Positions 1 through 46,375 of a DNA stretch of 46,375 nucleotides are shown here, one piece after another. How positions within the stretch are numbered: position 1 is the stretch's first letter; every line of letters begins with the position of its first letter. The notes below the pieces were generated by a model. That model ran no database searches. It saw nothing but the letters and a program-made list of their open reading frames with translations, and was not told the DNA's origin. The DNA comes from Escherichia phage N15: the sequence record NC_001901.1. One strand, given 5' to 3'. The position numbers were made by a program, and so were the translations under genes.

Positions 1-12
1 GGGCGGCGTCCG
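1..12. repeat. cos: cos cohesive-end sequence GGGCGGCGTCCG, left terminal copy
   Basis: Same 12-mer forms the last 12 nt of the window. 10/12 identical to the lambda cohesive end GGGCGGCGACCT. The following cgcgcagattctcgctatatatgaaaaat parallels the lambda cosN flank. Confidence 0.85.
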
Positions 13-88
13 CGCAGATTCTCGCTATATATGAAAAATTTGGACATGAGGTTGTTGTTTAATCATTGCTGAAAACTGGTGAGGGAAT

Positions 89-595
89 ATGGCCGTGTTA
101 TTGAATAAATCTGATATGGCTTCCTCGCTGGGAATATCCGTCCAGGCCTTTGATAAATGGGGTGTCCAGCCTGTAGAGAAGAGGGGTCGTGAAGTCTTCT
201 TTGATGTTCGGTCAGTCGTAGATAACCGGCTCGAAAACCAGAGCAGAAAACTACAACCATCTCCGGGTGACGACGATGATGGTGTCAATATTGATTATGA
301 ACGTTGGCGTTTAACTCGTGCGAATGCTGATGCGGCTGAGCTGGCCAATGAGAAAAAGCGTCGCGAGGTCGTAGAGACTGCGTTTTGTACCTTCGTGTTA
401 TCCAGAATTGCCGCTGAAATATCCAGTATCCTGGATGGCATACCCCTTTCGATGCAGCGCCGGTTCCCTGAACTGGAAAATCGGCATATCGAGTTCCTGA
501 AAGGGGACGTAATAAAGGCGATGAATAAGGCTGCGGCGCTGGATGAACGGATTCCGGGGTTGTTGAATGATTATATCGACCAGTCAGGTAGCTAA
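89..595 (+). CDS. Terminase small subunit (lambda Nu1-like)
   Basis: First ORF after cos. N-terminal HTH-like NKSDMASSLGISVQAFDKWG. 3' end overlaps the large-subunit start as in lambda. Confidence 0.85.
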   Translation: MAVLLNKSDMASSLGISVQAFDKWGVQPVEKRGREVFFDVRSVVDNRLENQSRKLQPSPGDDDDGVNIDYERWRLTRANADAAELANEKKRREVVETAFCTFVLSRIAAEISSILDGIPLSMQRRFPELENRHIEFLKGDVIKAMNKAAALDERIPGLLNDYIDQSGS

Positions 596-2489
596 TCTGC
601 GAACAGCGGTAAAAGCTGGTCTGAAATCACTATACCGCCCGGAACCCATGACAGCTGTCGAATGGGCCGATGCGCATTATTACCTTCCGAAAGAATCCGC
701 TTATCAGGAGGGTCGCTGGGAAACACTGCCATTTCAGCGCGCGATCATGAATGCGATGGGCAGTGACTATATTCGCATTGTTAACGTCATTAAGTCGGCG
801 CGAGTAGGCTATTCGAAAATGCTCCTCGGCGTCATTGCTTATTTCATCGAGCACAAACAGCGTAATGAGTTGCTGTGGCTGCCGACCGACGGCGACGCAG
901 ATAATTTCATGAAGTCACACGTTGAACCGACGATTCGTGATGTCCCTTCTCTGTTATCACTTGCACCCTGGTACGGGAAAAAGCACAGGGACAATACCCT
1001 GTCGATGAAGCGTTTTACCAATGGCCGTGGATTTTGGTGCCTGGGCGGTAAGGCTGCAAAAAACTATCGTGAAAAATCAGTAGATGTAGTTGGTTACGAT
1101 GAACTGGCGGCGTTTGACGCAGACATTGAGAAAGAGGGTTCGCCGACCTTCCTGGGGGATAAGCGTATCGAGGGCTCTGTTTGGCCCAAATCCATACGCG
1201 GTTCGACACCGAAATTGCGTGGAACGTGTCAGATTGAGCGAGCAGCAAAAGAGTCCGGGCATTTTATGCGATTTCATGTCGCATGCCCGCATTGTGGTGA
1301 AGAGCAATATCTTAAATTTGGTGACCGGGATACGCCTTTTGGCTTCAAATGGGAGCCTGAGCAGGCCGAAACGGTCTACTACCTCTGCGAGCATAATGCT
1401 TGTGTCATTAAGCAACATGAACTGGACTTTTCCAACGCTCGTTATATTTGCGAATTGACCGGAATATGGACGCGAGACGGGCTTCGCTGGTTCTCATCGT
1501 CTAATGCTGAAATTGACCCGCCTGAAAGCGTAACTTTCCACATCTGGACTGCTTATAGCCCGTTTACCACCTGGGTACAGATTGTTAAAGACTGGTTCAA
1601 AACGAAAGGCGACACGGGTAAACGCAAAACATTCGTGAACACCACCTTGGGTGAGACGTGGGAAGCGAAAATCGGTGATCGGCCCGATGCGGACGTGTTA
1701 GCTGAGCGTAAAGAGCACTTTGATGCTGCAGTGCCTGAGCGAGTGGCGTATCTGACAGCTGGTATTGACTCCCAGCTCGACCGTTACGAAATGCGTGTAT
1801 GGGGATGGGGGCCGGGAGAGGAAAGCTGGCTTATCGACCGGCAAATCATCATGGGTCGTCATGATGATGAGTCTACGCTTGCTCGCGTGGATGAGGCGAT
1901 TAACAAGACATACACGCGCCGGAACGGTGTTGAAATGTCTATCTCCCGTATTTGCTGGGACATCGGTGGCATTGATCCCACTATCGTCTACAACCGCTCT
2001 AAAAAACACGGTCTGTTTCGTGTGATCCCGATTAAGGGTGCCTCGGTTTATGGAAAACCGGTAGCGAATATGCCCCGCAAGCGTAACAAAAACGGTGTTT
2101 ATCTGACTGAGGTGGGTACTGATACCGCTAAAGAGCAGATTTATAACCGCTTCACGCTGATTGTCGAGGGAGATGAACCTCTGGCCGGTGCCGTTCACTT
2201 CCCCAACAACCCCGATATTTACGATCTTTCTGAGGCGCAGCAGCTGACCGCCGAAGAGCTGGTAGAAAAGTGGGTTGATGGGAAGAGAAAAATCATATGG
2301 GACAGCAAAAAGAGGCGAAATGAGGCTCTCGACTGCTTTGTTTACGCACTGGCGGCGCTTCGTATCAGCATATCCCGCTGGCAGCTTAACCTTGATTCAC
2401 TTCTGGCCAGCCTGCTGGAGGAAGAGGGCACCCGTAACAATAACAAGACCCTGGCGGATTACGCGCGGGCATTATCTGGAGAGGAATAA
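567..2489 (+). CDS. Terminase large subunit (lambda gpA-like)
   Basis: Long colinear identity to lambda A, e.g. [41 protein letters not shown] and [18 protein letters not shown]. Confidence 0.97.
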
Positions 2490-2695
2490 TGGCAACACAG
2501 ACTGAACTGGATGCCGCGCGCGCTGCGTTACATGACCTGATGATGGGGAAACGTGTGGCGACAGTACAAAAAGACGGTCGAAGAGTGGAATTTACAGCTA
2601 CCTCAGTCAGCGATCTGAAAAAGTATATCGCCGACCTTGAATCACAGGTCGGAACCACATCACGACGCCGGGGGCCTGCTGGGTTTTACGTATGA
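2489..2695 (+). CDS. Head-tail joining protein (lambda gpW-like)
   Basis: [39 protein letters not shown]...[10 protein letters not shown] closely matches lambda W. Confidence 0.95.
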
Positions 2696-4284
2696 AAATA
2701 CCATCTTTAGTGGGACCTGACGGGAAAACATCCCTTCGGGAATACGCGGGATATCATGGAGGTGGTGGCGGGTTTGGTGGTCAGCTGCGAGGCTGGAATC
2801 CGCCGAGCGAAAGTGCAGATGCAGCACTCCTTCCCAACTATTCTCGTGGAAATGCCCGCGCTGACGATCTGGTGCGAAATAATGGCTATGCGGCAAATGC
2901 CGTGCAGCTCCACCAGGACCACATCGTCGGGTCATTTTTCAGACTCAGTTATCGACCAAGCTGGCGTTATCTGGGTATTAATGAGGAAGATTCACGCGCA
3001 TTTTCGCGGGATGTGGAAGCTGCATGGAATGAGTATGCCGAGGATGACTTTTGCGGGATTGATGCCGAACGTAAGCGCACGTTTACGATGATGATCCGCG
3101 AAGGTGTGGCCATGCATGCGTTTAACGGTGAATTATGCGTGCAGGCGACCTGGGACAGCGATTCAACGCGTCTTTTCCGCACCCAGTTCAAAATGGTCAG
3201 TCCGAAGCGCGTCAGCAACCCGAACAATATCGGTGATACCCGGAACTGTCGTGCCGGTGTAAAAATCAATGATAGCGGTGCTGCGCTGGGATATTACGTC
3301 AGCGACGATGGCTATCCCGGCTGGATGGCGCAAAACTGGACCTACATCCCTCGCGAACTACCCGGCGGTCGACCTTCGTTTATCCATGTATTCGAACCGA
3401 TGGAGGATGGACAGACCCGTGGGGCCAATGCGTTTTACAGCGTGATGGAGCAGATGAAAATGCTCGACACCCTGCAAAATACCCAGCTCCAGAGCGCGAT
3501 AGTGAAGGCTATGTATGCGGCTACCATCGAGAGTGAGCTGGATACCCAATCGGCGATGGACTTTATTCTCGGTGCAGATAATAAAGAGCAGCAGAGCAAA
3601 CTGACGGGCTGGCTCGGCGAAATGGCAGCCTATTACTCTGCTGCGCCGGTTCGCCTTGGCGGGGCAAGGGTCCCACACCTGTTGCCAGGGGATTCTCTTA
3701 ACCTTCAGTCGGCGCAGGATACCGATAACGGCTATTCAACGTTCGAACAATCCCTGCTGCGTTATATTGCTGCAGGGCTGGGTGTGTCGTATGAGCAGCT
3801 TTCACGAAATTATTCGCAGATGAGCTACTCGACCGCACGCGCAAGTGCTAACGAGTCCTGGGCGTACTTTATGGGGCGTCGAAAGTTTGTGGCATCCCGA
3901 CAGGCCTGTCAGATGTTTCTTTGCTGGCTTGAAGAGGCGATTGTCCGCCGCGTGGTCACGCTTCCTTCGAAAGCCAGGTTCAGTTTCCAGGAGGCGAGAA
4001 CAGCCTGGGGGAATGCCAACTGGATTGGTTCTGGTCGAATGGCAATTGACGGTCTGAAAGAGGTGCAGGAAGCCGTCATGCTAATCGAAGCAGGTCTCAG
4101 TACGTATGAGAAAGAGTGCGCCAAACGCGGTGATGATTATCAGGAGATTTTTGCCCAGCAGGTCCGGGAATCAATGGAGCGTCGTGCTGCGGGTCTGAAC
4201 CCACCGGCATGGGCCGCTGCCGCTTTTGAGGCTGGAGTGAAAAAATCAAACGAGGAGGAGCAAGATGGCGCACGAGCTGCGTAA
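2692..4284 (+). CDS. Portal protein (lambda gpB-like)
   Basis: 530 aa in the lambda B position, overlapping its neighbours. Lambda-B-like blocks such as [14 protein letters not shown]. Confidence 0.95.
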
Positions 4285-5608
4285 TCTTCCGCATATTGCC
4301 AGTATGGCCTTTAATGAGCCACTGATGCTTGAACCCGCCTACGCGCGGGTTTTCTTTTGCGCGCTGGCTGGCCAGCTGGGTATCACCCGGCTGACAGATA
4401 CTGTCGCTGGCATCACGCTTGATGCAGGACAAATTGCCGAACCGCTGGCGTTATTTGGTGATGATGATGACATGGAACCCCGTCCATCACGCAGTTATCA
4501 AGTGGCAAATGGTGTCGCAGTTTTACCCGTTTCCGGCACGCTGGTCAGTAAAACCCGCTCGCTGCAGCCTTATTCCGGCATGACGGGTTACAACGGGATC
4601 ATCGCTCGCCTGCAGCAGGCAATCAGTGACCCCGGCGTAGATGGCATCCTGCTGGATATGGATACGCCAGGCGGAATGGTGTCCGGGGCATTTGACTGCG
4701 CCGACATTATTGCCCGTATGCGCGATATCAAACCCATCTGGGCGCTGGCCAATGACATGAACTGCAGCGCAGGGCAGCTTATTGCCAGTTCAGCATCGCG
4801 GCGGCTGGTCACACAAACGGCCAGAACCGGATCCATCGGGGTCATGATGGCGCACAGCAACTATGGTGCTGCGCTCAAAACTAACGGCGTTGAGGTCTCG
4901 CTGATTTACAGCGGCGATCACAAGGTCGACGGCAACCCTTACGAAAAACTACCAGAAGATGTGCGTGCTGATTTCCAGACGCGTATCGATGCCACTCGTC
5001 AGATGTTCGCCGAAAAGGTTTCCGCTTATACCGGTATGTCCGTTCAGGACGTACTGGACACCGAAGCGGCAGTATTCTCCGGCCAGGAGTCAGTGGACAA
5101 CGGTTTGGCGGATGAACTTGTTAACAATACCGATGCGCTCGGCGTGATGCGCGAAGCACTCGACAGACGCAAAAAAATAACCATTGGAGGAACTATGCCA
5201 TCACCTTCTGCATCAGCTGTGGCCACTAAGCCAGCTGACCAGGCAGCAACTCAGACAACTGCCTCAGCTGAACAGGTCACTACCGTTGACACGACCATTG
5301 CTTCCGTAGAGGCCCCTGTAGATGTCAGTGCGCAGGTCACTGCAGCAGTAGCTGCAGAGAATAGCCGCATCATGGGCATCCTGAACTGTGAAGAGGCGAA
5401 AGGGCGTGAGTCACAGGCGCGTGCACTGGCCGAAACGCCGGGTATGACGGTAGAGAGTGCACAGCGCATTCTGGCGGCTGCACCGCAAAGTGCCCAAGCG
5501 CGTACCGACACGGCGCTGGATCGTCTGATGGAAACAGCACCAGGCGCACTTTCAGCAGGCAGCGCATCTTCTGATGCCGCTGACGATTTGTTAAACACCC
5601 CAGTTTAA
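4265..5608 (+). CDS. Prohead protease / scaffold (lambda gpC-like, S49 ClpP-type)
   Basis: Position after portal. S49-type block GILLDMDTPGGMVSGAFD...NCSAGQLIASSAS. Ala/Gln-rich C-terminal scaffold part. Confidence 0.9.
   Translation: MAHELRNLPHIASMAFNEPLMLEPAYARVFFCALAGQLGITRLTDTVAGITLDAGQIAEPLALFGDDDDMEPRPSRSYQVANGVAVLPVSGTLVSKTRSLQPYSGMTGYNGIIARLQQAISDPGVDGILLDMDTPGGMVSGAFDCADIIARMRDIKPIWALANDMNCSAGQLIASSASRRLVTQTARTGSIGVMMAHSNYGAALKTNGVEVSLIYSGDHKVDGNPYEKLPEDVRADFQTRIDATRQMFAEKVSAYTGMSVQDVLDTEAAVFSGQESVDNGLADELVNNTDALGVMREALDRRKKITIGGTMPSPSASAVATKPADQAATQTTASAEQVTTVDTTIASVEAPVDVSAQVTAAVAAENSRIMGILNCEEAKGRESQARALAETPGMTVESAQRILAAAPQSAQARTDTALDRLMETAPGALSAGSASSDAADDLLNTPV
5195..5608 (+). 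CDS. Nested in-frame scaffolding protein (lambda Nu3-like)
   Basis: In-frame ATG at 5195 preceded by GGAGG (5187..5191). Same arrangement as lambda C/Nu3. Confidence 0.6.
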   Translation: MPSPSASAVATKPADQAATQTTASAEQVTTVDTTIASVEAPVDVSAQVTAAVAAENSRIMGILNCEEAKGRESQARALAETPGMTVESAQRILAAAPQSAQARTDTALDRLMETAPGALSAGSASSDAADDLLNTPV

Positions 5609-5617
5609 GAGGCTATC

Positions 5618-5950
5618 ATGGCAATTACTGAAGTTTTCACACATAAGCAGCCGCTCGGTAACAGCGACCCGGCACACACCGCGTATGGTCCTGGCGAACT
5701 GACGGCTTCCACTCCAGCCATGACACCGCTCATGCTGGATGCCACTTCTGGCAAGCTGACCGTCTGGGATGGTGCTCATGCTGGCGCGGCAACAGGCATC
5801 CTCGCTGTAACCGCAGACCAGAACAGCGCAGAACTGGCTTTTTATAAATCTGGCTCTTTCCGTATTGAAGATGTCCTCTGGCCATCTGCCGTCACCGACG
5901 AAAACATTAAACGTAACGCGTTCGCCGGTACTGCAATCAGCATCGTTTAA
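5618..5950 (+). CDS. Head decoration protein (lambda gpD-like)
   Basis: GNSDPAHTA...PAMTPLMLD...FAGTAISIV matches lambda D almost block for block. Confidence 0.95.
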
Positions 5951-5982
5951 TCCGCGTTTTTACAACCACCATCATTCATAAA

Positions 5983-6004
5983 AGCCGCCTGCGCGGCTTT
6001 TTTT
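5983..6004 (+). terminator. Intrinsic-terminator-like hairpin between the D-like and E-like genes
   Basis: AGCCGC-ctgc-GCGGCT followed by T7. Confidence 0.6.
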
Positions 6005-6017
6005 ATGGGAAAAATCT

Positions 6018-7043
6018 ATGTCCGTTTACACCACTGCCCAGCTGCTGGCGGTCAATGAGAAGAAATTCAAATTCGATCCGCTCTTCCTGCGCATCTTTTT
6101 CCGCGAAACTTATCCCTTCAGTACAGAGAAGGTTTACCTGTCGCAAATTCCTGGCCTGGTCAACATGGCGCTGTACGTCTCGCCGATTGTCTCCGGCAAA
6201 GTGATCCGCTCCCGTGGCGGCAGCACGTCTGAATTCACGCCAGGTTATGTGAAGCCGAAACACGAAGTTAACCCACTGATGACTCTTCGCCGCCTGCCGG
6301 ATGAGGATCCACAGAACCTCGCTGACCCGGTCTACCGCCGTCGCCGCATTATCCTCCAGAACATGAAGGATGAAGAGCTGGCGATTGCGCAGGTCGAAGA
6401 GAAGCAGGCTGTTGCGGCGGTACTCAGTGGGAAATACACCATGACCGGGGAAGCGTTCGAGCCTGTTGAAGTTGATATGGGGCGCAGCGCTGGTAACAAC
6501 ATTGTCCAGGCCGGTGCGGCTGCGTGGTCCTCCCGCGACAAAGAAACGTATGACCCGACCGATGACATTGAAGCCTACGCGCTCAACGCCAGCGGTGTGG
6601 TCAACATCATTGTGTTCGATCCGAAGGGCTGGGCGCTGTTCCGTTCCTTCAAGGCAGTGAAGGAGAAACTGGATACGCGTCGAGGCTCTAACTCTGAGCT
6701 GGAAACCGCCCTGAAAGACCTGGGCAAGGCAGTTTCCTACAAGGGGATGTATGGCGATGTGGCCATCGTGGTCTACTCCGGCCAGTACATCGAAAACGAC
6801 GTCAAAAAGAACTATCTGCCAGACCTGACGATGGTCCTGGGTAACACTCAGGCGCGCGGCCTGCGTACCTATGGTTGCATTCTTGATGCCGATGCCCAGC
6901 GAGAAGGTATCAACGCTTCGACGCGTTACCCGAAAAACTGGGTGCAAACGGGCGATCCGGCGCGTGAATTCACCATGATTCAGTCAGCCCCGCTGATGCT
7001 GCTGGCAGACCCGGACGAGTTCGTGTCCGTCAAGCTGGCATAA
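6018..7043 (+). CDS. Major capsid protein (lambda gpE-like)
   Basis: 341 aa, same size and position as lambda E. MSVYTTAQLLAVNEKKFKFDPLFLRIFFRETYPF is E-like. Confidence 0.95.
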   Translation: MSVYTTAQLLAVNEKKFKFDPLFLRIFFRETYPFSTEKVYLSQIPGLVNMALYVSPIVSGKVIRSRGGSTSEFTPGYVKPKHEVNPLMTLRRLPDEDPQNLADPVYRRRRIILQNMKDEELAIAQVEEKQAVAAVLSGKYTMTGEAFEPVEVDMGRSAGNNIVQAGAAAWSSRDKETYDPTDDIEAYALNASGVVNIIVFDPKGWALFRSFKAVKEKLDTRRGSNSELETALKDLGKAVSYKGMYGDVAIVVYSGQYIENDVKKNYLPDLTMVLGNTQARGLRTYGCILDADAQREGINASTRYPKNWVQTGDPAREFTMIQSAPLMLLADPDEFVSVKLA

Positions 7044-7088
7044 CTTCCACCTGTGGCCCATTCGGGCCACCTTTCTGGAGTATTACCC

Positions 7089-7523
7089 ATGACAGAGAAA
7101 GAAAAGCTGATTGCTCGGCTGAATGAACTTGGTACCCAGCTTAACCGCGAAGTCAGCACCAGCGGCACCATTCAGGAACTCACTATGCGTATTGCTGAGC
7201 TTGAAGAGGAGCTGGATGGAGACGCCACCTCGGTTGACGGCGAAAGCGGCGGGCAGAATGCTGCCGACAGCACCGACAGCACCGACAGCACCGACAGCAC
7301 CGACAGCACCGACAGCGATGTTGCTGATGTGGAAAAAGTAAAATCGGAAGCGGGTACAAATGGTGACCAGGTATCAGTAGAAACGCTGGCTACCCTGCAT
7401 GTTGAGGCACTACATGCCACGCGTAACGAACCGGTATCCATCGTTGAGCCCGGTGTGATTATCCGCGTATCCGAACAGGATGCAGACGAGCTGATCTCAA
7501 AGGGGCTGGCTCGCGAAGTCTGA
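7089..7523 (+). CDS. DNA-packaging accessory protein (lambda gpFI-like)
   Basis: MTEKEKLIARLNELGTQLNREVS...LHVEALHATRNEPV...GLAREV parallels lambda FI. ATG at 7089 with GGAG at 7076. Confidence 0.85.
   Translation: MTEKEKLIARLNELGTQLNREVSTSGTIQELTMRIAELEEELDGDATSVDGESGGQNAADSTDSTDSTDSTDSTDSDVADVEKVKSEAGTNGDQVSVETLATLHVEALHATRNEPVSIVEPGVIIRVSEQDADELISKGLAREV
7264..7316 (+). repeat. 9-bp tandem repeat (CCGACAGCA x ~5.9) inside the FI-like gene
   Basis: Direct reading of 7264..7316; encodes DSTDSTDSTDSTDSTDSD. Confidence 0.95.
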
Positions 7524-7533
7524 AGGGGGCCGC

Positions 7534-7887
7534 ATGGCTGATTTCGATAATCTCTTTGACGAGGCCATGTCGCGAGCAGATGGTGCTATCCGTGGTGTGA
7601 TGGGTACAGAGGCAAAGGTGATGTCAGGCACTTTGTCAGGTGCAACCCTGGTCGGTGTATTTGATGATCCAGAAAACATCGGTTATGCCGGCGCCGGGAT
7701 TCGCGTTGAAGGTACCAGCCCGACGCTGTTTGTTAAAACCTCCACAGTCAGCCAGCTGCAGCGTATGGACACACTGACGATTAACGGGCGGCAATTCTGG
7801 GTTGATCGTGTTGGTCCTGATGATTGTGGATCATGTCACATCTGGCTGGGTAACGGCACTCCGCCAGCTTCTTCGCGCCGCCGTTAA
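7534..7887 (+). CDS. Head-tail connector (lambda gpFII-like)
   Basis: MADFDNLFD...GVFDDPENIGYAG...WVDRVGPDDCGSCHIWLG matches lambda FII. Confidence 0.93.
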   Translation: MADFDNLFDEAMSRADGAIRGVMGTEAKVMSGTLSGATLVGVFDDPENIGYAGAGIRVEGTSPTLFVKTSTVSQLQRMDTLTINGRQFWVDRVGPDDCGSCHIWLGNGTPPASSRRR

Positions 7888-7896
7888 GGAGCGCCC

Positions 7897-8451
7897 ATGT
7901 CATTAAAAGGCCTTGAACAGGCGATAGAAAACCTTAACAGCATCAGCAAAACGGCTGTCCCGCGTGCGTCGGCGCAGGCTGTTAACCGCGTGGCAAACCG
8001 GGCCGTCAGCCGCAGCGTGGCGGTCGTATCAAAAGATACGCGCGTACCGCGAAAACTGGTAAAGCAACGCGCCAGGGTGAAGCGTGCGACGGTCAATAAA
8101 CCTCGCGCGCTTATCCGTGTAAACCGGGGCAATTTACCGGCCATTAAACTCGGAACCGCAAGCGTGCGACTTTCCCGCAGAAAACGGGATAAGAAAGGGG
8201 CCAACAGCGTTCTGCGTATAGGGCCGTTCCGTTTTCCGGGCGGTTTTATCCAGCAACTTAAAAATGGCCGCTGGCATGTCATGAGGCGTACGTCAAAACC
8301 TCGTTACCCCATTGAAGTGGTCAGCATCCCGCTGGCAGCTCCATTAACTACGGCGTTTAAAGAAGAACTGCCAAAGCTCATGGAGTCAGATATGCCCAAA
8401 GAACTCCGGGCATCCCTTACCAACCAACTCAGGTTAATTCTGACACGATGA
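7897..8451 (+). CDS. Tail completion protein (lambda gpZ-like)
   Basis: KGLEQAIENLNSISKTAVP...FIQQLKNGRWHVM matches lambda Z. Confidence 0.93.
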   Translation: MSLKGLEQAIENLNSISKTAVPRASAQAVNRVANRAVSRSVAVVSKDTRVPRKLVKQRARVKRATVNKPRALIRVNRGNLPAIKLGTASVRLSRRKRDKKGANSVLRIGPFRFPGGFIQQLKNGRWHVMRRTSKPRYPIEVVSIPLAAPLTTAFKEELPKLMESDMPKELRASLTNQLRLILTR

Positions 8452-8846
8452 AACACAGAGATATTCGCAAGGTGATTATTGACGCGCTGGAGAGCGCGAT
8501 TGGTACTGACGCCATTTATTTTGACGGCAGACCTGCAGTGCTCGAAGAGGGTGATTTTCCCGCTGTTGCCGTTTACCTGACCGATGCGGAATACACAGGG
8601 GAAGAACTGGACGCCGACACCTGGCAGGCCATTCTGCATATCGAAGTCTTTCTTGAGGCTCAGGTACCTGATTCTGAGCTGGATGACTGGATGGAGACGC
8701 GAGTGTATCCGGTTCTCGCAGAGGTTCCAGGGCTTGAATCCCTTATCACCACAATGGTTCAGCAGGGCTATGACTACCAGCGCGATGACGATATGGCGCT
8801 GTGGAGTTCTGCCGACCTGAAATATTCCATTACTTACGACATGTGA
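8448..8846 (+). CDS. Tail terminator (lambda gpU-like)
   Basis: [31 protein letters not shown]...LHIEVFL matches lambda U. Confidence 0.93.
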
Positions 8847-8853
8847 GGACCCT

Positions 8854-9591
8854 ATGGCCACACCAAACCCGCTGGCACCAACAAAAGGTGCTGGTACCAC
8901 CCTCTGGGTTTACACCGGAACCGGTGATCCATACGCCAATCCGCTTTCAGACGTTGACTGGCTGCGTCTGGCAAAGATTAAAGACCTGCAGCCCGGTGAA
9001 CTGACCGCCGAATCTGAGGATGACACCTACATCGATGATGAGAATGCCGACTGGACATCAACGATGCAGGGGCAGAAATCAGCCGGTGAAACCAACCTCA
9101 CTCTCGCGTGGATGCCGGGAGATTCCGGTCAGCAGGACCTGGTGAACTGGTTCGATGAAGGCACCGTGAAGGGGTATAAAATCAAATATCCGAATGGTGT
9201 TGTCGACGTCTTTAAGGGCTGGGTGAGCAGTCTAGGCAAGACCATCTCGTCTAAAGAGGTCATGACCCGCACGGCAAAAATCACCAACAATGGCAAACCA
9301 TCGCTGGCCGAAGACAGTGGTACAGCGCCGATTGCTGTTACGGGGATCAGCCTGGATAAATCCACGGCGGCTGTGGCGGTTGCAGCCACGACGCAACTGG
9401 TGGTTTCTGTCCTGCCAGCAAGTGCTTCAGATAAGTCTTTCCGCGTAGCCAGCTCTGATCCATCAAAAGCAACGGTCACCGTCAGCGGTAATACCCTGAC
9501 TGTCACCGGCGTAGCGGCAGGCACCGTCGAAATCATCGTCATGAGCAATGATGGTAACTTTGTGGCGATCTGCAAAGTCACTGTTTCCTGA
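8854..9591 (+). CDS. Major tail tube protein (lambda gpV-like) with C-terminal Ig-like (Big_2) domain
   Basis: Position and size. C-terminal [41 protein letters not shown] is a typical Big_2 domain. Confidence 0.92.
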
Positions 9592-9628
9592 TAACCGGGG
9601 CGCGAGCCCCGTTCCCCCCGGAGTAATT

Positions 9629-10051
9629 ATGTTTCTAAAGAGCGAACTGCTTGAATGCAACGGCAGCAGCGTCACATTGTTCCAGCTGTCAGCGCTACAG
9701 CGTATTGAACACCTCGAATACCTGAAACAGCTGGAAGCGGTTGAGGTGGGCGATTTTCAGGCGGCCATTACCTTTACTGTGAAGAGTGGAGCGTATCTCG
9801 TCGCAATGTCGCTCTGGCACGGACACCCTTTGAAAGGCTCACAGGGAGAAAACGCGGCGGCGGAAGTGGCAAAGATTCAGGATGAGGTCATGCAGACATG
9901 GCCGACCGAACTGGTTGCCGAAGCGGAATATAAGGTGAAACTCCTGTCCGGAATGATTGCGCCTGTCATTGATGAACCGACTTCATCCGGTGAAGAACGT
10001 AATGAACCTGCTGAACCCGTTACTGCGGAAAAGCCCTCGCCAGTGAGCTGA
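9629..10051 (+). CDS. Tail assembly chaperone (lambda gpG-like)
   Basis: MFLKSE...LSALQRIEHL...LVAMSLWH matches lambda G. ATG at 9629 after GGAG. Confidence 0.9.
   Translation: MFLKSELLECNGSSVTLFQLSALQRIEHLEYLKQLEAVEVGDFQAAITFTVKSGAYLVAMSLWHGHPLKGSQGENAAAEVAKIQDEVMQTWPTELVAEAEYKVKLLSGMIAPVIDEPTSSGEERNEPAEPVTAEKPSPVS
10027..10033 (+). promoter_or_regulatory. Candidate -1 ribosomal frameshift site GGAAAAG for the G-T fusion
   Basis: Zero frame GCG GAA AAG; the -1 frame (GGA AAA GCC...) stays open into ORF 10060..10380. Lambda uses GGGAAAG at the equivalent spot. Confidence 0.6.
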
Positions 10052-10059
10052 AATTTGCC

Positions 10060-10380
10060 ATGAAACTGGCGCGTGAGTTCGGTCGCCCGGACTGGCGTGC
10101 CATGCTTGCTGGCATGTCCTCAACGGAGTACGGCGACTGGAAAATCTTCTACCAGGACAATTATTTTCATGATGCGCAGCTGGATGCTCATTTCTCCGGT
10201 TTGCTCTACACCATCTCAACCCTGTTTTTTGCCGATCCGGAGTTAACCCCGGACAGTTTCAGCATTCTTTCCCCTGCACCGGAAGCCATCGACATCGATG
10301 ATCCGGATGACGATACGCTGATGGCGAAGGCTGCAGGTATTTCAGGAGGCGTGCGCTATGGCCCAGACGGCAGTCGGTGA
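10060..10380 (+). CDS. T-like segment of tail assembly chaperone, expected to be made only as a G-T frameshift fusion
   Basis: ORF lies in the -1 frame relative to the G-like gene, has no good RBS of its own, and occupies the same position as lambda T. Confidence 0.8.
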   Translation: MKLAREFGRPDWRAMLAGMSSTEYGDWKIFYQDNYFHDAQLDAHFSGLLYTISTLFFADPELTPDSFSILSPAPEAIDIDDPDDDTLMAKAAGISGGVRYGPDGSR

Positions 10381-20065: not shown

Positions 20066-21478
20066 ATGTCAGCAGGAACGATCACCCTGACAAACGGGTC
20101 CGCTATTGTTGGCGGTTCCGGAACCTCATTCGCAACTGAACTTGCTGCAGGTGACTTCATTGTCTCTACTGTGGGCGGCGTTCCGTATACGCTGCCCGTT
20201 AAATCGGTAGAGAGTAATGCCCAATTGACACTGGTCAGCAACTTTACAGGGCCGACACAGTCTGGGGCAGCTTGGTCAGCTGTTCCCCGCGTGGCGCTGA
20301 ACATGGTAACTGCCGCGCTGGTAGCGCAAAGTGCTGAAGCGCTGCGGGGACTGAATTACGACAAACAGAACTGGCAGCAGGTCTTCAGCGCGGCAGGCAA
20401 CATAACTGTGAAGCTACCAGACGGCACCACCTTCACCGGCCCGTCATGGCCGTCTGTAATCAGCCAGACAAGCACATTGAACGGGAAAACTGGCGGACTA
20501 GTTCAGGGTTCCTTATTGGTAACGCCAGGCGATTCTATTGGTGTCAAGAGTGGAACAGGCGGAGACAAAACCATTGTTCTGGTAAATAGCCCTTCCGATG
20601 GTCCGGTTGGCACGTATGTGAACTCTATTGCGGGAAATTATTACTCAGGTAATTGGCGAATGGGGGCTGTTCGCGGTGATGGGGTGGATGTATCCCGAGT
20701 TCAGTTGAATATTTACGATGGTGTTTCATCATCCGCATCGTTTATGTTTTATCCTAATGAGCTATTTAAGGCATCTTCTTGTGGTGCTCCTGGAGATTTT
20801 CGGGGGGATGCGTGGGGTGTTCTTAATGGTTGGGCAAAAAACATTTCATTCTATAGAGAGAATTTATCCTCGCCTAATAACGGTGGTTTTGTACCCTTTG
20901 GTAGATGGAATAGTTACTGTTCTGGTGGTTACTACTCCACAGCAGGACTCGGTTCTTTGGCAACCGGGCCCCAGTCCTTTGCTGATATAGTTATGACAAC
21001 ATTATGCGATGCTGGTAATGCTGGCCAGAGAACTTTTTACTTTCAGACAACTTCTGGCGACATTGTTACAACCGGAGCTGGCGCGGCTCCAGGTAACTAT
21101 ATTTTTTCCAAGCAAGCTAACTGTGATATCACGCTGAAGCATAATGTGAAATACGATGATGGTTACCAGTCATACGAAAATATTAAACAATTACAGCCCA
21201 CTACATACGTCTACAAAGATGATCCTCGTGAGAGAGTCCGTCGTGGCATCATTGCTCAGGATGTTATGAAGATCGACAGCGAGTATGTAAAGTTAGTCCC
21301 GGCAACACCGAAATTTGATAGCGAAGGTAACCGGATTGATGCTGACGATACGCTAGCACTGGATAACAACGTCATCATGCTTGATACCGCGCTGGCGCTG
21401 AACTATGTCATTAAACAGCTGGAAGCTACACAGAAAGAACTTGCTGACCTTAGAAATCATTTTGCTGGTTCTTTATAA
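20066..21478 (+). CDS. Side tail fibre with C-terminal intramolecular chaperone (peptidase S74-like) domain
   Basis: RBS AAGGAGGG. C-terminus CDITLKHNV...LQPTTYVYKDD...RGIIAQDVMKI fits the S74 auto-processing domain pattern. Confidence 0.85.
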   Translation: MSAGTITLTNGSAIVGGSGTSFATELAAGDFIVSTVGGVPYTLPVKSVESNAQLTLVSNFTGPTQSGAAWSAVPRVALNMVTAALVAQSAEALRGLNYDKQNWQQVFSAAGNITVKLPDGTTFTGPSWPSVISQTSTLNGKTGGLVQGSLLVTPGDSIGVKSGTGGDKTIVLVNSPSDGPVGTYVNSIAGNYYSGNWRMGAVRGDGVDVSRVQLNIYDGVSSSASFMFYPNELFKASSCGAPGDFRGDAWGVLNGWAKNISFYRENLSSPNNGGFVPFGRWNSYCSGGYYSTAGLGSLATGPQSFADIVMTTLCDAGNAGQRTFYFQTTSGDIVTTGAGAAPGNYIFSKQANCDITLKHNVKYDDGYQSYENIKQLQPTTYVYKDDPRERVRRGIIAQDVMKIDSEYVKLVPATPKFDSEGNRIDADDTLALDNNVIMLDTALALNYVIKQLEATQKELADLRNHFAGSL

Positions 21479-21483
21479 GCAAA

Positions 21484-21516
21484 CCGCCGCCCATCGCATG
21501 CAAGAATGGGTGGCGG
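21484..21516 (+). terminator. Strong hairpin after the tail fibre gene (terminator-like, weak U tract)
   Basis: CCGCCGCCCAT-n11-ATGGGTGGCGG, 11-bp stem. Confidence 0.5.
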
Positions 21517-21657
21517 CTTAAATCTGCTCACAAAGAGCTACTGCCAAAAAATTTACAGAAGCCATAATTCGAATCGTGAGAATAACTTAGAAACGAAACT
21601 GCGAGCCTTTCAACAGCTACGCGCTGGCTGATACTTGCATATACTTTGAAATAAAAC

Positions 21658-21677
21658 TACTGTATAAAAAAACAGTT
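21658..21677 (+). promoter_or_regulatory. LexA (SOS) box overlapping the promoter of the UmuD'-like gene
   Basis: TACTGTATAAAAAAACAGTT has exact CTG-N10-CAG spacing with an AT-rich core. TTGCAT lies 17 bp upstream of TACTGT. Confidence 0.8.
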
Positions 21678-21691
21678 ATATGGTGAGAGTT

Positions 21692-22078
21692 ATGGGATTC
21701 CCGAGCCCGGCACAGGACTACGTTGAAGAACGAATATCACTGGACAAGCTCCTCTTGACTAGGCCATCGGCTACCTACTTCATGCGCGCCGGTGCCACTC
21801 ACTATCAAGAAGGTATCCTGTACGGTGCATTGCTGGTTGTTGATGCGTCACGTACACCATGTGACGGCTCGTTACTTGTTTGCCGGATGGATGGCGAACT
21901 TAGGATAAAGCGGTACCGTAAGTCACCAACCCCTCATCTTGAGGATTTGCAAACAGGAAGAAGAGAAGAGATACCGAAATATGATGATGAAACGAGTCCG
22001 GATGCAATATTTGGCGTGATCACGTACAGCATTAACGACATGAGGTCAGGTGAATTTGATGATTGTCCAGTGTTGTAA
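21692..22078 (+). CDS. UmuD'-like protein (starts at the position of the UmuD cleavage product)
   Basis: MGFPSPAQDYVEERISLDKLLLTRPSATYF aligns to E. coli UmuD from Gly25 ([29 protein letters not shown]). Confidence 0.85.
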   Translation: MGFPSPAQDYVEERISLDKLLLTRPSATYFMRAGATHYQEGILYGALLVVDASRTPCDGSLLVCRMDGELRIKRYRKSPTPHLEDLQTGRREEIPKYDDETSPDAIFGVITYSINDMRSGEFDDCPVL

Positions 22079-22083
22079 AAAGC

Positions 22084-22114
22084 GAAAAGCCCCACGTATG
22101 TGGGGCTTTTTTTA
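22084..22114. terminator. Bidirectional terminator between the convergent UmuD'-like gene and sopB
   Basis: AGCCCCAC-gtat-GTGGGGCT flanked by an A-run on the left and T7 on the right. Confidence 0.85.
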
Positions 22115-22120
22115 TTGACC

Positions 22121-23149
22121 CTATTTTTTCTCTTTATTTTTTATAATATTTTCCAACTTATCGAGGTCGCGATTAACCTGCTCAGCTGCACCTAATTCTG
22201 CCTCCAATAACGCTTCTATTTTTTTTATTAAATTAGAGGGTATTTTACGGCTATCTACTTTCAAAGTGACAAAACTACCCTTGTATTTAGCTACAACACC
22301 TTCACCATATTTCTTCTCGGTCTTGGGCATTTCTTCCTTATCGACAAGAATAAAGTCCTGTAGTGCCTGAATAATTCTTGCGGGCTCGAAATCCTCTCCA
22401 GCTTGCTTCATACGAAGCAACTGCTTCGCACCATCGAGCATAGTCTGCTCGTTACCCTTATACACTTTAGATAAAGCATCGCCAGCGCGAGCTGATAGCT
22501 CTCCCGGATGCTTGAAGATAGACAGGATCTCCCTCGGTAATCCGGCGGTATTCATGCAGCGGTTCACGATATTACGGTCGATGCCCTCTGCTTCAGCCAG
22601 GGCTTTAACGTTACCATCAAATTCTTTCAGTCGGCGCAAGTACCGTTTCCCGCGTTCGTATGCACTGGTTGGCCGATAGTCGTTACCCAACTGTGACAAC
22701 TGCTGCATTTGTTCATCATCCAGCTCTCCAACGAGAACCCGATAATCGCTACCAGTGATGATGGCTGTTTTGCGGCGGCGTGAGCCATCGGCAATTTCGA
22801 TAATGCCTGACGTCCTTCTGGCGAACGCGGGGTTCTGCTGTCCTGAAGTGAGGAATGAAGGGATAAGGTCGGCCAGCGCTGATTCGTTCAGCAATTCCTG
22901 ATCACGTTCATTACCGAGCCAAACCATTGTGGCCTTTTCGACTTTATCAGCAGGAATGGTTTCCAGCTTAAAAGTCACGTTGCGGCCGCAAACCGGTAGC
23001 GTAATGCTATTCCCGGACAACGAACTTAATTTGCTCTGTAAGTCGCCAACCATCGGCGAAACCGATGGCGCTTTTTGCGGCGCATTATGGTTATTGCTCA
23101 TGAACGTTTCGATGTTGGGCGCATTTTTTAATATAGAGCGATTCTTCAT
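22121..23149 (-). CDS. sopB: Partition protein SopB (ParB family centromere-binding protein)
   Basis: Strong similarity to F SopB, e.g. GVIEIADGSRRRK, SDYRVLVGELDDEQM, LGNDYRPTSAYERG. ATG at 23149 after GGAGGAC. Confidence 0.95.
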   Translation of the reverse strand: MKNRSILKNAPNIETFMSNNHNAPQKAPSVSPMVGDLQSKLSSLSGNSITLPVCGRNVTFKLETIPADKVEKATMVWLGNERDQELLNESALADLIPSFLTSGQQNPAFARRTSGIIEIADGSRRRKTAIITGSDYRVLVGELDDEQMQQLSQLGNDYRPTSAYERGKRYLRRLKEFDGNVKALAEAEGIDRNIVNRCMNTAGLPREILSIFKHPGELSARAGDALSKVYKGNEQTMLDGAKQLLRMKQAGEDFEPARIIQALQDFILVDKEEMPKTEKKYGEGVVAKYKGSFVTLKVDSRKIPSNLIKKIEALLEAELGAAEQVNRDLDKLENIIKNKEKK

Positions 23150-23151
23150 AG

Positions 23152-24315
23152 TTAGTCCTCCCAACGAGGTTTGATTAGATCTTCGAAAATTTCTTTGCAG
23201 ACTGGCTCCCAGATTTCCACTGCATTTCGCCAGGCATTAAGCGTTGAGCGTTGATTTGCTGCTTGCTCAAATACGGTGCGCATCTTGATCTGGCCTTTAC
23301 CAACTTCATCAGTGACCCGCACGACCTGTCGCAAGACCATAGCTCCCCAGGTATTTCGAATCTGCTCCTCCATCCACCGGGACTGATTGCCGTTAGTAAG
23401 GCTGTATTTGGTCAGGAGCAGGCGGACGACAGGTTCAAAGCCGCCCAAATCGACGGTTTCAAGCAGGTCGAGCAGCATGGTGAAAAACTGAAGAACTGAT
23501 GCATAGTCGAACAGCTCTGCAGGGGTTGCTACCACGATGACGTCAGCAGCACAGACAACGTTAATAGTTCCCGTACCCAAGTTTGGCGCGCTGTCTATGA
23601 CGATAATGTCGTAGTTATCCCATACAGACTCGATAGCAGCACGAAGCATCAGATGAGGGGGATGAGGTAGCTTCCCCTCGGAATGGTACTGCATCAGATC
23701 TGTTTCAATGCGGTGAAGGGCCAGGCAGCTGGGGATTATGTCGAGACCCGGCCAGCATGTTGGTTTTATCGCATATTCAGCGTTGTCGCGTTTACCCAGG
23801 TAAAATGGAAGCAGTGTATCGTCTGCGTGAATGTGCAAATCAGGAACGTAACCGTGGTACATAGATGCAGTCCCTTGCGGGTCGTTCCCTTCAACGAGTA
23901 GGACGCGGTGCCCTTGCAAGGCTAACCATTGCGCCTGGTGTACTGCAGATGAGGTTTTATAAACCCCTCCCTTGTGTGACATAACGGAAAGTACAACCGG
24001 GTTTTTATCGTCAGGTCTTTGGTTTGGGTTACCAAACACACTCCGCATATGGCTAATTTGGTCAATTGTGTAGCCAGCGCGACGTTCTACTCGGCCCCTC
24101 ATCTCAAAATCAGGAGCCGGTAGACGACCAGCTTTTTCCGCGTCTCTGATAGCCTGCGGTGTTACGCCGATCAGGTCTGCAACTTCTGTTATACCCCAGC
24201 GGCGAGTAATACGACGCGCTTCCGGGCTGTCATCGCCGAACTGTGCGATGGCAATAGCGCGCGTCATTTCCTGACCGCGATTGATACAGTCTTTCAGCAA
24301 ATTAATTAACGACAT
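23152..24315 (-). CDS. sopA: Partition ATPase SopA (ParA family, Walker type)
   Basis: Near-colinear with F SopA, e.g. KGGVYKTS, LLVEGNDPQGTASMYHG, IKPTCWPGLDIIPSCLALHRIE. ATG at 24315 after GAGGAAACAGG. Confidence 0.95.
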   Translation of the reverse strand: MSLINLLKDCINRGQEMTRAIAIAQFGDDSPEARRITRRWGITEVADLIGVTPQAIRDAEKAGRLPAPDFEMRGRVERRAGYTIDQISHMRSVFGNPNQRPDDKNPVVLSVMSHKGGVYKTSSAVHQAQWLALQGHRVLLVEGNDPQGTASMYHGYVPDLHIHADDTLLPFYLGKRDNAEYAIKPTCWPGLDIIPSCLALHRIETDLMQYHSEGKLPHPPHLMLRAAIESVWDNYDIIVIDSAPNLGTGTINVVCAADVIVVATPAELFDYASVLQFFTMLLDLLETVDLGGFEPVVRLLLTKYSLTNGNQSRWMEEQIRNTWGAMVLRQVVRVTDEVGKGQIKMRTVFEQAANQRSTLNAWRNAVEIWEPVCKEIFEDLIKPRWED

Positions 24316-24376
24316 CCTGTTTCCTCTCAAACATGCCCTTATCTTTGTGTTTTTCATCATACTTTACGTTTTTAAA

Positions 24377-24420
24377 GCAAAGCAACATAAAAAAAGCAAA
24401 GTGACTTAGAAAACGCAAAG
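24377..24420 (-). promoter_or_regulatory. sop promoter/operator with three CTTTGC repeats at 19-bp phasing
   Basis: GCAAAG on the + strand at 24377, 24396 and 24415. F SopA autoregulates through CTTTGC repeats. Confidence 0.7.
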
Positions 24421-24635
24421 TTAAGGTTCAAATCAATTTTTTGATGCGCTACAGAAGCTATTTAGCTTCATCTAAGCGCAACGGTATTACTTACGTTGGT
24501 ATATTTAAAACCTAACTTAATGATTTTAAATGATAATAAATCATACCAATTGCTATCAAAAGTTAAGCGAACATGCTGATTTTCACGCTGTTTATACACT
24601 TTGAGGCATCTCTATCTCTTCCGTCTCTATATTGA

Positions 24636-24652
24636 AACACAATCAAAGAACA
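24636..24652. repeat. Left copy of a perfect 17-bp inverted repeat bounding the telomere-resolution region (tos outer repeat)
   Basis: AACACAATCAAAGAACA; its exact reverse complement is at 24943..24959. Confidence 0.9.
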
Positions 24653-24774
24653 TCAATCCATGTGACATCCCCCACTATCTAAGAACACCATAACAGAACA
24701 CAACATAGGAATGCAACATTAATGTATCAATAATTCGGAACATATGCACTATATCATATCTCAATTACGGAACA

Positions 24775-24830
24775 TATCAGCACACAATTGCCCATTATAC
24801 GCGCGTATAATGGACTATTGTGTGCTGATA
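24775..24830. promoter_or_regulatory. telRL: telRL telomere resolution site (56 bp; central 22-bp telO palindrome at 24792..24813)
   Basis: TATCAGCACACAAT-TGC-CCATTATACGCGCGTATAATGG-ACT-ATTGTGTGCTGATA. Dyad axis lies between 24802 and 24803. Recognised as the N15 TelN target. Confidence 0.95.
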
Positions 24831-24942
24831 AGGAGAACATAAGCGCAGAACAATATGTATCTATTCCGGTGTTGTGTTCCTTTGTTATTCTGCTATTATG
24901 TTCTCTTATAGTGTGACGAAAGCAGCATAATTAATCGTCACT

Positions 24943-24959
24943 TGTTCTTTGATTGTGTT
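24943..24959. repeat. Right copy of the 17-bp inverted repeat, 36 bp upstream of the telN ATG
   Basis: TGTTCTTTGATTGTGTT is the reverse complement of 24636..24652. Confidence 0.9.
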
Positions 24960-24994
24960 ACGATATCCAGAGACTTAGAAACGGGGGAACCGGG

Positions 24995-26890
24995 ATGAGC
25001 AAGGTAAAAATCGGTGAGTTGATCAACACGCTTGTGAATGAGGTAGAGGCAATTGATGCCTCAGACCGCCCACAAGGCGACAAAACGAAGAGAATTAAAG
25101 CCGCAGCCGCACGGTATAAGAACGCGTTATTTAATGATAAAAGAAAGTTCCGTGGGAAAGGATTGCAGAAAAGAATAACCGCGAATACTTTTAACGCCTA
25201 TATGAGCAGGGCAAGAAAGCGGTTTGATGATAAATTACATCATAGCTTTGATAAAAATATTAATAAATTATCGGAAAAGTATCCTCTTTACAGCGAAGAA
25301 TTATCTTCATGGCTTTCTATGCCTACGGCTAATATTCGCCAGCACATGTCATCGTTACAATCTAAATTGAAAGAAATAATGCCGCTTGCCGAAGAGTTAT
25401 CAAATGTAAGAATAGGCTCTAAAGGCAGTGATGCAAAAATAGCAAGACTAATAAAAAAATATCCAGATTGGAGTTTTGCTCTTAGTGATTTAAACAGTGA
25501 TGATTGGAAGGAGCGCCGTGACTATCTTTATAAGTTATTCCAACAAGGCTCTGCGTTGTTAGAAGAACTACACCAGCTCAAGGTCAACCATGAGGTTCTG
25601 TACCATCTGCAGCTAAGCCCTGCGGAGCGTACATCTATACAGCAACGATGGGCCGATGTTCTGCGCGAGAAGAAGCGTAATGTTGTGGTTATTGACTACC
25701 CAACATACATGCAGTCTATCTATGATATTTTGAATAATCCTGCGACTTTATTTAGTTTAAACACTCGTTCTGGAATGGCACCTTTGGCCTTTGCTCTGGC
25801 TGCGGTATCAGGGCGAAGAATGATTGAGATAATGTTTCAGGGTGAATTTGCCGTTTCAGGAAAGTATACGGTTAATTTCTCAGGGCAAGCTAAAAAACGC
25901 TCTGAAGATAAAAGCGTAACCAGAACGATTTATACTTTATGCGAAGCAAAATTATTCGTTGAATTATTAACAGAATTGCGTTCTTGCTCTGCTGCATCTG
26001 ATTTCGATGAGGTTGTTAAAGGATATGGAAAGGATGATACAAGGTCTGAGAACGGCAGGATAAATGCTATTTTAGCAAAAGCATTTAACCCTTGGGTTAA
26101 ATCATTTTTCGGCGATGACCGTCGTGTTTATAAAGATAGCCGCGCTATTTACGCTCGCATCGCTTATGAGATGTTCTTCCGCGTCGATCCACGGTGGAAA
26201 AACGTCGACGAGGATGTGTTCTTCATGGAGATTCTCGGACACGACGATGAGAACACCCAGCTGCACTATAAGCAGTTCAAGCTGGCCAACTTCTCCAGAA
26301 CCTGGCGACCTGAAGTTGGGGATGAAAACACCAGGCTGGTGGCTCTGCAGAAACTGGACGATGAAATGCCAGGCTTTGCCAGAGGTGACGCTGGCGTCCG
26401 TCTCCATGAAACCGTTAAGCAGCTGGTGGAGCAGGACCCATCAGCAAAAATAACCAACAGCACTCTCCGGGCCTTTAAATTTAGCCCGACGATGATTAGC
26501 CGGTACCTGGAGTTTGCCGCTGATGCATTGGGGCAGTTCGTTGGCGAGAACGGGCAGTGGCAGCTGAAGATAGAGACACCTGCAATCGTCCTGCCTGATG
26601 AAGAATCCGTTGAGACCATCGACGAACCGGATGATGAGTCCCAAGACGACGAGCTGGATGAAGATGAAATTGAGCTCGACGAGGGTGGCGGCGATGAACC
26701 AACCGAAGAGGAAGGGCCAGAAGAACATCAGCCAACTGCTCTAAAACCCGTCTTCAAGCCTGCAAAAAATAACGGGGACGGAACGTACAAGATAGAGTTT
26801 GAATACGATGGAAAGCATTATGCCTGGTCCGGCCCCGCCGATAGCCCTATGGCCGCAATGCGATCCGCATGGGAAACGTACTACAGCTAA
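24995..26890 (+). CDS. telN: Protelomerase (telomere resolvase) TelN
   Basis: 631 aa starting MSKVKIGELINTLVNEVEAID. Tyrosine-recombinase-like core (…SGRRMIEIM…, …HDDENTQLHYKQF…) and an acidic tail. Adjacent to telRL. Confidence 0.97.
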   Translation: MSKVKIGELINTLVNEVEAIDASDRPQGDKTKRIKAAAARYKNALFNDKRKFRGKGLQKRITANTFNAYMSRARKRFDDKLHHSFDKNINKLSEKYPLYSEELSSWLSMPTANIRQHMSSLQSKLKEIMPLAEELSNVRIGSKGSDAKIARLIKKYPDWSFALSDLNSDDWKERRDYLYKLFQQGSALLEELHQLKVNHEVLYHLQLSPAERTSIQQRWADVLREKKRNVVVIDYPTYMQSIYDILNNPATLFSLNTRSGMAPLAFALAAVSGRRMIEIMFQGEFAVSGKYTVNFSGQAKKRSEDKSVTRTIYTLCEAKLFVELLTELRSCSAASDFDEVVKGYGKDDTRSENGRINAILAKAFNPWVKSFFGDDRRVYKDSRAIYARIAYEMFFRVDPRWKNVDEDVFFMEILGHDDENTQLHYKQFKLANFSRTWRPEVGDENTRLVALQKLDDEMPGFARGDAGVRLHETVKQLVEQDPSAKITNSTLRAFKFSPTMISRYLEFAADALGQFVGENGQWQLKIETPAIVLPDEESVETIDEPDDESQDDELDEDEIELDEGGGDEPTEEEGPEEHQPTALKPVFKPAKNNGDGTYKIEFEYDGKHYAWSGPADSPMAAMRSAWETYYS

Positions 26891-26892
26891 AA

Positions 26893-26926
26893 GAAAAGCC
26901 ACCGGTGTTAATCGGTGGCTTTTTTA
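26893..26926. terminator. Bidirectional terminator after telN
   Basis: AGCCACCG-gtgttaat-CGGTGGCT with an A-rich left flank and T6 on the right. Confidence 0.85.
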
Positions 26927-27063
26927 TTGAGGCCTGTCCCTACCCATCCCCTGCAAGGGACGGAAGGATTAGGCGGAAACTGCAGCTGCAACTACGGACA
27001 TCGCCGTCCCGACTGCAGGGACTTCCCCGCGTAAAGCGGGGCTTAAATTCGGGCTGGCCAACC

Positions 27064-27858
27064 CTATTTTTCTGCAATCGCTGGCGATGTTAGTTTCGTG
27101 GATAGCGTTTCCAGCTTTTCAATGGCCAGCTCAAAATGTGCTGGCAGCACCTTCTCCAGTTCCGTATCAATATCGGTGATCGGCAGCTCTCCACAAGACA
27201 TACTCCGGCGACCGCCACGAACTACATCGCGCAGCAGCTCCCGTTCGTAGACACGCATGTTGCCCAGAGCCGTTTCTGCAGCCGTTAATATCCGGCGCAG
27301 CTCGGCGATGATTGCCGGGAGATCATCCACGGTTATTGGGTTCGGTGATGGGTTCCTGCAGGCGCGGCGGAGAGCCATCCAGACGCCGCTAACCCATGCG
27401 TTACGGTACTGAAAACTTTGTGCTATGTCGTTTATCAGGCCCCGAAGTTCTTCTTTCTGCCGCCAGTCCAGTGGTTCACCGGCGTTCTTAGGCTCAGGCT
27501 CGACAAAAGCATACTCGCCGTTTTTCCGGATAGCTGGCAGAACCTCGTTCGTCACCCACTTGCGGAACCGCCAGGCTGTCGTCCCCTGTTTCACCGCGTC
27601 GCGGCAGCGGAGGATTATGGTGTAGAGACCAGATTCCGATACCACATTTACTTCCCTGGCCATCCGATCAAGTTTTTGTGCCTCGGTTAAACCGAGGGTC
27701 AATTTTTCATCATGATCCAGCTTACGCAATGCATCAGAAGGGTTGGCTATATTCAATGCAGCACAGATATCCAGCGCCACAAACCACGGGTCACCACCGA
27801 CAAGAACCACCCGTATAGGGTGGCTTTCCTGAAATGAAAAGACGGAGAGAGCCTTCAT
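27064..27858 (-). CDS. Bro-N/KilA-type antirepressor, distal gene of the immA anti-immunity operon
   Basis: N-terminal FSFQESHPIRVVLVGGDPWFVALDICAALNIANPSDALRKLDHDEK is a typical Bro-N/ANT domain. Confidence 0.85.
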   Translation of the reverse strand: MKALSVFSFQESHPIRVVLVGGDPWFVALDICAALNIANPSDALRKLDHDEKLTLGLTEAQKLDRMAREVNVVSESGLYTIILRCRDAVKQGTTAWRFRKWVTNEVLPAIRKNGEYAFVEPEPKNAGEPLDWRQKEELRGLINDIAQSFQYRNAWVSGVWMALRRACRNPSPNPITVDDLPAIIAELRRILTAAETALGNMRVYERELLRDVVRGGRRSMSCGELPITDIDTELEKVLPAHFELAIEKLETLSTKLTSPAIAEK

Positions 27859-28085
27859 TGCGCCTCCCCGGATTTCAGCTGCTCAGAAAGGGACAGGGAG
27901 CAGCCGCGAGCTTCCTGCGTGAGTTCGCGCGCGACCTGCAGAAGTTCCGCAGCTTCCTGCAAATACAGCGTGGCCTCATAACTGGAGATAGTGCGGTGAG
28001 CAGAGCCCACAAGCGCTTCAACCTGCAGCAGGCGTTCCTCAATCGTCTCCAGCAGGCCCTGGGCGTTTAACTGAATCTGGTTCAT
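27855..28085 (-). CDS. Small coiled-coil protein of the anti-immunity operon
   Basis: 76 aa with ATGA-type overlaps on both neighbours. Confidence 0.6.
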   Translation of the reverse strand: MNQIQLNAQGLLETIEERLLQVEALVGSAHRTISSYEATLYLQEAAELLQVARELTQEARGCSLSLSEQLKSGEAQ

Positions 28086-28246
28086 GCGATCACCTCGCTG
28101 ACCGGGATACGGGCTGACAGAACGAGGACAAAACGGCTGGCGAACTGGCGACGAGCTTCTCGCTCGGATGATGCAATGGTGGAAAGGCGGTGGATATGGG
28201 ATTTTTTGTCCGTGCGGACGACAGCTGCAAATTTGAATTTGAACAT
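28082..28246 (-). CDS. Icd-like cell-division-inhibitor family protein (first gene of the anti-immunity operon)
   Basis: MFKFKFAAVVRTDKK...SSEREARRQFASRFVLVLSARIPV resembles Icd/Ash-like small proteins. AGGA lies 9 nt before the ATG at 28246. The longer ORF to 28384 covers a structured leader. Confidence 0.6.
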   Translation of the reverse strand: MFKFKFAAVVRTDKKSHIHRLSTIASSEREARRQFASRFVLVLSARIPVSEVIA

Positions 28247-28411
28247 GGTATGCATTCCTATCTTGTATAGGGTGCTACCACCAGAGTTGAGAATCTCTAT
28301 AGGGGTGGTAGCCCAGACAGGGTTCTCAACACCGGTACAAGAAGAAACCGGCCCAACCGAAGTTGGCCCCATCTGAGCCACCATAATTCAGGTATGCGCA
28401 GATTTAACACA

Positions 28412-28490
28412 CAAAAAAACACGCTGGCGCGTGTTGTGCGCTTCTTGTCATTCGGGGTTGAGAGGCCCGGCTGCAGATTTTGCTGCAGCG
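28412..28490 (-). ncRNA. cA: Candidate leader-encoded regulatory RNA of the anti-immunity operon (cA-type, analogous to P1 c4)
   Basis: Promoter TTGACG-18-TAGAGT (28496..28525). CUGCAG-caaaau-CUGCAG hairpin. Terminator ACACGC-gcca-GCGTGT plus U7 ending about 28413. Confidence 0.5.
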
Positions 28491-28495
28491 GGGTA

Positions 28496-28525
28496 ACTCT
28501 ACCGCCAAAGCAGAACGCACGTCAA
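28496..28525 (-). promoter_or_regulatory. Candidate promoter of the anti-immunity operon (Pa)
   Basis: TTGACG (28520..28525) and TAGAGT (28496..28501) read on the minus strand. Confidence 0.5.
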
Positions 28526-28547
28526 TAATTTAGGTGGATATTTTACC

Positions 28548-28562
28548 CCGTGACCAGTCACG
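28548..28562. promoter_or_regulatory. 15-bp motif CGTGACTGGTCACGG (read on the minus strand) containing the palindrome GTGAC-TG-GTCAC; copy 1 of 2
   Basis: An exact second copy lies at 39268..39282 on the + strand. Both copies are oriented with local transcription. Confidence 0.6.
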
Positions 28563-28575
28563 TGCACAGGTGTTT

Positions 28576-28591
28576 TTATAGTTTGCTTTAC
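28576..28591. promoter_or_regulatory. Candidate fifth CB-type operator upstream of the anti-immunity region
   Basis: TTATAGTTTGCTTTAC matches the TTATAG...GCT.TAA pattern of the cB-cro operators. Overlaps a TATAAA -10-like hexamer on the minus strand. Confidence 0.35.
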
Positions 28592-28594
28592 TGA

Positions 28595-28613
28595 CTGATC
28601 AGAACCTGATCAG
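28595..28613. repeat. Two CTGATCAG palindromes separated by 3 nt (perfect 8-bp hairpin; two Dam GATC sites)
   Basis: CTGATCAG-aac-CTGATCAG, abutting the stop codon of gene 28614..28964. Confidence 0.8.
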
Positions 28614-28964
28614 TTATTGGAGTCCGGTAATCTTATTGATGACCGCAGCCACCTTAGATGTTGTCTCAAACCCCATACGGCCACGAATGAGCCACTGGAA
28701 CGGAATAGTCAGCAGGTACAGCGGAACGAACCACAAACGGTTCAGACGCTGCCAGAACGTCGCATCACGACGTTCCATCCATTCGGTATTGTCGACGACC
28801 TGGTAAGCGTATTGTCCTGGCGTTTTTGCTGCTTCCGAGTAGCAATCCTCTTCACCACAAAGAAAGTTACTTATCTGCTTCCAGTTTTCGAACCCTTCTT
28901 CTTTGAGCCGCTTTTCCAGCTCATTCCTCCACAAAACAGGCACCCATCCTCTGCGATAAATCAT
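28614..28964 (-). CDS. Hypothetical membrane protein
   Basis: 116 aa. ATG at 28964 lies 2 nt after the upstream stop. Hydrophobic LWFVPLYLLTIPFQWLI segment. Confidence 0.6.
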   Translation of the reverse strand: MIYRRGWVPVLWRNELEKRLKEEGFENWKQISNFLCGEEDCYSEAAKTPGQYAYQVVDNTEWMERRDATFWQRLNRLWFVPLYLLTIPFQWLIRGRMGFETTSKVAAVINKITGLQ

Positions 28965-28966
28965 GA

Positions 28967-29296
28967 TTATTTGTCCTTTAAATAAGGCTGTAGAACTGCA
29001 AAATCGCTCTCGTTCACATGCTGTACGTAGATGCGTAGCAAATTGCCGTTCCATCCCTGTAATCCACCTTCTTTGGAAAGATCGTCCTTGACCTCACGAA
29101 GAACCTTATCCAATAGCCCTGCGGCACAAGAAATTGCCTGCTCTGGATCAGCAAATTCATATTGATTAATAGGTGATTGCCACACACCAAAAACAGGAAT
29201 CATCTTTTCGGCTAAACGCCTCTCCTGTTCTTTCTTAATCTCAAGTTGTAAGCGGACCAGCTCACCATCCATCATTTTTTGTAGATCATGCGCCAC
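28967..29296 (-). CDS. Hypothetical protein
   Basis: 109-aa ORF tightly packed in the repA-downstream operon. Confidence 0.6.
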   Translation of the reverse strand: MAHDLQKMMDGELVRLQLEIKKEQERRLAEKMIPVFGVWQSPINQYEFADPEQAISCAAGLLDKVLREVKDDLSKEGGLQGWNGNLLRIYVQHVNESDFAVLQPYLKDK

Positions 29297-29299
29297 TAT

Positions 29300-29629
29300 T
29301 CACCCCCACTGGCCATCAGCAAATAAAGCTTCATACTCGGACACCGGCAGGCGGCTTCCACGGATTGAAAGGTCAAGCCAACCACGTCCAGATGGGTCAG
29401 CCTTATCCGATTCTTCCCACCGTTCTGCAGCTGTAGCAACCAGGCATTCTACCGCCTTCATGTAGTCTTCTGTACGGAACCAGCCGTAGTTAATGCCACC
29501 ATCAGTAACTGCCCAGGCCATCTTTTTCTCTTCGGCCTCAATAGCCCGGATGCGGTTATCGCACAGCTCGCGACAGTACTTCAGCTGTTCGTAATCCAGT
29601 TGCTTCAGGAACTCTGGTGTCGACGTCAT
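29300..29629 (-). CDS. Hypothetical protein
   Basis: 109-aa ORF whose start overlaps the upstream stop (ATGA). Confidence 0.6.
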   Translation of the reverse strand: MTSTPEFLKQLDYEQLKYCRELCDNRIRAIEAEEKKMAWAVTDGGINYGWFRTEDYMKAVECLVATAAERWEESDKADPSGRGWLDLSIRGSRLPVSEYEALFADGQWG

Positions 29630-29874
29630 AGTGGCTTCACCTTATAGGCTTTTAGAAGCGCCCTGGCTTCGTCTGTGTGGTCTTCCATGCTCTTATCGCT
29701 GGCAATGCAGCAATAAACTCCCTCACTATCTGAGAACCCGTTCATCCGAATGATCGTGAATGGAAGTTCCCGGCCAGTTTTATAATCGCTATAGCTTGTC
29801 GCGTCGTGGCTGACCTTGACCACATAAGGGTCGTAGCCCTCCACGATGACAAGGCATTCCCGTTGTTTTCCCAT
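29626..29874 (-). CDS. Hypothetical protein
   Basis: 82 aa. ATG at 29874 preceded by GGAGGGG, 11 nt after the repA stop. Confidence 0.6.
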   Translation of the reverse strand: MGKQRECLVIVEGYDPYVVKVSHDATSYSDYKTGRELPFTIIRMNGFSDSEGVYCCIASDKSMEDHTDEARALLKAYKVKPL

Positions 29875-29885
29875 TACCCCTCCGG

Positions 29886-32800
29886 TTATATCGCCACGGC
29901 TTGCCGCTGGCTTAGAAACGCTTTCAGCAGCCTTATTTCGCGTACTGATAGCAGGTCCATAAATTCGGTCATGTACAGCGAGGCGAACGTTCTCGCGATG
30001 CTGGCCACTGGCCACAGGCGTACCGCCTCCATTTCGGTTGCTGGCAACGCGTTCTCCGCCCACGCCTCCGGTACCGCCACCGGGATAGCCTCCAGTGCCT
30101 GGATAATTACTGATTGTGGGGCGTCCGGAACGTGCTCTGTTTTGGATCGAGGGTTACCATGTATATCTATATTTAGATCCAAATCGCGATCCACTTCGAT
30201 GGTGGTTTTTTCCACCTTACGTGCGTGAATTGATAAACCGGCCTCGCGGCGCTTCTCCACGATATTCATGAGGAACTCGACCGAGTCCGGGTCAATGGAA
30301 CGCATCGTGGGGCGTGCATCGCCGTCTCTGGCGCGTCTGGTCTTACTGGATAGCCCCATAGACTCCAGGATGCCTATGCAGAGGTCTGCAGGCGCTTTCT
30401 TCTTGCCTTTCTCTGTGTTGAAGCCGCCGATGCGTAAAACGTTGTTTAGCAGATCGCGCCGTTCCGGCGTGAGCAGGTTATCTCTGGCGCGTTTGAGGGC
30501 GTCCATGTCTGCTTCACCTTCCAGGGTTTTTGGATCGATACCGCAGTCGCGGAAGTACTGCTGCAGCGTCGCCGATTTGAGGGTGTAGAAACCACGCATG
30601 CCTATCTCAACAGCAGGGGTCGATTTCACTCGGTAATCGGTTATGGCCGGGAATTTAGCCTGGAACTCTGCGTCGGCCTGTTCCCGCGTCATGGCCGTAG
30701 TGACGAACTGCTGCCATCTTCCGGCAACGCGATAAGCGTAGGTAAAGTGAATCAACGCTTCTTCACGGTCAAGGCGACGGGCGGTTATCTCATCCAGCTG
30801 CATGGTTTCAAACAGGCGCACTTTTTTCAGGCCGCCGTCGAAATAGAATTTTAACGCCACCTCGTCGACATCCAGCTGCAGCTCCTTTTCGATGTCCCAG
30901 CGGACCAGCTGGGCCTGCTCATCCAGGGACAGGGTGCGTTTTTTTATCAACTCATCGTGTTCGGCCTGGTCAGGAGTATCGACACTCAGGTGGCGCTCCA
31001 TAAGCTGCTCAAAGACCAGTTCACGGGCTTCTTTACGTAAATCCTTACCGATGCTGTTTGCAAGCGCGTCGGTGGCCATAGGCGCGACCTGATAGCCATC
31101 ATCATGCATGATGCAAATCATGTTGCTGGCATAATCATTTCTGGCCGATGCCTCGAGCGCGGCGGCTTTAATTTTGAGCTGCATGAATGAAGAGTTAGCC
31201 ACGCCGAGTGAAATTCGGTCACCGTCAAAGACAACGTCTGTCAGCAGCCCGGAGTGGCCAGCCGTTTCGAGCAAGGCCTGCGCGTAGGCGCGTTTGATTT
31301 TTTCCGGATCGGTTTCACGTTTACCGCGAAGCTTGTCGAAACCGATAATGTATTCCTGAGCTGTACGGTCGCGGCGCAGCATCTGGATGGCGTCGCTGGG
31401 GACCACTTCGCCGCAGAACATGCCGAAATGGCGGTGGAAGTGTTTCTCCTCAATCGATACACCTGAAGATATCGACGGGCTGTAGATGAGGCCGTCATAT
31501 TTTTTCACCATCACTTTAGGCTGGTTGGTGAAATCGTCGACTTCCTTCTCCTGTTTGTTTTTCTGGTTAACGCAGAGAAACTTTTTGTCAGGGAACTGTA
31601 GTCTCAGCTGCATGGTAACGTCTTCGGCGAACGTCGAACTGTCGGTGGCCAGCATGATTCGTTCGCCGCGTTGCACTGCAGCGATAACCTCGGTCATGAT
31701 CCGATTTTTCTCGGTATAAAATACGCGGATAGGCTTGTTGGTTTCGCGGTTGCGAACGTCGACCGGGAGTTCAATCACGTGAATTTGCAGCCAGGCAGGT
31801 AGGCCCAGCTCCTCGCGTCGCTTCATCGCCAGTTCAGCCAGGTCAACAAGCAGATCGTTGGCATCGGCATCCACCATAATGGCATGCTCTTCAGTACGCG
31901 CCAGCGCGTCGATAAGCGTGTTGAATACGCCTACCGGGTTTTCCATCGCACGCCCGGCCAGAATGGCACGCAGGCCCTGTGTTGCTTCATCGAAGCCGAA
32001 GAAGTCATGCTGGCGCATCAGCGGTTGCCAGCAGCCTTTAAGTATGGAGTTGATGCAAATAGTCAGCTTGTTGGCATATGGCGCCATTTCCTGATAGCCG
32101 GGATCCTGATAATGCAGAATGTCGGCTTTCGCGCCTTTCCCTTCGGTCATCATTTCATGCAGGCCGCCTATCAGGGATACGCGGTGCGCGACGGAAACGC
32201 CACGCGTGGACTGCAGCATCAGTGGACGCAGGAGGCCTGTCGATTTACCCGACCCCATCCCGGCGCGGACAATAACGATGCCCTGCAGCTGTGCGGCGTA
32301 TGTCATCACCTCATCGGTCATCCTGGAGGTTTCAAACCGTTTGTAAGTGATGTGTGACGGGCGAAGGTTCGGGTTGGTGATGCGTTCACTGAACGAACGT
32401 GATGTTTGCGCGGCACGGCATTTGCGATTCAACCGGCGCGTAATGTGATCTTTAACGGTACCGTTATAAATTTCTGCGATACCCATATCCCGCAGCGTGC
32501 TGCTGAAAAGGCGCATAAGTTCTTTCGGGCTGTTTGGTACCGGGCATGTCAGCATGCCAATATCAACGGCGCGAAGCAGTTCTTTGGCAAAAGTGCGTCT
32601 GTTCAGACGCGGGAGAGTACGCAGCTTATTCAGCGTGATCGACAACAGGTCGGTTGCACGGCTCAGATGATTTCTCGTTAACTGGCGAGCGACTTCCTTC
32701 AGCCCTCTCAGGCTGTGCAGGTCGTTAAAATCGCTGCATTCCAGCTCAGGGTCATCCTCAAAAGTTGGGTAAACACATTTGACGCCGGAAAACTTCTCCA

Positions 32801-33860
32801 TGATGTCGAATCCGGTGCGGAGGCCTGTGTTGCCTTTTCCTTCAGCTGAGGATTTGCGGTCGTTATCGAGAGCGCAAGTGATTTGCGCAGCCGGGTACAT
32901 GTTCACCAGCTGCTCGACAACGTGAATCATGTTGTTAGCGGAAACCGCAATGACTACCGCGTCAAAGCGTTTTTTCGGGTCGTTTCTGGTCGCCAGCCAG
33001 ATGGATGCCCCGGTGGCGAAACCCTCTGCAGTCGCAATTTTTTGCGCCCCCTGCAGGTCGCCAATAACAAAGCATGCACCGACGAAATCACCGTTAGTGA
33101 TGGCGCTGGTCTGGAACTTGCCACCATTCAGATCGATACGTTGCCAGCCAACAATCCGCCCGTCTTTTCTTCCGTCCAGGTGGGACAGAGGTATCGCCAT
33201 GTAAGTTGTTGGTCCACGGCTCCATTTCGCACTGTCGTGACTGGTCACGCGACGTATATCACAAGCGCCAAATACGTCACGAATTCCCTTTTTTACCGCA
33301 TAAGGCCAGGAGCCATCTTCAGCTGGCGAATGTTCCCAGGCGCGATGGAAAGCCAACCATCCAAGCAGGCGTTCCTGCTCCATCTGATTGTTTTTTAAAT
33401 CATTAACGCGTTGTTGTTCAGCTCGGAGGCGGCGTGCTTCAGCCTGGCGCTCCATGCGTGCACGTTCTTCTTCCGGCTGAGCGACCACGGTCGCACCATT
33501 CCGTTGCTGTTCACGGCGATACTCCGAAAACAGGAATGAAAAGCCACTCCAGGAGCCAGCGTCATGCGCTTTTTCAACGAAGTTAACGAAAGGATAACTG
33601 ATGCCATCCTTGCTCTGCTCAAGGCGTGAATAGATTTCCACACGGCCTTTAAGGCTCTTCTGCAGAGCTTCCGGGGAGGAATTATTGTAGGTGGTATAGC
33701 GCTCTACACCACCGCGCGGATTGAGCTGAATCTTATCAGCACACGCAGGCCAGTTGATACCGGCCATCTTCGCCAGCTCAGTCAGCTCATCACGTGCCGC
33801 GTCAAGCAGTGAAAACGGATCGCTGCCAAAGCGCTCCGCGTAGAATTCTTGTAAGGTCAT
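29886..33860 (-). CDS. repA: Replication protein RepA (primase / Toprim plus helicase multidomain replicase)
   Basis: 1324 aa. Toprim-like TAEGFATGASI...CALDNDRKSSAEGKGNTG. Walker A VRAGMGSGKST. Plasmid-type replicase known as the only N15 gene needed for plasmid replication. Confidence 0.95.
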   Translation of the reverse strand: MTLQEFYAERFGSDPFSLLDAARDELTELAKMAGINWPACADKIQLNPRGGVERYTTYNNSSPEALQKSLKGRVEIYSRLEQSKDGISYPFVNFVEKAHDAGSWSGFSFLFSEYRREQQRNGATVVAQPEEERARMERQAEARRLRAEQQRVNDLKNNQMEQERLLGWLAFHRAWEHSPAEDGSWPYAVKKGIRDVFGACDIRRVTSHDSAKWSRGPTTYMAIPLSHLDGRKDGRIVGWQRIDLNGGKFQTSAITNGDFVGACFVIGDLQGAQKIATAEGFATGASIWLATRNDPKKRFDAVVIAVSANNMIHVVEQLVNMYPAAQITCALDNDRKSSAEGKGNTGLRTGFDIMEKFSGVKCVYPTFEDDPELECSDFNDLHSLRGLKEVARQLTRNHLSRATDLLSITLNKLRTLPRLNRRTFAKELLRAVDIGMLTCPVPNSPKELMRLFSSTLRDMGIAEIYNGTVKDHITRRLNRKCRAAQTSRSFSERITNPNLRPSHITYKRFETSRMTDEVMTYAAQLQGIVIVRAGMGSGKSTGLLRPLMLQSTRGVSVAHRVSLIGGLHEMMTEGKGAKADILHYQDPGYQEMAPYANKLTICINSILKGCWQPLMRQHDFFGFDEATQGLRAILAGRAMENPVGVFNTLIDALARTEEHAIMVDADANDLLVDLAELAMKRREELGLPAWLQIHVIELPVDVRNRETNKPIRVFYTEKNRIMTEVIAAVQRGERIMLATDSSTFAEDVTMQLRLQFPDKKFLCVNQKNKQEKEVDDFTNQPKVMVKKYDGLIYSPSISSGVSIEEKHFHRHFGMFCGEVVPSDAIQMLRRDRTAQEYIIGFDKLRGKRETDPEKIKRAYAQALLETAGHSGLLTDVVFDGDRISLGVANSSFMQLKIKAAALEASARNDYASNMICIMHDDGYQVAPMATDALANSIGKDLRKEARELVFEQLMERHLSVDTPDQAEHDELIKKRTLSLDEQAQLVRWDIEKELQLDVDEVALKFYFDGGLKKVRLFETMQLDEITARRLDREEALIHFTYAYRVAGRWQQFVTTAMTREQADAEFQAKFPAITDYRVKSTPAVEIGMRGFYTLKSATLQQYFRDCGIDPKTLEGEADMDALKRARDNLLTPERRDLLNNVLRIGGFNTEKGKKKAPADLCIGILESMGLSSKTRRARDGDARPTMRSIDPDSVEFLMNIVEKRREAGLSIHARKVEKTTIEVDRDLDLNIDIHGNPRSKTEHVPDAPQSVIIQALEAIPVAVPEAWAENALPATEMEAVRLWPVASIARTFASLYMTEFMDLLSVREIRLLKAFLSQRQAVAI
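30141..30215. other. ori: Candidate replication origin core inside the 3' part of repA
   Basis: TTGGATC / GATCCAA inverted repeat (30141..30147, 30175..30181) flanks the AT-rich catgtatatctatattta. Several GATC sites. GGTGG-tttttt-CCACC hairpin. The N15 ori is reported to lie within the repA 3' region. Confidence 0.3.
33479..33496. promoter_or_regulatory. Centromere-like palindrome (SopB site) inside repA
   Basis: GAGCGACC-AC-GGTCGCAC, one arm mismatch relative to the other three sites. Architecture resembles F sopC TGGGACC-AC-GGTCCCA. Confidence 0.7.
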
Positions 33861-33932
33861 TTTTTAGCCTTTCCATGCGAATTAGCATTTTTTCGGGTTG
33901 AAAAAATCCGCAGGAGCAGCCACAATAAACGC

Positions 33933-34013
33933 ACTATCTTTCTGAAGGACGTATCTGCGTTATCGTGGCTACTTCCTGAAAAAGGCCCGAGTTTGCCGAC
34001 TCGGGTTTTTTTT
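33933..34013 (+). ncRNA. Candidate antisense RNA to the repA leader
   Basis: + strand promoter TTGAAA-17-CACAAT (33898..33926). Hairpin AACGCA...TGCGTT. Terminator CCCGAGT-ttgccg-ACTCGGG plus T8 (33986..34013). Confidence 0.45.
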
Positions 34014-34078
34014 CGTCTTTTTTCGGCTGCTACGGTCTGGTTCAACCCCGACAAAGTATAGATCGGATTAAACCAGAA

Positions 34079-34094
34079 TTATAGTCAGCAATAA
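34079..34094. promoter_or_regulatory. CB-type operator overlapping the -10 (TATAAT, minus strand, 34078..34083) of the putative repA promoter
   Basis: TTATAGTCAGCAATAA matches the 16-bp TTAT....ATAA operators of the cB-cro region (12/16 to TTATAGCTGGCTATAA). Confidence 0.6.
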
Positions 34095-34108
34095 ACCCTG
34101 TTATTGTA

Positions 34109-34717
34109 TCATCTACCCTCAACCATGAACGATTTGATCGTACCGACTACTTGGTGCACAAATTGAAGATCACTTTTATCATGGATAACCCGTTGAGAGT
34201 TAGCACTATCAAGGTAGTAATGCTGCTCGTCATAACGGGCTAATCGTTGAATTGTGATCTCGCCGTTATTATCACAAACCAGTACATCCTCACCCGGTAC
34301 AAGCGTAAGTGAAGAATCGACCAGGATAACGTCTCCCGGCTGGTAGTTTCGCTGAATCTGGTTCCCGACCGTCAGTGCGTAAACGGTGTTCCGTTGACTC
34401 ACGAACGGCAGGAATCGCTCTGTGTTGGCAGGTTCTCCAGGCTGCCAGTCTCTATCCGGTCCGGTCTCTGTCGTACCAATAACAGGAACGCGGTCTGGAT
34501 CAGATTCAGTGCCATACAGTATCCATTGCACGGGCTTACGCAGGCATTTTGCCAGCGATAGCCCGATCTCCAGCGACGGCATCACGTCGCCACGTTCTAA
34601 GTTTTGGACGCCCGGAAGAGAGATTCCTACAGCTTCTGCCACTTGCTTCAGCGTCAGTTTCAGCTCTAAACGGCGTGCTTTCAGTCGTTCGCCTCGTGTT
34701 TTCATACCCTTAATCAT
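34109..34717 (-). CDS. cB: Prophage repressor CB (HTH_XRE N-domain plus degenerate S24/LexA-like C-domain)
   Basis: KARRLELKLTLKQVAEAVGISLPGVQNLERG HTH. C-domain YALTVGNQIQRNYQPGDVILVD is CI/LexA-like. Divergent from cro. Confidence 0.9.
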   Translation of the reverse strand: MIKGMKTRGERLKARRLELKLTLKQVAEAVGISLPGVQNLERGDVMPSLEIGLSLAKCLRKPVQWILYGTESDPDRVPVIGTTETGPDRDWQPGEPANTERFLPFVSQRNTVYALTVGNQIQRNYQPGDVILVDSSLTLVPGEDVLVCDNNGEITIQRLARYDEQHYYLDSANSQRVIHDKSDLQFVHQVVGTIKSFMVEGR

Positions 34718-34728
34718 AAATGATCTCT

Positions 34729-34744
34729 TTATAGCTGGCTATAA
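34729..34744. promoter_or_regulatory. Operator 1 in the cB-cro intergenic region
   Basis: TTATAGC-TG-GCTATAA, a 16-bp palindrome. Confidence 0.65.
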
Positions 34745-34754
34745 TTTTTATAAA

Positions 34755-34770
34755 TTATACCTAGCTTTAA
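34755..34770. promoter_or_regulatory. Operator 2 in the cB-cro intergenic region
   Basis: TTATACCTAGCTTTAA, 12/16 match to operator 1. Confidence 0.55.
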
Positions 34771-34777
34771 TTTTCAC

Positions 34778-34793
34778 TTATTGATTATAATAA
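34778..34793. promoter_or_regulatory. Operator 3, overlapping a TATAAT hexamer (34783..34788) just upstream of cro
   Basis: TTATTGATTATAATAA with the same TTAT....ATAA ends. The TATAAT sits only 10 nt before the cro ATG. Confidence 0.55.
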
Positions 34794-34798
34794 TCCCC

Positions 34799-35014
34799 AT
34801 GAAACCCGAAGAACTTGTGCGCCATTTCGGCGATGTGGAAAAAGCAGCGGTTGGCGTGGGCGTGACACCCGGCGCAGTCTATCAATGGCTGCAAGCTGGG
34901 GAGATTCCACCTCTACGACAAAGCGATATAGAGGTCCGTACCGCGTACAAATTAAAGAGTGATTTCACCTCTCAGCGCATGGGTAAGGAAGGGCATAACA
35001 GTGGAACTAAATAG
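34799..35014 (+). CDS. cro: Cro-like repressor (YdaS/Cro HTH family)
   Basis: MKPEELVRHFGDVEKAAVGVGVTPGAVYQWLQAGEIPPLR, 71 aa, divergent from cB. Confidence 0.85.
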   Translation: MKPEELVRHFGDVEKAAVGVGVTPGAVYQWLQAGEIPPLRQSDIEVRTAYKLKSDFTSQRMGKEGHNSGTK

Positions 35015-35747
35015 CATTCGGGCCTGTGTATCTACGGCTCTGTCAGATATTCATTATCTCCAGCGCGGCATCCTTGAGGTCCAGCTGGAGCAGCTGCGTC
35101 TCGCAAGCTCTGACCGTTTCACTGACAAACCAACCAGAACGATCTGCATCGGCGATACGGAATCTTATGAAATCTCTGTGCCTGCCGAACCCGTTCGTTA
35201 TCACGTTGGTAAATCCTTCAAACGGTCTTCAATGCTGCTGACTGAATTAGATTTCATGACCGCCAGCTGGCGACGTGCCATTGAGCAGTTAAACAGTGAA
35301 GAAACTGCATGGTTGCATTATTGCTATGGATGCAAACCAAATTATAAGAATGATGTAACTGTTTGCCAGTGGCTGTGGATGGATTTTTTAATTGCGCATT
35401 CCAGAGCGGGCTTTAAAAAAATGAAAGCCCCAACAAAAAAAATTATGCAGAGATTAACTTACTACGGAATACAGCAAGTTAAATGTGAAATATTTCACGA
35501 ACTGCATGATTCGGATATTGATGGAATGGAGCGAGACGAACACATAAGTTCTTTAGTGGGTGTATCCGTCGAAAGCTGGCGTAAGGATTATAAAAAACGC
35601 TGGTTATTACTGAAATCACGATGCATGCATCTTAACGATACCGCGTTATTAAATGCGGCGGAGAAGCGCTGTGAAATCATCGAAAGCCATCGTGCAAGAA
35701 GTGCCGACCTGCCTGTGTCAGCAGGTTATGCTCAGGAAACCAGATAA
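35001..35747 (+). CDS. Q: Late-gene antiterminator Q-like protein
   Basis: Follows cro. GTG at 35001 after AAGGAAG (an in-frame ATG at 34959 is an alternative). N15 gene order cB-cro-Q is established. Family assignment is from position and memory. Confidence 0.65.
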   Translation: MELNSIRACVSTALSDIHYLQRGILEVQLEQLRLASSDRFTDKPTRTICIGDTESYEISVPAEPVRYHVGKSFKRSSMLLTELDFMTASWRRAIEQLNSEETAWLHYCYGCKPNYKNDVTVCQWLWMDFLIAHSRAGFKKMKAPTKKIMQRLTYYGIQQVKCEIFHELHDSDIDGMERDEHISSLVGVSVESWRKDYKKRWLLLKSRCMHLNDTALLNAAEKRCEIIESHRARSADLPVSAGYAQETR

Positions 35748-35973
35748 GCCTGTACTCCGGTACTCTGGCCTCCGTAACGAGTACATCATCTGGTGCCCGA
35801 CATGCGGCTATCGGACTCTTCCTGACAGTAACAGGCAATCCGTAATTACTGAATGGTATTTATCAAATCAACCAGGCAACAAGCATATAGAAAATATCTG
35901 GCTCAAACGTTATCTGGAAATCAAAGAGGGTGCGACCTCGGTCGCACGAGATAATGAAGAATACTCCATTTAA
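35653..35973 (+). CDS. Small Cys4 zinc-ribbon protein, Lar (restriction alleviation)-like
   Basis: PTCLCQQ...YIIWCPTCGYRT...SVITEWY fits the C-x-C...CxxCG...W pattern of Lar-family proteins. Overlaps the Q 3' end. Start uncertain (35653 or GTG 35671). Confidence 0.5.
   Translation: MRRRSAVKSSKAIVQEVPTCLCQQVMLRKPDKPVLRYSGLRNEYIIWCPTCGYRTLPDSNRQSVITEWYLSNQPGNKHIENIWLKRYLEIKEGATSVARDNEEYSI
35930..35947. promoter_or_regulatory. Centromere-like palindrome (SopB site)
   Basis: GTGCGACC-TC-GGTCGCAC with perfect 8-bp arms. Confidence 0.75.
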
Positions 35974-36157
35974 GCAAGGCCCCATGTCGCGCACTGATGC
36001 GGAAAATATTTCTGACCTTTATAAGAAAAAAGGTCATGAAGTAGTTATCGCAGAATCCATGAATTTAGATGGAACTTATTATGTTTACGTTACGCTACCT
36101 GAATTAAAGCAAGAGCCTAAGCCATCCAAAACCTTTCAACAAAGAATATGGGAGTAA
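35954..36157 (+). CDS. Hypothetical protein
   Basis: 67-aa ORF from the ATG at 35954. Ends 2 nt before the RBS-linked start of the next gene. Confidence 0.5.
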   Translation: MKNTPFKQGPMSRTDAENISDLYKKKGHEVVIAESMNLDGTYYVYVTLPELKQEPKPSKTFQQRIWE

Positions 36158-36159
36158 CA

Positions 36160-37074
36160 ATGGTAAATATCCAAAAAACGATTTTAGCGATGATTATGCA
36201 TAAATGGCTTAAGAGCGATTATGTTGTCATTGACACGGAAACAACAGGGCTGGGCGAATATGCTGAGATTATCGAAATTGCGATCATCAATATGCGCGGA
36301 GAAGTTTTGCTGGACACTTTGGTTAAACCGACCAAACCGATCCCTCCTGAAGTAACCGAAATAAACCACATCACAAACGAAATGGTCGCCAGTGCACCAG
36401 CGTGGTGTGATGTGTTCCCGAAGGTGCTGGCGATCATCAGTAAACACAAATGGCTGGCCTGGAATTCTGGTTTCGATGCTCGCATGCTGGAACAGACCTG
36501 CTTGAACACGATTTTTTTAAATAAAAATGCTTATTACGTGACCGCAATGGTTTCCCGTATTCACACGAGCCATATTGACGCTAAAGCAGTCTACGACACG
36601 TGGTACGGAGAGTACGATGCGAAGCACCAGGCTTTCAAGCGCCAGAGCCTGACAATCGCAGCTGCCCGACACGGTGTATTGCTGGAAGGAGCACACCGCG
36701 CTCTGGCCGACTGCAAAATGGTTCTGGCCGTACTGCAAAAAGTCTGCGCTCCCGTTCCTCAGATTGAAAGCTCTGTCGAGAAAGACCTGCCACCCTGCCC
36801 GTTCTGTTATGGGCCACCATCGTTGTTCACCCATTACCTGAATGACAAAGGCTATTCCCCTTTATATCAGCCCGTGAATTATGGCGATGATGGCCTGTAC
36901 GTAGGTTCGTATGTCTTTTGCCATGAATGCGGCGCACAGGGTGAAGAAGTAGGAGGCCACGCCTACGAAGATTCAGATGTAGAGCAGCTCGAAGCAGCAG
37001 CCAGGAATGTCTGGTCCGATCGCAACGAACGCCACCGCGACCTGTATACAGCCTCTCGAAACGTCGAAGAGTAA
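36160..37074 (+). CDS. DEDDh (DnaQ-like) 3'-5' exonuclease fused to a C-terminal Lar-type zinc ribbon
   Basis: Exo I VVIDTETTGL, Exo II AWNSGFDARML, Exo III GAHRALADCKM. C-terminus LPPCPFCYG...YVFCHECGAQG...AARNVWSDRN. GGGAG lies 5 nt before the ATG. Confidence 0.8.
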   Translation: MVNIQKTILAMIMHKWLKSDYVVIDTETTGLGEYAEIIEIAIINMRGEVLLDTLVKPTKPIPPEVTEINHITNEMVASAPAWCDVFPKVLAIISKHKWLAWNSGFDARMLEQTCLNTIFLNKNAYYVTAMVSRIHTSHIDAKAVYDTWYGEYDAKHQAFKRQSLTIAAARHGVLLEGAHRALADCKMVLAVLQKVCAPVPQIESSVEKDLPPCPFCYGPPSLFTHYLNDKGYSPLYQPVNYGDDGLYVGSYVFCHECGAQGEEVGGHAYEDSDVEQLEAAARNVWSDRNERHRDLYTASRNVEE

Positions 37075-37079
37075 GATGA

Positions 37080-37580
37080 ATGAACAGACTCAATCAAATC
37101 GCACTGGTGACAGCCATCACCAAAGAACTTAACCGACAAATTCCCGATTTACCCGCAGATGGACGGATGAACATAGTCATCAAAGCAGCCAACGATATCT
37201 GTGCTGAGTATTCCCGTGAACTGGTTGCCGCTTCTGCAGGTATGGGGTTGGAAGCATGGTTGAATAGCGACGACACCGGCAGCAGCAGCCTCTATTTGGC
37301 ATGGTGCTTGAGTCACGGCCAGTTTGGTTACTGGCAGGGACGCAAGCAGCCAGAGGTGGCTTATCCCCATGACCCAGATGATCTTGGGCGCTGCATTCGC
37401 CTGATAGAGGCAGTGCCTGAGTTCGGCGGCAAGATACCAGAGATGTCTCACCGTGGGCATGAGTGGCTGGCGGTAACAACCAATTGGGAACGGTGGGTTG
37501 AACTTTACGCCTGCGGTAAGGCCCGTGAACTCTATAGAGAAATGAAGGCTGCATATTTAAGAGGTAGCAGCGATGAGTAA
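37080..37580 (+). CDS. Hypothetical protein
   Basis: 166-aa ORF in a tightly packed operon. Confidence 0.6.
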   Translation: MNRLNQIALVTAITKELNRQIPDLPADGRMNIVIKAANDICAEYSRELVAASAGMGLEAWLNSDDTGSSSLYLAWCLSHGQFGYWQGRKQPEVAYPHDPDDLGRCIRLIEAVPEFGGKIPEMSHRGHEWLAVTTNWERWVELYACGKARELYREMKAAYLRGSSDE

Positions 37581-38166
37581 ATCCCCTAAAGAAATGTATG
37601 CGGTCCCTGAGTGGATGCGTCAGTTCCTGCCGTTGTTTCAAAACACAGGGGGTAATGACGTCGAGGAGCTGCTGCACGATGAAGACACCAACATGTTTGC
37701 CAATAGCGTTCGCTACATGTTTATCGTGTCAGCGCGTTCTCAGTTTGCCTTGCTGATGGATATGTATAGCAAAGGCATCATCACTGGCAGAACTGGCGCA
37801 GAAGAAAGTTCCGACACACTAACCGATGGTCAATTACTTTTTCGCTTGCAGGACTTCTATGGCGCAGGACAAGACGCCATTGAGATTAACGATCATGAAT
37901 ATGCTCAGGAATGTACTGACGTTGTAAGCATCATTCGCGAGGTCATTGAATCACGGAAAAAACTGAAAGACGCAGAGAAGCGGATTGCTGAACTGGGTCG
38001 CAAGCCGACATGGATTAACCATTGTGACAAGACGGTTCCAGCTGCACTGCGATATTTAGCCGAGAATCCGCGACCGATTGGTGGAAGCTCGACTTATAAC
38101 ACCGAACATCTTTATGACCTGGCGCGTGAAATAGAAGTTACTGCCGGTACCACGAAAGGAGAGTGA
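37573..38166 (+). CDS. Hypothetical protein
   Basis: 197-aa ORF whose start overlaps the upstream stop. Confidence 0.6.
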   Translation: MSKSPKEMYAVPEWMRQFLPLFQNTGGNDVEELLHDEDTNMFANSVRYMFIVSARSQFALLMDMYSKGIITGRTGAEESSDTLTDGQLLFRLQDFYGAGQDAIEINDHEYAQECTDVVSIIREVIESRKKLKDAEKRIAELGRKPTWINHCDKTVPAALRYLAENPRPIGGSSTYNTEHLYDLAREIEVTAGTTKGE

Positions 38167-38168
38167 GC

Positions 38169-38477
38169 ATGGCTAACTTGCTCGACTTACTCGGCATCGA
38201 ATCCCGGCGCTGTAGCATGACGCTTGTTGAGTACAAATATGACCCGAATGAGAGGGAGCGACTTTCAAAGTATCTCGTCAGGCATACATCCAGCGTTAGC
38301 AAAACAACCCTAGAGCAATACGTCACCGTTGAGCGCGACCGTTATGGAGCATTCAAGCCTGTTGTCGCATTGGACGATTTTCCCAGCGGACTAAGCGACA
38401 GGGAATCAATGTTGAAACTGGCGGACTGGCTGCATCGCCTTGGCGTAGCGATTGAAGATGAATGGAGTAACCCATGA
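38169..38477 (+). CDS. Hypothetical protein
   Basis: ATG at 38169 after AAGGAGAG. Confidence 0.6.
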   Translation: MANLLDLLGIESRRCSMTLVEYKYDPNERERLSKYLVRHTSSVSKTTLEQYVTVERDRYGAFKPVVALDDFPSGLSDRESMLKLADWLHRLGVAIEDEWSNP

Positions 38478-38893
38478 TCACTATCACCAAAGAATGGCTG
38501 CAGAAGACCATCGCTGAATTTGAAACTAACTGCGACGATATTCCCTTTGGACTGGACGATGATGACGCGAAAATTCTGCAGGTTCTGAAATGGAAACTCG
38601 CATCGCTGGCCGTTGATACTTCTGCGGCTGGTATCGTCGACTACGGCGGCCCTTTATCACTTTCAGAGGAGTTTGTTTATACGTTTCGATCCTCGCGCTT
38701 AATCGCGTTGGGTGAGCCTGTGTATACCGTTCCACCTGCAAAGGATGTCCAGCAAGTAGCCGAACTGACAATGCTGGTTAAACGCTTAGCCTACTCCCTC
38801 AGACACGCTAAACCAGACAGTAAATTGCCCGATGATGCTATGTCCTATTTGAGCGGAAAGGGCCTGATTAGGATTGAGGATATTTTGCGATGA
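38474..38893 (+). CDS. Hypothetical protein
   Basis: 139-aa ORF with an ATGA overlap onto the upstream gene. Confidence 0.6.
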   Translation: MITITKEWLQKTIAEFETNCDDIPFGLDDDDAKILQVLKWKLASLAVDTSAAGIVDYGGPLSLSEEFVYTFRSSRLIALGEPVYTVPPAKDVQQVAELTMLVKRLAYSLRHAKPDSKLPDDAMSYLSGKGLIRIEDILR

Positions 38894-38945
38894 TCACCAC
38901 CAGAAAATGCATGCCGGCAGCGGCAGTATCACAGGAGACTAAGTG

Positions 38946-39272
38946 ATGGCACTGACACCCGCAGAACGGCAAAGGATCCGCCGAGAGAAGCTAAAAAAGC
39001 AAGGAACCACCAGGCGTGATTGGGTTCTGGAGCCGGATGAGCTGCGTATGCTCGGCGAAATTTGCATACAGCGTCGTCCGGGGCGAGAGCCGTATTCTGA
39101 AAATGAGGTTATTGGCCTCCTGATCCGCAAGAACTACAAAGAGCTGCAAAAGAAACTTTCCGGTTCGTGTTCGCGGTGTGGGAAGCAACTTCCGGTAGCC
39201 GATTGCCTGTTTGATGGCGAAGGTACATGCCAGCTGACCACTCTCAGATTGAAGCTGGCCATTAAAGCGTGA
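38946..39272 (+). CDS. Hypothetical basic protein with C-terminal CxxC
   Basis: AGGAG lies 8 nt upstream of the ATG. LTPAERQRIRREKLKKQG N-terminus. Stop codon is embedded in the 15-bp palindrome motif. Confidence 0.6.
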   Translation: MALTPAERQRIRREKLKKQGTTRRDWVLEPDELRMLGEICIQRRPGREPYSENEVIGLLIRKNYKELQKKLSGSCSRCGKQLPVADCLFDGEGTCQLTTLRLKLAIKA

Positions 39273-39282
39273 CTGGTCACGG
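39268..39282. promoter_or_regulatory. Second copy of the 15-bp motif CGTGACTGGTCACGG
   Basis: Exact match to the minus-strand reading of 28548..28562. Lies 10 nt upstream of the ATG at 39293. Confidence 0.6.
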
Positions 39283-39292
39283 AGGGTTAAAA

Positions 39293-39514
39293 ATGGATAA
39301 AAAAGCATTGTTATTCGAACGCCTTCGGCAGAGAAGCGAAAGCAGTCTGGCCAGCGGAGGTGATGGGTTTATTTTTGCCTCAATGCTGGCGTTCGACATC
39401 GGTCTGAACACAAGAACGATCCGGGGGATGCTGGACTCTGCTGTGAAAAATGGAACCCTGGAAAAAAAAGAACGTGGAGCTGGCCGTGCACATAAGTACC
39501 GGACAATTCAGTAG
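39293..39514 (+). CDS. Small winged-helix-like protein, hypothetical regulator
   Basis: GGAGGG RBS. 73 aa ending KNGTLEKKERGAGRAHKYRTIQ. Confidence 0.55.
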   Translation: MDKKALLFERLRQRSESSLASGGDGFIFASMLAFDIGLNTRTIRGMLDSAVKNGTLEKKERGAGRAHKYRTIQ

Positions 39515-39563
39515 TTTAATCAAAAAAATTGCCAAAAAATGGTTGTATCGTTTGCGGATTTCC

Positions 39564-39579
39564 CTGTGTTTATATACAG
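39564..39579 (+). promoter_or_regulatory. LexA (SOS) box overlapping the promoter of the small antirepressor gene
   Basis: CTGTGTTTATATACAG is an exact CTGT-N8-ACAG. TTGCGG-17-TACAGT promoter-like hexamers overlap it. Confidence 0.8.
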
Positions 39580-39603
39580 TATTAAATAACCTTGGTAGAC
39601 AAA

Positions 39604-39831
39604 ATGGTATACGATTCAATGACAGATGCAGCCGTGTCATGTTGTGAAAAACTTGATTCCCAGCTAAGCGATCTCGATGCTGTCCTGGATATGGTGAGCA
39701 CCGTTATGGCCTCACCAGAGGCCAGCCTTCATATGAATGAGGCGGCACGTCTTCTGCGCATGTCTCGTAATATGGTCCACAGATGCAAGGATGTTGTCGC
39801 GGATGAGCTCATTCGGCAGGCTGGCGAATAA
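39604..39831 (+). CDS. antC: Small LexA-controlled antirepressor
   Basis: 75-aa ORF directly downstream of the LexA box. N15 induction through a LexA-regulated antirepressor acting on CB is established. Assigning it to this ORF rests on the box position. Confidence 0.65.
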   Translation: MVYDSMTDAAVSCCEKLDSQLSDLDAVLDMVSTVMASPEASLHMNEAARLLRMSRNMVHRCKDVVADELIRQAGE

Positions 39832-39868
39832 AAAAGGGAAAGGCGAGATACCCTCGCCTTTCCCTTGT
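39832..39868. terminator. Bidirectional terminator between antC and the convergent antitoxin gene
   Basis: GGGAAAGGCGAG-atacc-CTCGCCTTTCCC, a 12-bp stem with an A-run on the left and T-rich sequence on the right. Confidence 0.8.
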
Positions 39869-39895
39869 TACTTCACCTGCAGATACTCGTCTTAA

Positions 39896-40183
39896 TCAAT
39901 ACACAGCATGAATATCAATGCTTGCACCGCAAGCCTTAGCGTATCGAGATAGTGTCTTCATGCTGGCACCTAGTGGGTTGCTTTCCAGGCGGCTAATTGC
40001 TGATGGCTGCAACCCCATGCGTTCAGCCAGCGCAGACTTCGTCAGGCCAGCTTTCTCCCTCATCTCGTAGAGCATTTCAACCATCGCCAACTCCTTGTCG
40101 GCATCTTCGTAACCCCGGATAGCCTCCGGGGTATTGAGCAGTTCTTCTTTCACCTGATTAAATGGGATGCCTTTTACTTTCAT
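39896..40183 (-). CDS. Antitoxin, HTH_XRE family (HigA-like)
   Basis: REKAGLTKSALAERMGLQPSAISRLES HTH. Start overlaps the toxin stop. Confidence 0.8.
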   Translation of the reverse strand: MKVKGIPFNQVKEELLNTPEAIRGYEDADKELAMVEMLYEMREKAGLTKSALAERMGLQPSAISRLESNPLGASMKTLSRYAKACGASIDIHAVY

Positions 40184-40494
40184 TAGCTCATCTCCTTCAG
40201 ACGCGTTCTGGCGATATCAATTGCGTGGGTAGGCGTCTTTTGCGTCTTCTTAACAAATGCATGTAGCAGATAAATTTCGTTACCTACCGCGTAAGCGTAC
40301 AGCGTTCTCGCTATGTTTTTATCCCCTACCCTTAGTTCGAAAAGGCCACCACCGATAACGCGGCTATGAGGCATTTTCAGCTTGTTCCCTTCACTTTCCA
40401 GTCTCTCGATCAGCCGGGTCATGCGACCGCGTAGCTCATCAGGTAATTCTTTAAGCTCATCCAGCGCTGCCGGGTGGGTTATCACGTTAAACAT
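40183..40494 (-). CDS. Toxin of the Gp49 / HigB-RelE superfamily
   Basis: MFNVITHPAALDELKELPDELRGRM...GGGLFELRVGD...RTLYAY...IYLLHAFVKKTQKTP fits the Gp49-like family. ATG at 40494 after AGGAGGT. Confidence 0.8.
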   Translation of the reverse strand: MFNVITHPAALDELKELPDELRGRMTRLIERLESEGNKLKMPHSRVIGGGLFELRVGDKNIARTLYAYAVGNEIYLLHAFVKKTQKTPTHAIDIARTRLKEMS

Positions 40495-40516
40495 AGTATA
40501 ACCTCCTGATGTGGAA

Positions 40517-40571
40517 AATATACTAAAAACGTAAAAATCACACAATAGGCAAATTTCACTAAAAAGTGAAA
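40517..40571 (-). promoter_or_regulatory. Toxin-antitoxin promoter (TTGTGT-17-TATATT) with upstream TTTCAC-N6-GTGAAA palindrome
   Basis: On the minus strand the -10 is at 40517..40522 and the -35 at 40540..40545. The palindrome is at 40554..40571. Confidence 0.5.
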
Positions 40572-40660
40572 AATAAAGCTGGATGTGCTTATTGGGCAGA
40601 GTTACAGTTTGTGTCGTTGAGAGGGGTAAAGCCCATAACCGCATGAATCTGGAGTAAATT

Positions 40661-40882
40661 ATGAATTATCAAGGCAACGAAAAAATGCGCAAAGATGCGG
40701 CAGATATTTCTAACGAGCTGTATGAGTTATGGCAGAAAGTGAAGCGTTTTGAGCGTGAATACAGCTTTAACAGTAAAAACCTGACCGACCGACTGGCTGG
40801 CCGCCTTATTGGAACGATGGAGCCTAAGCTGGCAGAGTTGAACAAATTTATGGCCGATGTCGATTACCAGTTCGAAGATTAA
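40661..40882 (+). CDS. Hypothetical protein
   Basis: 73-aa ORF with GGAG upstream, divergent from the TA operon. Confidence 0.55.
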   Translation: MNYQGNEKMRKDAADISNELYELWQKVKRFEREYSFNSKNLTDRLAGRLIGTMEPKLAELNKFMADVDYQFED

Positions 40883-40891
40883 GGAGGCTCT

Positions 40892-41119
40892 ATGCACGCG
40901 AAAGAAATACGCCGGAATATGACCGAAGAAGCGTTAAGCGTTGAGTTCGTAATGCGTGGGCATCCACGCATTAGCCTGGCAGAGCTGAGTGAAGCCTGCC
41001 GCTTAAGCCAGGCATCAACAGAGTTTATTATTGAGCAGATGGTTTGTTTTGGTGTGGCGCGGCGCGGCGCTTTCGGAAGATACTCACTAACAAACGAGTA
41101 TGAAAACGGAATAATCTGA
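40892..41119 (+). CDS. Small winged-helix-like hypothetical protein
   Basis: AAGGAGG RBS. ISLAELSEACRLSQASTEFIIEQMVCFGVARR resembles a wHTH. Confidence 0.55.
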   Translation: MHAKEIRRNMTEEALSVEFVMRGHPRISLAELSEACRLSQASTEFIIEQMVCFGVARRGAFGRYSLTNEYENGII

Positions 41120-41122
41120 TAT

Positions 41123-41142
41123 CGTGCGACCATGGTCGCACG
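41123..41142. promoter_or_regulatory. Centromere-like palindrome (SopB site), perfect 20-bp
   Basis: CGTGCGACCATGGTCGCACG. Lies 20 bp upstream of the candidate late promoter -35. Confidence 0.8.
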
Positions 41143-41161
41143 GAATAGAAAACGAAAAAGG

Positions 41162-41190
41162 TTGGCAAAACAGCTATTTTTAGGTATCTT
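41162..41190 (+). promoter_or_regulatory. Candidate late promoter (PR'-like)
   Basis: TTGGCA-17-TATCTT. A -10-like TAAGTT lies in the initial transcribed region. A strong terminator follows about 50 nt downstream. Confidence 0.45.
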
Positions 41191-41229
41191 TTTTCTAAGT
41201 TGGGATTTTTACGCCTGACTTCCGAATAA

Positions 41230-41250
41230 CCGCCTACGGGCGGTTTTTTT
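41230..41250 (+). terminator. Rho-independent terminator closing a ~55-nt leader transcript (tR'-like)
   Basis: CCGCC-tacg-GGCGG followed by T7. Confidence 0.8.
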
Positions 41251-41386
41251 GTGCCTGAAAAAGTGGGCGCGGGACGAGTTGCAGCTCATCCCGCGGTCAA
41301 CCCATGCCAGAGGTATAGGCTGAACCCAAAGCCCACCCGCGATGCGCATCGCTGGGTTAGCTTACCCAGGCAGAACCATAATAGCT

Positions 41387-42475
41387 ATGTTAAAAACTAC
41401 ACAAATCAATGGAGCGCAGCTCGTTTGCGCAGATTCTCTGCAATTCATAAAAACCATCCCTGATAATTCCGTAAACCTGATCGCGACAGACCCGCCCTAT
41501 TTTGGCGTTAAGTCGAACGACTGGGACAACCAGTGGGAAAGTGACGCGGACTTTTTGGGCTGGCTTGATGAGTTTCTGGCGGAGTTCTGGAGGATACTGG
41601 CCCCAAATGGAAGCCTGTATATGTTTTCCGGTTCGCGGCTTGCGGCAAAAGTTGAATTACTTACCCGCGACCGTTTCAATGTTTTGAACCACATCACCTG
41701 GGCTAAACCGAGCGGTGTATGGCGGCGGCAAAATAAAGAGAGCCTGCGAGCATTCTTCCCGGCAACCGAGCGCATCATATTCGCTGAACATTACGGCGCG
41801 TCTGGCTATGCGAAAGGTCAGTCGGGTTATGCCAGCAAATGTGCAGAGTTGCGGAAAGACGTATTTTCTCCGTTGATTGGAGCATTTGCATCAGCCCGAC
41901 AGCAGCTGGGGATTTCAGCTGCGGACATCAACGCTGCGACAGGGAAAAAGATGTGTTCACACTGGTTTTCCTCGTCGCAGTGGCAGTTACCGTCGCTGGA
42001 TGACTTCAACAAGCTGCATGAGCTGTTTATGCAGCGGGCGCAAGTTCTCGGCGTAGCATGTCCTCCGCCATTCGATATCGGGTATAGCGAGCATGAAAAG
42101 CAGTATGCCGATCTAAAAACGCAATACGATGCGGTTAAAGCGCAATACGATGGCCTTAAGGCTCAGTATGAAAGCCTGCGCCGCCCGTTCTCTGTGACTG
42201 CAGATGTTCCCTATACGGATGTTTGGGAGTTCCCACCGGTGCAGTATTACCCAGGGAAACACCCGTGCGAGAAGCCAGCTGCGATGATGGAACATATCAT
42301 CAGGAGCAGCTCTCGCCCCGGCGATGTAGTCGCCGACTTCTTCATGGGGTCCGGTAGTACGATTAAGGAGGCTCTGAAGCTTGGGCGTAAGGCCATAGGC
42401 GTAGAAATTGAAGAAGAGCGTTACCTGCAGACAGTAGAAGAAGTTAAAGAAGTAGTAAAAAAAGAAGAGAGTTGA
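41387..42475 (+). CDS. DNA N6-adenine/N4-cytosine methyltransferase (beta class, PF01555-type)
   Basis: Motif IV IATDPPYF near the N-terminus and motif I DFFMGSGST near the C-terminus. Confidence 0.85.
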   Translation: MLKTTQINGAQLVCADSLQFIKTIPDNSVNLIATDPPYFGVKSNDWDNQWESDADFLGWLDEFLAEFWRILAPNGSLYMFSGSRLAAKVELLTRDRFNVLNHITWAKPSGVWRRQNKESLRAFFPATERIIFAEHYGASGYAKGQSGYASKCAELRKDVFSPLIGAFASARQQLGISAADINAATGKKMCSHWFSSSQWQLPSLDDFNKLHELFMQRAQVLGVACPPPFDIGYSEHEKQYADLKTQYDAVKAQYDGLKAQYESLRRPFSVTADVPYTDVWEFPPVQYYPGKHPCEKPAAMMEHIIRSSSRPGDVVADFFMGSGSTIKEALKLGRKAIGVEIEEERYLQTVEEVKEVVKKEES

Positions 42476-42489
42476 TCTCACTTATACAA

Positions 42490-42510
42490 CCCGCCTCTGG
42501 CGGGTTTTTT
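42490..42510 (+). terminator. Rho-independent terminator after the methyltransferase gene
   Basis: CCCGCC-tct-GGCGGG followed by T6. Confidence 0.8.
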
Positions 42511-42609
42511 ATTGGTGCCGTCCAGGCGACATCTTTGCGTTATTCCGTAATGCATCGGGCGGCGTTTCATCTGCACACAGCCTCCGCAAATATAGCGAGG
42601 TAAGAGACC

Positions 42610-42915
42610 ATGAGAATGAACGATCACTCAGGGAACATCTTCACGCAATTATTTGCGTGGCTTGGAACCATAGCTGCAGCGCTGGGTTTTACCACCCAAG
42701 ACATGATTTACATGTTTTTCGGGGCTGTGGGGCTTCTAATCTCCCTTGCATCCTTCATCAACGGAAGAATTGATGCACGCCGCCGTCGGAAAGAAGATGA
42801 GAAGCGAACGGCAATGATAAGGGCTTACCTGGAAGAAGTTAGCGATAAGCCTATCGAAGAACGTCCGACAGCGGTGAGCGTAGTAGCGGATGTACTCGCT
42901 AAGGCAGGCGAGTGA
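42610..42915 (+). CDS. Holin, class II / pinholin-like, with a possible dual start (Met1-Arg2-Met3)
   Basis: Two TMDs (IFTQLFAWLGTIAAALGF, MIYMFFGAVGLLISLASFI) and a charged C-tail. Precedes the endolysin. Confidence 0.8.
   Translation: MRMNDHSGNIFTQLFAWLGTIAAALGFTTQDMIYMFFGAVGLLISLASFINGRIDARRRRKEDEKRTAMIRAYLEEVSDKPIEERPTAVSVVADVLAKAGE

Positions 42916-46375: not shown

Follow-up and report, generated by a model that had tools for sequence, protein, structure and literature searches.

Phage-borne UmuD' proteins that are LexA-controlled and made pre-truncated (HumD) have been known since 1999, and were first characterised in phage P1. The title of the original report (McLenigan et al. 1999, J Bacteriol 181:7005) presents P1 HumD as a UmuD'-like functional homologue facilitating E. 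coli SOS mutagenesis, and the protein is reported to act positively in SOS mutagenesis, where it stands in for UmuD' alongside host UmuC (PMC7092418; McLenigan et al. 1999). HumD proteins have a curated family model and are routinely annotated in P1-like and N15-like prophages, where the slot of the gene is also known. Through them, temperate phages can supply the host with an activator of error-prone DNA synthesis in ready-made form, and HumD bears in this way on stress-induced mutagenesis and on the evolution of antibiotic resistance. Two small additions to this picture are made here, namely the widespread loss of the Ser-Lys dyad in pre-truncated relatives, the close clade of which keeps a Thr-His-Tyr loop, and a C-terminal tail resembling the tip of SSB.

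The DNA analysed, hereafter the window, is the whole stretch of 46,375 nucleotides. Its humD locus comprises the following features:

21635..21663, plus strand: candidate sigma-70 promoter TTGCAT-17 nt-TACTGT, read from the sequence, the -10-like hexamer being the left half of the LexA box
21658..21677, plus strand: LexA (SOS) box TACTGTATAAAAAAACAGTT, matching the consensus and the umuDC operator and ending 14 nt 5' of the ATG
21682..21689, plus strand: Shine-Dalgarno-like element GGTGAGAG, read from the sequence and serving ATG 21692
21692..22078 (stop codon included), plus strand: humD, coding for a 128-aa HumD-family protein (pre-truncated UmuD' analogue), from family and profile matches
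22046..22075, plus strand: C-terminal tail of ten residues, SGEFDDCPVL, which lies beyond the end of UmuD in the alignment
22085..22110, no strand assigned: hairpin rich in G+C (11-bp stem, 6 G-C pairs) where humD and sopB converge, called on the minus strand

Outside the locus, the window carries these features:

20066-21478: tail-fibre protein with an S74 chaperone domain
22121-23164, minus strand: SopB
23152-24360, minus strand: SopA/ParA
24953-26890: TelK/TelN-type protelomerase
29886-33860, minus strand: large RepA-like primase-helicase
34109-34717, minus strand: repressor candidate with HTH_3 and Peptidase_S24 domains, the second S24 domain of the window (tblastn with UmuD, E=5.9e-4)
39562-39581: second LexA box, CCCTGTGTTTATATACAGTA, with 16 of 20 positions as in the consensus, ca. 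22 nt before a 75-aa ORF (39604-39831)
39896-40644, minus strand: Gp49/DUF891 gene (153 aa) next to an HTH_3 gene (95 aa)

The head and tail genes (354-18909) are ca. 90% identical to those of the lambdoid phages HK225 and mEp237, and the best phage match, an unannotated record (Enterobacter phage MStein-2023a), covers the first 25 kb. Given these lambdoid structural genes and this phage record, together with the sopBA, protelomerase and RepA neighbours, the window has the appearance of an N15/phiKO2-like linear plasmid prophage that is complete or nearly so. The Gp49/DUF891 and HTH_3 genes lie side by side in the manner typical of a HigB/HigA-like toxin-antitoxin pair.

Alignment against family profiles, the check that an earlier note on this DNA had proposed, placed the humD product firmly among the HumD proteins. 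The NCBIfam equivalog NF051876 ('HumD family translesion DNA polymerase') was matched over model positions 1-129 of 129 with 204 bits (E=6.4e-61; cut-off 120), while the model of the cleavable UmuD/MucA/RumA proteins (NF007621, Pol V autoproteolytic subunit) failed with 81.2 bits vs. a cut-off of 110. Matches were also obtained with Pfam Peptidase_S24 (PF00717; 36.6 bits vs. a cut-off of 23.3) and with PHROG 811 'UmuD-like protein' (E=4e-48). A repressor-like protein was ruled out, as the LexA model stayed below its cut-off (30.8 vs. 110.95 bits) and the domain profiles returned the S24 domain alone, with no N-terminal DNA-binding domain of the kind found in LexA and in phage CI-type repressors. 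The best Foldseek matches of the AF2 model in the PDB were 8gmt, 1umu and 1ay9 (UmuD/UmuD'); with a mean pLDDT of 65, this model is moderately confident and was used for the fold only, residue-level claims being drawn from elsewhere.

As a whole, 548 homologues were found at E<=1e-5 in a large protein database, mostly of 128-129 aa, many of them from Enterobacter and many named HumD. The nearest homologue is 99% identical and the nearest named one 89%; full-length identity is 70% to P1/P7 HumD and 65% to phiKO2 gp23, and a length of 128-129 aa is shared by 102 of 120 relatives. Megablast of positions 21500-22120 against phage and plasmid collections gave no match, the DNA being too diverged, and relatives were found at the protein level only. 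Judged on these matches, the product is an ordinary HumD-family member and the gene an orthologue carried by an N15/phiKO2-like linear plasmid prophage. The function would be that of P1 HumD, carried over by homology and from the papers cited above. The idea put forward in the earlier note, that the prophage supplies a LexA-controlled, orphan, pre-matured UmuD' analogue, is supported by the equivalog match and by the identity to P1/P7 HumD; it coincides with the published view of P1 HumD and is not new. Titration of host UmuD/UmuC, which the note offered as an alternative, is a suggestion.

Regarding the start of the gene, the ORF listed at this place extends from 21680 to 22078 on the plus strand (132 aa, MVRVMGFPSP...), and reading from ATG 21692 gives the 128-aa protein, which begins M-GFPSP. 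The latter start is preferred since it is preceded by GGTGAGAG, since the earlier ATG (21680) falls within this ribosome-binding element, and since the NCBIfam HumD model and the relatives start there: the model begins at the second Met, residues 5-132 of the longer reading corresponding to model positions 1-129, and an M/V-GFPSP start, with a GGAGGTG-type ribosome-binding site likewise placed, is common to P7 HumD, phiKO2 gp23 and five other relatives. Counterparts of the Shine-Dalgarno-like element occupy the same place in the relative loci L013 (GGAGGTGAGTT-ATG) and L011 (GGAGGTGGTT-ATG), and M-G-F stands at the start column in 119 of 121 close relatives. Upstream, the in-frame translation reads ...TTV*KNSYMVRVMGFPSP, with a TAA at 21665-21667, nine codons 5' of ATG 21692. 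Any N-terminal extension is therefore limited to at most four residues, and the 24-residue cleavable arm of UmuD cannot be encoded. A hidden upstream start with such an arm, which the earlier note had named as the finding that would speak against its reading, is thereby ruled out.

The UmuD sequence used for comparison is identical to that of E. coli K-12. In HMMER alignments with PDB chains, residue 2 of the product falls opposite residue 25 of full-length UmuD (8gmt_B), which agrees with the earlier description of a Met followed by the Gly25 equivalent, and opposite the first residue of the UmuD' crystal structure (1umu_A), with E values of ca. 1e-18 (6e-19 for 1umu). The humD product thus starts exactly where RecA*-stimulated cleavage leaves UmuD'.

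Both HMMER and MAFFT place a gap in the former active site, the loop of the product being one residue shorter (...YFMRA-GATHY vs. ...YFVKASGDSMI in UmuD), so that Ser60 of UmuD corresponds to Thr36 and Lys97 to Lys73. The ungapped alternative, with His37 opposite Ser60, was dropped: HMMER, MAFFT and P7 HumD all favour the gap, the Asp-Ser of P7 HumD matching Asp59-Ser60 only if it is allowed. Of the first description of this site, in which SGDSM was replaced by GATHY with a His in place of Ser60 and the Lys97 position was kept, the missing Ser and the retained Lys therefore hold, and the residue aligned with Ser60 is corrected to Thr. The Ser-Lys dyad of the cleavable UmuD/MucA/RumA proteins is absent, Thr36 standing at the Ser60 position beside the retained Lys73, and this change of nucleophile is in line with a protein that has no need for self-cleavage.

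In the close HumD clade (n=121), the Ser60 position is held by Thr in 103 proteins, Ser in 15 and Ala in three; Lys is kept at the Lys73 position in 117, and the G-A-T-H-Y loop is strongly conserved. Such conservation of loop and Lys is not expected if the former active site had simply lost its function, and suggests a structural or binding role. It could also mean that a working Thr/Ser-Lys site is retained and that HumD cleaves S24 substrates in trans (for instance LexA, host UmuD or the CB repressor of the prophage), as Thr or Ser occupies the nucleophile position in 118 of these 121 proteins along with the 117 that keep Lys73. We regard this as highly improbable: in Ser-Lys peptidases Thr is generally a poor stand-in for the nucleophile Ser, the rest of the Gly-Asp-Ser-Met motif has been lost (GATHY), and both positions vary freely across the wider pre-truncated group.

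For a wider comparison, 102 cluster representatives at 50% identity were obtained by exhaustive HMMER search. The dyad is retained in 43 of the 58 representatives with an N-terminal arm vs. 5 of the 44 that start at the cleavage site, counts which are approximate because some representatives are metagenomic fragments. In the pre-truncated group, Ser is replaced by Thr, Ala or Asp, and Lys often by Arg or Cys. The dyad is thus largely gone from pre-truncated relatives, in keeping with a relaxed need for catalysis, and its loss generally follows from being made pre-cleaved rather than being a peculiarity of this gene.

As for the control of humD, the strong SOS box that had been recognised at first reading is confirmed: of its 20 positions, TACTGTATAAAAAAACAGTT shares 16 with the LexA consensus and 18 with the operator of E. 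coli K-12 umuDC. The pattern CTGT-N8-ACAG occurs three times in the window vs. 0.49 expected, and none of 100 shuffles gave three occurrences. The third of these (CTGTCGGGGAACACAG, 10821-10840), situated within a tail gene, agrees with the LexA consensus at 11 of 20 positions only, and its spacer is rich in G+C; it is probably due to chance. LexA boxes precede humD in the relatives as well. One is annotated in P7 ('LexA, regulation of humD expression') and another in phiKO2 (lexA binding site), and 14-17 nt separate the end of the box from the ATG in L011 and L013/L014. Across different prophage types, the box is kept 14-19 nt before the humD ATG in upstream DNA that is otherwise unrelated. 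In L004, the box (CACTGTATATAAATACAGTG) precedes a two-gene operon, ahead of a 79-aa gene.

The overlap of this box with the promoter, which the earlier note had also claimed, fared less simply. TTGCAT-17 nt-TACTGT is present, and no promoter was called at the LexA box by the consensus scan, which missed the candidate because TACTGT equals TATAAT at only three of six positions. The same TTGnnn-17/18-(T/C)ACTGT geometry is found 5' of humD in L011, L013 and L004 and of E. coli umuDC, which makes an operator-promoter overlap a reasonable inference. At the other end of the gene, the hairpin (22085-22110) runs on the plus strand into the T-run TTTTTTTATT (22107-22116), phiKO2 has an annotated terminator in the equivalent place, and the element is probably a bidirectional terminator. 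With a candidate promoter, a LexA operator and a terminator of its own, humD is, on these sequence features, a self-contained transcription unit.

One relative may have escaped LexA control. On an Enterobacter hormaechei chromosome (L012, 2900-3001), an ISL3-family insertion ends within the LexA box of the humD relative and leaves the right half-site alone (...CATATACATACAGTA); the box of L011 is intact.

A tblastn search of the window with K-12 UmuC found no umuC (best E 0.32 over 21 aa), as the earlier note had stated, and no umuC was seen beside the humD relatives at any of the loci inspected. The relatives are single genes in varied settings: next to sopBA in N15-like prophages, next to phd-doc in P1-like phages, and elsewhere beside gtrA and a glycosyltransferase gene or beside integrase and Arc-domain genes. 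The order humD, SopB, SopA, protelomerase is the same in L004 as in the window, with resolvase and 79-aa genes before humD in L004 instead of a tail gene.

In the closest named relatives (L004, 699-973; L009, 2762-3001; 86-89% identical), humD is the second of a gene pair, the first gene of which codes for 79 aa (PHROG 3893), overlaps the humD start and is absent from the window. A dinI gene lies near humD in L009 and in phiKO2. Also, in Enterobacter sp. MGH 2 (L010, 3001-5326; 4.7-Mb scaffold), the humD-sopB segment forms a perfect-looking inverted duplication, laid out as humD and a truncated sopB followed by their mirror image, which may have arisen as an artefact of assembly involving the linear plasmid prophage.

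With neither an N-terminal arm nor the catalytic Ser nor a umuC partner, the gene might be taken for a functionless pseudogene, left over from a decaying umuDC operon. The fixed length of 128-129 aa (102/120), the 548 homologues at E<=1e-5, the conservation of start, operator, Shine-Dalgarno element and tail across several phage types and the presence of a terminator of its own leave this reading with a negligible likelihood, and it was rejected.

We consider it likely, with good confidence, that humD is an SOS unit by which an N15/phiKO2-like prophage provides pre-cleaved UmuD' for the host UmuC. In the undamaged lysogen, host LexA would sit on the box overlapping the -10 region and keep humD off; upon DNA damage, LexA would be cleaved and humD transcribed. 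As the product starts at the Gly25 equivalent and is already UmuD'-shaped, it needs no RecA*-assisted self-cleavage. By analogy with P1 HumD, it would dimerise and pair with host UmuC into a Pol V-like translesion polymerase, and the post-translational delay between SOS induction and mutagenic bypass would be removed.

To the C-terminal tail, which is conserved, this UmuD' model gives no role. The tail is present in 111 of 120 close relatives (consensus S-G-E-F-D-D-C-P-V-M/L), its E, F, D, D and P being nearly invariant, and residues 119-128 have a pLDDT below 50 in the AF2 model, so that it is probably flexible. Counted to the carboxyl end, the C-terminus of E. coli SSB, DFDDDIPF, is as long as EFDDCPV(M/L), and both open with an acidic-aromatic-acidic-acidic pattern; distant HumD-like proteins end in EFDDIAPF, EFHDNLPF or EFDDTPF. 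Cleavable UmuD proteins are essentially without the tail (1/50 vs. 8/34; Fisher p=0.003), a comparison that is indicative only, as it comes from a crude regular expression and many of the 'no tail' representatives are metagenomic fragments. The resemblance to SSB concerns a short motif in which the Pro is shifted by one position. That the HumD tail mimics the C-terminal tip of SSB, in a pre-truncated lineage to which the tail is essentially confined and in which the Ser-Lys dyad has decayed, is put forward tentatively and seems unlikely on these sequence comparisons. If true, the phage UmuD' would dock onto UmuC or RecA, or onto proteins by which the SSB tip is recognised, and the phage version of Pol V would gain a recruitment route that host UmuD' is without.

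The second LexA box of the window bears on a related proposal. The 75-aa ORF behind it (39604-39831) matches PHROG 10889 'anti-repressor' (E=1.2e-8) and also PHROG 6301, with a hairpin rich in G+C downstream (ca. 39837-39866). It looks like an SOS-controlled antirepressor, which we take to be the induction switch described for N15, and in that case humD and prophage induction would share one signal. HumD might chiefly modulate the SOS or replication machinery by binding to RecA filaments, by forming heterodimers with host UmuD or by binding the proteins that recognise the SSB tip, RecA* activity, checkpoint timing or replication restart being tuned to the benefit of the prophage around induction. 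Besides the LexA control of induction, the gene for DinI, a modulator of the RecA filament, near humD in phiKO2 and L009 would fit such a role, as would the likeness of the conserved tail, and of the ends of the distant relatives, to the SSB tip and its near absence from cleavable UmuD (again indicative). Yet the likeness is that of a short motif with its Pro off by one position, and the positive role in mutagenesis reported for P1 HumD is already covered by the UmuD' model; a chiefly modulatory function is thus quite unlikely. The two are compatible and can both be true.

The provision of a pre-cleaved UmuD' to host UmuC remains the preferred explanation. The known systems compare with the humD of the window as follows. 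E. coli UmuD/UmuD' (the Pol V accessory subunit; PDB 1UMU, 1AY9, 8GMT) shares with HumD the fold, an identity of ca. 38-40% from Gly25 onwards and the LexA operator (18/20). Unlike HumD, UmuD has a 24-residue arm, a Cys24-Gly25 cleavage site, the Ser60-Lys97 dyad and a co-transcribed umuC, and is without the C-terminal tail.

P1/P7 HumD is much closer, with 128-129 aa, the M-GFPSP start at the Gly25 equivalent of UmuD, the S24 fold, the Lys97 equivalent, the tail GEFDDCPV(M/I/L), a LexA box 14-19 nt 5' of the ATG and no umuC alongside. It differs in its slot, beside phd-doc, whereas the humD of the window lies between the tail-fibre gene and sopBA, and, as for P7 HumD, in the Ser at the Ser60 position (ADSHH), where the window protein has Thr (GATHY).

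In the N15-like linear plasmid prophage phiKO2 of Klebsiella oxytoca, gp23 ('UmuD-like protein') has Thr at the Ser60 position, as does the window protein. Its gene differs in having a GTG start and in sharing a LexA-controlled intergenic region with a divergent dinI, which is missing from the 180-bp gap of the window. The gene order of phiKO2 (tail gene, LexA site, UmuD-like gene, terminator, ParB, ParA, telRL and protelomerase) is paralleled by that of the window: tail fibre, LexA box, humD, hairpin, SopB, SopA and TelK-type protelomerase.

Follow-up and report, generated by a model that had tools for sequence, protein, structure and literature searches.

The DNA analyzed here (the window, the whole 46,375-nt stretch of record NC_001901.1) is virtually certain to be the genome of coliphage N15, with the 56-bp site telRL and the adjoining telN gene forming its telomere-resolution module. 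The module is the same object as the published telRL/TelN system and no mere relative of it, and the mechanism, having been published for this exact sequence, is already known. The evidence obtained here comes from sequence identity, the anatomy of the site, the family and key residues of the protein, the genome context, and the conservation of the module in relatives, including database records that end at the dyad; no evidence contradicting telomere resolution was met in this analysis. TelN/telRL of N15 is the founding bacterial example of hairpin telomere formation and has found wide use as a tool, namely for cloning in linear vectors, for making closed linear "doggybone" DNA, and for linearising the chromosomes of bacteria and yeast. 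Meeting the module once more in the genome of N15 brings no new biology. The role of the conserved flanking repeats bears on the recent proposal (PMC12624138) that TelN forms a protective assembly on the hairpins.

Identity of the module

Positions 24741–27000 of the window are 100% identical in nucleotide sequence to GenBank U63086 (phage N15), in which the depositors annotated 24775–24830 (35–90 in U63086) as a stem_loop labelled "telRL-site; formation of the N15 terminal hairpin loops" and 24995–26890 as telN. The annotation, the neighbouring genes and the genome length with cos ends likewise agree with N15. Over positions 28717–34069 there is 100% identity to another N15 entry, U63085 ("repA: primase"). 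Identity to deposited N15 sequence was shown for these two segments, and the remainder of the window was compared with relatives. From its base 2560 (about 27300 of the window), 3' of telN, U63086 diverges from the window; this older entry seems to carry an indel there. The BLAST comparison called for in the preliminary description thus returned N15 itself, as well as the tel gene of phiKO2 at about 77% DNA identity. Its statement that the mechanism is established for N15 and not new agrees with four papers that describe the same mechanism (PMC10612081, PMC3540006, PMC2847241, PMC12624138), and all the sequence features it listed were found again, by direct reading and by script, where it had placed them (Table 1).

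Table 1. Features of the N15 telomere-resolution module and its surroundings
Feature	Position	Strand	Remarks
Cohesive end GGGCGGCGTCCG (cos)	1..12	.	Same 12 nt at 46364-46375
sopB-like, centromere-binding protein	22121..23164	-	Pfam SoPB_HTH, 8e-21
sopA-like, partition ATPase	23152..24360	-	Pfam AAA_31/CbiA; homologue in related plasmids annotated sopA
Extended TelN target tos, ~0.4 kb	24609..24974	.	AT-rich spacer between sop operon and telN; delimited by published primers
Outer 17-bp inverted repeat, left arm	24636..24652	+	Perfect; arm-like ACACAAT and GAACA motif
Five direct RGAACAY, left of telRL	24648..24774	+	Starts 24648, 24683, 24696, 24738, 24770
Degenerate outer-arm copy TAACAGAACACAAC, candidate R2	24691..24704	+	3 mismatches; ACACAA core at 24698
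telRL, 56-bp telomere resolution site	24775..24830	.	Left half gives telR hairpin, right half telL hairpin
Outer 14-bp arm, telR side (R3 repeat)	24775..24788	+	Perfect inverted partner of 24817-24830
telO, perfect 22-bp palindrome	24792..24813	.	Dyad 24802/24803
Central CGCGCG	24800..24805	.	Presumed 6-bp stagger between two TelN cuts
Outer 14-bp arm, telL side (L3 repeat)	24817..24830	-	Perfect inverted partner of 24775-24788
Two direct RGAACA, right of telRL	24835..24852	+	Starts 24835, 24848; orientation away from dyad
Three inverted RGAACA, right of telRL	24875..24947	-	Starts 24875, 24899, 24943
Outer 17-bp inverted repeat, right arm	24943..24959	-	Perfect; invariant in six sequences
Degenerate outer-arm copy TATCGTAACACAAT, candidate L1	24952..24965	-	3 mismatches; ACACAA core 24953 (-)
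telN, protelomerase (telomere resolvase), 631 aa	24995..26890	+	CDS 255-2150 of U63086, 100% identity
repA, replication/primase protein of linear plasmid	29886..33860	-	PHROG "replication" and DNA primase families

Anatomy of telRL

The telRL site reads TATCAGCACACAAT-TGC-CCATTATACGCGCGTATAATGG-ACT-ATTGTGTGCTGATA (56 bp), and the palindrome, dyad and 14-bp arms claimed for it were confirmed both by eye and by script. Its halves contain only 2 non-complementary positions each (24789, 24791 and their partners); the middle base of the 3-bp spacers pairs, so that the 28-nt arms are 93% complementary. The telO palindrome is invariant in 6/6 aligned N15-clade sequences, with the same core in phiKO2 and a Citrobacter plasmid. 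The 6 bp at 24800–24805 presumably separate the two staggered TelN cuts. The central decamer TACGCGCGTA is common to PY54 (PMC3540006) and phiKO2. The 56 bp of telRL are enough for processing by TelN in vivo and in vitro (PMC3540006), and the arm names L3 and R3 follow the published repeat nomenclature (PMC12624138).

The protelomerase TelN

The ATG of telN (24995) lies 165 bp past 24830, with the ORF ending at 26890; the 631-aa ORF previously noted at this distance to the right of the site matches the deposited CDS. As is expected of the protelomerase family, the gene is thus adjoined by a palindromic target with the conserved TACGCGCGTA centre. A TTG start at 24953 (645 aa) in the mechanical ORF list was dropped, as the ATG at 24995 is the start of the deposited CDS and follows a G-rich ribosome-binding stretch.

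The recognition of this ORF as TelN was borne out by i) its complete identity to the annotated telN of U63086, ii) its protelomerase Pfam domains, and iii) its alignment with the structure of TelK (2v6e) from Klebsiella phage phiKO2. The Pfam matches were TelK_N (2.4e-47), TelK_muzzle (6.5e-61), ResT-TelK_cat (8.7e-24) and TelK_stirrup (4.4e-47), all far over the cut-offs; the catalytic domain (PF16684, residues 260–428) reached 84.5 bits where the cut-off is 27, and the accessory domains (PF22853, PF20849 and PF20818) matched over their full profiles with E < 1e-46 each. TelN and TelK, which have four domains in common, align without gaps over residues 1–537 (E=0), and R275, K300, R383, H416 and Y425 are identical in the two proteins. 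The first four residues would make up the basic catalytic set. The catalytic domain is also matched by the ResT structure 8vs5 (E = 8.6e-5). Tyr425 (counting Met1) is the nucleophile of TelN, and TelN(Y425F) is reportedly catalytically dead (PMC12624138). Conversion of the site to two covalently closed hairpins has been described for this very enzyme and site (PMC3540006, PMC2847241, PMC12624138).

Genome context

SopA/SopB-type genes lie directly left of the module, and a RepA-like protein of 1324 aa is encoded to the right of telN. The presence of sopAB and repA in the window, asserted earlier, is supported by Pfam matches of SopA and SopB and, for RepA, by the PHROG families and 100% identity to U63085. 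Phage_integrase, Resolvase and Recombinase gave no match at E <= 1e-3 in 29 ORFs with a length of 170 aa or more; the earlier claim that the window has no integrase holds for these ORFs, the set scanned. The window therefore combines cohesive ends with partition and replication genes, with no integrase in the scanned ORFs, as is characteristic of an N15-like phage-plasmid.

Relatives of the module

Several relatives are worth noting: 1) In phiKO2, the central core CCCATTATACGCGCGTATAATGGG and the gene order sopBA-telRL-tel are shared with N15, and the distance from dyad to start codon (~190 bp) is about the same. However, the annotated site is 50 bp long instead of 56 bp, its outer arms are not those of N15, (C)ATAACAC takes the place of RGAACAY as the flanking repeat, and divergence of the flanks is too great for megablast; direct TAACAC copies are found in phiKO2-type relatives where N15 has direct pentamers right of telRL. 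2) Five N15-like phage-plasmids of Enterobacter (phage MStein-2023a, pJBIWA007_2, P5 of isolate 78, pRHBSTW-00490_4 and p53EVA-1) share 83–95% DNA identity with N15 over sopA-tos-telN; their telO does not vary, and both kinds of repeat element, RGAACAY and ACACAA, are conserved in the same places. They differ from N15 in host genus and in small changes of the 3-bp spacers and arms (the perfect palindrome of MStein-2023a is 28 bp long), and most were deposited as circular. 3) Tel/pal of Yersinia phage PY54, Borrelia ResT and Agrobacterium TelA belong to the enzyme family of TelN and use the same hairpin-making cleaving-joining chemistry, but PY54 Tel, ResT and TelA are far more distant from TelN as proteins; ResT and TelA, which serve bacterial replicons, are without the TelK-type muzzle/stirrup architecture. 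The PY54 site, a 42-bp perfect palindrome, has only partial function in vivo when flanking DNA is absent (PMC3540006). The tel region had no megablast match in 5,426 complete E. coli genomes.

The N15 window is itself in virion order, and the examination of DNA ends at the dyad relied on Klebsiella and Enterobacter relatives; for N15, prophage ends at this place have been published. Klebsiella phage NAR688, deposited as a linear record, has its first base exactly at the dyad (GCGTATAATGG). The 48ST307 record starts 34 nt past the dyad and contains a near-perfect fold-back, with pairing at 22 of the 24 bases closest to the dyad. Plasmid p53EVA-1 carries, to the left of the dyad, the sequence of the right side in inverted form over at least 815 bp.

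Mechanism

How the DNA is cut and joined, that the prophage is linear, and how its ends are protected are taken from the literature. Injected virion DNA becomes a circle via the 12-nt cohesive ends, and telRL is bound by TelN, probably as a dimer whose subunits each occupy one half-site, as the TelK structure suggests; this view is qualified by TelN binding assays, in which half-sites show little cooperativity. TelN makes staggered cuts flanking the dyad at 24802/24803, becoming covalently linked via tyrosine 425, and each self-complementary overhang is rejoined to itself, giving two covalently closed hairpins, of which telR has its end at 24802 and telL its start at 24803. Because TelN seals two hairpins, the prophage is a linear plasmid with a map permuted by ~53% relative to that of the virion. 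Staggered cuts, self-complementary overhangs, fold-back and joining, and a prophage permuted by ~50% have been described (PMC10612081). RepA replicates the linear plasmid and SopAB partitions it, and the duplicate ends telLL and telRR arising from replication undergo a second resolution by TelN; the requirement for RepA and TelN and the re-cleavage of replicated ends by TelN have been reported (PMC2847241). TelN remains on the hairpins and shields them from the host SbcCD nuclease, a protection for which there is published support (PMC12624138).

The palindrome might instead be no more than a shared operator or bidirectional terminator of sopAB and telN. The ORF would then encode an integrase, a dimer resolvase or the like, i.e. 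a conventional site-specific recombinase, and the prophage would be circular or integrated. The site does lie between divergent operons, 24792–24813 was marked by a terminator scan as a hairpin with a T-rich tail, and the catalytic domain of TelN is akin to tyrosine recombinases. However, the sequence does not differ from that of the telRL/telN studied by experiment, the literature on hairpin formation applies to it directly, and hairpin products in TelN assays have already been reported; moreover, the muzzle and stirrup domains are protelomerase-specific, and linear records of relatives terminate at the dyad. We consider such an operator or terminator function, in place of telomere resolution, extremely improbable.

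The extended target region and its arm-like repeats

The primers tosLOC and tosROC-2 (PMC2847241) match positions 24609–24626 and 24955–24974 of the window, and the natural TelN target has been described as ~310 bp with repeats L1–L3/R1–R3 (PMC12624138). We verified that an AT-rich zone is bounded by a perfect 17-bp inverted repeat (24636–24652/24943–24959), as proposed in the preliminary description, with a G+C content of 36% in the zone versus 51% in the window; the repeat lengthens to 29 nt at 86%. Degenerate copies of the L and R repeats are known (PMC12624138), and the arm copy at 24691–24704 would correspond to R2. The other arm copy, at 24952–24965, is an invariant block in the alignment of N15-clade sequences. 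Around the telRL dyad, six ACACAA cores are arranged with mirror symmetry. We infer that the ACACAA and RGAACAY repeats on either side of telRL serve as accessory elements for protein binding. Consensus sequences for IHF, LexA and DnaA, looked for by eye, gave no convincing match.

The RGAACA pentamers

The 324-bp zone (24636–24959) contains exactly ten copies of GAACA, versus 0.58 expected (Poisson P = 7e-10) or 0.68 by the composition of the zone itself (P = 3e-9). The richest other 324-bp stretch of the window has 4, and the pentamer is not enriched window-wide (93 copies versus 94 expected). The count of ten GAACA(Y) motifs given earlier, with five direct on the left and two direct and three inverted on the right, proved correct, but the final Y did not hold throughout, GAACAA being present at 24848 and 24943 (2/10). 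A purine precedes all ten copies, making the motif RGAACA; an eleventh copy lies outside the zone, at 24569.

Conservation was concentrated in the motifs. In the left flank of four relatives, per-position identity was 96% in motifs versus 60% elsewhere (permutation p = 0.0002). In the right flank, identity was 97% in motifs versus 82% elsewhere (p = 0.012). The right-flank pentamers at 24835, 24899 and 24943 are kept in 5/5 relatives, and those at 24848 and 24875 in 4/5. Since they are strongly enriched and form conserved islands in the five N15-like Enterobacter elements, the ten pentamers are probably functional. The possibility that they are mere degenerate copies of the 14-bp arm is true only in part: an arm search allowing up to 3 mismatches finds flank copies at 24691 and 24952, and most pentamers (24683, 24738, 24770, 24835, 24848 and 24899) lie outside any arm-like copy.

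The pentamers may be accessory TelN-binding sites that bring extra TelN to each hairpin, as a protective cap or for better resolution in vivo, a reading to which we give somewhat less than an even chance. It is favoured by the enrichment and island-like conservation described above, and several pentamers are fused with ACACAA cores, as in GAACACAA at 24696 and 24875, where the pentamer is merged with the arm-like core, the six cores being those with mirror symmetry about the dyad. In the phiKO2 clade, a comparable array consists of a different motif, (C)ATAACAC, and it has been proposed that a C-terminal domain of TelN may bind flanking repeats (PMC12624138). However, the telRL core by itself suffices in vivo and in vitro (PMC3540006), and ends can be protected without TelN's C-terminal domains (PMC12624138). 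The orientations of the pentamers, moreover, lack mirror symmetry, and the two motifs nearest telL face away from the dyad, which would be unexpected for sites serving both ends equally.

This asymmetry would suit a direction-dependent function such as transcription, and direct motifs occur just right of telRL in both clades. The pentamers could then be regulatory sites for the expression of telN, and perhaps of sop, bound by TelN or another phage or host protein and having no telomere role. The right flank, which necessarily holds the telN promoter, is conserved far above the left (83% versus 66% identity in the same four relatives), and a 21-nt inverted repeat (24833–24853/24885–24905, 86%), entirely on the telN side, bears four pentamers. 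However, no sigma-70-like site 5' of telN was called on the + strand in a promoter scan of 24300–25050, the three - strand sites found there being no more than in shuffled sequence, and five of the motifs lie beyond the hairpin, i.e. at the opposite end of the prophage molecule from telN. We know of no regulator that binds the pentamers and consider a purely regulatory role unlikely.

A further suggestion, which we put forward tentatively and with some doubt, is that the pentamers are a selectively maintained cis element, separate from the mirror-symmetric ACACAA repeats (L1–L3/R1–R3), whose asymmetry makes the two telomeres differ. Such a separate role is not described in the literature consulted. 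If true, the element might serve, for example, in telL-specific control of telN or in forming a different TelN cap at each end.

Identity of the sequence

In a megablast search of the phage collection, the segment around the telomere resolution site was found to be 100% identical to GenBank U63086, 'Bacteriophage N15 telomerase (telN) and secondary immunity repressor (cA) genes'. The stem_loop of this record ('telRL-site; formation of the N15 terminal hairpin loops') and its telN CDS correspond to the 56-bp site telRL and to the protelomerase gene, respectively. The identity covers the first 2,559 bases of this 1990s record, which from window position ~27300 onward, downstream of telN, runs out of register, probably owing to a sequence revision or an indel. 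U63085 (repA), another N15 record, also matches at 100%. The window has the same 12 nt, GGGCGGCGTCCG, at both of its ends, as a cos genome with each cohesive end spelled out should; counting this repeat once gives a unique length of 46,363 bp for the genome. Judged by its identity to the two records and by its cos-type ends, the window is the genome of phage N15, and the locus is the type system itself rather than a relative.

Coordinates of features in the N15 genome
Feature	Position	Strand	Remark
Terminal 12-nt repeat	1-12 and 46364-46375		
Peptidase_S24 (UmuD/LexA-like) ORF	21680-22078	+	132 aa
GCAAAG hexamers	24377, 24396, 24415	+	19-bp spacing
Eleventh GAACA copy	24569		
tos-primer amplicon	24609-24974		0.4 kb
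17-bp inverted repeat	24636-24652 and 24943-24959		perfect
14-bp arm-like copies	24691 and 24952		three mismatches
Identity to U63086	24741-27000		100%
telRL	24775-24830		56 bp
Inverted 14-bp arms	24775-24788 and 24817-24830		perfect
telO palindrome	24792-24813		22 bp, perfect; dyad between 24802 and 24803
telN	24995-26890	+	631 aa; ATG at 24995, 165 bp past telRL
Identity to U63085	28717-34069		100%
Arm-like TATCAGCACACGCA	33734-33747	+	inside repA, near its 5' end
RNase_T/Lar ORF	36148-37074		308 aa
Methyltransferase-like ORFs	41342-42475 and 44531-45541	+	

The telomere resolution site and its protelomerase

The region 24500-25100 was read directly and then checked by script, and all that had been stated about the sequence of the site held, including the perfect palindrome, its dyad, the perfect inverted arms and the outer 17-bp inverted repeat. 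Palindrome and arms are set apart by two 3-bp spacers, of which only the outer two bases do not pair, and a repeat finder reports the arms of telRL as 28 nt, 93% complementary, with zero gap between them. The surrounding zone is AT-rich (36% G+C vs 51% in the window); with the limits given in the preliminary description, it is essentially the stretch that published tos primers amplify as a 0.4-kb 'telRL region' (PMC2847241).

The adjacent ORF had been recognised as TelN, which is borne out by the U63086 telN CDS at 100% identity and by the presence of TelK_N, TelK_muzzle, ResT-TelK_cat and TelK_stirrup, the four Pfam domains of protelomerases, each scoring far over its threshold. When called mechanically, the ORF starts at an upstream TTG; the ATG is the start in the deposited CDS. 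TelK of phage phiKO2 (crystal structure 2v6e) aligns to TelN residues 1-537 with zero gaps, and Borrelia ResT aligns more weakly than TelK. R275, K300, R383, H416 and Y425 are identical between TelN and TelK, and TelN(Y425F) is reported to be catalytically dead (PMC12624138).

After injection, N15 DNA circularises via its cohesive ends and TelN cuts the palindrome with a stagger. The self-complementary overhangs then turn back on themselves and are joined, which leaves a linear plasmid with hairpin ends, ~50% permuted relative to the virion map (PMC10612081); in this genome the dyad falls at 53% of the unique length. The 56-bp telRL alone is sufficient in vivo and in vitro (PMC3540006), RepA primes replication and TelN re-cuts the replicated ends (PMC2847241), and the hairpins are shielded from SbcCD by TelN independently of its catalytic activity (PMC12624138). 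The interpretation as a permuted, hairpin-ended linear plasmid is correct and, as already remarked, established, being published for exactly the N15 system (PMC10612081, PMC3540006, PMC2847241, PMC12624138). All features of protelomerase systems that can be tested on sequence were found here, the biochemical ones are published (PMC3540006, PMC2847241, PMC12624138), and the telomere-resolution module of N15 is already known.

Gene neighbourhood

The left 21 kb codes for lambda-like terminase, portal, capsid and tail proteins and is ~90% identical to HK225, mEp237 and phi80. The plasmid genes sopAB and repA reported for the window were recovered: a ParA/SopA-type ATPase and a SopB_HTH protein are encoded on the minus strand directly left of the tos zone, and to the right of telN lie a Bro-N protein, with a phiKO2 homologue that bears the annotation of an AntB-like anti-repressor, and then a 1324-aa replication/primase protein. 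Consistent with the claim that an integrase is lacking, no match to an integrase or serine-recombinase family was obtained among 29 of the 32 ORFs of >=170 aa, the other three (6003-6947, 8304-8900 and 11249-12127) each overlapping a longer opposite-strand gene; TelN was the sole recombinase-like protein in this set.

The Peptidase_S24 ORF lies just past the 3' end of sopB. Farther right, an RNase_T exonuclease domain and a Lar restriction-alleviation domain are joined in one ORF, and the right arm carries two DNA methyltransferase-like ORFs, with N6_N4_Mtase and partial C-5 cytosine methylase matches. Three GCAAAG hexamers just upstream of the sopA start are also visible in relatives. The F plasmid has their complement, CTTTGC, as its SopA operator motif; the region is hence probably the sop promoter, under autoregulation and distinct from the tos zone.

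Related elements and their ends

The closest relatives of the N15 tel region are Enterobacter plasmids and phages, followed by Klebsiella and Citrobacter elements. The sopA-telRL-telN region (24300-25300) gave no megablast match in 5,426 complete RefSeq E. coli genomes, and N15-type elements seem to be rare in this species, the one that yielded N15.

Three records of relatives end or fold back at or near the dyad. The linear record of Klebsiella phage NAR688 (CP072507.2), derived from a complete genome assembly of the lysogen, begins exactly at the homologous dyad, GCGTATAATGGG, and its end, too, falls exactly on the dyad of the phage's telO palindrome. That of phage 48ST307 (KY271402.1) starts 34 nt past the dyad; of these, the 24 closest to the dyad are, at 22 of 24 positions, reverse-complementary to the sequence following the dyad, and the first 10 are unpaired. 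In the Enterobacter cloacae plasmid p53EVA-1 (NZ_CP138441.1, 1-1600), the right side of the dyad recurs in inverted form on the left over a length of at least 815 bp that extends into the protelomerase gene (99% complementary over the first 115 nt, then with many 1-2-base indels). This fold-back most likely reflects an assembler reading through a hairpin telomere; if so, the 'circular' record is a mis-closed linear plasmid. These records are independent, circumstantial signs that N15-type prophages end at this dyad in natural lysogens.

Repeats flanking telRL

The outer-arm core ACACAA is present six times between sopA and telN, mirror-symmetrically about the dyad (three plus-strand copies on the left, three minus-strand copies on the right; P = 4e-8), and the two arm-like copies have matching orientation. 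These elements fit the degenerate copies L1/L2 and R1/R2 of the arms L3/R3 mentioned in PMC12624138. The ten GAACA motifs (RGAACAY pentamers) overlap them only partly. Their number and orientations within 324 bp were exactly as described, but the final pyrimidine fails in two copies, which read GAACAA; a purine precedes all ten. GAACA is not generally common, since the window holds 93 against 94 expected, whereas the zone holds 10 against 0.58 expected locally (P = 7e-10) and the densest other 324-bp stretch has at most 4.

In an alignment of N15 with five N15-like Enterobacter elements (83-95% identity), telO is invariant and the pentamers form conserved islands: on the left, per-position identity is 96% in the pentamers vs 60% in the remaining flank (permutation p = 0.0002), and on the right it is 97% vs 82% (p = 0.012); overall, the right flank (telL to telN) is better conserved (83%) than the left (66%). 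In orientation the pentamers lack mirror symmetry, the two copies nearest telL being direct. In the phiKO2/Klebsiella/Citrobacter clade an analogous array is present: telRL of phiKO2 (2090-2500) and of the Citrobacter plasmid (2380-2700) is flanked by many copies of (C)ATAACAC(AAT), where N15 has RGAACAY; those on the left are direct and those on the right mostly inverted, save the copy nearest the site, which is likewise direct. The flank motif varies between the clades; telO is constant.

Given this conservation and the analogous array, the pentamer array is very probably functional. It may bind extra TelN, as has been speculated for the flank repeats (PMC12624138), or it may control telN expression. 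As the 56-bp core suffices for processing and TelN's C-terminal domains are not required for end protection (PMC12624138), we argue that the array is at most accessory. A further arm-like sequence lies within repA; it shares its first 11 nt exactly with the outer arm of telRL, whereas chance would give ~0.02 matches of this kind in the window.

What the first reader, a model, noticed from the sequence alone, without database searches (positions are those of the whole stretch)
28082..28613. P1-immI-like anti-immunity operon with promoter-proximal hairpin RNA, leader terminator and a highly structured 160-nt spacer
Read on the minus strand, the elements run in this order:
- promoter TTGACG-18-TAGAGT
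- a CUGCAG-caaaau-CUGCAG hairpin
- a strong terminator (ACACGC-gcca-GCGTGT plus U7, about 28413)
- a ~160-nt untranslated stretch with long stems (GCUACCACC...GGUGGUAGC, GUUGAGAA...UUCUCAAC, GGCCAAC-uucg-GUUGGGCC)
- the operon genes: an Icd-like 54-aa ORF, a 76-aa coiled-coil ORF and a Bro-N antirepressor
This layout matches P1 c4-icd-ant. It also fits the reported N15 control by a small processed RNA acting through premature termination. The long ORF annotated over the leader (to 28384) is probably not coding.
Basis: partly seen in the sequence, partly recalled or inferred. Interest (0 to 1): 0.55.

Follow-up and report, generated by a model that had tools for sequence, protein, structure and literature searches.

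The report
N15 antirepressor operon RNA switch

Summary
The window is phage-plasmid N15 and the finding is its immA anti-immunity operon, a system described in 1999 and covered by Rfam. The reading is only partly right.

The layout does match P1 c4-icd-ant, and the 100-aa ORF over the leader does not evolve as a protein. The "160-nt untranslated spacer", however, is the c4/CI-type antisense RNA gene (Rfam C4, 78.8 bits, cut-off 45; window 28388-28301). The promoter-proximal hairpin plus terminator is a separate IsrK / P4-seqA-type leader RNA (62.4 bits, cut-off 50; 28489-28414) that carries the upstream target boxes a1 and b1.

- GUUGAGAA/UUCUCAAC is the antisense-target pair a'/a2.
- GCUACCACC/GGUGGUAGC is an alternative hairpin that reuses the 3' arm of the C4 fold.

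In 20 related elements the two antisense boxes co-vary with both upstream and downstream targets, and b2 abuts the icd Shine-Dalgarno. The read-through transcript is predicted to switch between a C4-folded form and a self-paired form, as shown experimentally for Gifsy-1 isrK.

Verdict: real, ordinary, already known; low interest.

The parts
28496..28525 (-). Promoter Pa: -35 TTGACG (28525-28520), 18-nt spacer, -10 TAGAGT (28501-28496). The inferred start is near 28489.
   Evidence: the only sigma-70-like site in the region. The hexamers are conserved at the same position in relatives. The start is inferred from the spacing and from the first position of the Rfam isrK model.
28414..28489 (-). 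Leader RNA of IsrK / P4-seqA type (76 nt). It consists of hairpin 1 (28489-28470), hairpin 2 (28469-28453) and a single-stranded stretch, and ends at the terminator.
   Evidence: Rfam RF01394: 62.4 bits against a cut-off of 50. Its minimum-energy fold is these three hairpins. Present in 19 of 19 relatives and in P4.
28457..28464 (-). a1 box CUCUCAAC, in the loop of leader hairpin 2. It is complementary to a' of the antisense RNA.
   Evidence: the best duplex of a' in the leader falls at the same position in all 20 elements. Cognate pairs average -9.05 kcal/mol and non-cognate pairs -4.5. Nomenclature mapped from the P1 annotation.
28441..28448 (-). b1 box ACAAGAAG. It is single-stranded, lies just 5' of the terminator and is complementary to the b' loop.
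   Evidence: cognate pairs average -12.2 kcal/mol and non-cognate pairs -7.6. The position is conserved across 14 distinct loop sequences.
28413..28435 (-). Intrinsic terminator Ta: stem AACACGC/GCGUGUU (28435-28418), loop GCCA, then U7.
   Evidence: The stem is conserved, with 2 compensatory pairs.
28301..28388 (-). CA RNA gene, the homologue of P1 c4 and P4 CI. It has a 17-bp closing stem (28383-28367 with 28322-28306), hairpin 1 (28366-28353) and hairpin 2 (28352-28331). The predicted mature RNA is about 28382-28304 (79 nt), by alignment to the annotated ends of P1 C4.
   Evidence: Rfam RF01695: 78.8 bits against a cut-off of 45. The minimum-energy fold equals the Rfam fold, z = -4.7. Covariation. 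P1 C4 ends. The mature ends are inferred, not measured.
28336..28347 (-). b' box: the 12-nt loop UUUCUUCUUGUA of hairpin 2.
   Evidence: It corresponds to the P1 loop CACUAAC, which pairs with b1 and b2.
28323..28330 (-). a' box: the single-stranded GUUGAGAA between hairpin 2 and the 3' arm.
28286..28293 (-). a2 box UUCUCAAC, in the loop of a 4-bp mini-hairpin (AGAG 28298-28295 with CUCU 28286-28283).
   Evidence: 90% paired with a', covariation score 0.635, 0 of 500 shuffles as high. Mini-stem counts.
28274..28312 (-). Alternative hairpin: the 3' end of the C4 closing stem (GCUACCACC, 28312-28304) pairs with GGUGGUAGC (28282-28274) and carries a2 in its loop. It can form only in the unprocessed read-through transcript.
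   Evidence: 98% paired, 5 of 9 pairs compensatory. It is part of the predicted minimum-energy fold in N15 and in 17 of 18 relatives.
28254..28268 (-). b2 box (UACAAGA, 28267-28261), running into the icd Shine-Dalgarno AGGA (28259-28256).
   Evidence: the predicted duplex of b' covers AUACAAGAUAGGAAU. It occupies the same position next to the SD in all 20 elements and in P1.
28082..28246 (-). icd, an Icd-like cell-division inhibitor (54 aa).
   Evidence: NCBIfam NF033153: 66.8 bits against a cut-off of 25. Variable sites at codon positions 1/2/3 are 18/18/46. Named in the phiKO2 annotation.
27855..28085 (-). antA, the antirepressor (76 aa). Its start overlaps the icd stop.
   Evidence: ORF. 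The phiKO2 Gp28 note reads 'similar to antirepressor encoded by N15 AntA'. No Pfam or NCBIfam family matches it.
27064..27858 (-). antB, the auxiliary antirepressor, with a Bro-N domain (264 aa). Its start overlaps the antA stop.
   Evidence: Pfam PF02498: 69.4 bits. phiKO2 Gp27 note.
26890..26919 (-). End of the operon: GCCACCG-auuaaca-CGGUGGC followed by a U-run. It is shared tail-to-tail with telN.
   Evidence: Read from the sequence. The equivalent site in phiKO2 is annotated as a putative bidirectional terminator. It was not scanned separately.
28549..28562 (.). Conserved 14-bp palindrome CGTGACTGGTCACG at -73 to -60 of Pa. It is operator-like and its binding protein is unknown. Whether it belongs to this system is uncertain.
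   Evidence: Three exact copies in the window, against 0.006 expected. It is conserved upstream of Pa in the N15/phiKO2-type relatives. It is neither a SopB IR nor CB-operator-like.

Best explanation
This is the immA anti-immunity operon of N15, built as an 'IsrK-C4' RNA immunity module.

Proposed sequence of events:
1. Promoter Pa fires, with the start near 28489.
2. Most transcripts stop at the intrinsic terminator Ta. This gives a 76-nt leader RNA that displays box a1 in a hairpin loop and box b1 as single strand.
3. Transcripts that read through contain the CA RNA, the homologue of P1 c4 and P4 CI.
4. When this segment adopts its closed fold it can be cut out, by analogy with P1 and P4 through RNase P at the 5' end, as a roughly 79-nt stable RNA that exposes boxes a' and b'.
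5. CA RNA pairs in trans with a2 and b2 on read-through mRNA. Because b2 runs into the icd Shine-Dalgarno, icd is not translated, and the translationally coupled antA and antB are not expressed.
6. CA RNA also pairs with a1 and b1 on nascent leaders, next to Ta. By analogy with P4, this increases termination and so limits both the operon and CA itself.

The unprocessed read-through RNA has a second, thermodynamically preferred form. In it a1/b1 pair in cis with a'/b', and the 3' arm of C4 forms the alternative hairpin.

What is shown here: the elements, their homology, the covariation of structures and of antisense-target pairs, and the coding status of the ORFs.
What comes from the literature: repression of the antirepressor by a small processed RNA called CA.
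What is inferred: the processing sites, the effect on Ta, translational coupling, and which conformer acts in vivo.
For: Identity:
- 99.8-100% identity to GenBank U63086 (N15 telN-cA).
- The four published N15 SopB sites are present.

Homology:
- C4 matches at 78.8 bits and isrK at 62.4 bits, both above curated cut-offs. c4-a1b1 matches at 42.4 bits, just below its cut-off.
- The same tandem occurs in 19 of 19 relatives, in P4 and, more weakly, in P1.

Structure:
- 95% of cells are paired and 24 of 51 pairs carry compensatory changes, with 0 of 500 shuffles as high.

Antisense logic:
- 14 distinct b' loops and 9 distinct a' boxes each find their best complement at the same leader and downstream positions.
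- Cognate duplexes are 3.4-4.7 kcal/mol better than non-cognate ones.
- a'/a2 covariation score is 0.635.
- b2 abuts the SD, as in the P1 annotation.

Two conformers:
- The minimum-energy fold of the read-through RNA is the cis-paired form in 18 of 19 elements, by 2.4-15 kcal/mol.
- The alternative stem co-varies.
- The same switch was demonstrated by mutation and native gels in Gifsy-1.

Literature:
- The N15 antirepressor is negatively regulated by the small RNA CA.
- The IsrK-C4 system is described for P4, P1, P7 and N15, with the C4-like RNA as the repressor.
- The cA locus annotation covers the C4 RNA.
Against: - No expression data could be examined. The primary N15 paper (Ravin et al. 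1999) and the P4 terminator papers are not in the held library.
- The leader contains no antiterminator alternative. Its minimum-energy fold already includes the terminator, so how pairing at a1/b1 would raise termination is not explained by structure prediction.
- In Gifsy-1 the homologous short leader activates the operon rather than repressing it.
- c4-a1b1 scores just under its Rfam cut-off in N15 (42.4 against 46.7).
Confidence: 0.82

Rival explanations
1. The promoter-proximal hairpin-plus-terminator RNA (28489-28414) is the c4/CA-like repressor, and the following 160 nt are only a structured untranslated spacer.
For: The 76-nt leader is a plausible stable small RNA. It has an intrinsic terminator and matches an Hfq-binding sRNA family. 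Its size fits 'about 75-80 nt'.
Against: The full-length C4 model matches inside the 'spacer' (78.8 bits), with covariation for its fold. The leader matches the target-site families isrK and c4-a1b1, not C4. The cA locus annotation excludes the leader. Its Gifsy-1 homologue is an activator.
Confidence: 0.04
2. IsrK-type role for the leader. The abundant terminated leader RNA is itself a trans-acting regulator. It pairs through a1/b1 with a'/b', either titrating CA RNA or opening the self-paired read-through transcript. It thereby activates icd-antA-antB and gives a three-RNA switch. This may act alongside the best explanation.
For: The isrK homology is above the cut-off. a1/b1 are complementary to a'/b' in all 20 elements. 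The cis-paired conformer is predicted in 18 of 19 elements. In Gifsy-1, IsrK supplied in trans raises anrP translation more than 100-fold, and structure-specific mutants behave as expected. IsrK-like sequences are required in P4-like prophages.
Against: Nothing of the kind has been reported for N15 in the papers I could read. The N15 leader may simply be the by-product of attenuation. In Gifsy-1 the downstream ORF layout differs.
Confidence: 0.3
3. Pure P1-type control. CA RNA acts only by blocking icd translation at a2/b2, with Rho-dependent polarity on antA and antB. Ta is a constitutive attenuator that does not respond to CA, and a1/b1 serve another purpose, for example folding or processing.
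For: b2 overlaps the SD, as in P1. The start and stop codons of icd, antA and antB overlap. The leader folds into the terminator without help and has no antiterminator.
Against: N15 and P4 share a strong terminator version of the leader (62.4 and 60.8 bits), which P1 lacks (35.1 bits, below the cut-off). a1/b1 co-vary with a'/b' as tightly as a2/b2 do, so pairing there is under selection.
Confidence: 0.2
4. A protein repressor. The 100-aa ORF 28384-28082, annotated as the 'cA secondary immunity repressor' and matching the Pfam Ash family, encodes the regulator.
For: GenBank U63086 annotates it as a CDS. Its first 42 residues match Pfam Phage_ASH at 37.4 bits. The AUG in the C4 5' arm is invariant, and the equivalent Gifsy-1 orf45 is translated.
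Against: The ORF from that AUG ends 0 to 600 nt after C4 and shares a frame with the next gene in only 7 of 20 elements. There is no third-position excess over C4 (15/18/16), against 18/18/46 in icd. Substitutions instead follow RNA pairing. The C-terminal 54 aa are simply Icd.
Confidence: 0.03

Closest known systems
P1/P7 immI: c4 antisense RNA - icd - ant1/2
   Same: The order is the same: promoter, a1/b1, C4-type RNA, a2/b2, icd, antirepressor. Both RNAs belong to the same Rfam family (P1 68.8 bits, N15 78.8 bits). a' is single-stranded and b' is a hairpin loop in both. b2 lies on the icd SD in both. Both Icd proteins match NF033153. The 3' arm of C4 can also pair downstream around a2 in P1 (read).
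   Different: P1 has only a weak match to the terminator-containing leader (isrK 35.1 bits, below the cut-off), whereas N15 has a strong intrinsic terminator. The antirepressors are unrelated: N15 AntB against P1 Ant1 gives E = 3.3, and the two Icd proteins give no pairwise BLAST alignment. The P1 promoters carry a C1 operator. No CB-type operator is seen at Pa.
Satellite phage P4 immunity: seqA - terminator - CI RNA - seqC
   Same: An isrK-type leader with a strong terminator (60.8 bits) is followed by a C4-family RNA (74.9 bits). The small RNA is cut from the leader of the operon it controls. The literature equates seqA with IsrK and CI with C4, and lists N15 as using the same system. In both, the RNA gene was first annotated as a protein (P4 'cI gene product'; N15 'cA').
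   Different: In P4 the two RNAs are 107 nt apart, against 25 nt in N15. P4 controls its replication (alpha) operon, not icd and an antirepressor. In P4 this is the primary immunity system, whereas in N15 it is secondary to the CB repressor.
Salmonella Gifsy-1 isrK - STnc1160/orf45 - anrP
   Same: The leader belongs to the same family, and a processed RNA lies downstream over an ORF that starts at the AUG in the C4 5' arm. An antirepressor-like gene follows. Cis pairing of the leader with the downstream RNA gives two conformers, which matches the predictions for N15.
   Different: In Gifsy-1 the short leader was shown to activate translation in trans, and no icd is described there. Nothing equivalent has been tested in N15.
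phiKO2 gp27-gp30 and other N15-like telomere phage-plasmids
   Same: The operon is directly orthologous: a terminator, 'Gp30' lying over C4, then icd, antA and antB. Identity is 77-97%.
   Different: The a and b box sequences differ and are reassorted among relatives, implying different immunity specificities. In PY54 the module precedes icd alone.

Membership tests
C4 antisense RNA (Rfam RF01695; P1/P7 c4, P4 CI) | Match to the covariance model above the curated gathering score | tested here: met
   78.8 bits against 45, full length 1-87, window 28388-28301 on the minus strand.
C4 antisense RNA (Rfam RF01695; P1/P7 c4, P4 CI) | A long closing stem enclosing two hairpins, maintained by compensatory changes | tested here: met
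   The closing stem is 100% paired with 8 of 17 pairs compensatory. Hairpin 1 has 4 of 5 and hairpin 2 has 2 of 5 compensatory pairs. The minimum-energy fold equals this structure, z = -4.7.
C4 antisense RNA (Rfam RF01695; P1/P7 c4, P4 CI) | [quoted passage not shown] | tested here: met
   b2 at 28267-28261 runs into the SD at 28259-28256. The geometry is the same as annotated in P1.
C4 antisense RNA (Rfam RF01695; P1/P7 c4, P4 CI) | Excised from a longer transcript (RNase P at the 5' end) to a stable RNA of about 77 nt that represses in trans | not testable with these tools
   Only the literature bears on this: a 'small processed RNA' named CA that negatively regulates the antirepressor. The ends 28382 and 28304 are inferred from the P1 annotation.
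IsrK / P4 seqA leader RNA (Rfam RF01394) with c4-a1b1 (RF03163) | Match to the covariance model above the curated score | tested here: met
   isrK scores 62.4 bits against 50. The overlapping c4-a1b1 model scores 42.4 against 46.7, just below its cut-off. It is above the cut-off in 6 relatives.
IsrK / P4 seqA leader RNA (Rfam RF01394) with c4-a1b1 (RF03163) | Two 5' hairpins, then an intrinsic terminator, lying directly upstream of a C4-family RNA and carrying copies of its target boxes | tested here: met
   19 of 19 relatives; P4.
IsrK / P4 seqA leader RNA (Rfam RF01394) with c4-a1b1 (RF03163) | Hfq binding and trans-activation of the downstream genes (Gifsy-1) | not testable with these tools
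   Shown only for Gifsy-1.
P1 immI operon (c4-icd-ant) | Gene order: c4 RNA, then icd, then an antirepressor in one transcription unit, with an Icd homologue | tested here: met
   ORFs with overlapping start and stop codons. Icd matches NF033153 at 66.8 bits in N15 and 52.6 bits in P1. P1 layout.
P1 immI operon (c4-icd-ant) | An antirepressor homologous to P1 Ant1/Ant2 | tested here: not met
   BLASTP of AntB against Ant1 gives E = 3.3. AntA matches no family. N15 works like immI but carries different antirepressor proteins.
P1 immI operon (c4-icd-ant) | The promoter is under the primary repressor through an operator (P1 Oc4) | tested here: inconclusive
   No sequence resembling the AT-rich CB operators is seen at Pa. 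An unrelated conserved palindrome lies at -73 to -60.
P4-type immunity (RNA-dependent premature termination) | The small RNA increases termination at the intrinsic terminator between seqA/a1b1 and the RNA gene | not testable with these tools
The architecture is met. Those papers are not held.

The most novel reading that the evidence does not exclude
In N15 and its relatives the read-through transcript may be a conserved two-state RNA switch, and the terminated 76-nt leader may be a trans-acting anti-antisense RNA, as IsrK is in Gifsy-1. One state is the C4 fold that releases the repressor. The other is a self-paired form in which a1/b1 mask a'/b' and the C4 3' arm forms the alternative hairpin. 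immA would then be a three-RNA circuit whose output depends on the ratio of leader to CA RNA, not a simple antisense repressor. A separate open point is that the conserved palindrome CGTGACTGGTCACG upstream of Pa, with two further copies in the genome, may mark an undescribed DNA-binding regulator of this operon.
Probability: 0.3. Interest if true: 0.35.

Novelty: already known. Interest (0 to 1): 0.12.

Why it matters
This region decides whether N15's secondary, anti-immunity pathway can inactivate the prophage repressor, so it bears on lysogeny maintenance in linear phage-plasmids. These elements are now known to be common in Klebsiella and other Enterobacteriaceae: 239 plasmid records matched the leader.

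Nothing here changes the established picture. The practical value is in correcting annotation:
- The 'spacer' is the RNA gene.
- The 'cA' and 'Ash' proteins are translations of that RNA.
- The a and b box sequences define immunity specificities that are reassorted among relatives.

Tried and rejected
1. I guessed from memory that the palindrome CGTGACTGGTCACG upstream of Pa was an N15 SopB centromere site. That was wrong. The published IRs are GTGCGACCnnGGTCGCAC and lie elsewhere in the window.
2. The palindrome also does not resemble the AT-rich CB/Cro operator region. Its flanks differ among the three copies, so it is not a shared RNA hairpin.
3. An extended stem bridging the U-tract (CGCAC with GUGUG, 28440-28436 / 28412-28408) appears in the minimum-energy fold. 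It is only 78% paired on the alignment, with 1 compensatory pair, and z = -1.7, so I did not count it as a part.
4. I looked for an antiterminator alternative in the leader. There is none: its minimum-energy fold already contains the terminator.
5. P1 Ant1 and P1 Icd were compared pairwise with the N15 proteins. There is no pairwise similarity. Only the Icd profile links them.
6. I tried to read Ravin et al. 1999, Mardanov and Ravin 2007 and the phiKO2 genome paper. None is held.
7. A first regex-based extraction of the loops failed for several relatives. I replaced it with slices anchored on the 3' end.
8. The large protein-homology, structure-prediction and metagenome tools were not used, because the question was settled without them.
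Full report
WHAT THE WINDOW IS

The stretch 27000-28700 is 99.8% identical, and the leader 100% identical, to GenBank U63086, 'Bacteriophage N15 telomerase (telN) and secondary immunity repressor (cA) genes'. The window also holds the protelomerase and the 1324-aa RepA ORFs. It contains exactly the four published N15 SopB centromere repeats. The finding therefore lies in the immA region of N15 itself.

THE OBSERVATION

This covers the promoter TTGACG-18-TAGAGT (28525-28496), the 7-bp hairpin at 28489-28470, the terminator at 28435-28418 with U7, and about 166 nt up to the icd ATG at 28246. It also covers the ORFs of 54, 76 and 264 aa and the 100-aa ORF reaching 28384. The folds are far more stable than shuffled sequence, at z = -4.7 for the C4 segment and z = -6.1 for the whole 264 nt.

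WHAT THE ELEMENTS ARE

An Rfam scan gives two matches above curated thresholds and one just below:
- C4 antisense RNA (RF01695): 78.8 bits against 45, at 28388-28301.
- isrK (RF01394): 62.4 bits against 50, at 28489-28414. This is exactly the hairpin plus terminator.
- c4-a1b1 (RF03163): 42.4 bits against 46.7, at 28502-28449.

The region is therefore not 'small RNA, terminator, spacer, genes'. It is leader RNA with target boxes, terminator, antisense RNA gene, target boxes, then genes. The same tandem is found in all 19 relatives I fetched. These include N15-like and phiKO2-like telomere phage-plasmids, PY54, the P2-like phage P88, lambdoid and Stx phages, and an Aeromonas phage. It is also found in P4 (isrK 60.8 bits, C4 74.9 bits). 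P1 has C4 (68.8 bits) and c4-a1b1 (51 bits), but only a sub-threshold isrK match (35.1 bits).

ANTISENSE LOGIC

I mapped the P1 nomenclature from the P1 record: a' is the single-stranded box after hairpin 2, and b' is the hairpin-2 loop. In N15:
- a' = GUUGAGAA (28330-28323). It pairs with a1 CUCUCAAC (28464-28457, in the loop of leader hairpin 2) and with a2 UUCUCAAC (28293-28286).
- b' = UUUCUUCUUGUA (28347-28336). It pairs with b1 ACAAGAAG (28448-28441) and with b2 UACAAGA (28267-28261). b2 runs into the icd SD AGGA (28259-28256).

Across 20 elements there are 14 different b' loops and 9 different a' boxes. In every element the best complement sits at the same leader and downstream positions. 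Cognate duplexes average -9.0 to -12.2 kcal/mol, against -4.5 to -7.6 for non-cognate pairs. On the alignment, a'/a2 is 90% paired with a covariation score of 0.635, and 0 of 500 shuffles reach it. The a and b boxes assort independently among relatives, which is what exchangeable immunity specificities would produce.

- The C4 closing stem is 100% paired, with 8 of 17 compensatory pairs.
- Leader hairpin 1 has 6 of 7.
It uses the 3' end of the C4 closing stem, so the two cannot coexist.

Folding the whole read-through RNA resolves this conflict. The minimum-energy structure pairs a1/b1 in cis with a'/b', opens the C4 closing stem and forms the alternative hairpin. This self-paired form is preferred by 2.4-15 kcal/mol in 18 of 19 elements, PY54 being the exception. 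It corresponds to 'structure A' of the Gifsy-1 isrK-orf45 transcript, which was demonstrated there by compensatory mutations and native gels.

CODING STATUS

- icd matches the Icd-like family NF033153 (66.8 bits), as does P1 Icd. It shows a clear third-position excess of variation (18/18/46).
- The ORF starting at the invariant AUG in the C4 5' arm ends anywhere from 0 to 600 nt beyond C4. It is in frame with the next gene in only 7 of 20 elements. It has no codon periodicity over C4 (15/18/16).
- The N15 100-aa 'cA' ORF is therefore an accidental in-frame fusion with icd. Its Pfam 'Phage_ASH' match is a match to translated RNA.
One caveat is that the equivalent Gifsy-1 orf45 is reported to be translated as a regulatory uORF.
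- The phiKO2 annotation names the 76-aa product AntA (the antirepressor) and the Bro-N protein AntB (auxiliary).

MECHANISM

Supported by homology, by covariation and by the literature I could read: CA RNA, the C4 homologue, is the trans-acting repressor of the antirepressor operon. It occludes the icd ribosome-binding site through b'/b2, with a'/a2 as the second contact.

Inferred:
- the processing ends (28382 and 28304, by alignment to P1 C4);
- polarity or translational coupling onto antA and antB, whose start and stop codons overlap;
- CA-enhanced termination at Ta through a1/b1.

Structure prediction gives no antiterminator that would explain this last step. The Gifsy-1 work raises the alternative, or additional, possibility that the terminated leader acts in trans against CA.

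COMPARISON AND NOVELTY

The RNA module is a member of the IsrK-C4 family. Its leader is of the P4 type (strong terminator), its cargo order is of the P1 type (icd, then an antirepressor), and its antirepressor proteins are unrelated to P1 Ant. Barquist et al. 2013 already describe the 'IsrK-C4 immunity system' (seqA and CI in P4), state that P1, P7 and N15 use similar systems, and cite Ravin et al. 1999. The finding is therefore real but already known. What this analysis adds is a corrected anatomy.

LEFT UNEXPLAINED

A perfect 14-mer CGTGACTGGTCACG lies at -73 to -60 of Pa. It has two further exact copies, inside repA and at 39268. It is conserved upstream of Pa in the N15/phiKO2-type relatives. 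It is neither a SopB site nor CB-operator-like.

Noticed in passing
window 28549-28562, 33236-33249, 39268-39281: Three exact copies of the 14-bp palindrome CGTGACTGGTCACG, where 0.006 are expected by chance. One lies at -73 to -60 of Pa, one inside repA and one just before an ATG near 39300. The Pa copy is conserved, exactly or with one change, in all N15/phiKO2-type relatives. It is not the SopB centromere repeat and is unlike the CB/Cro operators. The binding protein is unknown.
   Followed up: partly
window 28301-28384 (minus strand); L011 824-931: Pfam PF10554 'Phage_ASH' matches the translation of the C4/CA RNA gene, and NCBI annotates an 'ash family protein' CDS lying exactly on the C4 RNA. 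The stretch has no codon periodicity, and the ORF length and frame are not conserved. This 'protein family' therefore looks like a translated RNA gene.
   Followed up: partly
L009 323-1474 and L019 323-1474 (Stx2a_WGPS2, mEp460): The complete isrK leader, terminator and C4 RNA (683-871) lie inside an annotated 1152-nt 'transcriptional regulator/antirepressor' CDS. The CDS is probably over-extended at its 5' end.
   Followed up: no
relatives L002-L020, boxes listed: The a and b specificity boxes assort independently. For example, the KONIH4 plasmid combines the b loop of PhiR46_1 with the a box of N15. This suggests mosaic exchange of immunity specificities among telomere phage-plasmids.
   Followed up: partly
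window 19863-20048 (+): Rfam STnc100 (RF02076) matches at 72.5 bits, above its cut-off of 47. This is a second small-RNA family hit in the N15 genome, outside the finding.
   Followed up: no
window about 28592-28612 (minus strand): An inverted repeat ACUGAUCAG-guu-CUGAUCAGU lies immediately after the stop codon of the upstream 146-aa ORF, with no U-tract following it.
   Followed up: no
L006 (PY54) 702-963: PY54 is the only one of 19 elements whose read-through transcript is predicted to prefer the C4 fold over the self-paired form. Its module precedes icd alone, with antA located elsewhere in the genome.
   Followed up: no

Follow-up and report, generated by a model that had tools for sequence, protein, structure and literature searches.

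The genome of Escherichia phage N15 (NC_001901.1), analysed here over its whole length of 46,375 bp (hereafter the window), has the gene order of phiKO2 and other Ravinvirus: telN, the anti-immunity operon, repA, cB/cro/Q, the early genes and a LexA-controlled antirepressor. Bases 28300-28796 match the N15 telN-cA record U63086 with 100% identity. Three loci along this genome share a short palindromic sequence. The 15-mer CGTGACTGGTCACGG occurs exactly at 28548-28562 on the minus strand, beside the anti-immunity operon, and at 39268-39282 on the plus strand, at the end of gene 46. A first-pass annotation, made from the letters of the genome, had reported these two occurrences, and our search of the window confirmed both. 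It had overlooked one more copy within the coding region of repA (33236-33250, +), which mismatches CGTGACTGGTCACGG at the 15th base only. Since the repA copy differs at this base alone, the true unit is a 14-bp dyad, CGTGAC-TG-GTCACG, and not a 15-mer. This perfect palindrome is present three times in N15 (sites 1 to 3, Table 1).

Table 1. Features of the N15 window discussed in the text.
Feature	Position	Strand	Description
Site 1	28549..28562	-	CGTGAC-TG-GTCACG, read on the minus strand
Site 2	33236..33249	+	CGTGAC-TG-GTCACG in repA, codons ~204-209 (RVTSHD, minus strand)
Site 3	39268..39281	+	CGTGAC-TG-GTCACG; holds the last codon and TGA stop of gene 46
Possible auxiliary half-site	33275..33281	+	CGTCACG, 26 nt downstream of site 2
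repA CDS	29886..33860	-	Contains site 2
Stop codon of last repA-operon ORF	28616-28614	-	ORF 28614..29054
Inverted repeat	28612-28592	-	ACTGATCAG-gtt-CTGATCAGT, upstream of TATAAA and site 1
TATAAA	28580-28575	-	-10-like element
Promoter-like element	28525-28496	-	TTGACG-18-TAGAGT; TTGACG retained in N15-like consensus
isrK-like RNA with terminator	28489-28414	-	Rfam RF01394, 62.4 bits, above gathering score
C4/CA antisense RNA	28388-28301	-	Rfam RF01695, 78.8 bits, above gathering score
icd-antA-antB	Downstream of C4 RNA	-	Anti-immunity operon
Gene 46	38946..39272	+	108 aa; predicted Arg-rich N-terminal helix, ribbon-helix-helix core and C-terminal Cys4 zinc ribbon
Gene 47	39293..39514	+	73 aa, wHTH-like; PHROG 13995, weak FeoC-like match

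Three perfect copies compare with about 0.02-0.05 expected in N15. When up to two mismatches were accepted about 0.02 matches were expected, and none of 100 shuffles reached at least three. Allowing one mismatch in the core GTGAC-NN-GTCAC retrieved no extra site in N15. A single 15-mer coincidence in 46 kb had previously been deemed improbable; simple arithmetic gives about two exact pairs by chance in a sequence of this length. Hence, the exact 15-mer pair is insufficient by itself, and the significance of the motif comes from its three copies, its dyad symmetry and its conservation. The original observation is real and was understated: N15 carries three deeply conserved sites, not two. Over all the genomes described below the consensus is Y-GTGAC-NN-GTCAC-R, of which CGTGAC-TG-GTCACG is the N15 form.

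Site 1 lies 52 nt past the stop codon of the last ORF of the repA operon, 13 nt past the TATAAA element and 23 nt ahead of the -35 hexamer of the promoter-like element, which precedes the isrK-like RNA, the C4 RNA and icd-antA-antB. It covers positions ~+6 to +19 (centre ~+12) relative to the start defined by TATAAA, and is centred at ~-66 from the start implied by the promoter-like element. A promoter-like element is thus present beside this copy, where the first-pass annotation had placed a promoter. The CB-operator-like neighbour that it also described could not be confirmed; the inverted repeat upstream of the site is unlike the immB operator TTATAGC-tg-GCTATAA. The repeat is perfect, begins 2 nt past the stop of ORF 28614..29054 and contains two GATC (Dam) sites. 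The isrK-like RNA directly upstream of the C4/CA RNA forms a tandem that resembles the isrK/antirepressor regions of Salmonella prophages. A further small RNA match, to STnc100 (RF02076, 72.5 bits, above gathering score), was found in the late/tail region of N15 at 19863-20048 (+).

Site 3 overlaps the TGA stop of gene 46, as first described, and ends 10-11 nt before the ATG of gene 47 at 39293; it is followed directly by GGAGGG, the Shine-Dalgarno sequence of that gene. The TG centre of site 2 reads against the direction of repA transcription. The two copies first noticed had been said to point with local transcription, which is not general, because the repA copy is opposed to it and the AT centre found in epsilon15 (see below) has no orientation. 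The CGTCACG sequence after site 2 may be an auxiliary half-site: three consecutive third-codon positions of this block never vary among 24 unique N15-like sequences. Extra half-sites after the stop-codon site are also seen in the Yersinia phage vB_YenM_31.17 and in locus L154. Another palindrome of repA, GCGACCACGGTCGC (33481-33494), resembles a SopB-type centromere; its distance to site 2 is 232 bp measured from the end of that site, or 245 bp from start to start. The phiKO2 annotation has a "putative plasmid partitioning site" in the corresponding part of repA. The motif was rightly held to differ from the other known sites of N15: neither the CB operator at 34729-34744, nor the LexA box CTGTGTTTATATACAG at ~39563, nor this SopB-like palindrome matches GTGAC-NN-GTCAC.

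Conservation in related phage-plasmids had been suggested as a check on the motif, and we found it in every N15-like relative examined. The three phage records phiKO2, YDC107_1 and MStein-2023a keep all three sites at the same position and in the same orientation. We retrieved 51 further N15-like loci from IMG/VR with the gene 46 protein (~54 genomes in all), and these also have the three sites wherever the 10-kb flank reaches them. Site 3 is present in 51/51 loci and 3/3 phage records. Site 1 is found in every IMG/VR locus that reaches it, with changes confined to the centre dinucleotide or the outermost base. The surrounding DNA is just ~70-88% identical among these genomes. Over the three sites the half-sites are invariant, the sole variation being T to G in the centre (L007, L009 and L019) and C to T at the outermost base. 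Invariant half-sites around a tolerant centre are the pattern expected of a dimeric DNA-binding protein. In L007 sites 1 and 3 (996 and 10323) have GG in place of TG in the centre, and the repA site is unchanged; in L009 (229) and L019 (246) only the anti-immunity site is changed. None of the 14 columns of the repA site varies in the 24 unique N15-like sequences, whereas neighbouring third-codon positions do. The frozen synonymous positions mean that selection acts on the DNA sequence rather than on the RepA protein.

The motif is not restricted to N15-like phages. The unrelated Salmonella podovirus epsilon15 encodes a homologue of the gene 46 product (gp46), gp49, which is 37% identical to it and is the last gene before terS; the record of epsilon15 identifies ORF 38946..39272 as N15 gene 46. 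The epsilon15 genome has exactly three matches to GTGACATGTCAC, against 0.05 expected, all with AT in the centre. One of them contains the TGA stop of gp49, as in N15 gene 46, another contains the stop of gp18, also TGA, just ahead of an annotated terminator, and another lies 27 nt past terL. All three (2142, 19517 and 39612 in L056) are at the 3' ends of consecutive rightward blocks (gp49, terL, gp18).

The pairing extends to the relatives of epsilon15. In 80 epsilon15-like loci we counted 143 sites in 1.38 Mb, where 1.3 were expected. By a heuristic that can miscount, 72 of the 80 loci have an ORF of at least 90 codons that ends in a site. Most loci have one site exactly at the end of the match to the gp49 homologue and a second one ~2.2-2.9 kb downstream. 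The centres vary (AT, AG, AC, GT, CT) and the half-sites are constant. The bases next to the core might have covaried with lineage, an idea that we dropped because Y...R suits both lineages and the last codon confounds the 5' flank of stop-codon sites.

We then gathered 15 more distant homologues with 25-41% identity, in six phage records, seven metagenomic or genomic contigs with flanks and two Vibrio IMG/VR loci. Eight of them have their own TGA stop embedded in a site, including those of Pantoea phage AH07, the P2-like Yersinia phage vB_YenM_31.17 and Vibrio phage PE002A. In Pectobacterium phage ZF40 the site begins 2 nt past the TAA stop, and in the two Vibrio IMG/VR loci it is at the end of the protein match (the stop codon itself was not read). 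Four of the 15 lack a site in the flank examined; YenM_42.18 and Va_PF430-3, for example, have none within 600 bp. Among nine representatives with 25-40% identity the own TGA stop is embedded in a site in five cases, and two have no site within 1 kb. In L152 the site is 138 nt downstream of the stop, and L153 has a variant with a 1-nt spacer, TGTGAC-g-GTCACA (1367-1379), 13 nt past its TAA stop. This variant suggests that clades of the family may use spacers of unequal length. The number of sites per genome also differs. YenM_31.17 has a single one in its whole genome, and AH07 has two matches to GTGACATGTCAC, the second at 34430-34441 (L144) within a Q-like antitermination gene (33956..34759). 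This internal AH07 site encodes C-V-T-C-H and may be functional or a coding by-product.

The phage PY54, which is related to N15 and has telomeres like it, provides the reciprocal case, as it has neither a homologue of gp46 nor the motif. Its RepA is 45% identical to that of N15 around site 2, where PY54 has an insertion, a different sequence and no site. Among the N15 ORFs of at least 45 aa, gene 46 is the only one that is common to epsilon15, AH07 and YenM_31.17 and absent from PY54. Gene 46 and its site thus appear to form a portable module, with one site in the gene's own stop (G-TGA-C) and zero to two elsewhere.

Homologues of gp46 are also encoded by plasmids, in 943 records of which 689 are conjugative. 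IncN conjugative plasmids encode a 114-aa protein of the family directly after stbABC (2414-2758 in pEcNDM1, L158). The IncN homologues (L158, L159) have no site on the stop codon, and only variants with a 1-nt spacer elsewhere. In pEcNDM1, GTGAC-A-GTCAC is found 24 nt upstream of the start of the gene (2390-2400) and within it (2492-2502), where it encodes a VTVT strand.

PHROG 536, a group with the label "transcriptional regulator", includes gp46, which has no match in Pfam or NCBIfam. An exhaustive profile search collected 108 homologues. With a shallow alignment the AlphaFold2 model was unusable (pLDDT 54), and we used instead a deep alignment of 64 sequences, which gave a pLDDT of 89.7. 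The predicted structure has the ribbon-helix-helix (RHH) succession of one beta-strand and two helices, a fold that pairs as a dimer. Curated RHH families gave no significant match: one or two of the 64 homologues were marginally matched by RHH_1, RHH_5 or RepB-RCR_reg (E 0.013-0.07). In the Arg-rich helix that precedes the RHH core, R8 is invariant and R13 nearly so. The zinc ribbon would be formed by C75, C78, C87 and C95. The residues of the RHH beta-strand are poorly conserved in the family, and the half-site is invariant, which suggests that recognition would rest mainly on the Arg-rich helix.

The co-occurrence of this protein with a dyad-symmetric site indicates that gp46 probably binds the three N15 sites. 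Our main reading, to which we give a probability of roughly 0.6, is that the motif is a double-stranded DNA site for a gp46 dimer, i.e., the operator of an RHH regulator that may work as a repressor or roadblock. Against gp46 as the binder count the poor conservation of its beta-strand residues, the four distant homologues that lack a site near their stop, and the IncN homologues with their 1-nt-spacer variants. The first-pass annotation had called for an unassigned DNA- or RNA-binding factor; the DNA-binding factor has stood, and neither the wHTH protein proposed for the role nor the RNA hairpin has (see below). Our search of the literature found nothing relevant on the motif, on gp46 or on epsilon15 gp49. 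The papers on N15 that it returned make no mention of the motif, and no description of it in a phage context was found.

Two groups of known regulators resemble gp46 as read here. Arc and Mnt of phage P22 are small RHH repressors with palindromic operators in the control region of an antirepressor operon, like gp46 and site 1, and the immA region of N15 is analogous to immI of P22 and P1. Arc and Mnt are encoded within immI and have operators of ~17-21 bp at promoters. The gene for gp46, in contrast, is 10 kb distant, its product carries a zinc ribbon, and further sites are found within repA and at the stop codon of gene 46. We found no sequence similarity between gp46 and either protein. Plasmid repressors of the CopB/RepB type (Pfam RepB-RCR_reg) have an "ERQ..R.R" basic helix followed by an RHH, as does gp46. 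Two of the 64 family members matched RepB-RCR_reg marginally, below the Pfam threshold, and the AH07 homologue is annotated as "RepB-like". In contrast to gp46, the CopB/RepB-type proteins lack a zinc ribbon and have their operators at promoters.

If gp46 is a negative regulator, the protein would be made from the early rightward operon and occupy the three N15 sites as a repressor or as a roadblock to elongation. Bound at site 1, it would block transcription from entering the CA-RNA/icd-antA-antB anti-immunity operon. At site 2 it would truncate the transcription of repA. At site 3 it would limit the expression of gene 47 and downstream genes, and could feed back on gp46 itself via stop-less transcripts. 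The argument is purely positional, and taken by itself we put this mode of action forward tentatively, at well below even odds. We favour a negative role because site 1 is just past a -10-like TATAAA, at the end of the repA operon and ahead of the anti-immunity leader, because N15 has a site inside repA and AH07 one inside a Q-like gene, and because the epsilon15 sites mark the ends of rightward blocks.

A positive role of bound gp46 is improbable and has some points in its favour. The protein could be a DNA-loaded local antiterminator, by a logic like that of Q, or could activate the promoter below site 1, given its place at ~-66. Between sites 19517 and 39612 of epsilon15 and the annotated intrinsic (rho-independent) terminators that follow them at operon junctions there are 14-34 nt, or 3-23 nt counted edge to edge; the third site has just a weak terminator-like match nearby. 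The profile of gp46 weakly matched the structures of TraR and YbiI, which bind the RNA polymerase, over the zinc ribbon (E 0.016-0.019; C..CG..[IL]P....F.G...C). Local antitermination would fit the placement of the epsilon15 sites equally well, and the position of epsilon15 gp49 as last early gene before terS is compatible with it. On the other side, the DksA/TraR finger is C-x2-C-x17-C-x2-C after a long helix, a cysteine spacing that differs from that of gp46. N15 has no terminator near sites 2 and 3, the sites within repA and the Q-like gene fit antitermination poorly, and both N15 and AH07 already encode Q-like antiterminators.

The half-sites also raise the possibility that the binder is a host protein. 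MatP is present in Enterobacterales and Vibrio, and the hosts of all the phages and plasmids that bear the gp46 family fall in the same range. The half-sites GTGAC and GTCAC are identical to those of the MatP motif GTGACRNYGTCAC (PMC6907758, Table 2), the matS site being a 13-bp GTGAC-RNY-GTCAC. MatP, or another factor of Enterobacterales and Vibrionales, would then bind the motif, and gp46 would be tied to it otherwise, e.g., as a competitor or cofactor. We regard this as quite unlikely, since a site for a host protein would not be expected to track one phage gene or sit on its stop codon in unrelated phages. Furthermore, almost all sites have a spacer of 2 nt where matS has 3, and N15 and epsilon15 contain no GTGAC-N3-GTCAC.

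The resemblance of gp46 to MatP is at the fold level of the RHH core alone. None of the 64 family members matched the MatP domains of Pfam (PF06303, PF17414), and alignment of the gp46 profile to the single E. coli MatP by hhalign was not significant (probability 0.4%, E 0.15). With MatP as query, protein searches brought up nothing but near-identical sequences of E. coli, and hence no diverse MatP profile was available for this comparison. MatP has an N-terminal four-helix bundle and a C-terminal coiled coil; gp46 has neither, and has the Cys4 zinc ribbon instead. The matS sites are chromosomal, whereas the gp46-type element is on phages and plasmids.

The analogy with MatP can be taken in another way, with about as little chance of being right. 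Oligomers of gp46 might bridge dispersed sites, as MatP bridges matS, and so loop or condense the phage genome. The two or three dispersed sites in each N15-like and epsilon15-like genome would suit such a role, as would the RHH fold, which is that of MatP and of the type Ib centromere-binding proteins. On the other side, YenM_31.17 has a single site in its whole genome, and gp46 has no evident oligomerisation domain.

That the motif acts as an RNA hairpin, or arose by chance or as a by-product of coding, is very unlikely. A hairpin with a 5-bp stem and a CUGG loop can be drawn, as the first-pass annotation had done, and site 3 folds in this way in its minimum-energy structure. Yet, folded with 13 nt of flank on either side, the motif has no better energy than shuffled sequences (z -1.2 to +0.9), and the minimum-energy structure often leaves the palindrome out, as at site 1. 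In repA the motif runs antisense to the other two copies, and the epsilon15 version would give a stem of just 4 bp. Neither site 1 nor site 3 has a terminator-like hairpin, and no Rfam family covers the motif. Chance is excluded by the counts in N15, in epsilon15 and in the epsilon15-like loci, and a coding constraint by the frozen synonymous positions in repA. Separately, we rejected CRP, SlmA, a restriction-modification target, a SECIS-like or stop read-through element and a terminase site, either for mismatch in spacing or sequence or because there is no shared enzyme in the profile.

The least probable reading is the one first proposed, in which the wHTH protein gp47 was the obvious binder and coupled two antirepressor loci: although gp47 adjoins site 3, is conserved in N15-like phages and has a weak winged-helix (FeoC-like) match (E 0.027), PY54 keeps a 47%-identical homologue of gp47 and no motif, and epsilon15, AH07, YenM_31.17 and the Vibrio phages carry the motif and no such homologue. 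Scans of gp47 and its neighbours with Pfam and NCBIfam gave nothing significant. Judged by co-occurrence, gene 47 is a neighbour of the motif and its partner is gene 46, whose product had been named merely as a second candidate for EMSA. The link between two antirepressor loci does not hold either. The third, equally conserved copy is inside repA, which is not an antirepressor locus, and the motif of other phages is at operon ends, within a Q-like gene, or confined to the stop codon of the gene for the gp46 homologue.

Returning to gp46 as a repressor or roadblock, the position of its operator has a possible parallel in lacI. Abo and colleagues are said to have reported in 2000 that LacI, bound close to the 3' end of its gene, gives rise to truncated, stop-less lacI mRNA and to SsrA tagging. 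Both systems would place the operator where the regulator's gene ends, and in both a roadblock is proposed as autoregulation. In the gp46 family, unlike in lacI, the putative operator includes the stop codon, a position kept by very divergent homologues. In a fuller scheme, which we think rather doubtful, the family would use the half-sites of matS at another spacing, with an operator in its own stop codon where a stalled RNA polymerase would leave stop-less mRNA, and this would provide self-limitation through tmRNA, insulation of the genes downstream and possibly an interface with MatP/Ter. If true, this would be a conserved "3'-operator" device for feedback and insulation.

N15 and epsilon15 are long-studied model phages, and the motif and its probable binder were previously unassigned. 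If gp46 binds its sites, N15 has a further regulator that touches the anti-immunity control region, repA and the gene 46/47 block beside antC. This would add an extra layer to the control of the lysis-lysogeny decision and of copy number. The gene of a putative regulator that carries the motif in its own stop codon is conserved among siphoviruses, podoviruses, myoviruses and P2-like phages. Many temperate phages that infect Enterobacterales and Vibrio have this pairing, and the protein is also on many conjugative plasmids, there without the stop-codon site. The analysis offers a candidate function for an uncharacterised family, PHROG 536, which has no Pfam family, and a regulatory module that can be tested. 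The identity of the half-sites with those of matS raises the question of whether mobile elements might copy, or avoid, the signals by which their hosts organise Ter.

Follow-up and report, generated by a model that had tools for sequence, protein, structure and literature searches.

Comparative support for the predicted antisense RNA in the repA leader of phage N15

The cB-repA intergenic region of N15

The window analysed here is a stretch of 46,375 bp that corresponds to the whole genome of phage N15 and is 99.6-100% identical to the N15 records (blastn). All of the control elements discussed below lie in the 248-bp gap between the cB and repA genes, which is described in the immB record of N15 (GenBank U45242.1; position 1 of the record is window position 33843). 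The features of this record match, base for base, the coordinates of an original prediction made on the same DNA, except in the choice of the repA -10 hexamer. The control region was thus already known: its elements have been annotated since 1996, and their recovery here is a rediscovery and not a new object. The two layers of control over repA proposed in the original prediction, one exerted by a repressor on the promoter and the other by a candidate antisense RNA within the leader, are likewise the depositors' own annotation, in which the antisense RNA is marked 'putative'. The new part is comparative, in that the layout of the region is strongly conserved among related phage-plasmids, which supports the old antisense prediction. 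The features are as follows.

34717..34109: cB ORF
34090..34095, minus strand: -35 hexamer of PL (TTTATT), 17 bp upstream of the -10; the two are annotated in U45242.1 as 'PL; putative promoter of repA'
34079..34094: CB operator OL2, TTATAGTCAGCAATAA, overlapping the PL -35; annotated in U45242.1, where it is mislabelled 'OR2'
34078..34083, minus strand: TATAAT, consisting of the CTATAA half-site of OL2 and one T
34067..34072, minus strand: -10 hexamer of PL (TTTAAT)
34056..34071: CB operator OL1, GTATAGATCGGATTAA, overlapping the PL -10; annotated in U45242.1
33986..34005, both strands: hairpin CCCGAGT-ttgccg-ACTCGGG with a 6-nt loop, called by the terminator scan and annotated in the U45242.1 and phiKO2 records
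34006..34013, plus strand: T8 run ending the predicted antisense RNA
33986..34013, plus strand: 'putative terminator of RNA antisense to repA transcript' of U45242.1
33975..34005, minus strand: 'putative terminator of repA leader transcript' of U45242.1
33979..33985, minus strand: sense tail CCUUUUU, a weak U-tract 2 nt off the stem (leaky leader or cB terminator)
33921..33926, plus strand: -10 hexamer of Pinc (CACAAT), 17 bp after the -35; promoter scan and U45242.1
33898..33903, plus strand: -35 hexamer of Pinc (TTGAAA); promoter scan and U45242.1, where the two are annotated as 'Pinc; promoter of putative antisense RNA'
33868..33874, minus strand: repA Shine-Dalgarno sequence GGAAAGG, annotated as RBS in U45242.1 and kept in the N15-group alignment and in the L110 contig (see below)
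33860..33858, minus strand: repA ATG
33860..29886, minus strand: repA, an ORF of 1,324 codons

The repA leader had been given a length of 250 nt, a figure that describes the cB-repA gap; the leader that would start at the annotated PL is about 200 nt long. A 16-bp CB-type operator had been placed at 34079..34094, overlapping a minus-strand TATAAT, and both are present at these positions. The TATAAT had been taken for the repA -10 hexamer, a choice that comparison with relatives does not bear out: among 41 unique leaders of the N15 group, the hexamer at 34083..34078 reads TATAAT in 10, TATAAA in 22 and TGTAAA in 9, and it has no -35 match 16-18 bp upstream, whereas the annotated TTTAAT is invariant (41/41) and the TTTATT upstream of it is kept in 39 leaders. 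This difference in conservation makes the annotated PL the likelier repA promoter, and the TATAAT is probably a half-site of OL2 rather than a -10 element. PL matches the consensus at 8 of 12 positions, which is under the threshold of our promoter scan, hence its absence from the scan output.

The notion of a repressor-covered promoter stood as far as the operator lying over the promoter is concerned, but it passed over the second operator, OL1 (34056-34071). Extraction and comparison of the five CB operators gave a common form of 16 bp, TTATAG-N4-CTATAA (T-A-N10-T-A), related to OR1-OR3. OL2 (TTATAGTCAGCAATAA) agrees with the four others, for example OR3 (TTATAGCTGGCTATAA), and in a pattern search of the window OR3 was its sole other near match, with two mismatches. 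The arrangement is reminiscent of OL/OR control of the lambda type, in that a prophage repressor acts on a set of related 16-bp operators at two places, one set of which lies over an early leftward promoter; unlike in lambda, the gene controlled by OL in N15 encodes the plasmid replication initiator. Binding of CB to two OL operators that overlap the predicted repA promoter, and a lowering of copy number, have been reported (PMC4488713; PMC4997575), in agreement with the control of repA by CB mentioned in the original prediction, and the N15 immunity repressor thus also sets copy number (PMC4997575). An antisense RNA goes unmentioned in these papers on CB-OL binding (PMC4488713; PMC4997575).

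Conservation of the candidate antisense promoter and the two-way terminator

Relatives were gathered by blastn, by searching IMG/VR and genomes for the exact terminator sequence and, in a separate search, with RepA peptide patterns. Over the 41 unique leaders of the N15 group, conservation was counted with the third codon positions of repA and cB (0.62-0.63 mean pairwise identity) as a neutral yardstick. One record, Kpn_R1, was left out, being an unverified partial record with a RepA 60% identical to that of N15 and no recognisable leader upstream of the match.

The plus-strand TTGAAA-17-CACAAT of the candidate promoter, Pinc, lies at 33898..33926, as had been predicted. Its 9/12 match to the consensus is by itself no better than chance, since the scan yielded three promoter-like sites in 1.7 kb versus 1.9 expected from shuffled sequences. 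Both hexamers are nonetheless invariant in all 41 N15-like leaders, as are 16 of the 17 spacer positions, and a 50-bp block that includes the spacer is invariant as a whole in the group, a degree of sequence conservation well above neutral. The invariance of the terminator in this set is partly built in, as the set was gathered with that sequence pattern; among the leaders found via the RepA protein, 31 of 31 unique ones carry the 24-nt terminator and the 29-nt Pinc block, both without a single change. With the spacer as invariant as the hexamers, part of the constraint must be unrelated to promoter function and could reflect, for example, the 3' arm of a hairpin in the sense RNA (hairpin I, see below). 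Judged by eye, the invariant block contains no match to a DnaA box.

More distant leaders were compared as well. The IMG/VR contig L110 encodes a RepA whose N-terminus is 50% identical to that of N15, and its leader can still be aligned; Pinc reads TTGAAA-17-CAGAAT there, with four substitutions in the spacer, and the predicted antisense RNA is again 81 nt long. The PY54 group comprises 11 leaders (PY54, P840, the Salmonella plasmid pAR-0403, a Rouxiella plasmid and seven IMG/VR contigs), with RepA N-termini about 39-50% identical to N15 in the members compared directly and no detectable nucleotide similarity to the N15 leader. In each of the 11 the antisense strand carries TTGCRC-18-TAMAAT, in which the hexamers are conserved and the spacer varies in sequence but is fixed in length. 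The -10 lies 52-54 nt from the ATG, compared with 60 nt in N15, and the predicted antisense RNAs are 70-75 nt long (109 nt in one case) and end at a strong hairpin. These promoters match the consensus at 8 of 12 positions, under the scan threshold, and the argument for them rests on their pattern of conservation. The conservation of Pinc in the 41 N15-like leaders, in L110 and, at the level of layout, in the non-alignable PY54 group supports the existence of a real antisense promoter. Further away, the leaders of VP882 and phiHAP-1 both contain a GC-rich hairpin; phiHAP-1 has a convincing antisense promoter (TTGAAC-17-TATACT) but none was found in the VP882 leader, and we thus limit the claim of a shared architecture to the enterobacterial groups.

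The hairpin at 33986..34005, with T8 on the plus strand and CCUUUUU on the sense strand, is as described in the original prediction and is annotated as a 'putative bidirectional' terminator in the phiKO2 record. It has the make-up of such an element, a GC-rich hairpin with an A-run on one side and a T-run on the other, and the scan called it on both strands. Its two directions differ in strength. On the plus strand up to 16 pairs can form, counting flanking A/U and G.U pairs, with a core stem of about -14 kcal/mol followed by T8, whereas the sense-strand terminator, which lies about 55-80 nt into the repA leader, has 7 pairs, then CC, then U5; the sense tail varies among relatives (CCTTTTTT, CCTTTTT, TCCTTTT). 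In L110 the stem is CCUGGU/ACCGGG on the antisense strand, including a G.U pair whose sense-strand counterpart is a C.A mismatch, with energies of -13.1 (antisense) versus -8.6 kcal/mol (sense) and a U7 on the antisense side versus only a U4 on the sense side. In the PY54 group, where compensatory substitutions in the stem turn GGT/ACC into GGA/TCC, the antisense T-run is conserved in 11/11 leaders and the sense U-run is missing in about 7 of the 11, being present in Salmonella pAR-0403 and in Rouxiella. By these sequence comparisons, the terminator is weak on its sense side, where it is evolutionarily dispensable, and its antisense side is kept in every group.

The predicted countertranscript and hairpin I of the sense leader

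An RNA initiated at Pinc would be complementary to the part of the repA leader that begins with the terminator hairpin, and a large hairpin, which we call hairpin I, is predicted directly after the terminator in the sense RNA.

33933..34013, plus strand: predicted countertranscript (ctRNA) of about 81 nt, with its start at A33933 placed from the Pinc -10 and its end at the T8 run
33911..33978, minus strand: sense hairpin I, 68 nt, directly after the terminator
33978..33955, minus strand: 5' arm of hairpin I
33954..33934, minus strand: loop of hairpin I
33933..33911, minus strand: 3' arm of hairpin I
33919..33908, minus strand: small sense hairpin CUGC-UCCU-GCGG (RNAalifold consensus, -4.7 kcal/mol), followed by A and by U6 at 33906..33901

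The antisense RNA of about 80 nt put forward in the original prediction agrees well with the 81 nt that we predict, by sequence and conservation, from A33933 downstream of a conserved candidate promoter. The ctRNA folds at -31.9 kcal/mol, compared with -17.1 +/- 2.9 for shuffled sequences (z = -5.0; 0/200 shuffles as good). Its first 13 nt are unpaired in the minimum-energy fold, and the loop of hairpin I (33954..33934) has its complement in the first ~22 nt, such that the 5' tail would pair with the loop and the middle with the 5' arm, while the 3' end is the terminator hairpin followed by U8. In these predicted folds the ctRNA has a feature of antisense copy control, a structured RNA with an unpaired 5' tail complementary to an exposed target loop. 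The body of the RNA occurs in 24 distinct variants among relatives and is hypervariable: over the 41 leaders, positions 33935-33978 have 0.65 mean pairwise identity, 6 of 44 invariant columns and indels. Three leaders (L022, L026 and L034) are near-identical to N15 except in this stretch, where they differ sharply. Such a distribution of sequence variation suggests that the ctRNA body sets copy-control specificity of the incompatibility type, and a functional countertranscript is likely on these comparative grounds.

Hairpin I itself is divided between the two regimes of conservation. Its 3' arm is the invariant block, on the strand opposite the Pinc -10 and spacer, and its loop and 5' arm make up the variable part. 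When folded separately, 25 of 25 sequence variants form the hairpin, at -27 to -40 kcal/mol, and it is kept in L110 despite changes on both arms; the fold of the whole leader has a z of -4.2. RNAalifold on a MAFFT alignment of the 25 leader variants missed hairpin I, indels having shifted the variable 5' arm out of register, and its consensus contains the small hairpin CUGC-UCCU-GCGG instead. Hairpin I and this small hairpin with its U6 are mutually exclusive: the pair probability of the latter is 0.93-0.96 with the 5' arm of hairpin I unavailable, and it is absent once hairpin I forms. Its stem of 4 bp was not called by the terminator scan.

We considered two simple ways in which the leader might act on repA expression, and both were rejected. 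A translational switch by sequestration of the RBS was addressed by constrained refolding: blocking the antisense target left the paired probability of the RBS window unchanged in N15 (0.51 vs 0.51) and gave no consistent shift in RBS access in the 11 PY54-group leaders. As for a leader peptide, N15 has a 65-codon ORF at 34054..33857, which ends in an ATGA over the repA start, and a 74-aa ORF is annotated at the same position in KpLi5; stop-free stretches occur in all 41 leaders, but they are in frames 0, 1 and 2 and have differing ends. With no conserved leader peptide and no predicted change in RBS access, no known downstream mechanism can be assigned to the N15 RNA.

An Rfam scan of 33000-35500 at a permissive E-value gave no family at its gathering threshold; the best matches, Thr_leader (25.2 bits versus a threshold of 55) and NsiR1 (24 versus 39), are both driven by the terminator hairpin. 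A full-text literature search, with the likeliest experimental papers outside its reach, returned no report of the ctRNA being detected, nor of its blocking Rep synthesis in trans, conferring incompatibility or having mutants with a raised copy number.

From antisense pairing to RepA levels

The reading that we favour, and consider reasonably probable, is that the annotated repA region combines a CB-covered PL, a two-way terminator that is leaky in the sense direction and a ctRNA from Pinc that pairs with hairpin I and lowers RepA. Transcription of repA runs leftwards from PL (TTTATT-17-TTTAAT), over which the CB operators OL1 and OL2 lie. In the sense direction the hairpin would act as a leaky terminator, independently of the antisense RNA, trimming the transcripts of both PL and cB; in the antisense direction it would act as a strong terminator, ending the ~81-nt RNA that starts from Pinc near A33933 at the T8 run. 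The target of the ctRNA would be those repA transcripts that have read through the terminator: pairing would begin at the loop of hairpin I, spread into its 5' arm and cut RepA output after the first terminator has been passed. Possible routes from pairing to less RepA are cleavage or decay of the duplex, or the formation of other structures by the freed 3' arm.

Elements of this arrangement are found in two kinds of known system. As in pT181, pIP501 and pAMbeta1, the predicted N15 RNA is a small antisense RNA with its start inside the rep leader and an intrinsic terminator at its end, and the leader has, besides hairpins resembling terminators, a large one that could serve as a switch. In those plasmids, which come from Gram-positive hosts unlike that of N15, the attenuator follows the target; in N15, the target itself begins with the strong hairpin and is followed only by a weak 4-bp hairpin with a U6. 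The resemblance to R1 CopA/CopT, ColE2 RNAI and pMV158 RNAII lies in a short RNA with a terminator stem-loop whose target is displayed in the loop of a leader hairpin, and in a pairing region that varies between relatives, as expected of an incompatibility determinant; the difference is that, in N15, about 60 nt of leader separate the end of the RNA from the RBS downstream. The antisense promoter of N15 is not covered by the CB operators.

The main rival to our preferred reading, which we regard as unlikely all the same, is attenuation at a second site downstream. In the absence of the ctRNA, hairpin I would keep the CUGC of its 3' arm paired. Pairing of the ctRNA with the loop and 5' arm of hairpin I would free the 3' arm, which would then form CUGC-UCCU-GCGG with its A-U6 and stop transcription about 40 nt before the repA ATG, in the right order of target, then terminator. 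Once the 5' arm is withdrawn, the local fold of lowest energy is this small hairpin, it appears in the RNAalifold consensus, and L110 keeps all four of its pairs through two one-sided changes, followed by U5. As a terminator, however, the N15 stem (4 bp, -4.7 kcal/mol) is weaker than typical intrinsic terminators, the terminator scan is silent on it and its U6 can also pair with an A6 run further downstream. In PY54 a better sense terminator (8 bp, -8.1 kcal/mol, then C-U8) separates the antisense target from the Shine-Dalgarno sequence, but it is distinct from the 3' arm of hairpin I and has no overlap with it, such that the logic of the switch cannot be transferred, and Rouxiella lacks a U-run at that place.

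Attenuation of the pT181 kind is known mainly from Gram-positive plasmids. In a bolder version, to which we would attach little confidence, antisense promoter, antisense-facing terminator and hairpin I would form a single copy-control and incompatibility module common to all enterobacterial telomere phage-plasmids with an N15-type RepA, working in N15 by pT181-like attenuation at the weak downstream hairpin and U6, with the convergent PL-Pinc pair tying copy number to the lysogeny switch. Such a module would span the N15/phiKO2 group, L110 and the PY54/Salmonella/Rouxiella group.

It is also doubtful, in our view, that there is no working antisense RNA at all and that the block owes its conservation to the sense leader (the 3' arm of hairpin I, an A/U hairpin, translation initiation) or to a role as a protein-binding site; just as doubtful is the associated role for the hairpin, that of a plain cB/PL terminator that also shields cB from stray antisense transcription. 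The invariance of the Pinc spacer, unneeded for a promoter, would be explained in this way, and the consensus match at chance level, the fact that no transcript evidence was found and the small strand asymmetry of hairpin I (-33.0 kcal/mol for the sense strand versus -31.5 for the plus strand) are all compatible with it. The more distant leaders point in the other direction: in the PY54 group the spacer varies in sequence but neither its length of 18 bp nor the hexamers do, a pattern characteristic of a promoter, and in L110 hexamers and spacing persist despite four changed spacer bases. In every group, moreover, it is on the side of the antisense T-run that the hairpin is conserved, and a terminator facing a promoterless region would have nothing to stop.

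The original prediction had the antisense RNA pair with the nascent leader and cause termination at the two-way hairpin itself (33986-34005), a countertranscript-driven attenuation of the pT181/pIP501 type. The hairpin is indeed terminator-like on the sense strand, where it is annotated as the terminator of the leader transcript, and the antisense RNA is fully complementary to that part of the leader, but the geometry is wrong. In attenuation of this type the polymerase makes the target first and the terminator afterwards. In N15 the complementary part of the sense RNA (34013..33933) opens with the hairpin, and its other ~50 nt lie downstream of the U-tract, so that termination would be decided before most of the target had been made. 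The folds contain no upstream structure competing with the hairpin, and the sense side, with its CC before U5, is the weaker one and is lost in L110 and in about 7 of the 11 PY54-group leaders. We therefore hold this mechanism to be very improbable. Lower still in our estimation is transcriptional interference, by which polymerases from the convergent PL and Pinc (starts ~127 bp apart, a layout that follows from the coordinates and recurs in the PY54 group) would collide or occlude each other largely without RNA pairing, Pinc dominating while CB holds PL down and PL overrunning Pinc, with a jump in replication, once CB is inactivated, since the strong terminator between the promoters would stop Pinc transcripts before PL and limit collisions to the sense direction, and since the hypervariable RNA body and the always-kept hairpin I point to base-pairing specificity.

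The comparative data thus back the old antisense prediction, favour TTTAAT over TATAAT as the repA -10 and argue, by geometry, against attenuation at the two-way hairpin. If the prediction is true, a working countertranscript would add a second control of copy number in N15 and would probably determine incompatibility between telomere phages that share a cell. Phage-plasmids of the N15 type are frequent in Klebsiella and E. coli, and 227 plasmid records contain a related RepA. The CopA/RepA system treated in a 2026 preprint on phage-plasmid copy-number mutants is unrelated. Linear cloning vectors have also been built on N15, and their copy number is induced via the CB/antirepressor circuit (PMC2847241).

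Additional elements of the N15 repA leader

Upstream of the terminator, the repA leader contains a short segment similar to the 5' arm of hairpin I, the 68-nt hairpin of the sense RNA:
34024-34036, minus strand, GUAGCAGCCG
The + strand of this segment includes GGCTGCT, which is invariant in 10 relatives. When the 5' arm of hairpin I is blocked, its 3' arm can pair with the GUAGCAGCCG segment, which may be a third partner of a structural switch. At the position equivalent to 33927-33939, many relatives (e.g. L027 and L022, two of the leaders collected for comparison) have CACAATAAACGCACAATC. CACAAT therefore occurs again in these relatives, 11 bp past the -10 of Pinc, the predicted antisense-RNA promoter, at a place where N15 has CACTAT. 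The repeated hexamer could serve those phages as an alternative -10 or start site.

The sense-strand hairpin of the PY54 group

The PY54 group of leaders, which cannot be aligned with that of N15, has a sense-strand hairpin of its own:
PY54 (L012) 1452-1503, sense strand, hairpin CUCGUGCGC/GUGCAGAG, -8.1 kcal/mol
It is followed by C-U8 and lies immediately before the Shine-Dalgarno sequence. Its pairing is maintained in the group through swapped G.U positions, which are valid on the sense strand only. The Shine-Dalgarno sequence itself, GCGGAAA, has a complement, GUUUCCGC, upstream.

Reading frames and the repA start codon

A stretch without stop codons, 55-92 codons long, crosses the terminator and hairpin I in all 41 related leaders:
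N15 33857-34054, minus strand, stop-free run
Klebsiella KpLi5 (L004) 1222-1446, stop-free run
The N15 run terminates in an ATGA that overlaps the start of repA. The ends and the frame of the run vary among the 41 relatives, and it is probably non-coding; its persistence in every one of them is nonetheless odd. In the Klebsiella records KpLi5 and 48ST307 (L006), one A fewer separates an upstream AUG (in CAUGGAAAGG) from the repA AUG (region equivalent to 33861-33877), so that the upstream AUG falls in the repA frame, and the annotated repA start is 15 nt earlier. In N15 the corresponding AUG lies outside the repA frame, and this favours the downstream AUG as the true start of repA.

A further reading frame lies antisense to the repressor gene cB:
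34422-34784, + strand, 120-codon ORF
In GenBank it is entered as a CDS whose function is unknown, and a separate ribosome-binding site is marked for it.

Annotation and anomalous records

In the immB record U45242.1, the operator at 237-252 (window 34079-34094) is named OR2, yet it is in the OL region, adjoining OL1, and is evidently OL2. The name OR2 is given twice in this record, and the true OR2 is at 34755-34770.

The 24-nt N15 terminator CCCGAGTTTGCCGACTCGGGTTTT is matched exactly in a 491-bp, high-coverage Segatella copri contig (NZ_JAHOEA010000187.1) whose surrounding sequence is unrelated to N15; the match may reflect chance or a common terminator sequence. On several IMG/VR viral contigs, the leader and repA are present as two inverted copies, for example:
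IMGVR_UViG_2791355284_000001 (92 kb), L065/L066
IMGVR_UViG_2703718687_000004, L076/L081
Head-to-head dimer assemblies of linear hairpin-ended plasmids would fit this arrangement, and so would replication intermediates. Lastly, Klebsiella phage Kpn74 (OQ790078.1, L010) diverges abruptly from the other records directly past OL2; the annotation places its cB on the opposite strand and RepA matches at three places, and the record looks rearranged or misassembled.

Follow-up and report, generated by a model that had tools for sequence, protein, structure and literature searches.

A single open reading frame of Escherichia phage N15, gene 41, is predicted to encode an intact DEDDh exonuclease joined in one polypeptide to a true relative of the Lar protein of the Rac prophage. 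As a tentative proposal, we regard gene 41 as a host-interference fusion, combining a Lar adaptor with a DNA 3'-end exonuclease, rather than as a proofreading enzyme of Pol III. The window analyzed is the whole stretch of 46,375 nucleotides (NC_001901.1), and all coordinates refer to it.

Identity and Domain Layout of Gene 41

The product of the open reading frame at 36160..37074 (304 amino acids) is 100% identical to the N15 protein Gp41 (P0001), which is annotated with PF00929 and PF14354, and the combination of RNase_T and Lar is already on record in Pfam and NCBI. The features of the gene are as follows.

36160..37074, + strand: N15 gene 41 coding sequence, predicted DEDDh exonuclease joined to a Lar-family zinc ribbon, 304 amino acids (identity to P0001, Gp41)
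36223..36735, + strand: DEDDh (DnaQ/RNase T-type) 3'-5' exonuclease domain (Pfam RNase_T, phrog_192, Foldseek)
36232..36243, + strand: Exo I motif DTET, D25 and E27 (sequence; aligned to ExoX IIDTETCGL)
36463..36477, + strand: Exo II motif NSGFD, D106 (sequence; alignment)
36694..36711, + strand: Exo III motif HRALAD of the 'h' type, H179 and D184 (sequence; alignment to ExoX HRALYDC)
36751..36789, + strand: hypervariable inter-domain linker, residues 198-210 (AF2 pLDDT, identity among fusions)
36781..37026, + strand: Lar-family Cys4 zinc ribbon with two insertions (Pfam Lar_restr_allev, hhalign, invariant C/C/C/C/W)
36796-36807, + strand: ribbon knuckle CPFC, C213 and C216 (sequence)
36919-36930, + strand: ribbon knuckle CHEC, C254 and C257 (sequence)
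about 37006-37026, + strand: NVW..RN motif (sequence), with the conserved Trp W285 at 37012-37014

The start codon at 36160 is preceded, 5 nt upstream, by GGGAG, whereas the ATG at 36148 has no such site. In the AF2 model of the protein (mean pLDDT 86.9) the blocks of the exonuclease domain mostly reach about 90 or higher, and linker residues 201-207 fall below 50. Among 18 aligned fusions, identity ranges from 51 to 86% in the exonuclease domain, from 51 to 97% in the Lar domain and from 8 to 100% in the linker; the catalytic DEDHD set is present in 17 of them, and the four Cys and the Trp in all 18. Because both domains diverge to about 50% identity with their ligands kept, and the linker is free to vary, the two modules are taken to be under purifying selection. 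The presence of a DEDDh exonuclease and a Lar-type ribbon in this frame had been proposed in an earlier note, made from the letters alone, and is borne out by motifs, Pfam and hhalign. The note was aware of no described function for such a pairing, and in the literature searched we likewise found no published function for gene 41, for exonucleases of the 186 CP81 type or for long-insert Lar proteins.

The Exonuclease Domain Is Predicted to Be Catalytically Intact

The N-terminal domain matches Pfam RNase_T with an E value of 3.9e-25 (89.7 bits against a cutoff of 24) and phrog_192 with 2.1e-52. Of the 38 aligned sequences that carry the exonuclease, 37 have the full set of D25/E27, D106 and H179/D184; the Exo I motif is kept in all 38, and the Asp position of Exo II is N in one fusion (P0037). 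The modeled domain has an RNase H-like exonuclease fold, and its best Foldseek matches in the PDB were Pol III epsilon (E 8.4e-9, TM(target) 0.73), the PolC exonuclease, the DinG exonuclease and ExoX, with E values from 8e-9 to 4e-7, and RNA enzymes ranked below DNA exonucleases among the nearest solved structures. These data suggest that the domain is catalytically intact and DnaQ/PolC/ExoX-like, and we infer DNA to be its substrate. Because a DEDDh exonuclease requires a free 3' end, cyclic signaling nucleotides are unlikely substrates.

Gene 41 shares the fold and all five catalytic residues with the DEDDh DNA exonucleases (E. coli Pol III epsilon, PolC exo, ExoX and DinG-exo), but it differs from them in having neither the C-terminal alpha/clamp-binding segment of epsilon nor a polymerase or helicase partner domain, in carrying a zinc-ribbon tail and in scoring under every NCBIfam equivalog cutoff. 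By analogy only, it recalls the Cas2-DEDDh protein of CRISPR adaptation (PDB 8fyc), whose DEDDh domain matches the gene 41 model (Foldseek E 2.6e-6) and is a tethered enzyme positioned by its partner for 3'-end trimming; the partner domain and the biology are, however, unrelated, and there is no CRISPR context at gene 41. Homologous exonuclease domains are found in the stand-alone DnaQ-like proteins of phages (phiKO2 gp39, coliphage 186 CP81 and those of VP882/MAR/VHML), at identities to N15 from 62% (phiKO2) down to 38% (186), and these proteins, unlike gene 41, have no ribbon. In 186/P2-like phages the neighbor of the exonuclease is a TraR/DksA-type zinc finger, not Lar. DnaQ-like exonucleases are common in temperate phages (186/P2-like and telomere phages), where they are routinely mislabeled as 'DNA polymerase exonuclease subunit'.

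The C-terminal Domain Is a Predicted Lar Homologue with Two Insertions

The C-terminal region matches Pfam Lar_restr_allev with an E value of 2.2e-12 (47.5 bits against a gathering cutoff of 28.6), so that gene 41 lies above the cutoffs of both Pfam profiles that the earlier note had suggested as a check. The subfamily to which the ribbon belongs aligns by hhalign with residues 5-57 of Rac Lar (probability 95.8%, E 6.5e-9), and the four Cys and the Trp are invariant among 42 diverse members of the subfamily. The zinc ribbon, on which the note's proposal had been made to depend, is thus well supported. The score on TIGR03655 (anti_R_Lar) was 18.5 bits, under the cutoff of 39.6, because the insertions in the ribbon break this short model. 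Taken together, these comparisons indicate that the ribbon is a true homologue of Rac Lar with two insertions.

Rac Lar (RalR) shares with the gene 41 ribbon a CPFC knuckle, a beta hairpin, a CxxC knuckle and then a helix with W-N-x-R. It is a stand-alone protein of 64 amino acids, whereas the gene 41 ribbon is fused to an enzyme, has two insertions (about 25 amino acids in total, between and after the knuckles) and bears an additional C-terminal helix (RHRDLY...). Rac Lar was credited with restriction alleviation and modification enhancement in type I R-M systems (King & Murray 1995, as cited in PMC4041452 and PMC11482910), which is the sole activity known for the family; in addition, RalR has been reported as a DNase toxin that acts on DNA in vitro (PMC4041452), and the essentiality of the Lar homologue of Bas63 depends on the host (PMC11482910). 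No mechanism for Lar, genetically defined in 1995, was found in the literature searched. In the Rac prophage, lar/ralR lies directly downstream of recE-recT.

A profile search of the PDB for a solved structure of the Lar family gave nothing better than an E value of 1.1, and the matches of the whole model in BFVD and the PDB cover the exonuclease domain only, with no two-domain structural twin. When 29 longer members of the Lar subfamily were scanned with Pfam for other catalytic partners, the Lar domain alone was returned. In an exhaustive HMMER search, 1 representative cluster (P0026) of 139 was identifiable as an exonuclease fusion; this search was used instead of a word-indexed one, which with the C-terminal domain alone retrieved 6 proteins, a limit of that method.

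The Operon from Q to Gene 41 and the Upstream Ribbon Gene

Gene 41 is preceded on the same strand by the following features.

35001..35747, + strand: antiterminator Q (Pfam Phage_antiter_Q 1.4e-110; start according to U45242)
35671..35973, + strand: small Cys4 ribbon gene overlapping Q (phrog_6795, codon phase), first knuckle kept in N15-, phiKO2-, PY54- and Vibrio K242-type telomere phages
35710-35718, + strand: upstream ribbon knuckle CLC (sequence)
35794-35805, + strand: upstream ribbon knuckle CPTC (sequence)
35930..35947, no strand assigned: sopC-type centromere palindrome GTGCGACC-TC-GGTCGCAC, within the 3'-terminal part of the ribbon gene
35954..36157, + strand: small conserved gene of 67 amino acids between the ribbon gene and gene 41 (phrog_1212, 1.2e-16)

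The start and stop codons are closely packed from Q to gene 41, and a consensus scan, which is weak evidence and did not locate the Q-dependent late promoter, predicted no + strand promoter or terminator between them. This agrees with the placement of both ribbons by the earlier note in the stretch transcribed after cro-Q. The sopC-type palindrome occurs in 4 copies in the window against 0.14 expected, and the equivalent site of phiKO2 is annotated as 'putative plasmid partitioning site'. The phrog_1212 gene, which has a homologue in phiKO2, continues in frame into the exonuclease by read-through in two relatives (P0024 and P0082).

The frame of the upstream ribbon gene is open from the ATG at 35653, and its likely start is the GTG at 35671, which has GGAG seven bases upstream, whereas the ATG has no such site. 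The Phage_antiter_Q model ends at residue 247 of the 262-residue Q open reading frame, and the final 77-95 nt of Q overlap the ribbon gene out of frame. Because codon-phase statistics reveal a switch, with selection in the frame of the ribbon gene, this open reading frame is regarded as a real gene. The earlier note had described it as overlapping gene 41; in fact, its overlaps are with the 3' end of Q on one side and with the beginning of 35954..36157 on the other. The note's second ribbon of the same layout stands as a Cys4 ribbon gene, but its first knuckle is CxC, not CxxC, and hhalign gives only 3.9% between its family and the gene 41 Lar subfamily, because of which a shared subfamily for the two ribbons is not demonstrated.

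The CLC...CPTC pattern is conserved in homologues of the N15, phiKO2, PY54, Serratia and Vibrio K242 types, and MAR gp53 has CLGC; the first ribbon of MAR gp53 gave an E value of 0.054 with Pfam Lar. The N15 protein matches phrog_6795 (7e-40), which has a Lar-like PHROG label, and it matched no Pfam or NCBIfam family at E <= 1, Lar included. Its hhalign comparison with Rac Lar was weak (23.6%, E 8.6e-4), with the knuckles in register. Its AF2 model (core pLDDT about 85) retrieved, at Foldseek ranks 2-37 in BFVD, 13 proteins named 'restriction alleviation' (5 of them 'Lar family'), with weak E values of 0.04-0.28. The upstream ribbon may thus be called Lar-like by its PHROG label, weak profile similarity and weak fold matches only.

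Split Versions and Fusion History in Relatives

In PY54, gene 51 encodes an Rv2179c-like DEDD exonuclease (1.9e-68); the next gene, ORF52, encodes a Lar of the gene 41 subfamily with 40.8% identity to the N15 C terminus. The ATG of ORF52, with GGAGG before it, overlaps the stop codon of gene 51, a translationally coupled arrangement. In the Serratia PY54-like phage-plasmids the exonuclease and Lar genes lie 1.6-2.4 kb apart in one operon. These phages resemble N15 in having a 3'-5' exonuclease of the DEDD superfamily and a long-insert Lar in the same early operon, but they encode them as two separate polypeptides, and their exonuclease belongs to another family, for which BLASTP gave no significant similarity to the domain of N15. 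The gene order in relatives is Q, ribbon, RdgC and a 66-amino acid gene, followed by either an RNase_T::Lar gene (L092 and L094) or an Rv2179c-like gene (Serratia), with Dam, DinI, HicB and an N6 methyltransferase downstream of the exonuclease slot. Hence, the slot is conserved and the exonuclease family that fills it variable, and the fusion itself persists in two or more backgrounds of gene order, including the N15-like and the PY54-like.

Among 80 viral loci with the Lar subfamily, 15 encode fusions, 5 contain the gene of an Rv2179c-like exonuclease no more than 4 kb away and 60 have neither, in a neighbor test based on two narrow HMMs and 4 kb that may have missed distant DEDD enzymes. Since 60 of the 80 loci have neither type, a general Lar-exonuclease neighborhood was rejected, and Lar is not, as a rule, accompanied by an exonuclease.

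The homologues of close relatives, phiKO2 and Klebsiella (about 202 amino acids), end without a ribbon, and in other relatives the C terminus of the exonuclease carries Ea22-like segments or, past the Lar domain, the last 47 amino acids of the gene found at 38474-38893 in N15 (E 5e-13). The C terminus of the exonuclease is thus a hotspot of deletion fusions, for which reason the tethering may not reflect a joint mechanism. As the C-terminal additions differ among relatives, the fusion may be a by-product of deletion.

Possible Roles of Gene 41

The genomic context of the relatives and the nearest structures suggest a dispensable DNA 3'-end exonuclease carried on a Lar adaptor. Gene 41 arose when an exonuclease gene and a Lar gene, which sister phage-plasmids keep separate in the same operon, were joined in frame. 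It is probably transcribed with cro-Q, in an operon to which relatives add RdgC, Dam, DinI and an N6 methyltransferase. During the lytic programme it would act as a dispensable factor of host interference, whose Lar ribbon would serve as the recognition or adaptor module and would keep the DNA 3'-end exonuclease at the same target. We infer that the two modules cooperate in a counter-restriction or repair-interference role. An anti-defence role is plausible, and the RdgC, DinI and Dam genes of relatives point at least as much to interference with DNA repair and recombination.

A different role, which we consider possible though on the whole unlikely, is that of a phage DNA-metabolism enzyme that trims 3' ends in recombination, repair or replication intermediates, with the ribbon as a putative DNA- or end-binding module and no part in anti-defence. 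The position of the exonuclease slot directly after RdgC, with DinI downstream, in PY54-like gene orders would fit such an enzyme, and so would the proofreading and repair DNA exonucleases among the nearest structures, the occurrence of stand-alone homologues in regions of early or replication genes in 186/P2-like and Vibrio phages, and the location of Rac lar/ralR next to recE-recT together with the in vitro action of RalR on DNA (PMC4041452). However, the one activity that genetics has defined for the ribbon family is restriction alleviation, the Dam and N6 methyltransferase neighbors fit an epigenetic or anti-restriction theme equally well, and a nuclease neighbor is absent from most loci of the Lar subfamily.

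It is somewhat more doubtful that the fusion is fortuitous, that is, that a deletion joined two independent accessory functions without mechanistic coupling, in the manner of a 'polyvalent protein'. The same exonuclease occurs alone, with Ea22-like segments, with the phrog_1212 read-through or with the tail from 38474-38893; moreover, the linker is hypervariable and modeled with low confidence, and Lar and exonuclease are apart in most genomes. Against such an origin, the joined form persists in both gene-order backgrounds, the two domains have diverged to about 50% identity with all ligands intact, and PY54 couples a non-homologous exonuclease to the same Lar subfamily.

Two more specific proposals are improbable even when taken together. 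In one, the Lar ribbon would dock the exonuclease onto a host defence complex or its DNA or guide product; the complex might be a type I R-M enzyme that has stalled on phage DNA lacking modification. In the other, which concerns the upstream ribbon, that protein may not alleviate restriction but be a partner of the Q antiterminator, translationally coupled to it, as its out-of-frame overlap with Q is conserved in telomere phages from E. coli to Vibrio.

It is very unlikely that gene 41 encodes an alternative proofreading (epsilon) subunit that joins the host Pol III in phage replication. Database names such as 'DNA polymerase exonuclease subunit' and the rank of Pol III epsilon as best Foldseek match speak for such a subunit, but on the epsilon profiles (TIGR01406 / TIGR00573) the protein scored 42.7 bits against the dnaQ_proteo cutoff of 222.7 and 52.4 against the dnaq subfamily cutoff of 71.5, and it lies under all epsilon equivalog cutoffs. 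In Pol III epsilon, the C-terminal segment binds the clamp and the alpha subunit; the epsilon matches of gene 41 stop with the exonuclease domain, residues 211-304 being the Lar ribbon, and the stand-alone relatives stop at about 200 amino acids. A Pol III proofreading subunit was thus rejected on dnaQ NCBIfam scores and architecture, and the homologues are not ordinary proofreading subunits; had they proved to be such, with no phenotype on defence-carrying hosts, the reading of the earlier note would by its own terms have been refuted.

Equally remote is a prophage-encoded nuclease for defence or superinfection exclusion against other phages, for which generic PADLOC matches (Cas-associated DEDDh 4.7e-28, PDC-S48 2.2e-17) and the ability of DEDDh exonucleases to restrict RNA phages (PMC13344964) could be cited, but the PADLOC matches are generic DEDDh and PDC-S48 domain matches only, on which a defence-system assignment was rejected, the nearest structures are DNA enzymes, and gene 41 should be silent in lysogens because the cro-Q operon lies downstream of CB-repressed promoters.

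Implications for Lar Proteins and Phage Exonucleases

Because the fusion of Lar to a DNA exonuclease is natural and conserved, it suggests that DNA, or a complex bound to DNA, is the site at which the ribbon works. If the docking of the exonuclease onto a defence complex were true, gene 41 would represent an undescribed form of nuclease-assisted counter-defence and would give a first mechanistic handle on Lar proteins; should the fusion be fortuitous, the locus is still a record of how multi-domain proteins emerge from deletions in an accessory operon of a phage. The function of one phage DnaQ-like exonuclease, once shown, would correct many annotations, and the pairing of Lar and exonuclease can be tested in N15, a tractable phage of E. 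coli.

Gene 41 encodes a predicted exonuclease tethered to a Lar ribbon

The 304-aa product of the ORF at 36160-37074 matches [quoted passage not shown] at 100% identity, and N15 "dnq" has been recorded as CP81/epsilon-like since the immB record U45242. The ATG at 36160 is preceded by GGGAG at a distance of 5 nt, and the homologues begin with MVNIQ or MINIQ; the ATG at 36148 lacks a ribosome-binding site. Every motif named in the earlier note (DTET, NSGFD, HRALAD, CPFC, the ribbon Cys pair and NVW) was found.

Motifs of gene 41, read from the sequence
36232-36243, plus strand, DTET motif
36463-36477, plus strand, NSGFD motif
36694-36711, plus strand, HRALAD motif
36796-36807, plus strand, CPFC knuckle
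36919-36930, plus strand, CHEC knuckle
37012-37014, plus strand, Trp of NVW

The Pfam RNase_T profile matched amino acids 26-196 of the 308-aa ORF (E 3.9e-25), and Lar_restr_allev matched with E 2.2e-12 (47.5 bits vs a gathering score of 28.6) over residues 212-293, which stretch across a 58-position model and thus contain insertions. The matches to PHROG 192 (exonuclease) and PHROG 599 (Lar-like) concur with Pfam. Both modules belong to known families, although the ribbon stays below the cutoff of the NCBIfam Lar model TIGR03655 (18.5 vs 39.6 bits). When the C-terminal domain was searched exhaustively with HMMER, 139 cluster representatives emerged, and the four Cys and the Trp were invariant across the 42 of them that were aligned. 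Moreover, hhalign aligned Rac Lar (RalR, from MG1655) with the gene 41 subfamily over the full length of Rac Lar (probability 95.8%, E 6.5e-9). Because of this invariance and of the alignment to Rac Lar, the C-terminus is a true Lar homologue carrying two insertions and an extra C-terminal helix, which bears out the earlier assignment to a ribbon of the Lar type. The 29 longer members of the subfamily that were scanned had no other recognisable domain. Other prophage contigs (L036-L038, L040-L042, L044, L046 and L048, at about 3596-4312) repeatedly contain a 238-aa ORF that has the Lar subfamily at its C-terminus, preceded by about 135 residues with no Pfam match. This N-terminal extension may be genuine or may result from choosing the longest ORF.

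AlphaFold2 gave a confident two-domain model (mean pLDDT 86.9), with a linker disordered at residues 201-207 and two helices after the ribbon. Sequence and model together show that the DEDDh active site and the Cys4 site are both intact and that the tether is flexible. The structures matching the exonuclease domain were Pol III epsilon, the PolC exonuclease domain, DinG-exo, the Streptococcus thermophilus DnaQ domain and ExoX (E 8e-9 to 4e-7), with RNA-specific DEDDh enzymes ranking lower. No two-domain structural twin was found in PDB or BFVD, and no solved structure of the Lar family was found.

Gene 41 lies in the cro-Q operon

Gene 41 and the upstream ribbon gene follow Q in a region 99% identical to U45242, as the earlier note had placed them, and the stretch from Q to gene 41 contains no predicted plus-strand promoter or terminator. 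Gene 41 is co-transcribed with cro-Q. According to the U45242 record, this operon begins at CB-repressed promoters.

Gene order of the region
ends at 33860, minus strand, repA
34109-34717, minus strand, cB
34781-35014, plus strand, cro
35001-35747, plus strand, Q
35653/35671-35973, plus strand, ribbon gene, after Q and overlapping its 3' end
35954-36157, plus strand, conserved 67-aa gene of phrog_1212, function unassigned, between the ribbon gene and gene 41
36160-37074, plus strand, gene 41, followed by tightly packed plus-strand genes

Further along the right arm, an N6_N4 DNA methyltransferase is found at 41342-42475 (match 3.6e-50), and a Gp49/HigB-like toxin and HTH antitoxin pair (39896-40644, minus strand) lies on the opposite strand inside the right-arm operon, with the methyltransferase downstream.

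The 18-bp palindrome GTGCGACC-NN-GGTCGCAC occurs in four copies in the window vs 0.14 expected (33479-33496, 35930-35947, 41124-41141 and 45561-45578). In the linear plasmid prophage they are the sopC-type centromere sites, which are scattered along the molecule. The copy at 35930-35947, whose counterpart in phiKO2 is annotated as a partitioning site, falls inside the ribbon gene, in the 3' part of its coding sequence, where it fixes the peptide EGATxVA.

The upstream ribbon is encoded by a separate gene overlapping Q

The upstream ORF, called overlapping in the earlier note, overlaps not gene 41 but Q and the next small gene, the 67-aa gene that separates it from gene 41. It had no match in Pfam or NCBIfam and matched phrog_6795, "Lar-like restriction alleviation protein", at 7e-40. 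Its homologues occur only in telomere phages and overlap the 3' end of Q out of frame in the examined N15-, phiKO2-, PY54-, Serratia- and Vibrio K242-type genomes, by about 60-95 nt and with protein identities down to about 29% (35653-35747 in the window; loci L002, L004, L008 and L009). When the variable alignment columns of 11 N15/phiKO2-type sequences were assigned to codon positions, they peaked at Q codon position 3 in the Q-only stretch (18/34), switched to the third position of the small ORF at 35700-35744 (9/13) and kept that phase beyond the end of Q (47/68). The homologues in telomere phages and this switch of codon phase both show that the ORF is a real gene. The switched segment encodes the first knuckle, VPTCLCQQVM, and in the Q frame the 15 C-terminal residues, which the Q Pfam model does not cover. 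PY54 and Serratia retain the CLC knuckle, and so does Vibrio phage K242, although its Q tail is unrelated.

The gene likely starts at GTG 35671, since GGAG stands seven bases upstream and this start yields the 100-aa length of the homologues. In U45242 the start is annotated at ATG 35728, and sequence differences merge the ORF with the next one as "orf QD1". The numbering of N15 genes passes from Q (gene 40) to the exonuclease (gene 41) and seems to skip the ribbon gene. The overlap suggests translational coupling with Q and possibly a functional link with the antiterminator.

Of the earlier claim that this ORF has its own Cys4 ribbon with the layout of gene 41, the ribbon itself stands, and its Lar-like character is weakly supported: besides the phrog_6795 match, hhalign gave 23.6% against Rac Lar (E 8.6e-4), in an alignment that matches up both knuckles and the Trp helix, vs 3.9% against the gene 41 subfamily. 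The AlphaFold2 model was of medium quality (mean pLDDT 66.8, core about 85), and among BFVD ranks 2-37, 13 proteins bore a restriction-alleviation name, which in five cases included "Lar family" (E 0.04-0.28). In Vibrio phage MAR, the homologue gp53 adjoins RdgC-like and other genes, with no Q among its annotated neighbours, and has CLGC in place of CLC. This 139-aa protein (locus L010, 2303-2722) carries two tandem ribbons, the first weakly Lar-like (Pfam E 0.054) and the second of the family at 35653, and may connect the two ribbon families in evolution.

Exonuclease and Lar genes are recurrent partners in enterobacterial telomere phages

In a set of 1513 gene 41 relatives, only the closest (100-51% identity), from Escherichia, Enterobacter and metagenomic contigs, combine RNase_T with Lar. 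PhiKO2, Klebsiella and some Salmonella elements have homologues of about 200 aa that consist of the exonuclease alone, and many Salmonella homologues end in a different C-terminal addition, Ea22-like in some cases. In the 18 fusions compared, the two domains have diverged to similar degrees (identity 51-86% for the exonuclease, 51-97% for Lar) and the linker is free to vary (8-100%); DEDHD is retained in 17/18, and the four Cys and the Trp in all 18.

The more divergent fusions P0049 and P0045 lie in a PY54-like order (Q, ribbon gene, 71-74-aa gene, RdgC, 66-aa gene, exonuclease-Lar fusion), with Dam, DinI, HicB (L092, L093) and an N6 methyltransferase downstream. In Serratia PY54-like elements, an Rv2179c-like DEDD exonuclease fills the slot after RdgC and the 66-aa gene, and a stand-alone Lar of the gene 41 subfamily, 54% identical to the N15 C-terminus, follows 1.6-2.4 kb further on, just before Dam. 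In PY54 itself, gene 51 encodes an Rv2179c-like exonuclease (Pfam 1.9e-68) and is directly followed by the Lar gene ORF52, whose ATG, preceded by GGAGG, overlaps the gene 51 stop codon. Because of these three arrangements, a 3'-5' DEDD exonuclease and the gene 41 Lar subfamily are recurrent operon mates in enterobacterial telomere phages, joined by translational coupling or by fusion. As a general rule such pairing is contradicted by the counts, since among 80 viral loci with this Lar subfamily fusions accounted for 15 and an Rv2179c-like gene lay within 4 kb in 5 more.

No significant sequence similarity links the Rv2179c-like and RNase_T exonucleases, and the slot after RdgC and the 66-aa gene is a case of non-orthologous displacement (L004, 2973-3719; L003, 2403-2975; L092, 5001-5927). 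In the Rac prophage of E. coli K-12, the founding Lar gene ralR lies directly downstream of recE-recT (L091, 3734-7387); therefore, Lar stands beside an exonuclease/recombination module there too.

The exonuclease gene has a hotspot of deletion fusions at its 3' end. In the relatives P0037 and P0040, the protein extends past the Lar domain, and residues 314-360 correspond to the C-terminal 47 aa of the N15 gene at 38474-38893, three genes downstream of gene 41 (53% identity, E 5e-13), and in P0024 and P0082 the upstream phrog_1212 gene is read through in frame into the exonuclease.

Possible role of gene 41

Since its nearest structures are DNA exonucleases, gene 41 would act on DNA 3' ends, with the Lar ribbon perhaps serving as a recognition module. 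We tentatively rank first a host-interference role, in counter-restriction or in interference with repair. The N15 neighbourhood includes the N6 methyltransferase, to which relatives add RdgC, Dam and DinI; a Lar homologue in Bas63 is conditionally essential depending on the host (PMC11482910), and RalR has been reported as a DNase toxin (PMC4041452). The literature searched contained no functional study of N15 gene 41, CP81-type exonucleases or long-insert Lar proteins. DEDDh enzymes need a free 3' end, so that, of the nucleic-acid signals or guides proposed earlier as substrates, cyclic signals are unlikely, and linear guides or DNA ends are possible.

A role in recombination or repair alone, in which the ribbon would bind DNA, seems somewhat less likely than host interference, and a fortuitous fusion of independent functions is unlikely. 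That gene 41 is an alternative Pol III epsilon, the ordinary proofreading subunit considered in the earlier note, is highly improbable, because its scores are far below the dnaQ cutoffs and the ribbon occupies the place of the epsilon C-terminal segment; a prophage defence nuclease is equally improbable, because the operon begins at CB-repressed promoters.

Precomputed Pfam annotation already records the two-domain architecture, and NCBI naming reflects it ("exonuclease domain-containing protein", "Lar family restriction alleviation protein"). Gene 41 is real, conserved, lineage-restricted and built from known parts, and its main use is as a testable lead on the working of Lar ribbons and on what the widespread DnaQ-like exonucleases of phages do.

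Follow-up and report, generated by a model that had tools for sequence, protein, structure and literature searches.

A small gene behind a LexA operator in phage N15 is very probably the antirepressor gene antC

Introduction

How a prophage can answer DNA damage when its repressor appears unable to cleave itself, and which gene passes on the signal, is the question raised by a short region of the Escherichia phage N15 genome. The window analysed here is the whole stretch of 46,375 nucleotides in sequence record NC_001901.1, and the region in question holds a candidate LexA operator in front of an open reading frame (ORF) for a protein of 75 amino acids. A preliminary description of this DNA had proposed that induction works through LexA derepression of a small antirepressor rather than through repressor autocleavage, and had mapped the antirepressor to this ORF.

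An antirepressor of this kind has been described for N15. According to papers citing Mardanov and Ravin 2007 (J Bacteriol 189:6333, PMC1951935), the LexA-repressed protein AntC binds the prophage repressor CB and is needed for, or initiates, SOS induction of N15, and the citing literature groups AntC with Tum of phage 186 as antirepressors under LexA control. Where later papers refer to this work, the passages concerned give neither coordinates nor a size for antC. The LexA-controlled antirepressor circuit of N15 has been known since 2007 and no new biology is added to it here. The practical value of the analysis lies in pinning antC to coordinates that are unannotated, or labelled “hypothetical protein”, in the public N15 record and its relatives. 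Since a known regulatory circuit was recovered from raw sequence, the work is of use as a positive control as well. What remains of worth beyond this is the annotation and one lineage with an apparently rewired input.

A LexA operator overlapping a weak promoter

Direct reading of positions 39300..40100 places the core CTGTGTTTATATACAG, of the form CTGT-N8-ACAG, at 39564..39579 within the 20-mer CCCTGTGTTTATATACAGTA at 39562..39581 (no strand assigned). The 20-bp gammaproteobacterial LexA consensus, TACTGTATATATATACAGTA, contains the 16-bp palindrome CTGT-N8-ACAG, whose centre is AT-rich; the N15 site matches the consensus at 16 of 20 positions and its right half is perfect. To score the site we used a palindromised weight matrix derived from 21 E. 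coli SOS boxes, and all scores are approximate; the training boxes themselves span 12–27 bits. On this scale the site reaches 21.8 bits, which is inside the training range and makes it the second-best site in the 46375-bp genome.

The matrix picks out two outliers in N15, one of 24.7 bits at 21658..21677 and the present one, while the third-best site has only 10.1 bits. When the genome was simulated 300 times with a first-order Markov model, the best site averaged 11.1 bits and the maximum was 18.5, so that none of the 300 simulations reached 21.8 bits. Because there are only two high-scoring sites, with the next at 10.1 bits, and the simulations peak at 18.5, the box is not a product of chance. 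A simple count of CTGT-N8-ACAG gives three matches in the genome against 0.49 expected, the third of which (10823) has a G+C-rich centre and a low score.

The putative promoter reads TTGCGG at 39552..39557 (plus strand, −35, three of six positions matching TTGACA) and TACAGT at 39575..39580 (plus strand, −10, four of six matching TATAAT). The two hexamers are 17 nt apart, and the LexA box extends over this spacer and the −10 hexamer, which falls within the right half of the box. Judged by sequence, what overlies these two elements is a LexA operator of genuine grade, and secondary citations of Mardanov and Ravin 2007 report LexA control of the antC promoter in N15. The two hexamers together match 7 of 12 positions of the sigma-70 consensus, and a promoter scanner with a threshold of 9/12 reported nothing at this place. 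By consensus the predicted promoter is weak, and its assignment rests on conservation in relatives. The preliminary description had called the box consensus-grade, which is borne out by its score, by the simulations and by its retention in relatives. It had placed the promoter hexamers correctly, including their overlap with the box, but had overstated the quality of the promoter, and its distance of 25 nt from the box to the ORF needs correcting to 24 nt, counted from the end of the box to the ATG at 39604.

The open reading frame and its predicted product

The candidate antC ORF runs from 39604 to 39831 on the plus strand, with its stop codon at 39829..39831, and would encode 75 amino acids, or 70 if translation starts at the ATG at 39619. 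In an alignment of upstream regions the ATG at 39619 is invariant across relatives, while the ATG at 39604 is found only in an N15-like subset, its place being taken by CGG or CTG in the types of Klebsiella and phiKO2. Since the downstream ATG is invariant and the upstream one is not, the product in N15 may have 70 rather than 75 residues, with 39619 possibly the start codon. The length of 75 residues given in the preliminary description is that of the complete frame, and it is only the start that may have to be moved.

Comparison of the ORF with divergent homologues over core residues 6–61 gave pN values of 0.17–0.25 against pS values of 0.63–0.82, corresponding to a dN/dS of approximately 0.1. 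This pattern of substitution marks the ORF as a real gene, subject to purifying selection. The family to which it belongs is narrow: it forms ten clusters at 90% identity, and a collection of 1.84 billion proteins contains nine representatives at 50% identity. AlphaFold2, run with a nine-row alignment, predicts a two-helix hairpin with helices at residues 2–34 and 38–74 and a mean pLDDT of 90, the two predicted helices being joined by an invariant SPEASL turn.

The best PHROG match of the protein is phrog_6301, a family of unknown function (1.4e-26), followed by phrog_10889, which carries the label “anti-repressor” (1.2e-8); remote homologues of the protein match the same two families. The origin of the phrog_10889 label was pursued by tblastn of the remote homologues against phage records, which led to no annotated record. 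Searches of Pfam and NCBIfam with the protein gave nothing above noise, and a PDB sequence search with the family profile returned designed helical proteins only. Foldseek comparison of the AlphaFold2 model with the PDB was uninformative, as the matches were all generic helical hairpins, from Esx proteins and designed bundles, and had E > 0.4.

The presumed target is a non-cleavable repressor

The presumed target of the antirepressor is the prophage repressor CB, encoded by cB at 34109..34717 on the minus strand, 4.9 kb from the antC candidate. Its 202 residues are exactly those of N15 Gp38 (AAC19070.1), and Pfam searches find HTH_3 in its N-terminal part and a Peptidase_S24-like domain in its C-terminal part. 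Repressors of the S24 type that cleave themselves have an Ala-Gly or Cys-Gly cleavage site together with a Ser/Lys dyad, and alignment of CB with LexA, lambda CI and UmuD found neither. At the cleavage site (A84-G85 in LexA) CB has T-G in place of A-G or C-G, and glutamine occupies the positions of both Ser119 and Lys156 of LexA, so the dyad is absent. Remote homologues of CB have phenylalanine or leucine at the position of the catalytic lysine.

This agrees with the literature. Hammerl et al. 2016 (PMC4997575) likewise support a non-cleavable N15 repressor, and in the in-gel assay of Silpe et al. 2023 the N15 repressor was unproteolysed after SOS induction with ciprofloxacin. The earlier view that the main repressor appears non-cleavable is supported by the residues at the cleavage site and the dyad as well as by published work.

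Conservation of the operator, the promoter and the gene

We compared the locus with 36 related loci, comprising phiKO2, two other phage records, a Pseudocitrobacter genome and 32 IMG/VR contigs, which between them hold 23 distinct upstream sequences. The box, the −35 hexamer and the ORF occur together in all 36. The boxes score 18.6–26.2 bits and lie at a fixed distance upstream of the homologue, and in nearly all of the loci this is the only strong box across 6 kb. When 21 distinct upstream sequences were aligned, TTTGC at the −35 hexamer and TATACAGTA, the right half-site including the −10 hexamer, were invariant; the left half-site was CTGT in 20 of the 21 and ATGT in phiKO2, while central and flanking positions varied. 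Invariant half-site and hexamers set among variable flanks are what one would expect where an operator and the promoter beneath it are both functional, as far as an alignment can tell.

A 202-aa homologue of CB with 85–99% identity is found 3.5–6 kb upstream on the opposite strand in every one of the 31 loci that have enough flanking sequence. The identities of the two proteins fall in parallel: AntC homologues of 100% identity go with CB homologues of 97–99%, those of 88–90% with 96–99%, those of 63–71% with 92–97% and those of 59–64% with 85–90%. This trend is compatible with a co-evolving pair, and shared descent alone would yield the same; the co-occurrence of the two genes may be mere synteny inside one phage lineage.

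Four more remote lineages were located on contigs, with a protein identity of about 30–35% as judged by eye rather than computed. Three of the four share the gene order repA (~1320 aa), CB-like gene (203–204 aa), cro and Q, followed further on by methylase and lysis genes; the other, L072, is a 3.2-kb contig that covers the downstream part of the N15-like gene order only. Boxes of 21–24 bits with the same TTGC(A/G)-17-TACAGT geometry occur in L069, L072 and L073/L074, where the −35 hexamer is TTGCAT or TTGCGC. Members of the family came only from N15-like phage-plasmids or from contigs with their gene order, with a CB-type repressor wherever the flank suffices. The cassette of operator, promoter and gene is thus kept across all detectable N15-like phage-plasmids, in Enterobacter, Klebsiella, Escherichia and Pseudocitrobacter, with the exception of the lineage described below.

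The closest DNA match in the phage BLAST collection is Enterobacter phage MStein-2023a, at 88%. A megablast search of 5,426 complete E. coli genomes with positions 39500..39900 gave no match, and the same query against PLSDB gave six matches of 90–98% identity, all to Enterobacter plasmids of 38–47 kb. Because the E. coli genomes lack a match and the PLSDB matches are all from Enterobacter, that genus seems to be the main present-day host of close N15 relatives.

A second LexA-like box of 18–21 bits was seen in the Klebsiella-type relatives (L021–L036, at 4751–4801; about 4751 in L028). This box coincides with the first codons of an N6/N4 methylase gene (MKNTVKINSAQL), approximately 1.8 kb downstream from the antC homologue. 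Since it falls inside methylase codons and probably arises from the coding sequence itself, we set it aside as an operator; N15 has no LexA box at the equivalent place.

The flanks of the gene

A G+C-rich hairpin separates antC from the convergent gp48–gp49 (ata–tad) operon. The hairpin occupies 39834..39866 (no strand assigned; located by folding and by a terminator scan), and is predicted to form 14 pairs with −27.4 kcal/mol and a z score of −7.4. It had been described as a strong bidirectional terminator. The hairpin is indeed strong, but a T-tract is present on the minus strand only: the terminator scanner flags it on that strand alone, with the tail TTTTATT, whereas the plus-strand tail, GTTACTTC, has four T in eight positions and fails the T-run criterion. 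Termination of the antC transcript at this hairpin may therefore be less efficient than had been assumed.

The genes gp48 and gp49 (39896..40494, minus strand, convergent with antC) form the Tad-Ata toxin-antitoxin pair, a Gp49/RelE-like toxin with an Xre antitoxin. The 95-aa HTH protein encoded at 39896..40183 on the minus strand is exactly N15 Gp48 (AAC19087.1). SOS-induced transcription of antC could run into this operon on its antisense strand. The slot 3′ of the antC homologue is a hot-spot for cargo genes: it holds Tad-Ata in N15 and phiKO2 and HicAB in L069 (8267..9089), and it is empty in L070, L072 and L073 (7219..7667 in L073).

On the upstream side, between gene 47 and antC, the plus strand carries nothing that the scanner flagged as terminator-like. 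As a speculation, read-through from the early right operon could add further AntC once the switch has started and so act as positive feedback. The gene upstream (39269..39514), a homologue of phiKO2 gp46 belonging to phrog_13995, stands in the ORF list with 81 aa and a GTG start. The exact sequence of the 81-aa version is absent from the protein collection and the PHROG match begins at residue 9, which is why the true start is probably the later ATG that gives a 73-aa product beginning MDKKALL.

Which gene is antC?

The SOS-box layout in itself leaves two candidates, and the stronger box belongs to the other one. The site of 24.7 bits at 21658..21677, TACTGTATAAAAAAACAGTT, lies 14 nt upstream of a gene at 21692..22078 for a 128-aa protein, a homologue of UmuD′ of the pre-processed HumD type. 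Its product begins at the residue equivalent to Gly25 of UmuD and has threonine in place of UmuD Ser60. If this were the published AntC, it might heterodimerise with the S24-like domain of CB, and the 75-aa ORF would have some other role in the SOS response. Besides having the strongest box in the genome, the HumD protein and the C-terminal domain of CB both match Peptidase_S24/HumD models, and phiKO2 has a HumD gene too. Against this, the protein is a HumD equivalog (NCBIfam NF051876, 204 bits against a cutoff of 120) and 70% identical to HumD of P1/P7, and the gene is shared by phages (P1-like, lambdoid and P22-like) with repressors unrelated to CB, which is the pattern of general SOS-mutagenesis cargo. 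The 75-aa family, unlike HumD, is confined to N15-like phage-plasmids or their synteny beside a CB-type repressor, and it matches an anti-repressor PHROG. On the equivalog score and the spread among phages with unrelated repressors we reject the HumD gene as antC and regard that assignment as very improbable.

It could also be supposed that the 75-aa protein is SOS-induced but is no antirepressor, and serves as a DinI-like modulator of RecA or LexA, as a division inhibitor or as a regulator of tad-ata. The protein is without a Pfam, NCBIfam or PDB match, its generic helical-hairpin fold resembles only Esx and designed proteins, and a convergent toxin-antitoxin module stands next to it in N15, phiKO2 and L069, sharing the terminator hairpin in N15. 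In relatives that keep the ORF the toxin-antitoxin slot is nevertheless variable or empty (HicAB in L069, nothing in L070, L072 and L073); the constant partner of the ORF is CB. N15 is moreover stated to need a LexA-controlled antirepressor, for which there would otherwise be no candidate besides HumD. We give this alternative little credence. Least probable of all is a spurious ORF preceded by a palindrome that arose by chance in AT-rich intergenic DNA. An empty promoter scan and the lack of the ORF in the original N15 annotation would fit such a view, but the simulations, the retention of the box in 23 distinct upstream sequences whose flanks vary, the dN/dS of the ORF and the confidence of its AlphaFold2 model speak against it, and on this sequence evidence it may be taken as effectively refuted.

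We conclude by elimination, with a probability of about 0.9, that the 75-aa ORF is the published antC of N15. The reasons are that the genome has only two credible LexA boxes, of which the other drives a HumD equivalog, that the 75-aa family is restricted to N15-like elements with a CB-type repressor, and that the family matches an anti-repressor PHROG. Presumably antC lies in the right arm of N15 near genes 47 and 48, an assumption that was given no weight as evidence. The mapping of LexA derepression of a small antirepressor to this ORF, as originally put forward, is thus supported by the box, the coding ORF, the non-cleavable CB and elimination.

In the protein collection the 75-aa sequence appears only in Enterobacter entries named “uncharacterised” or “hypothetical”. 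Since no N15 accession is among them, the original N15 record evidently leaves the ORF unannotated. Related annotated records that call a gene at this place name it “hypothetical protein”, “Gp47” or “putative gp47”. In phiKO2 the syntenic gene is Gp47 and lacks the note “similar to N15 gene” that is present on its neighbours. Apparently the experimentally named antC was never propagated into annotation.

A possible sequence of events

The 75-aa ORF directly follows a LexA operator and is not part of the immunity region, the arrangement by which antirepressor systems are recognised. Taken together, the antC locus very probably consists of a weak sigma-70 promoter under a LexA operator, a helical-hairpin protein of 70–75 amino acids and a hairpin shared with the convergent operon. 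In the lysogen, host LexA would sit on the box and keep antC silent, while the repressor CB, cI-like but with its S24 domain dead, would shut the lytic promoters. DNA damage would activate RecA and lead to self-cleavage of LexA, upon which the antC promoter would open and AntC would accumulate and bind CB, a binding taken from the literature. CB would then be inactivated or titrated without proteolysis, so that the cro-Q early operon, repA and the lytic genes would be derepressed.

A lineage without a LexA box

In one remote lineage the input of this switch appears to be different. The contig L070 (7431..8213, identical in L071) carries a remote AntC homologue, P0058, in repA-cB-cro-Q synteny with a non-cleavable repressor of the CB type. 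There is no LexA box near this AntC homologue in L070/L071. Instead it is preceded by a divergent gene for a 106-aa protein with an HTH-like stretch, which has no match in Pfam or PHROG, and the control region of 250 bp contains two inverted repeats starting with TTTAGTGC (TTTAGTGC...GCAC), one of which is the perfect palindrome TTTAGTGC-N7-GCACTAAA.

Tentatively, antirepressors of the AntC helical-hairpin type could be a portable output module with an exchangeable sensory input, and the switch of L070/L071 could be independent of SOS, although we regard this as doubtful. If true, it would connect the antC system of N15 with the TF-smORF modules described by Silpe et al. 2023.

Comparison with known systems

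The nearest system is the N15 AntC of Mardanov and Ravin 2007, in the same genome and with the same logic. Nothing about the present locus is demonstrably different from it, and the match in coordinates is one that we infer: like published AntC, this ORF lies behind a LexA box, and it is the only gene in N15 other than HumD to do so. Tum of coliphage 186 is likewise an antirepressor under LexA control; it binds the cognate repressor and blocks operator binding. It differs in having 146 aa with a DinI-like second half and in acting on a repressor of a different type, and no sequence relationship between Tum and the 75-aa protein emerged from the Pfam, PHROG or PDB searches.

The GfoA/GftA antirepressors of the Salmonella Gifsy phages resemble the N15 protein in being small, encoded elsewhere than in the immunity region and directly controlled by LexA, and in binding non-cleavable repressors. 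They are encoded in a dinI-antirepressor-irsA operon and their targets are repressors of about 150 aa that resemble the N-terminal domain of cI, whereas in N15 antC is monocistronic and its target CB retains a dead S24 domain; the two systems are set apart here by description. The TF-smORF modules of telomere phage-plasmids share with N15 a small ORF whose product inactivates a cI-type repressor without proteolysis. They differ in their input, which is an adjacent phage-encoded transcription factor independent of SOS, while that of N15 is host LexA. With its LexA box lost and a divergent 106-aa gene gained, the L070/L071 lineage looks like a shift towards the TF-smORF architecture.

Follow-up and report, generated by a model that had tools for sequence, protein, structure and literature searches.

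A conserved promoter, terminated leader and centromere palindrome ahead of the late genes of phage N15, very probably the late promoter p52

The stretch between positions 41162 and 41250 of the window, by which we mean the whole 46,375 nucleotides of the linear phage-plasmid N15 (Escherichia phage N15, NC_001901.1), is very probably p52, the major late promoter of this phage, together with a region for the utilisation of Q and the first terminator of its leader, a judgement that extends to the course of the mechanism set out below, in which the exact start, the pause and the site of Q binding are predicted ones. We take the locus to be the late promoter p52 of Ravin, Rech and Lane (J Bacteriol 2008, 190:3538); the published locus and the one analysed here coincide in the genome, in the promoter upstream of gene 52, in the adjoining palindrome IR3 and in a Q gene situated some 5.4-6 kb away, with no difference in kind. 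By those authors p52 was reportedly confirmed with Northern blots and lacZ fusions, the antiterminator activity of Q is said to have been demonstrated, terminators were reportedly mapped between p52 and the first ORF, and mutation of IR2 or IR3 is said to have delayed lysis. The promoter, with its terminated leader and its adjoining IR3, is therefore already published, so that the observation is correct and is not new; because the recruitment of the partition system to the late promoter was published in 2008, the finding adds no new biology. What is said here of promoter activity, of antitermination by Q and of the effect of IR2 and IR3 follows what that work is reported to have found.

The earlier note on this DNA, made from the sequence alone, had placed a promoter TTGGCA-17-TATCTT at 41162..41190, and the two hexamers are present there on the + strand, the -35 (TTGGCA, 41162..41167) and the -10 (TATCTT, 41185..41190) being separated by a spacer of 17 bp, recovered by the promoter scan and conserved in the alignment of relatives. 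The hexamers match the consensus in 9 of 12 positions, a score that is not significant by itself: shuffled sequence would be expected to yield 7.5 sites of this quality, and the scan of 8.4 kb turned up 4. From IR3 to gene 52 (41142 to 41387 scanned), this is the sole sigma-70-like site of the + strand. An A-rich tract, AAACGAAAAAGG (41150..41161, + strand), abuts the -35 on its upstream side, its AAAAAG being invariant in the 21 aligned relatives, and it may play a role similar to that of a UP element. The transcript would begin at A41197, seven bases past the -10. Five bases past the -10 comes TAAGTT (41196-41201), followed by GGG (together 41196..41204, + strand, covering predicted transcript positions -1 to +8); this is the -10-like hexamer that had been claimed for the initial transcribed region, it is strongly conserved, and its conservation and its parallel in lambda PR' make of TAAGTT-GGG a candidate sigma-70-dependent pause element, presumably part of the Q-utilisation site. 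Two other promoter readings were rejected: TAAGTT as the true -10, on account of the absence of a conserved -35 at 17 bp and the presence of the conserved TATCKT 5 nt upstream, and CTAACA-17-AATAAT at 41087-41115 as the late promoter, on account of its location, which is within gene 51 and on the upstream side of IR3.

What takes this arrangement beyond chance is its conservation. Homologous regions were gathered from phage, plasmid and viral-contig collections, in the form of an alignment of 21 N15- or phiKO2-type sequences (A1) and of a wider set of 31 distinct promoter-leader sequences that includes the phages of the PY54 type. The p52 block can be considered more than a coincidence because its parts (palindrome, -35, -10, TAWGTTGG, hairpin and a terminator stem that does not vary) are found again in this order in all 31 sequences, which come from related telomere phages and plasmids. 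In the 21-sequence alignment the palindrome is conserved, AAAAAG(G/C)TTGGCAA is invariant and the spacer is variable, and after the spacer come TTTTTAGGTATCKT, then TTTT(C/G)-TA(A/T)GTTGGG, and then a variable leader; the -10 of the relatives reads TATCKT or TATTGT. The hexamers, the 17-bp spacing and TAWGTTGG are thus retained amid neighbouring bases that drift. Across the set of 31, the element past the -10 takes the form TA[A/T/C]GTTGG[G/C], with one TAAAGTTGGC variant, and it is the block with the highest conservation, even in relatives with other hexamers; TTTTC-TAAGTTGG is conserved more strongly than the promoter hexamers themselves. The terminator stem CCGCC/GGCGG and its T7 are invariant in every relative, the loop varying both in sequence and in length.

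The phages of the PY54 type possess a different palindrome, TTGGGACCNNGGTCCCAA, at about 7 bp from the -35, and other promoter hexamers, and they retain the order of the parts, the hairpin and an identical terminator stem. In PY54 itself (L033 in our set) one copy of the palindrome is found 230 bp past Q, and another immediately upstream of the late promoter. The PY54-type palindrome GGGACCNNGGTCCC amounts there to 11 copies, among them those at 34395, 40977 and 41122, against 0.05 expected. The region of phiKO2, for its part, is at the sequence level the orthologue of the N15 p52 region (~70% identical), and in its record (GenBank AY374448) a "putative plasmid partitioning site", a "putative late promoter" (with -35 and -10) and a "terminator" are annotated upstream of gene 52.

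The palindrome that precedes the N15 promoter is IR3 (GTGCGACCATGGTCGCAC, 41124..41141, without strand), a centromere site of the SopB type. It is an exact match, with flanks that fit the published IR3 oligonucleotide, and it ends exactly 20 bp ahead of the -35, as had been claimed for a perfect SopB palindrome, its centre lying ~64.5 bp upstream of the predicted start; its position with respect to the -35 does not change across the N15- and phiKO2-type relatives of the alignment. The window contains 4 copies of GTGCGACCATGGTCGCAC (33479, 35930, 41124 and 45561), against 0.02 expected by chance. Oligonucleotides for N15 IR1-IR4 have been published with their flanks (PMC7205306, Table 4), and they match the window, flanks included, at 33468, 35920, 41114 and 45551, the few mismatches being confined to cloning ends and to one base of IR1. 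The sequence of the palindrome is identical to the published N15 IR3, and would accordingly be read as a repeated site of the partition-protein type. The copy known as IR2 (35930..35947, without strand), identified by the palindrome search and by the match to the published oligonucleotide, is located 183 bp downstream of Q, and the annotated partitioning site of phiKO2 is at the same 183 bp past its own Q.

Two further observations concern these palindromes. IR4 on the + strand (45560-45579) and IR2 on the - strand (35930-35947) both have a T-rich stretch after them and were rated terminator-like by the scan, and for this reason the centromere palindromes might also impede transcription. In the Klebsiella phages 48ST307 and Kpn_R1 (L017, ~931-995, and L025) two tandem centromere palindromes, ~45 bp apart, are found upstream of the late promoter.

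In the mechanism that we prefer, SopB at IR3 (20 bp ahead of the -35) and at IR2 would aid late expression, and the published proposal is reportedly that a Sop-mediated pairing of IR2 and IR3, in other words a loop, brings the Q gene and p52 together. SopB at IR3 could instead activate or repress p52 directly, touching RNA polymerase from about -64, with no IR2-IR3 loop to deliver Q, and to such a contact we would give an unlikely but not negligible place. The palindrome is indeed always immediately upstream of the -35, at 20 bp in the N15 and phiKO2 types and at ~7 bp in the PY54 types, positions that resemble those of upstream-bound activators. However, the spacing in one class differs from that in the other by ~12-13 bp, unlike what a fixed protein contact would predict, and a partitioning site is found just past Q in N15, in phiKO2 and in PY54, as looping predicts; looping is also what the published work reportedly favoured.

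The Q gene itself (35001..35747, + strand, 5.4 kb upstream of p52) had been proposed to encode a Q-like protein, and so it does: it belongs to PF06323 (E 1.4e-110) and is named "Q antiterminator" in U45242, the record of the N15 immB region, which is 99.7% identical over 2701 nt to 33900-36600 of the window, the two Q sequences being 99.6% identical. With the Q of phage 82 the relationship is distant (26.7% identical), and a search of solved structures with Q found no relative. Two conserved stretches of the 21-sequence alignment, TTTTTAGG ahead of the -10 and TTGGCAA, are candidates for Q binding at p52. Elsewhere in the genome, the telRL palindrome of N15 is at 24775-24830, which together with the U45242 match and the IR1-IR4 oligonucleotides identifies the window as N15, and the closest full-length relatives in the phage and plasmid collections searched are Enterobacter elements (84-96% identity). 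Downstream, the p52 block stands ahead of gene 52 (41387..42475, + strand), a DNA N6/N4 methyltransferase (PF01555, E 3.6e-50) that is the first gene of the late operon and whose start, ATG 41387, is conserved across relatives; the order of the genes that follow p52 includes this methylase, a lysozyme (PF00959) and a DUF2514 protein. A scan of genome contigs for gp51 gave pattern hits, with no confirmed relative among them.

With these elements in place, the course of events would be the following. Host sigma-70 RNA polymerase would initiate at about A41197 from TTGGCA-17-TATCTT, the exact start being a predicted one, and without Q transcription would halt after ~54 nt at the CCGCC/GGCGG-U7 terminator. 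After induction, the phage-82-family Q (35001-35747) would engage the promoter-proximal polymerase through a putative binding site at p52, most likely while sigma-70 holds the polymerase at TAAGTT-GGG, in a pause predicted at +16/+17 as in lambda. Polymerase modified by Q would then resist the leader terminator and those that come later, and the methylase, lysis, head and tail genes would therefore be expressed.

The terminator of the leader, AACCGCC-UACG-GGCGGUU with its U run (41228..41250, + strand), is supported by the sequence, the scan and the fold. Its stem (41228-41245) has 7 pairs, 5 of them G-C, and the T7 run (41244-41250) contributes its first two Ts to the closing of the stem, so that the strong terminator CCGCC-tacg-GGCGG plus T7 claimed at 41230-41250 is present as described; counted from A41197, the terminated leader is of ~54 nt, against the ~55 claimed. 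Further intrinsic terminators had also been claimed downstream, and all five were found on the + strand: past gene 52 (42488..42513), inside the tail gene region (15307..15331) and near the end of the tail genes (20021..20046) by the terminator scan, and, read directly from the sequence where the scan missed them, across the stop codon of DUF2514, which is the last of the lysis genes (43982..44005), and inside the head gene region (5984..6004). It is plausible that these terminators make antitermination necessary.

Taken as 56 nt, the leader RNA has a minimum-energy fold of two hairpins and then the U run (-20.4 kcal/mol, z = -3.3). Hairpin 1 (AAGUUGGG-loop-CCUGACUU, 41197..41221, + strand) persists in 29 relatives out of 31 and is weakened in the two in which GGG becomes GTG, and in the PY54-type sequences it shows a compensatory change, GGG/CC to GGC/GC, in which the 3′ half shifts and the pairing is maintained. 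The predicted late transcript would thus open with this hairpin, which takes up its initial 25 nt, and the 5′ half of the hairpin is the TAAGTTGGG element. In two viral contigs (L013, ~1840-1850; L133, ~6300-6330) an insertion with IS-like ends (TGAAGTGAACCCC... / ...GGGGTTCACTTCA) is lodged in the loop of the leader terminator and divides the terminator in two.

A fold of this stability, ending in a U run and with both hairpins retained in relatives, is also what would be expected if the locus were a stand-alone gene for a small RNA of ~54 nt that acts in trans, late attenuation being incidental to it. We consider this very improbable, because conservation is lowest in the single-stranded linker that joins the hairpins and in the loops, which leaves the leader RNA with no conserved seed, because the bases that are conserved are promoter-proximal DNA signals, and because the late genes come straight after, without any other promoter candidate. 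When 39500-43000 was searched against Rfam no hit rose above chance, the sole one being RNAI, below threshold (E 0.52), and a search for tRNA and tmRNA across the whole window found none.

The reading as a late promoter with a Q-utilisation region gains from the comparison with known systems. In lambda, the -10-like element is rebound by sigma-70, and Q loads onto the complex while it is paused at +16/+17. Read side by side, lambda PR' has TTGACT-17-TAAATT, the gap TGACTC, the -10-like AACGAT and then GGG-TTAATT-CG, and N15 p52 has TTGGCA-17-TATCTT, the gap TTTTC, the -10-like TAAGTT and then GGG-ATTTTTA-CG. Common to both are: (i) a sigma-70 promoter, with a second -10-like hexamer and GGG at the start of the transcript; (ii) a C and a G at +16/+17 when the start is set seven bases after the -10, which in N15 are 41212..41213 (+ strand); (iii) and finally, an intrinsic terminator ahead of the late genes, that of the 6S RNA in lambda, which is overridden by Q, in N15 reportedly so. 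By analogy, a sigma-dependent pause would be expected at N15 p52, and its predicted position would be this C and G. The differences are that the leader is of ~54 nt in N15 and of 194 nt in lambda, that N15 Q (PF06323) is of another Pfam family than lambda Q, that the Q gene is 5.4 kb from the promoter in N15 and adjacent to it in lambda, and that a site for a partition protein flanks the promoter in N15, unlike lambda PR'.

The modules of the phage 82/933P type share with N15 the family of Q and leaders of some tens of nt that end in a GC-rich terminator, but their -10-like element (TATGTT or TATTTT, with GCCAA) is ~14 nt after the -10, as opposed to 5 nt in N15, and their promoter comes directly after Q, without a centromere palindrome. 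A pause in the lambda position is thus not guaranteed, because in these closest lambdoid modules the -10-like element lies ~9 nt further downstream and the Q of N15 is of the phage-82 family; where the polymerase pauses may vary from lineage to lineage. In Hafnia phage yong2 and in a 933P-type phage, the promoter, the -10-like element and the terminator of a short leader are found directly 3′ of Q and precede a gene-51-like gene; since both phages carry promoter and terminator directly past a Q of the same family, the two can be considered a single unit. Lambdoid phages with a same-family Q (L028, 1551-1645; L031, 1555-1645) have CTTGCA-17-(G/C)ATATT directly past Q and TATGTTGCCAAA ~14 nt later, and their terminator is ~55 nt from the predicted start. 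The Q-adjacent lambdoid form is probably the ancestral Q-qut module, which in N15 has been split by 5.4 kb.

That 41228-41250 serves mainly to terminate the early-right transcript (genes 50 and 51), TTGGCA-17-TATCTT having arisen by chance and the late start being elsewhere, is scarcely credible: in its favour, gene 51 stops 110 nt ahead of the terminator, and the promoter has a modest score in a region that shows no enrichment of promoter-like sites, but against this stand the hexamers, 17-bp spacing and TAWGTTGG that persist while their neighbours drift, the promoter-terminator unit of yong2 and the 933P-type phage directly past Q and ahead of the gene-51-like gene, and the annotators of phiKO2, who also called a late promoter and a terminator. 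The general proposal of the earlier note, namely a late promoter beside a SopB site that depends on Q and has a short leader closed by a terminator, is supported by the conservation, by the annotation of phiKO2, by the family of Q and by the lysis genes downstream.

Between the terminator and the methylase there is a second structured element, the 5′ leader of gene 52 (41261..41386, + strand), recognised from the pairing in the alignment, from compensatory changes and from independent folds. In it the stem P1 (GUGGGC/GCCCAC) encloses a three-way junction whose other arms are P2 (41269-41294) and P3, and after the junction come hairpin P4 and then a short hairpin or start region. In an alignment of N15, phiKO2 and PY54 (A2), 94% of the cells pair, against 25-49% in slid controls, and compensatory changes are found in P2 and P4. 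When viral contigs were scanned for the pattern and the hits filtered, 23 distinct leaders remained, all of which end at the start codon of the methylase, and some of which come from phages without a p52-type promoter. RNAalifold lost the hairpins when given the most diverse leaders as aligned by MAFFT; independent single-sequence folds were used because that alignment left the hairpins out of register, and those of 21 diverse leaders gave mostly the same architecture, with P1, the P2/P3 junction and two more hairpins. The leader has no Rfam match in the search of 39500-43000, and it is present in phages of the N15-like, PY54-like and lambdoid groups. It travels with the methylase gene rather than with the promoter, because in yong2 a small gene separates it from the Q-proximal promoter. 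In PY54-type phages a degenerate copy of their palindrome forms hairpin P2 of the methylase leader. The longest methylase ORF opens at ATG 41342, inside P4, a codon that is absent in phiKO2-type relatives.

To our knowledge, neither the geometry of the pause, nor leader hairpin 1, nor the structured leader of the methylase has been described before. We would put forward, tentatively and with somewhat less than even confidence, that the p52 region holds conserved regulatory layers additional to those already published, namely a lambda-like pause at +16/+17 despite a Q of the phage-82 family, possibly with a hairpin in the nascent RNA, and a structured RNA of ~125 nt as a new cis-regulatory element. 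If this were so, the ~125-nt RNA could control the translation of the methylase or stabilise the late mRNA.

In summary, the locus is instructive in that a plasmid partition system, SopB with centromere sites dispersed over the genome, has come to aid a phage late promoter whose antiterminator gene is kilobases away. To this the present analysis adds comparative evidence, in that centromere and promoter remain paired in telomere phages with two types of palindrome, that the methylase gene is preceded by a structured leader absent from Rfam, and that the TAAGTTGG element is the most constrained portion of the promoter region.
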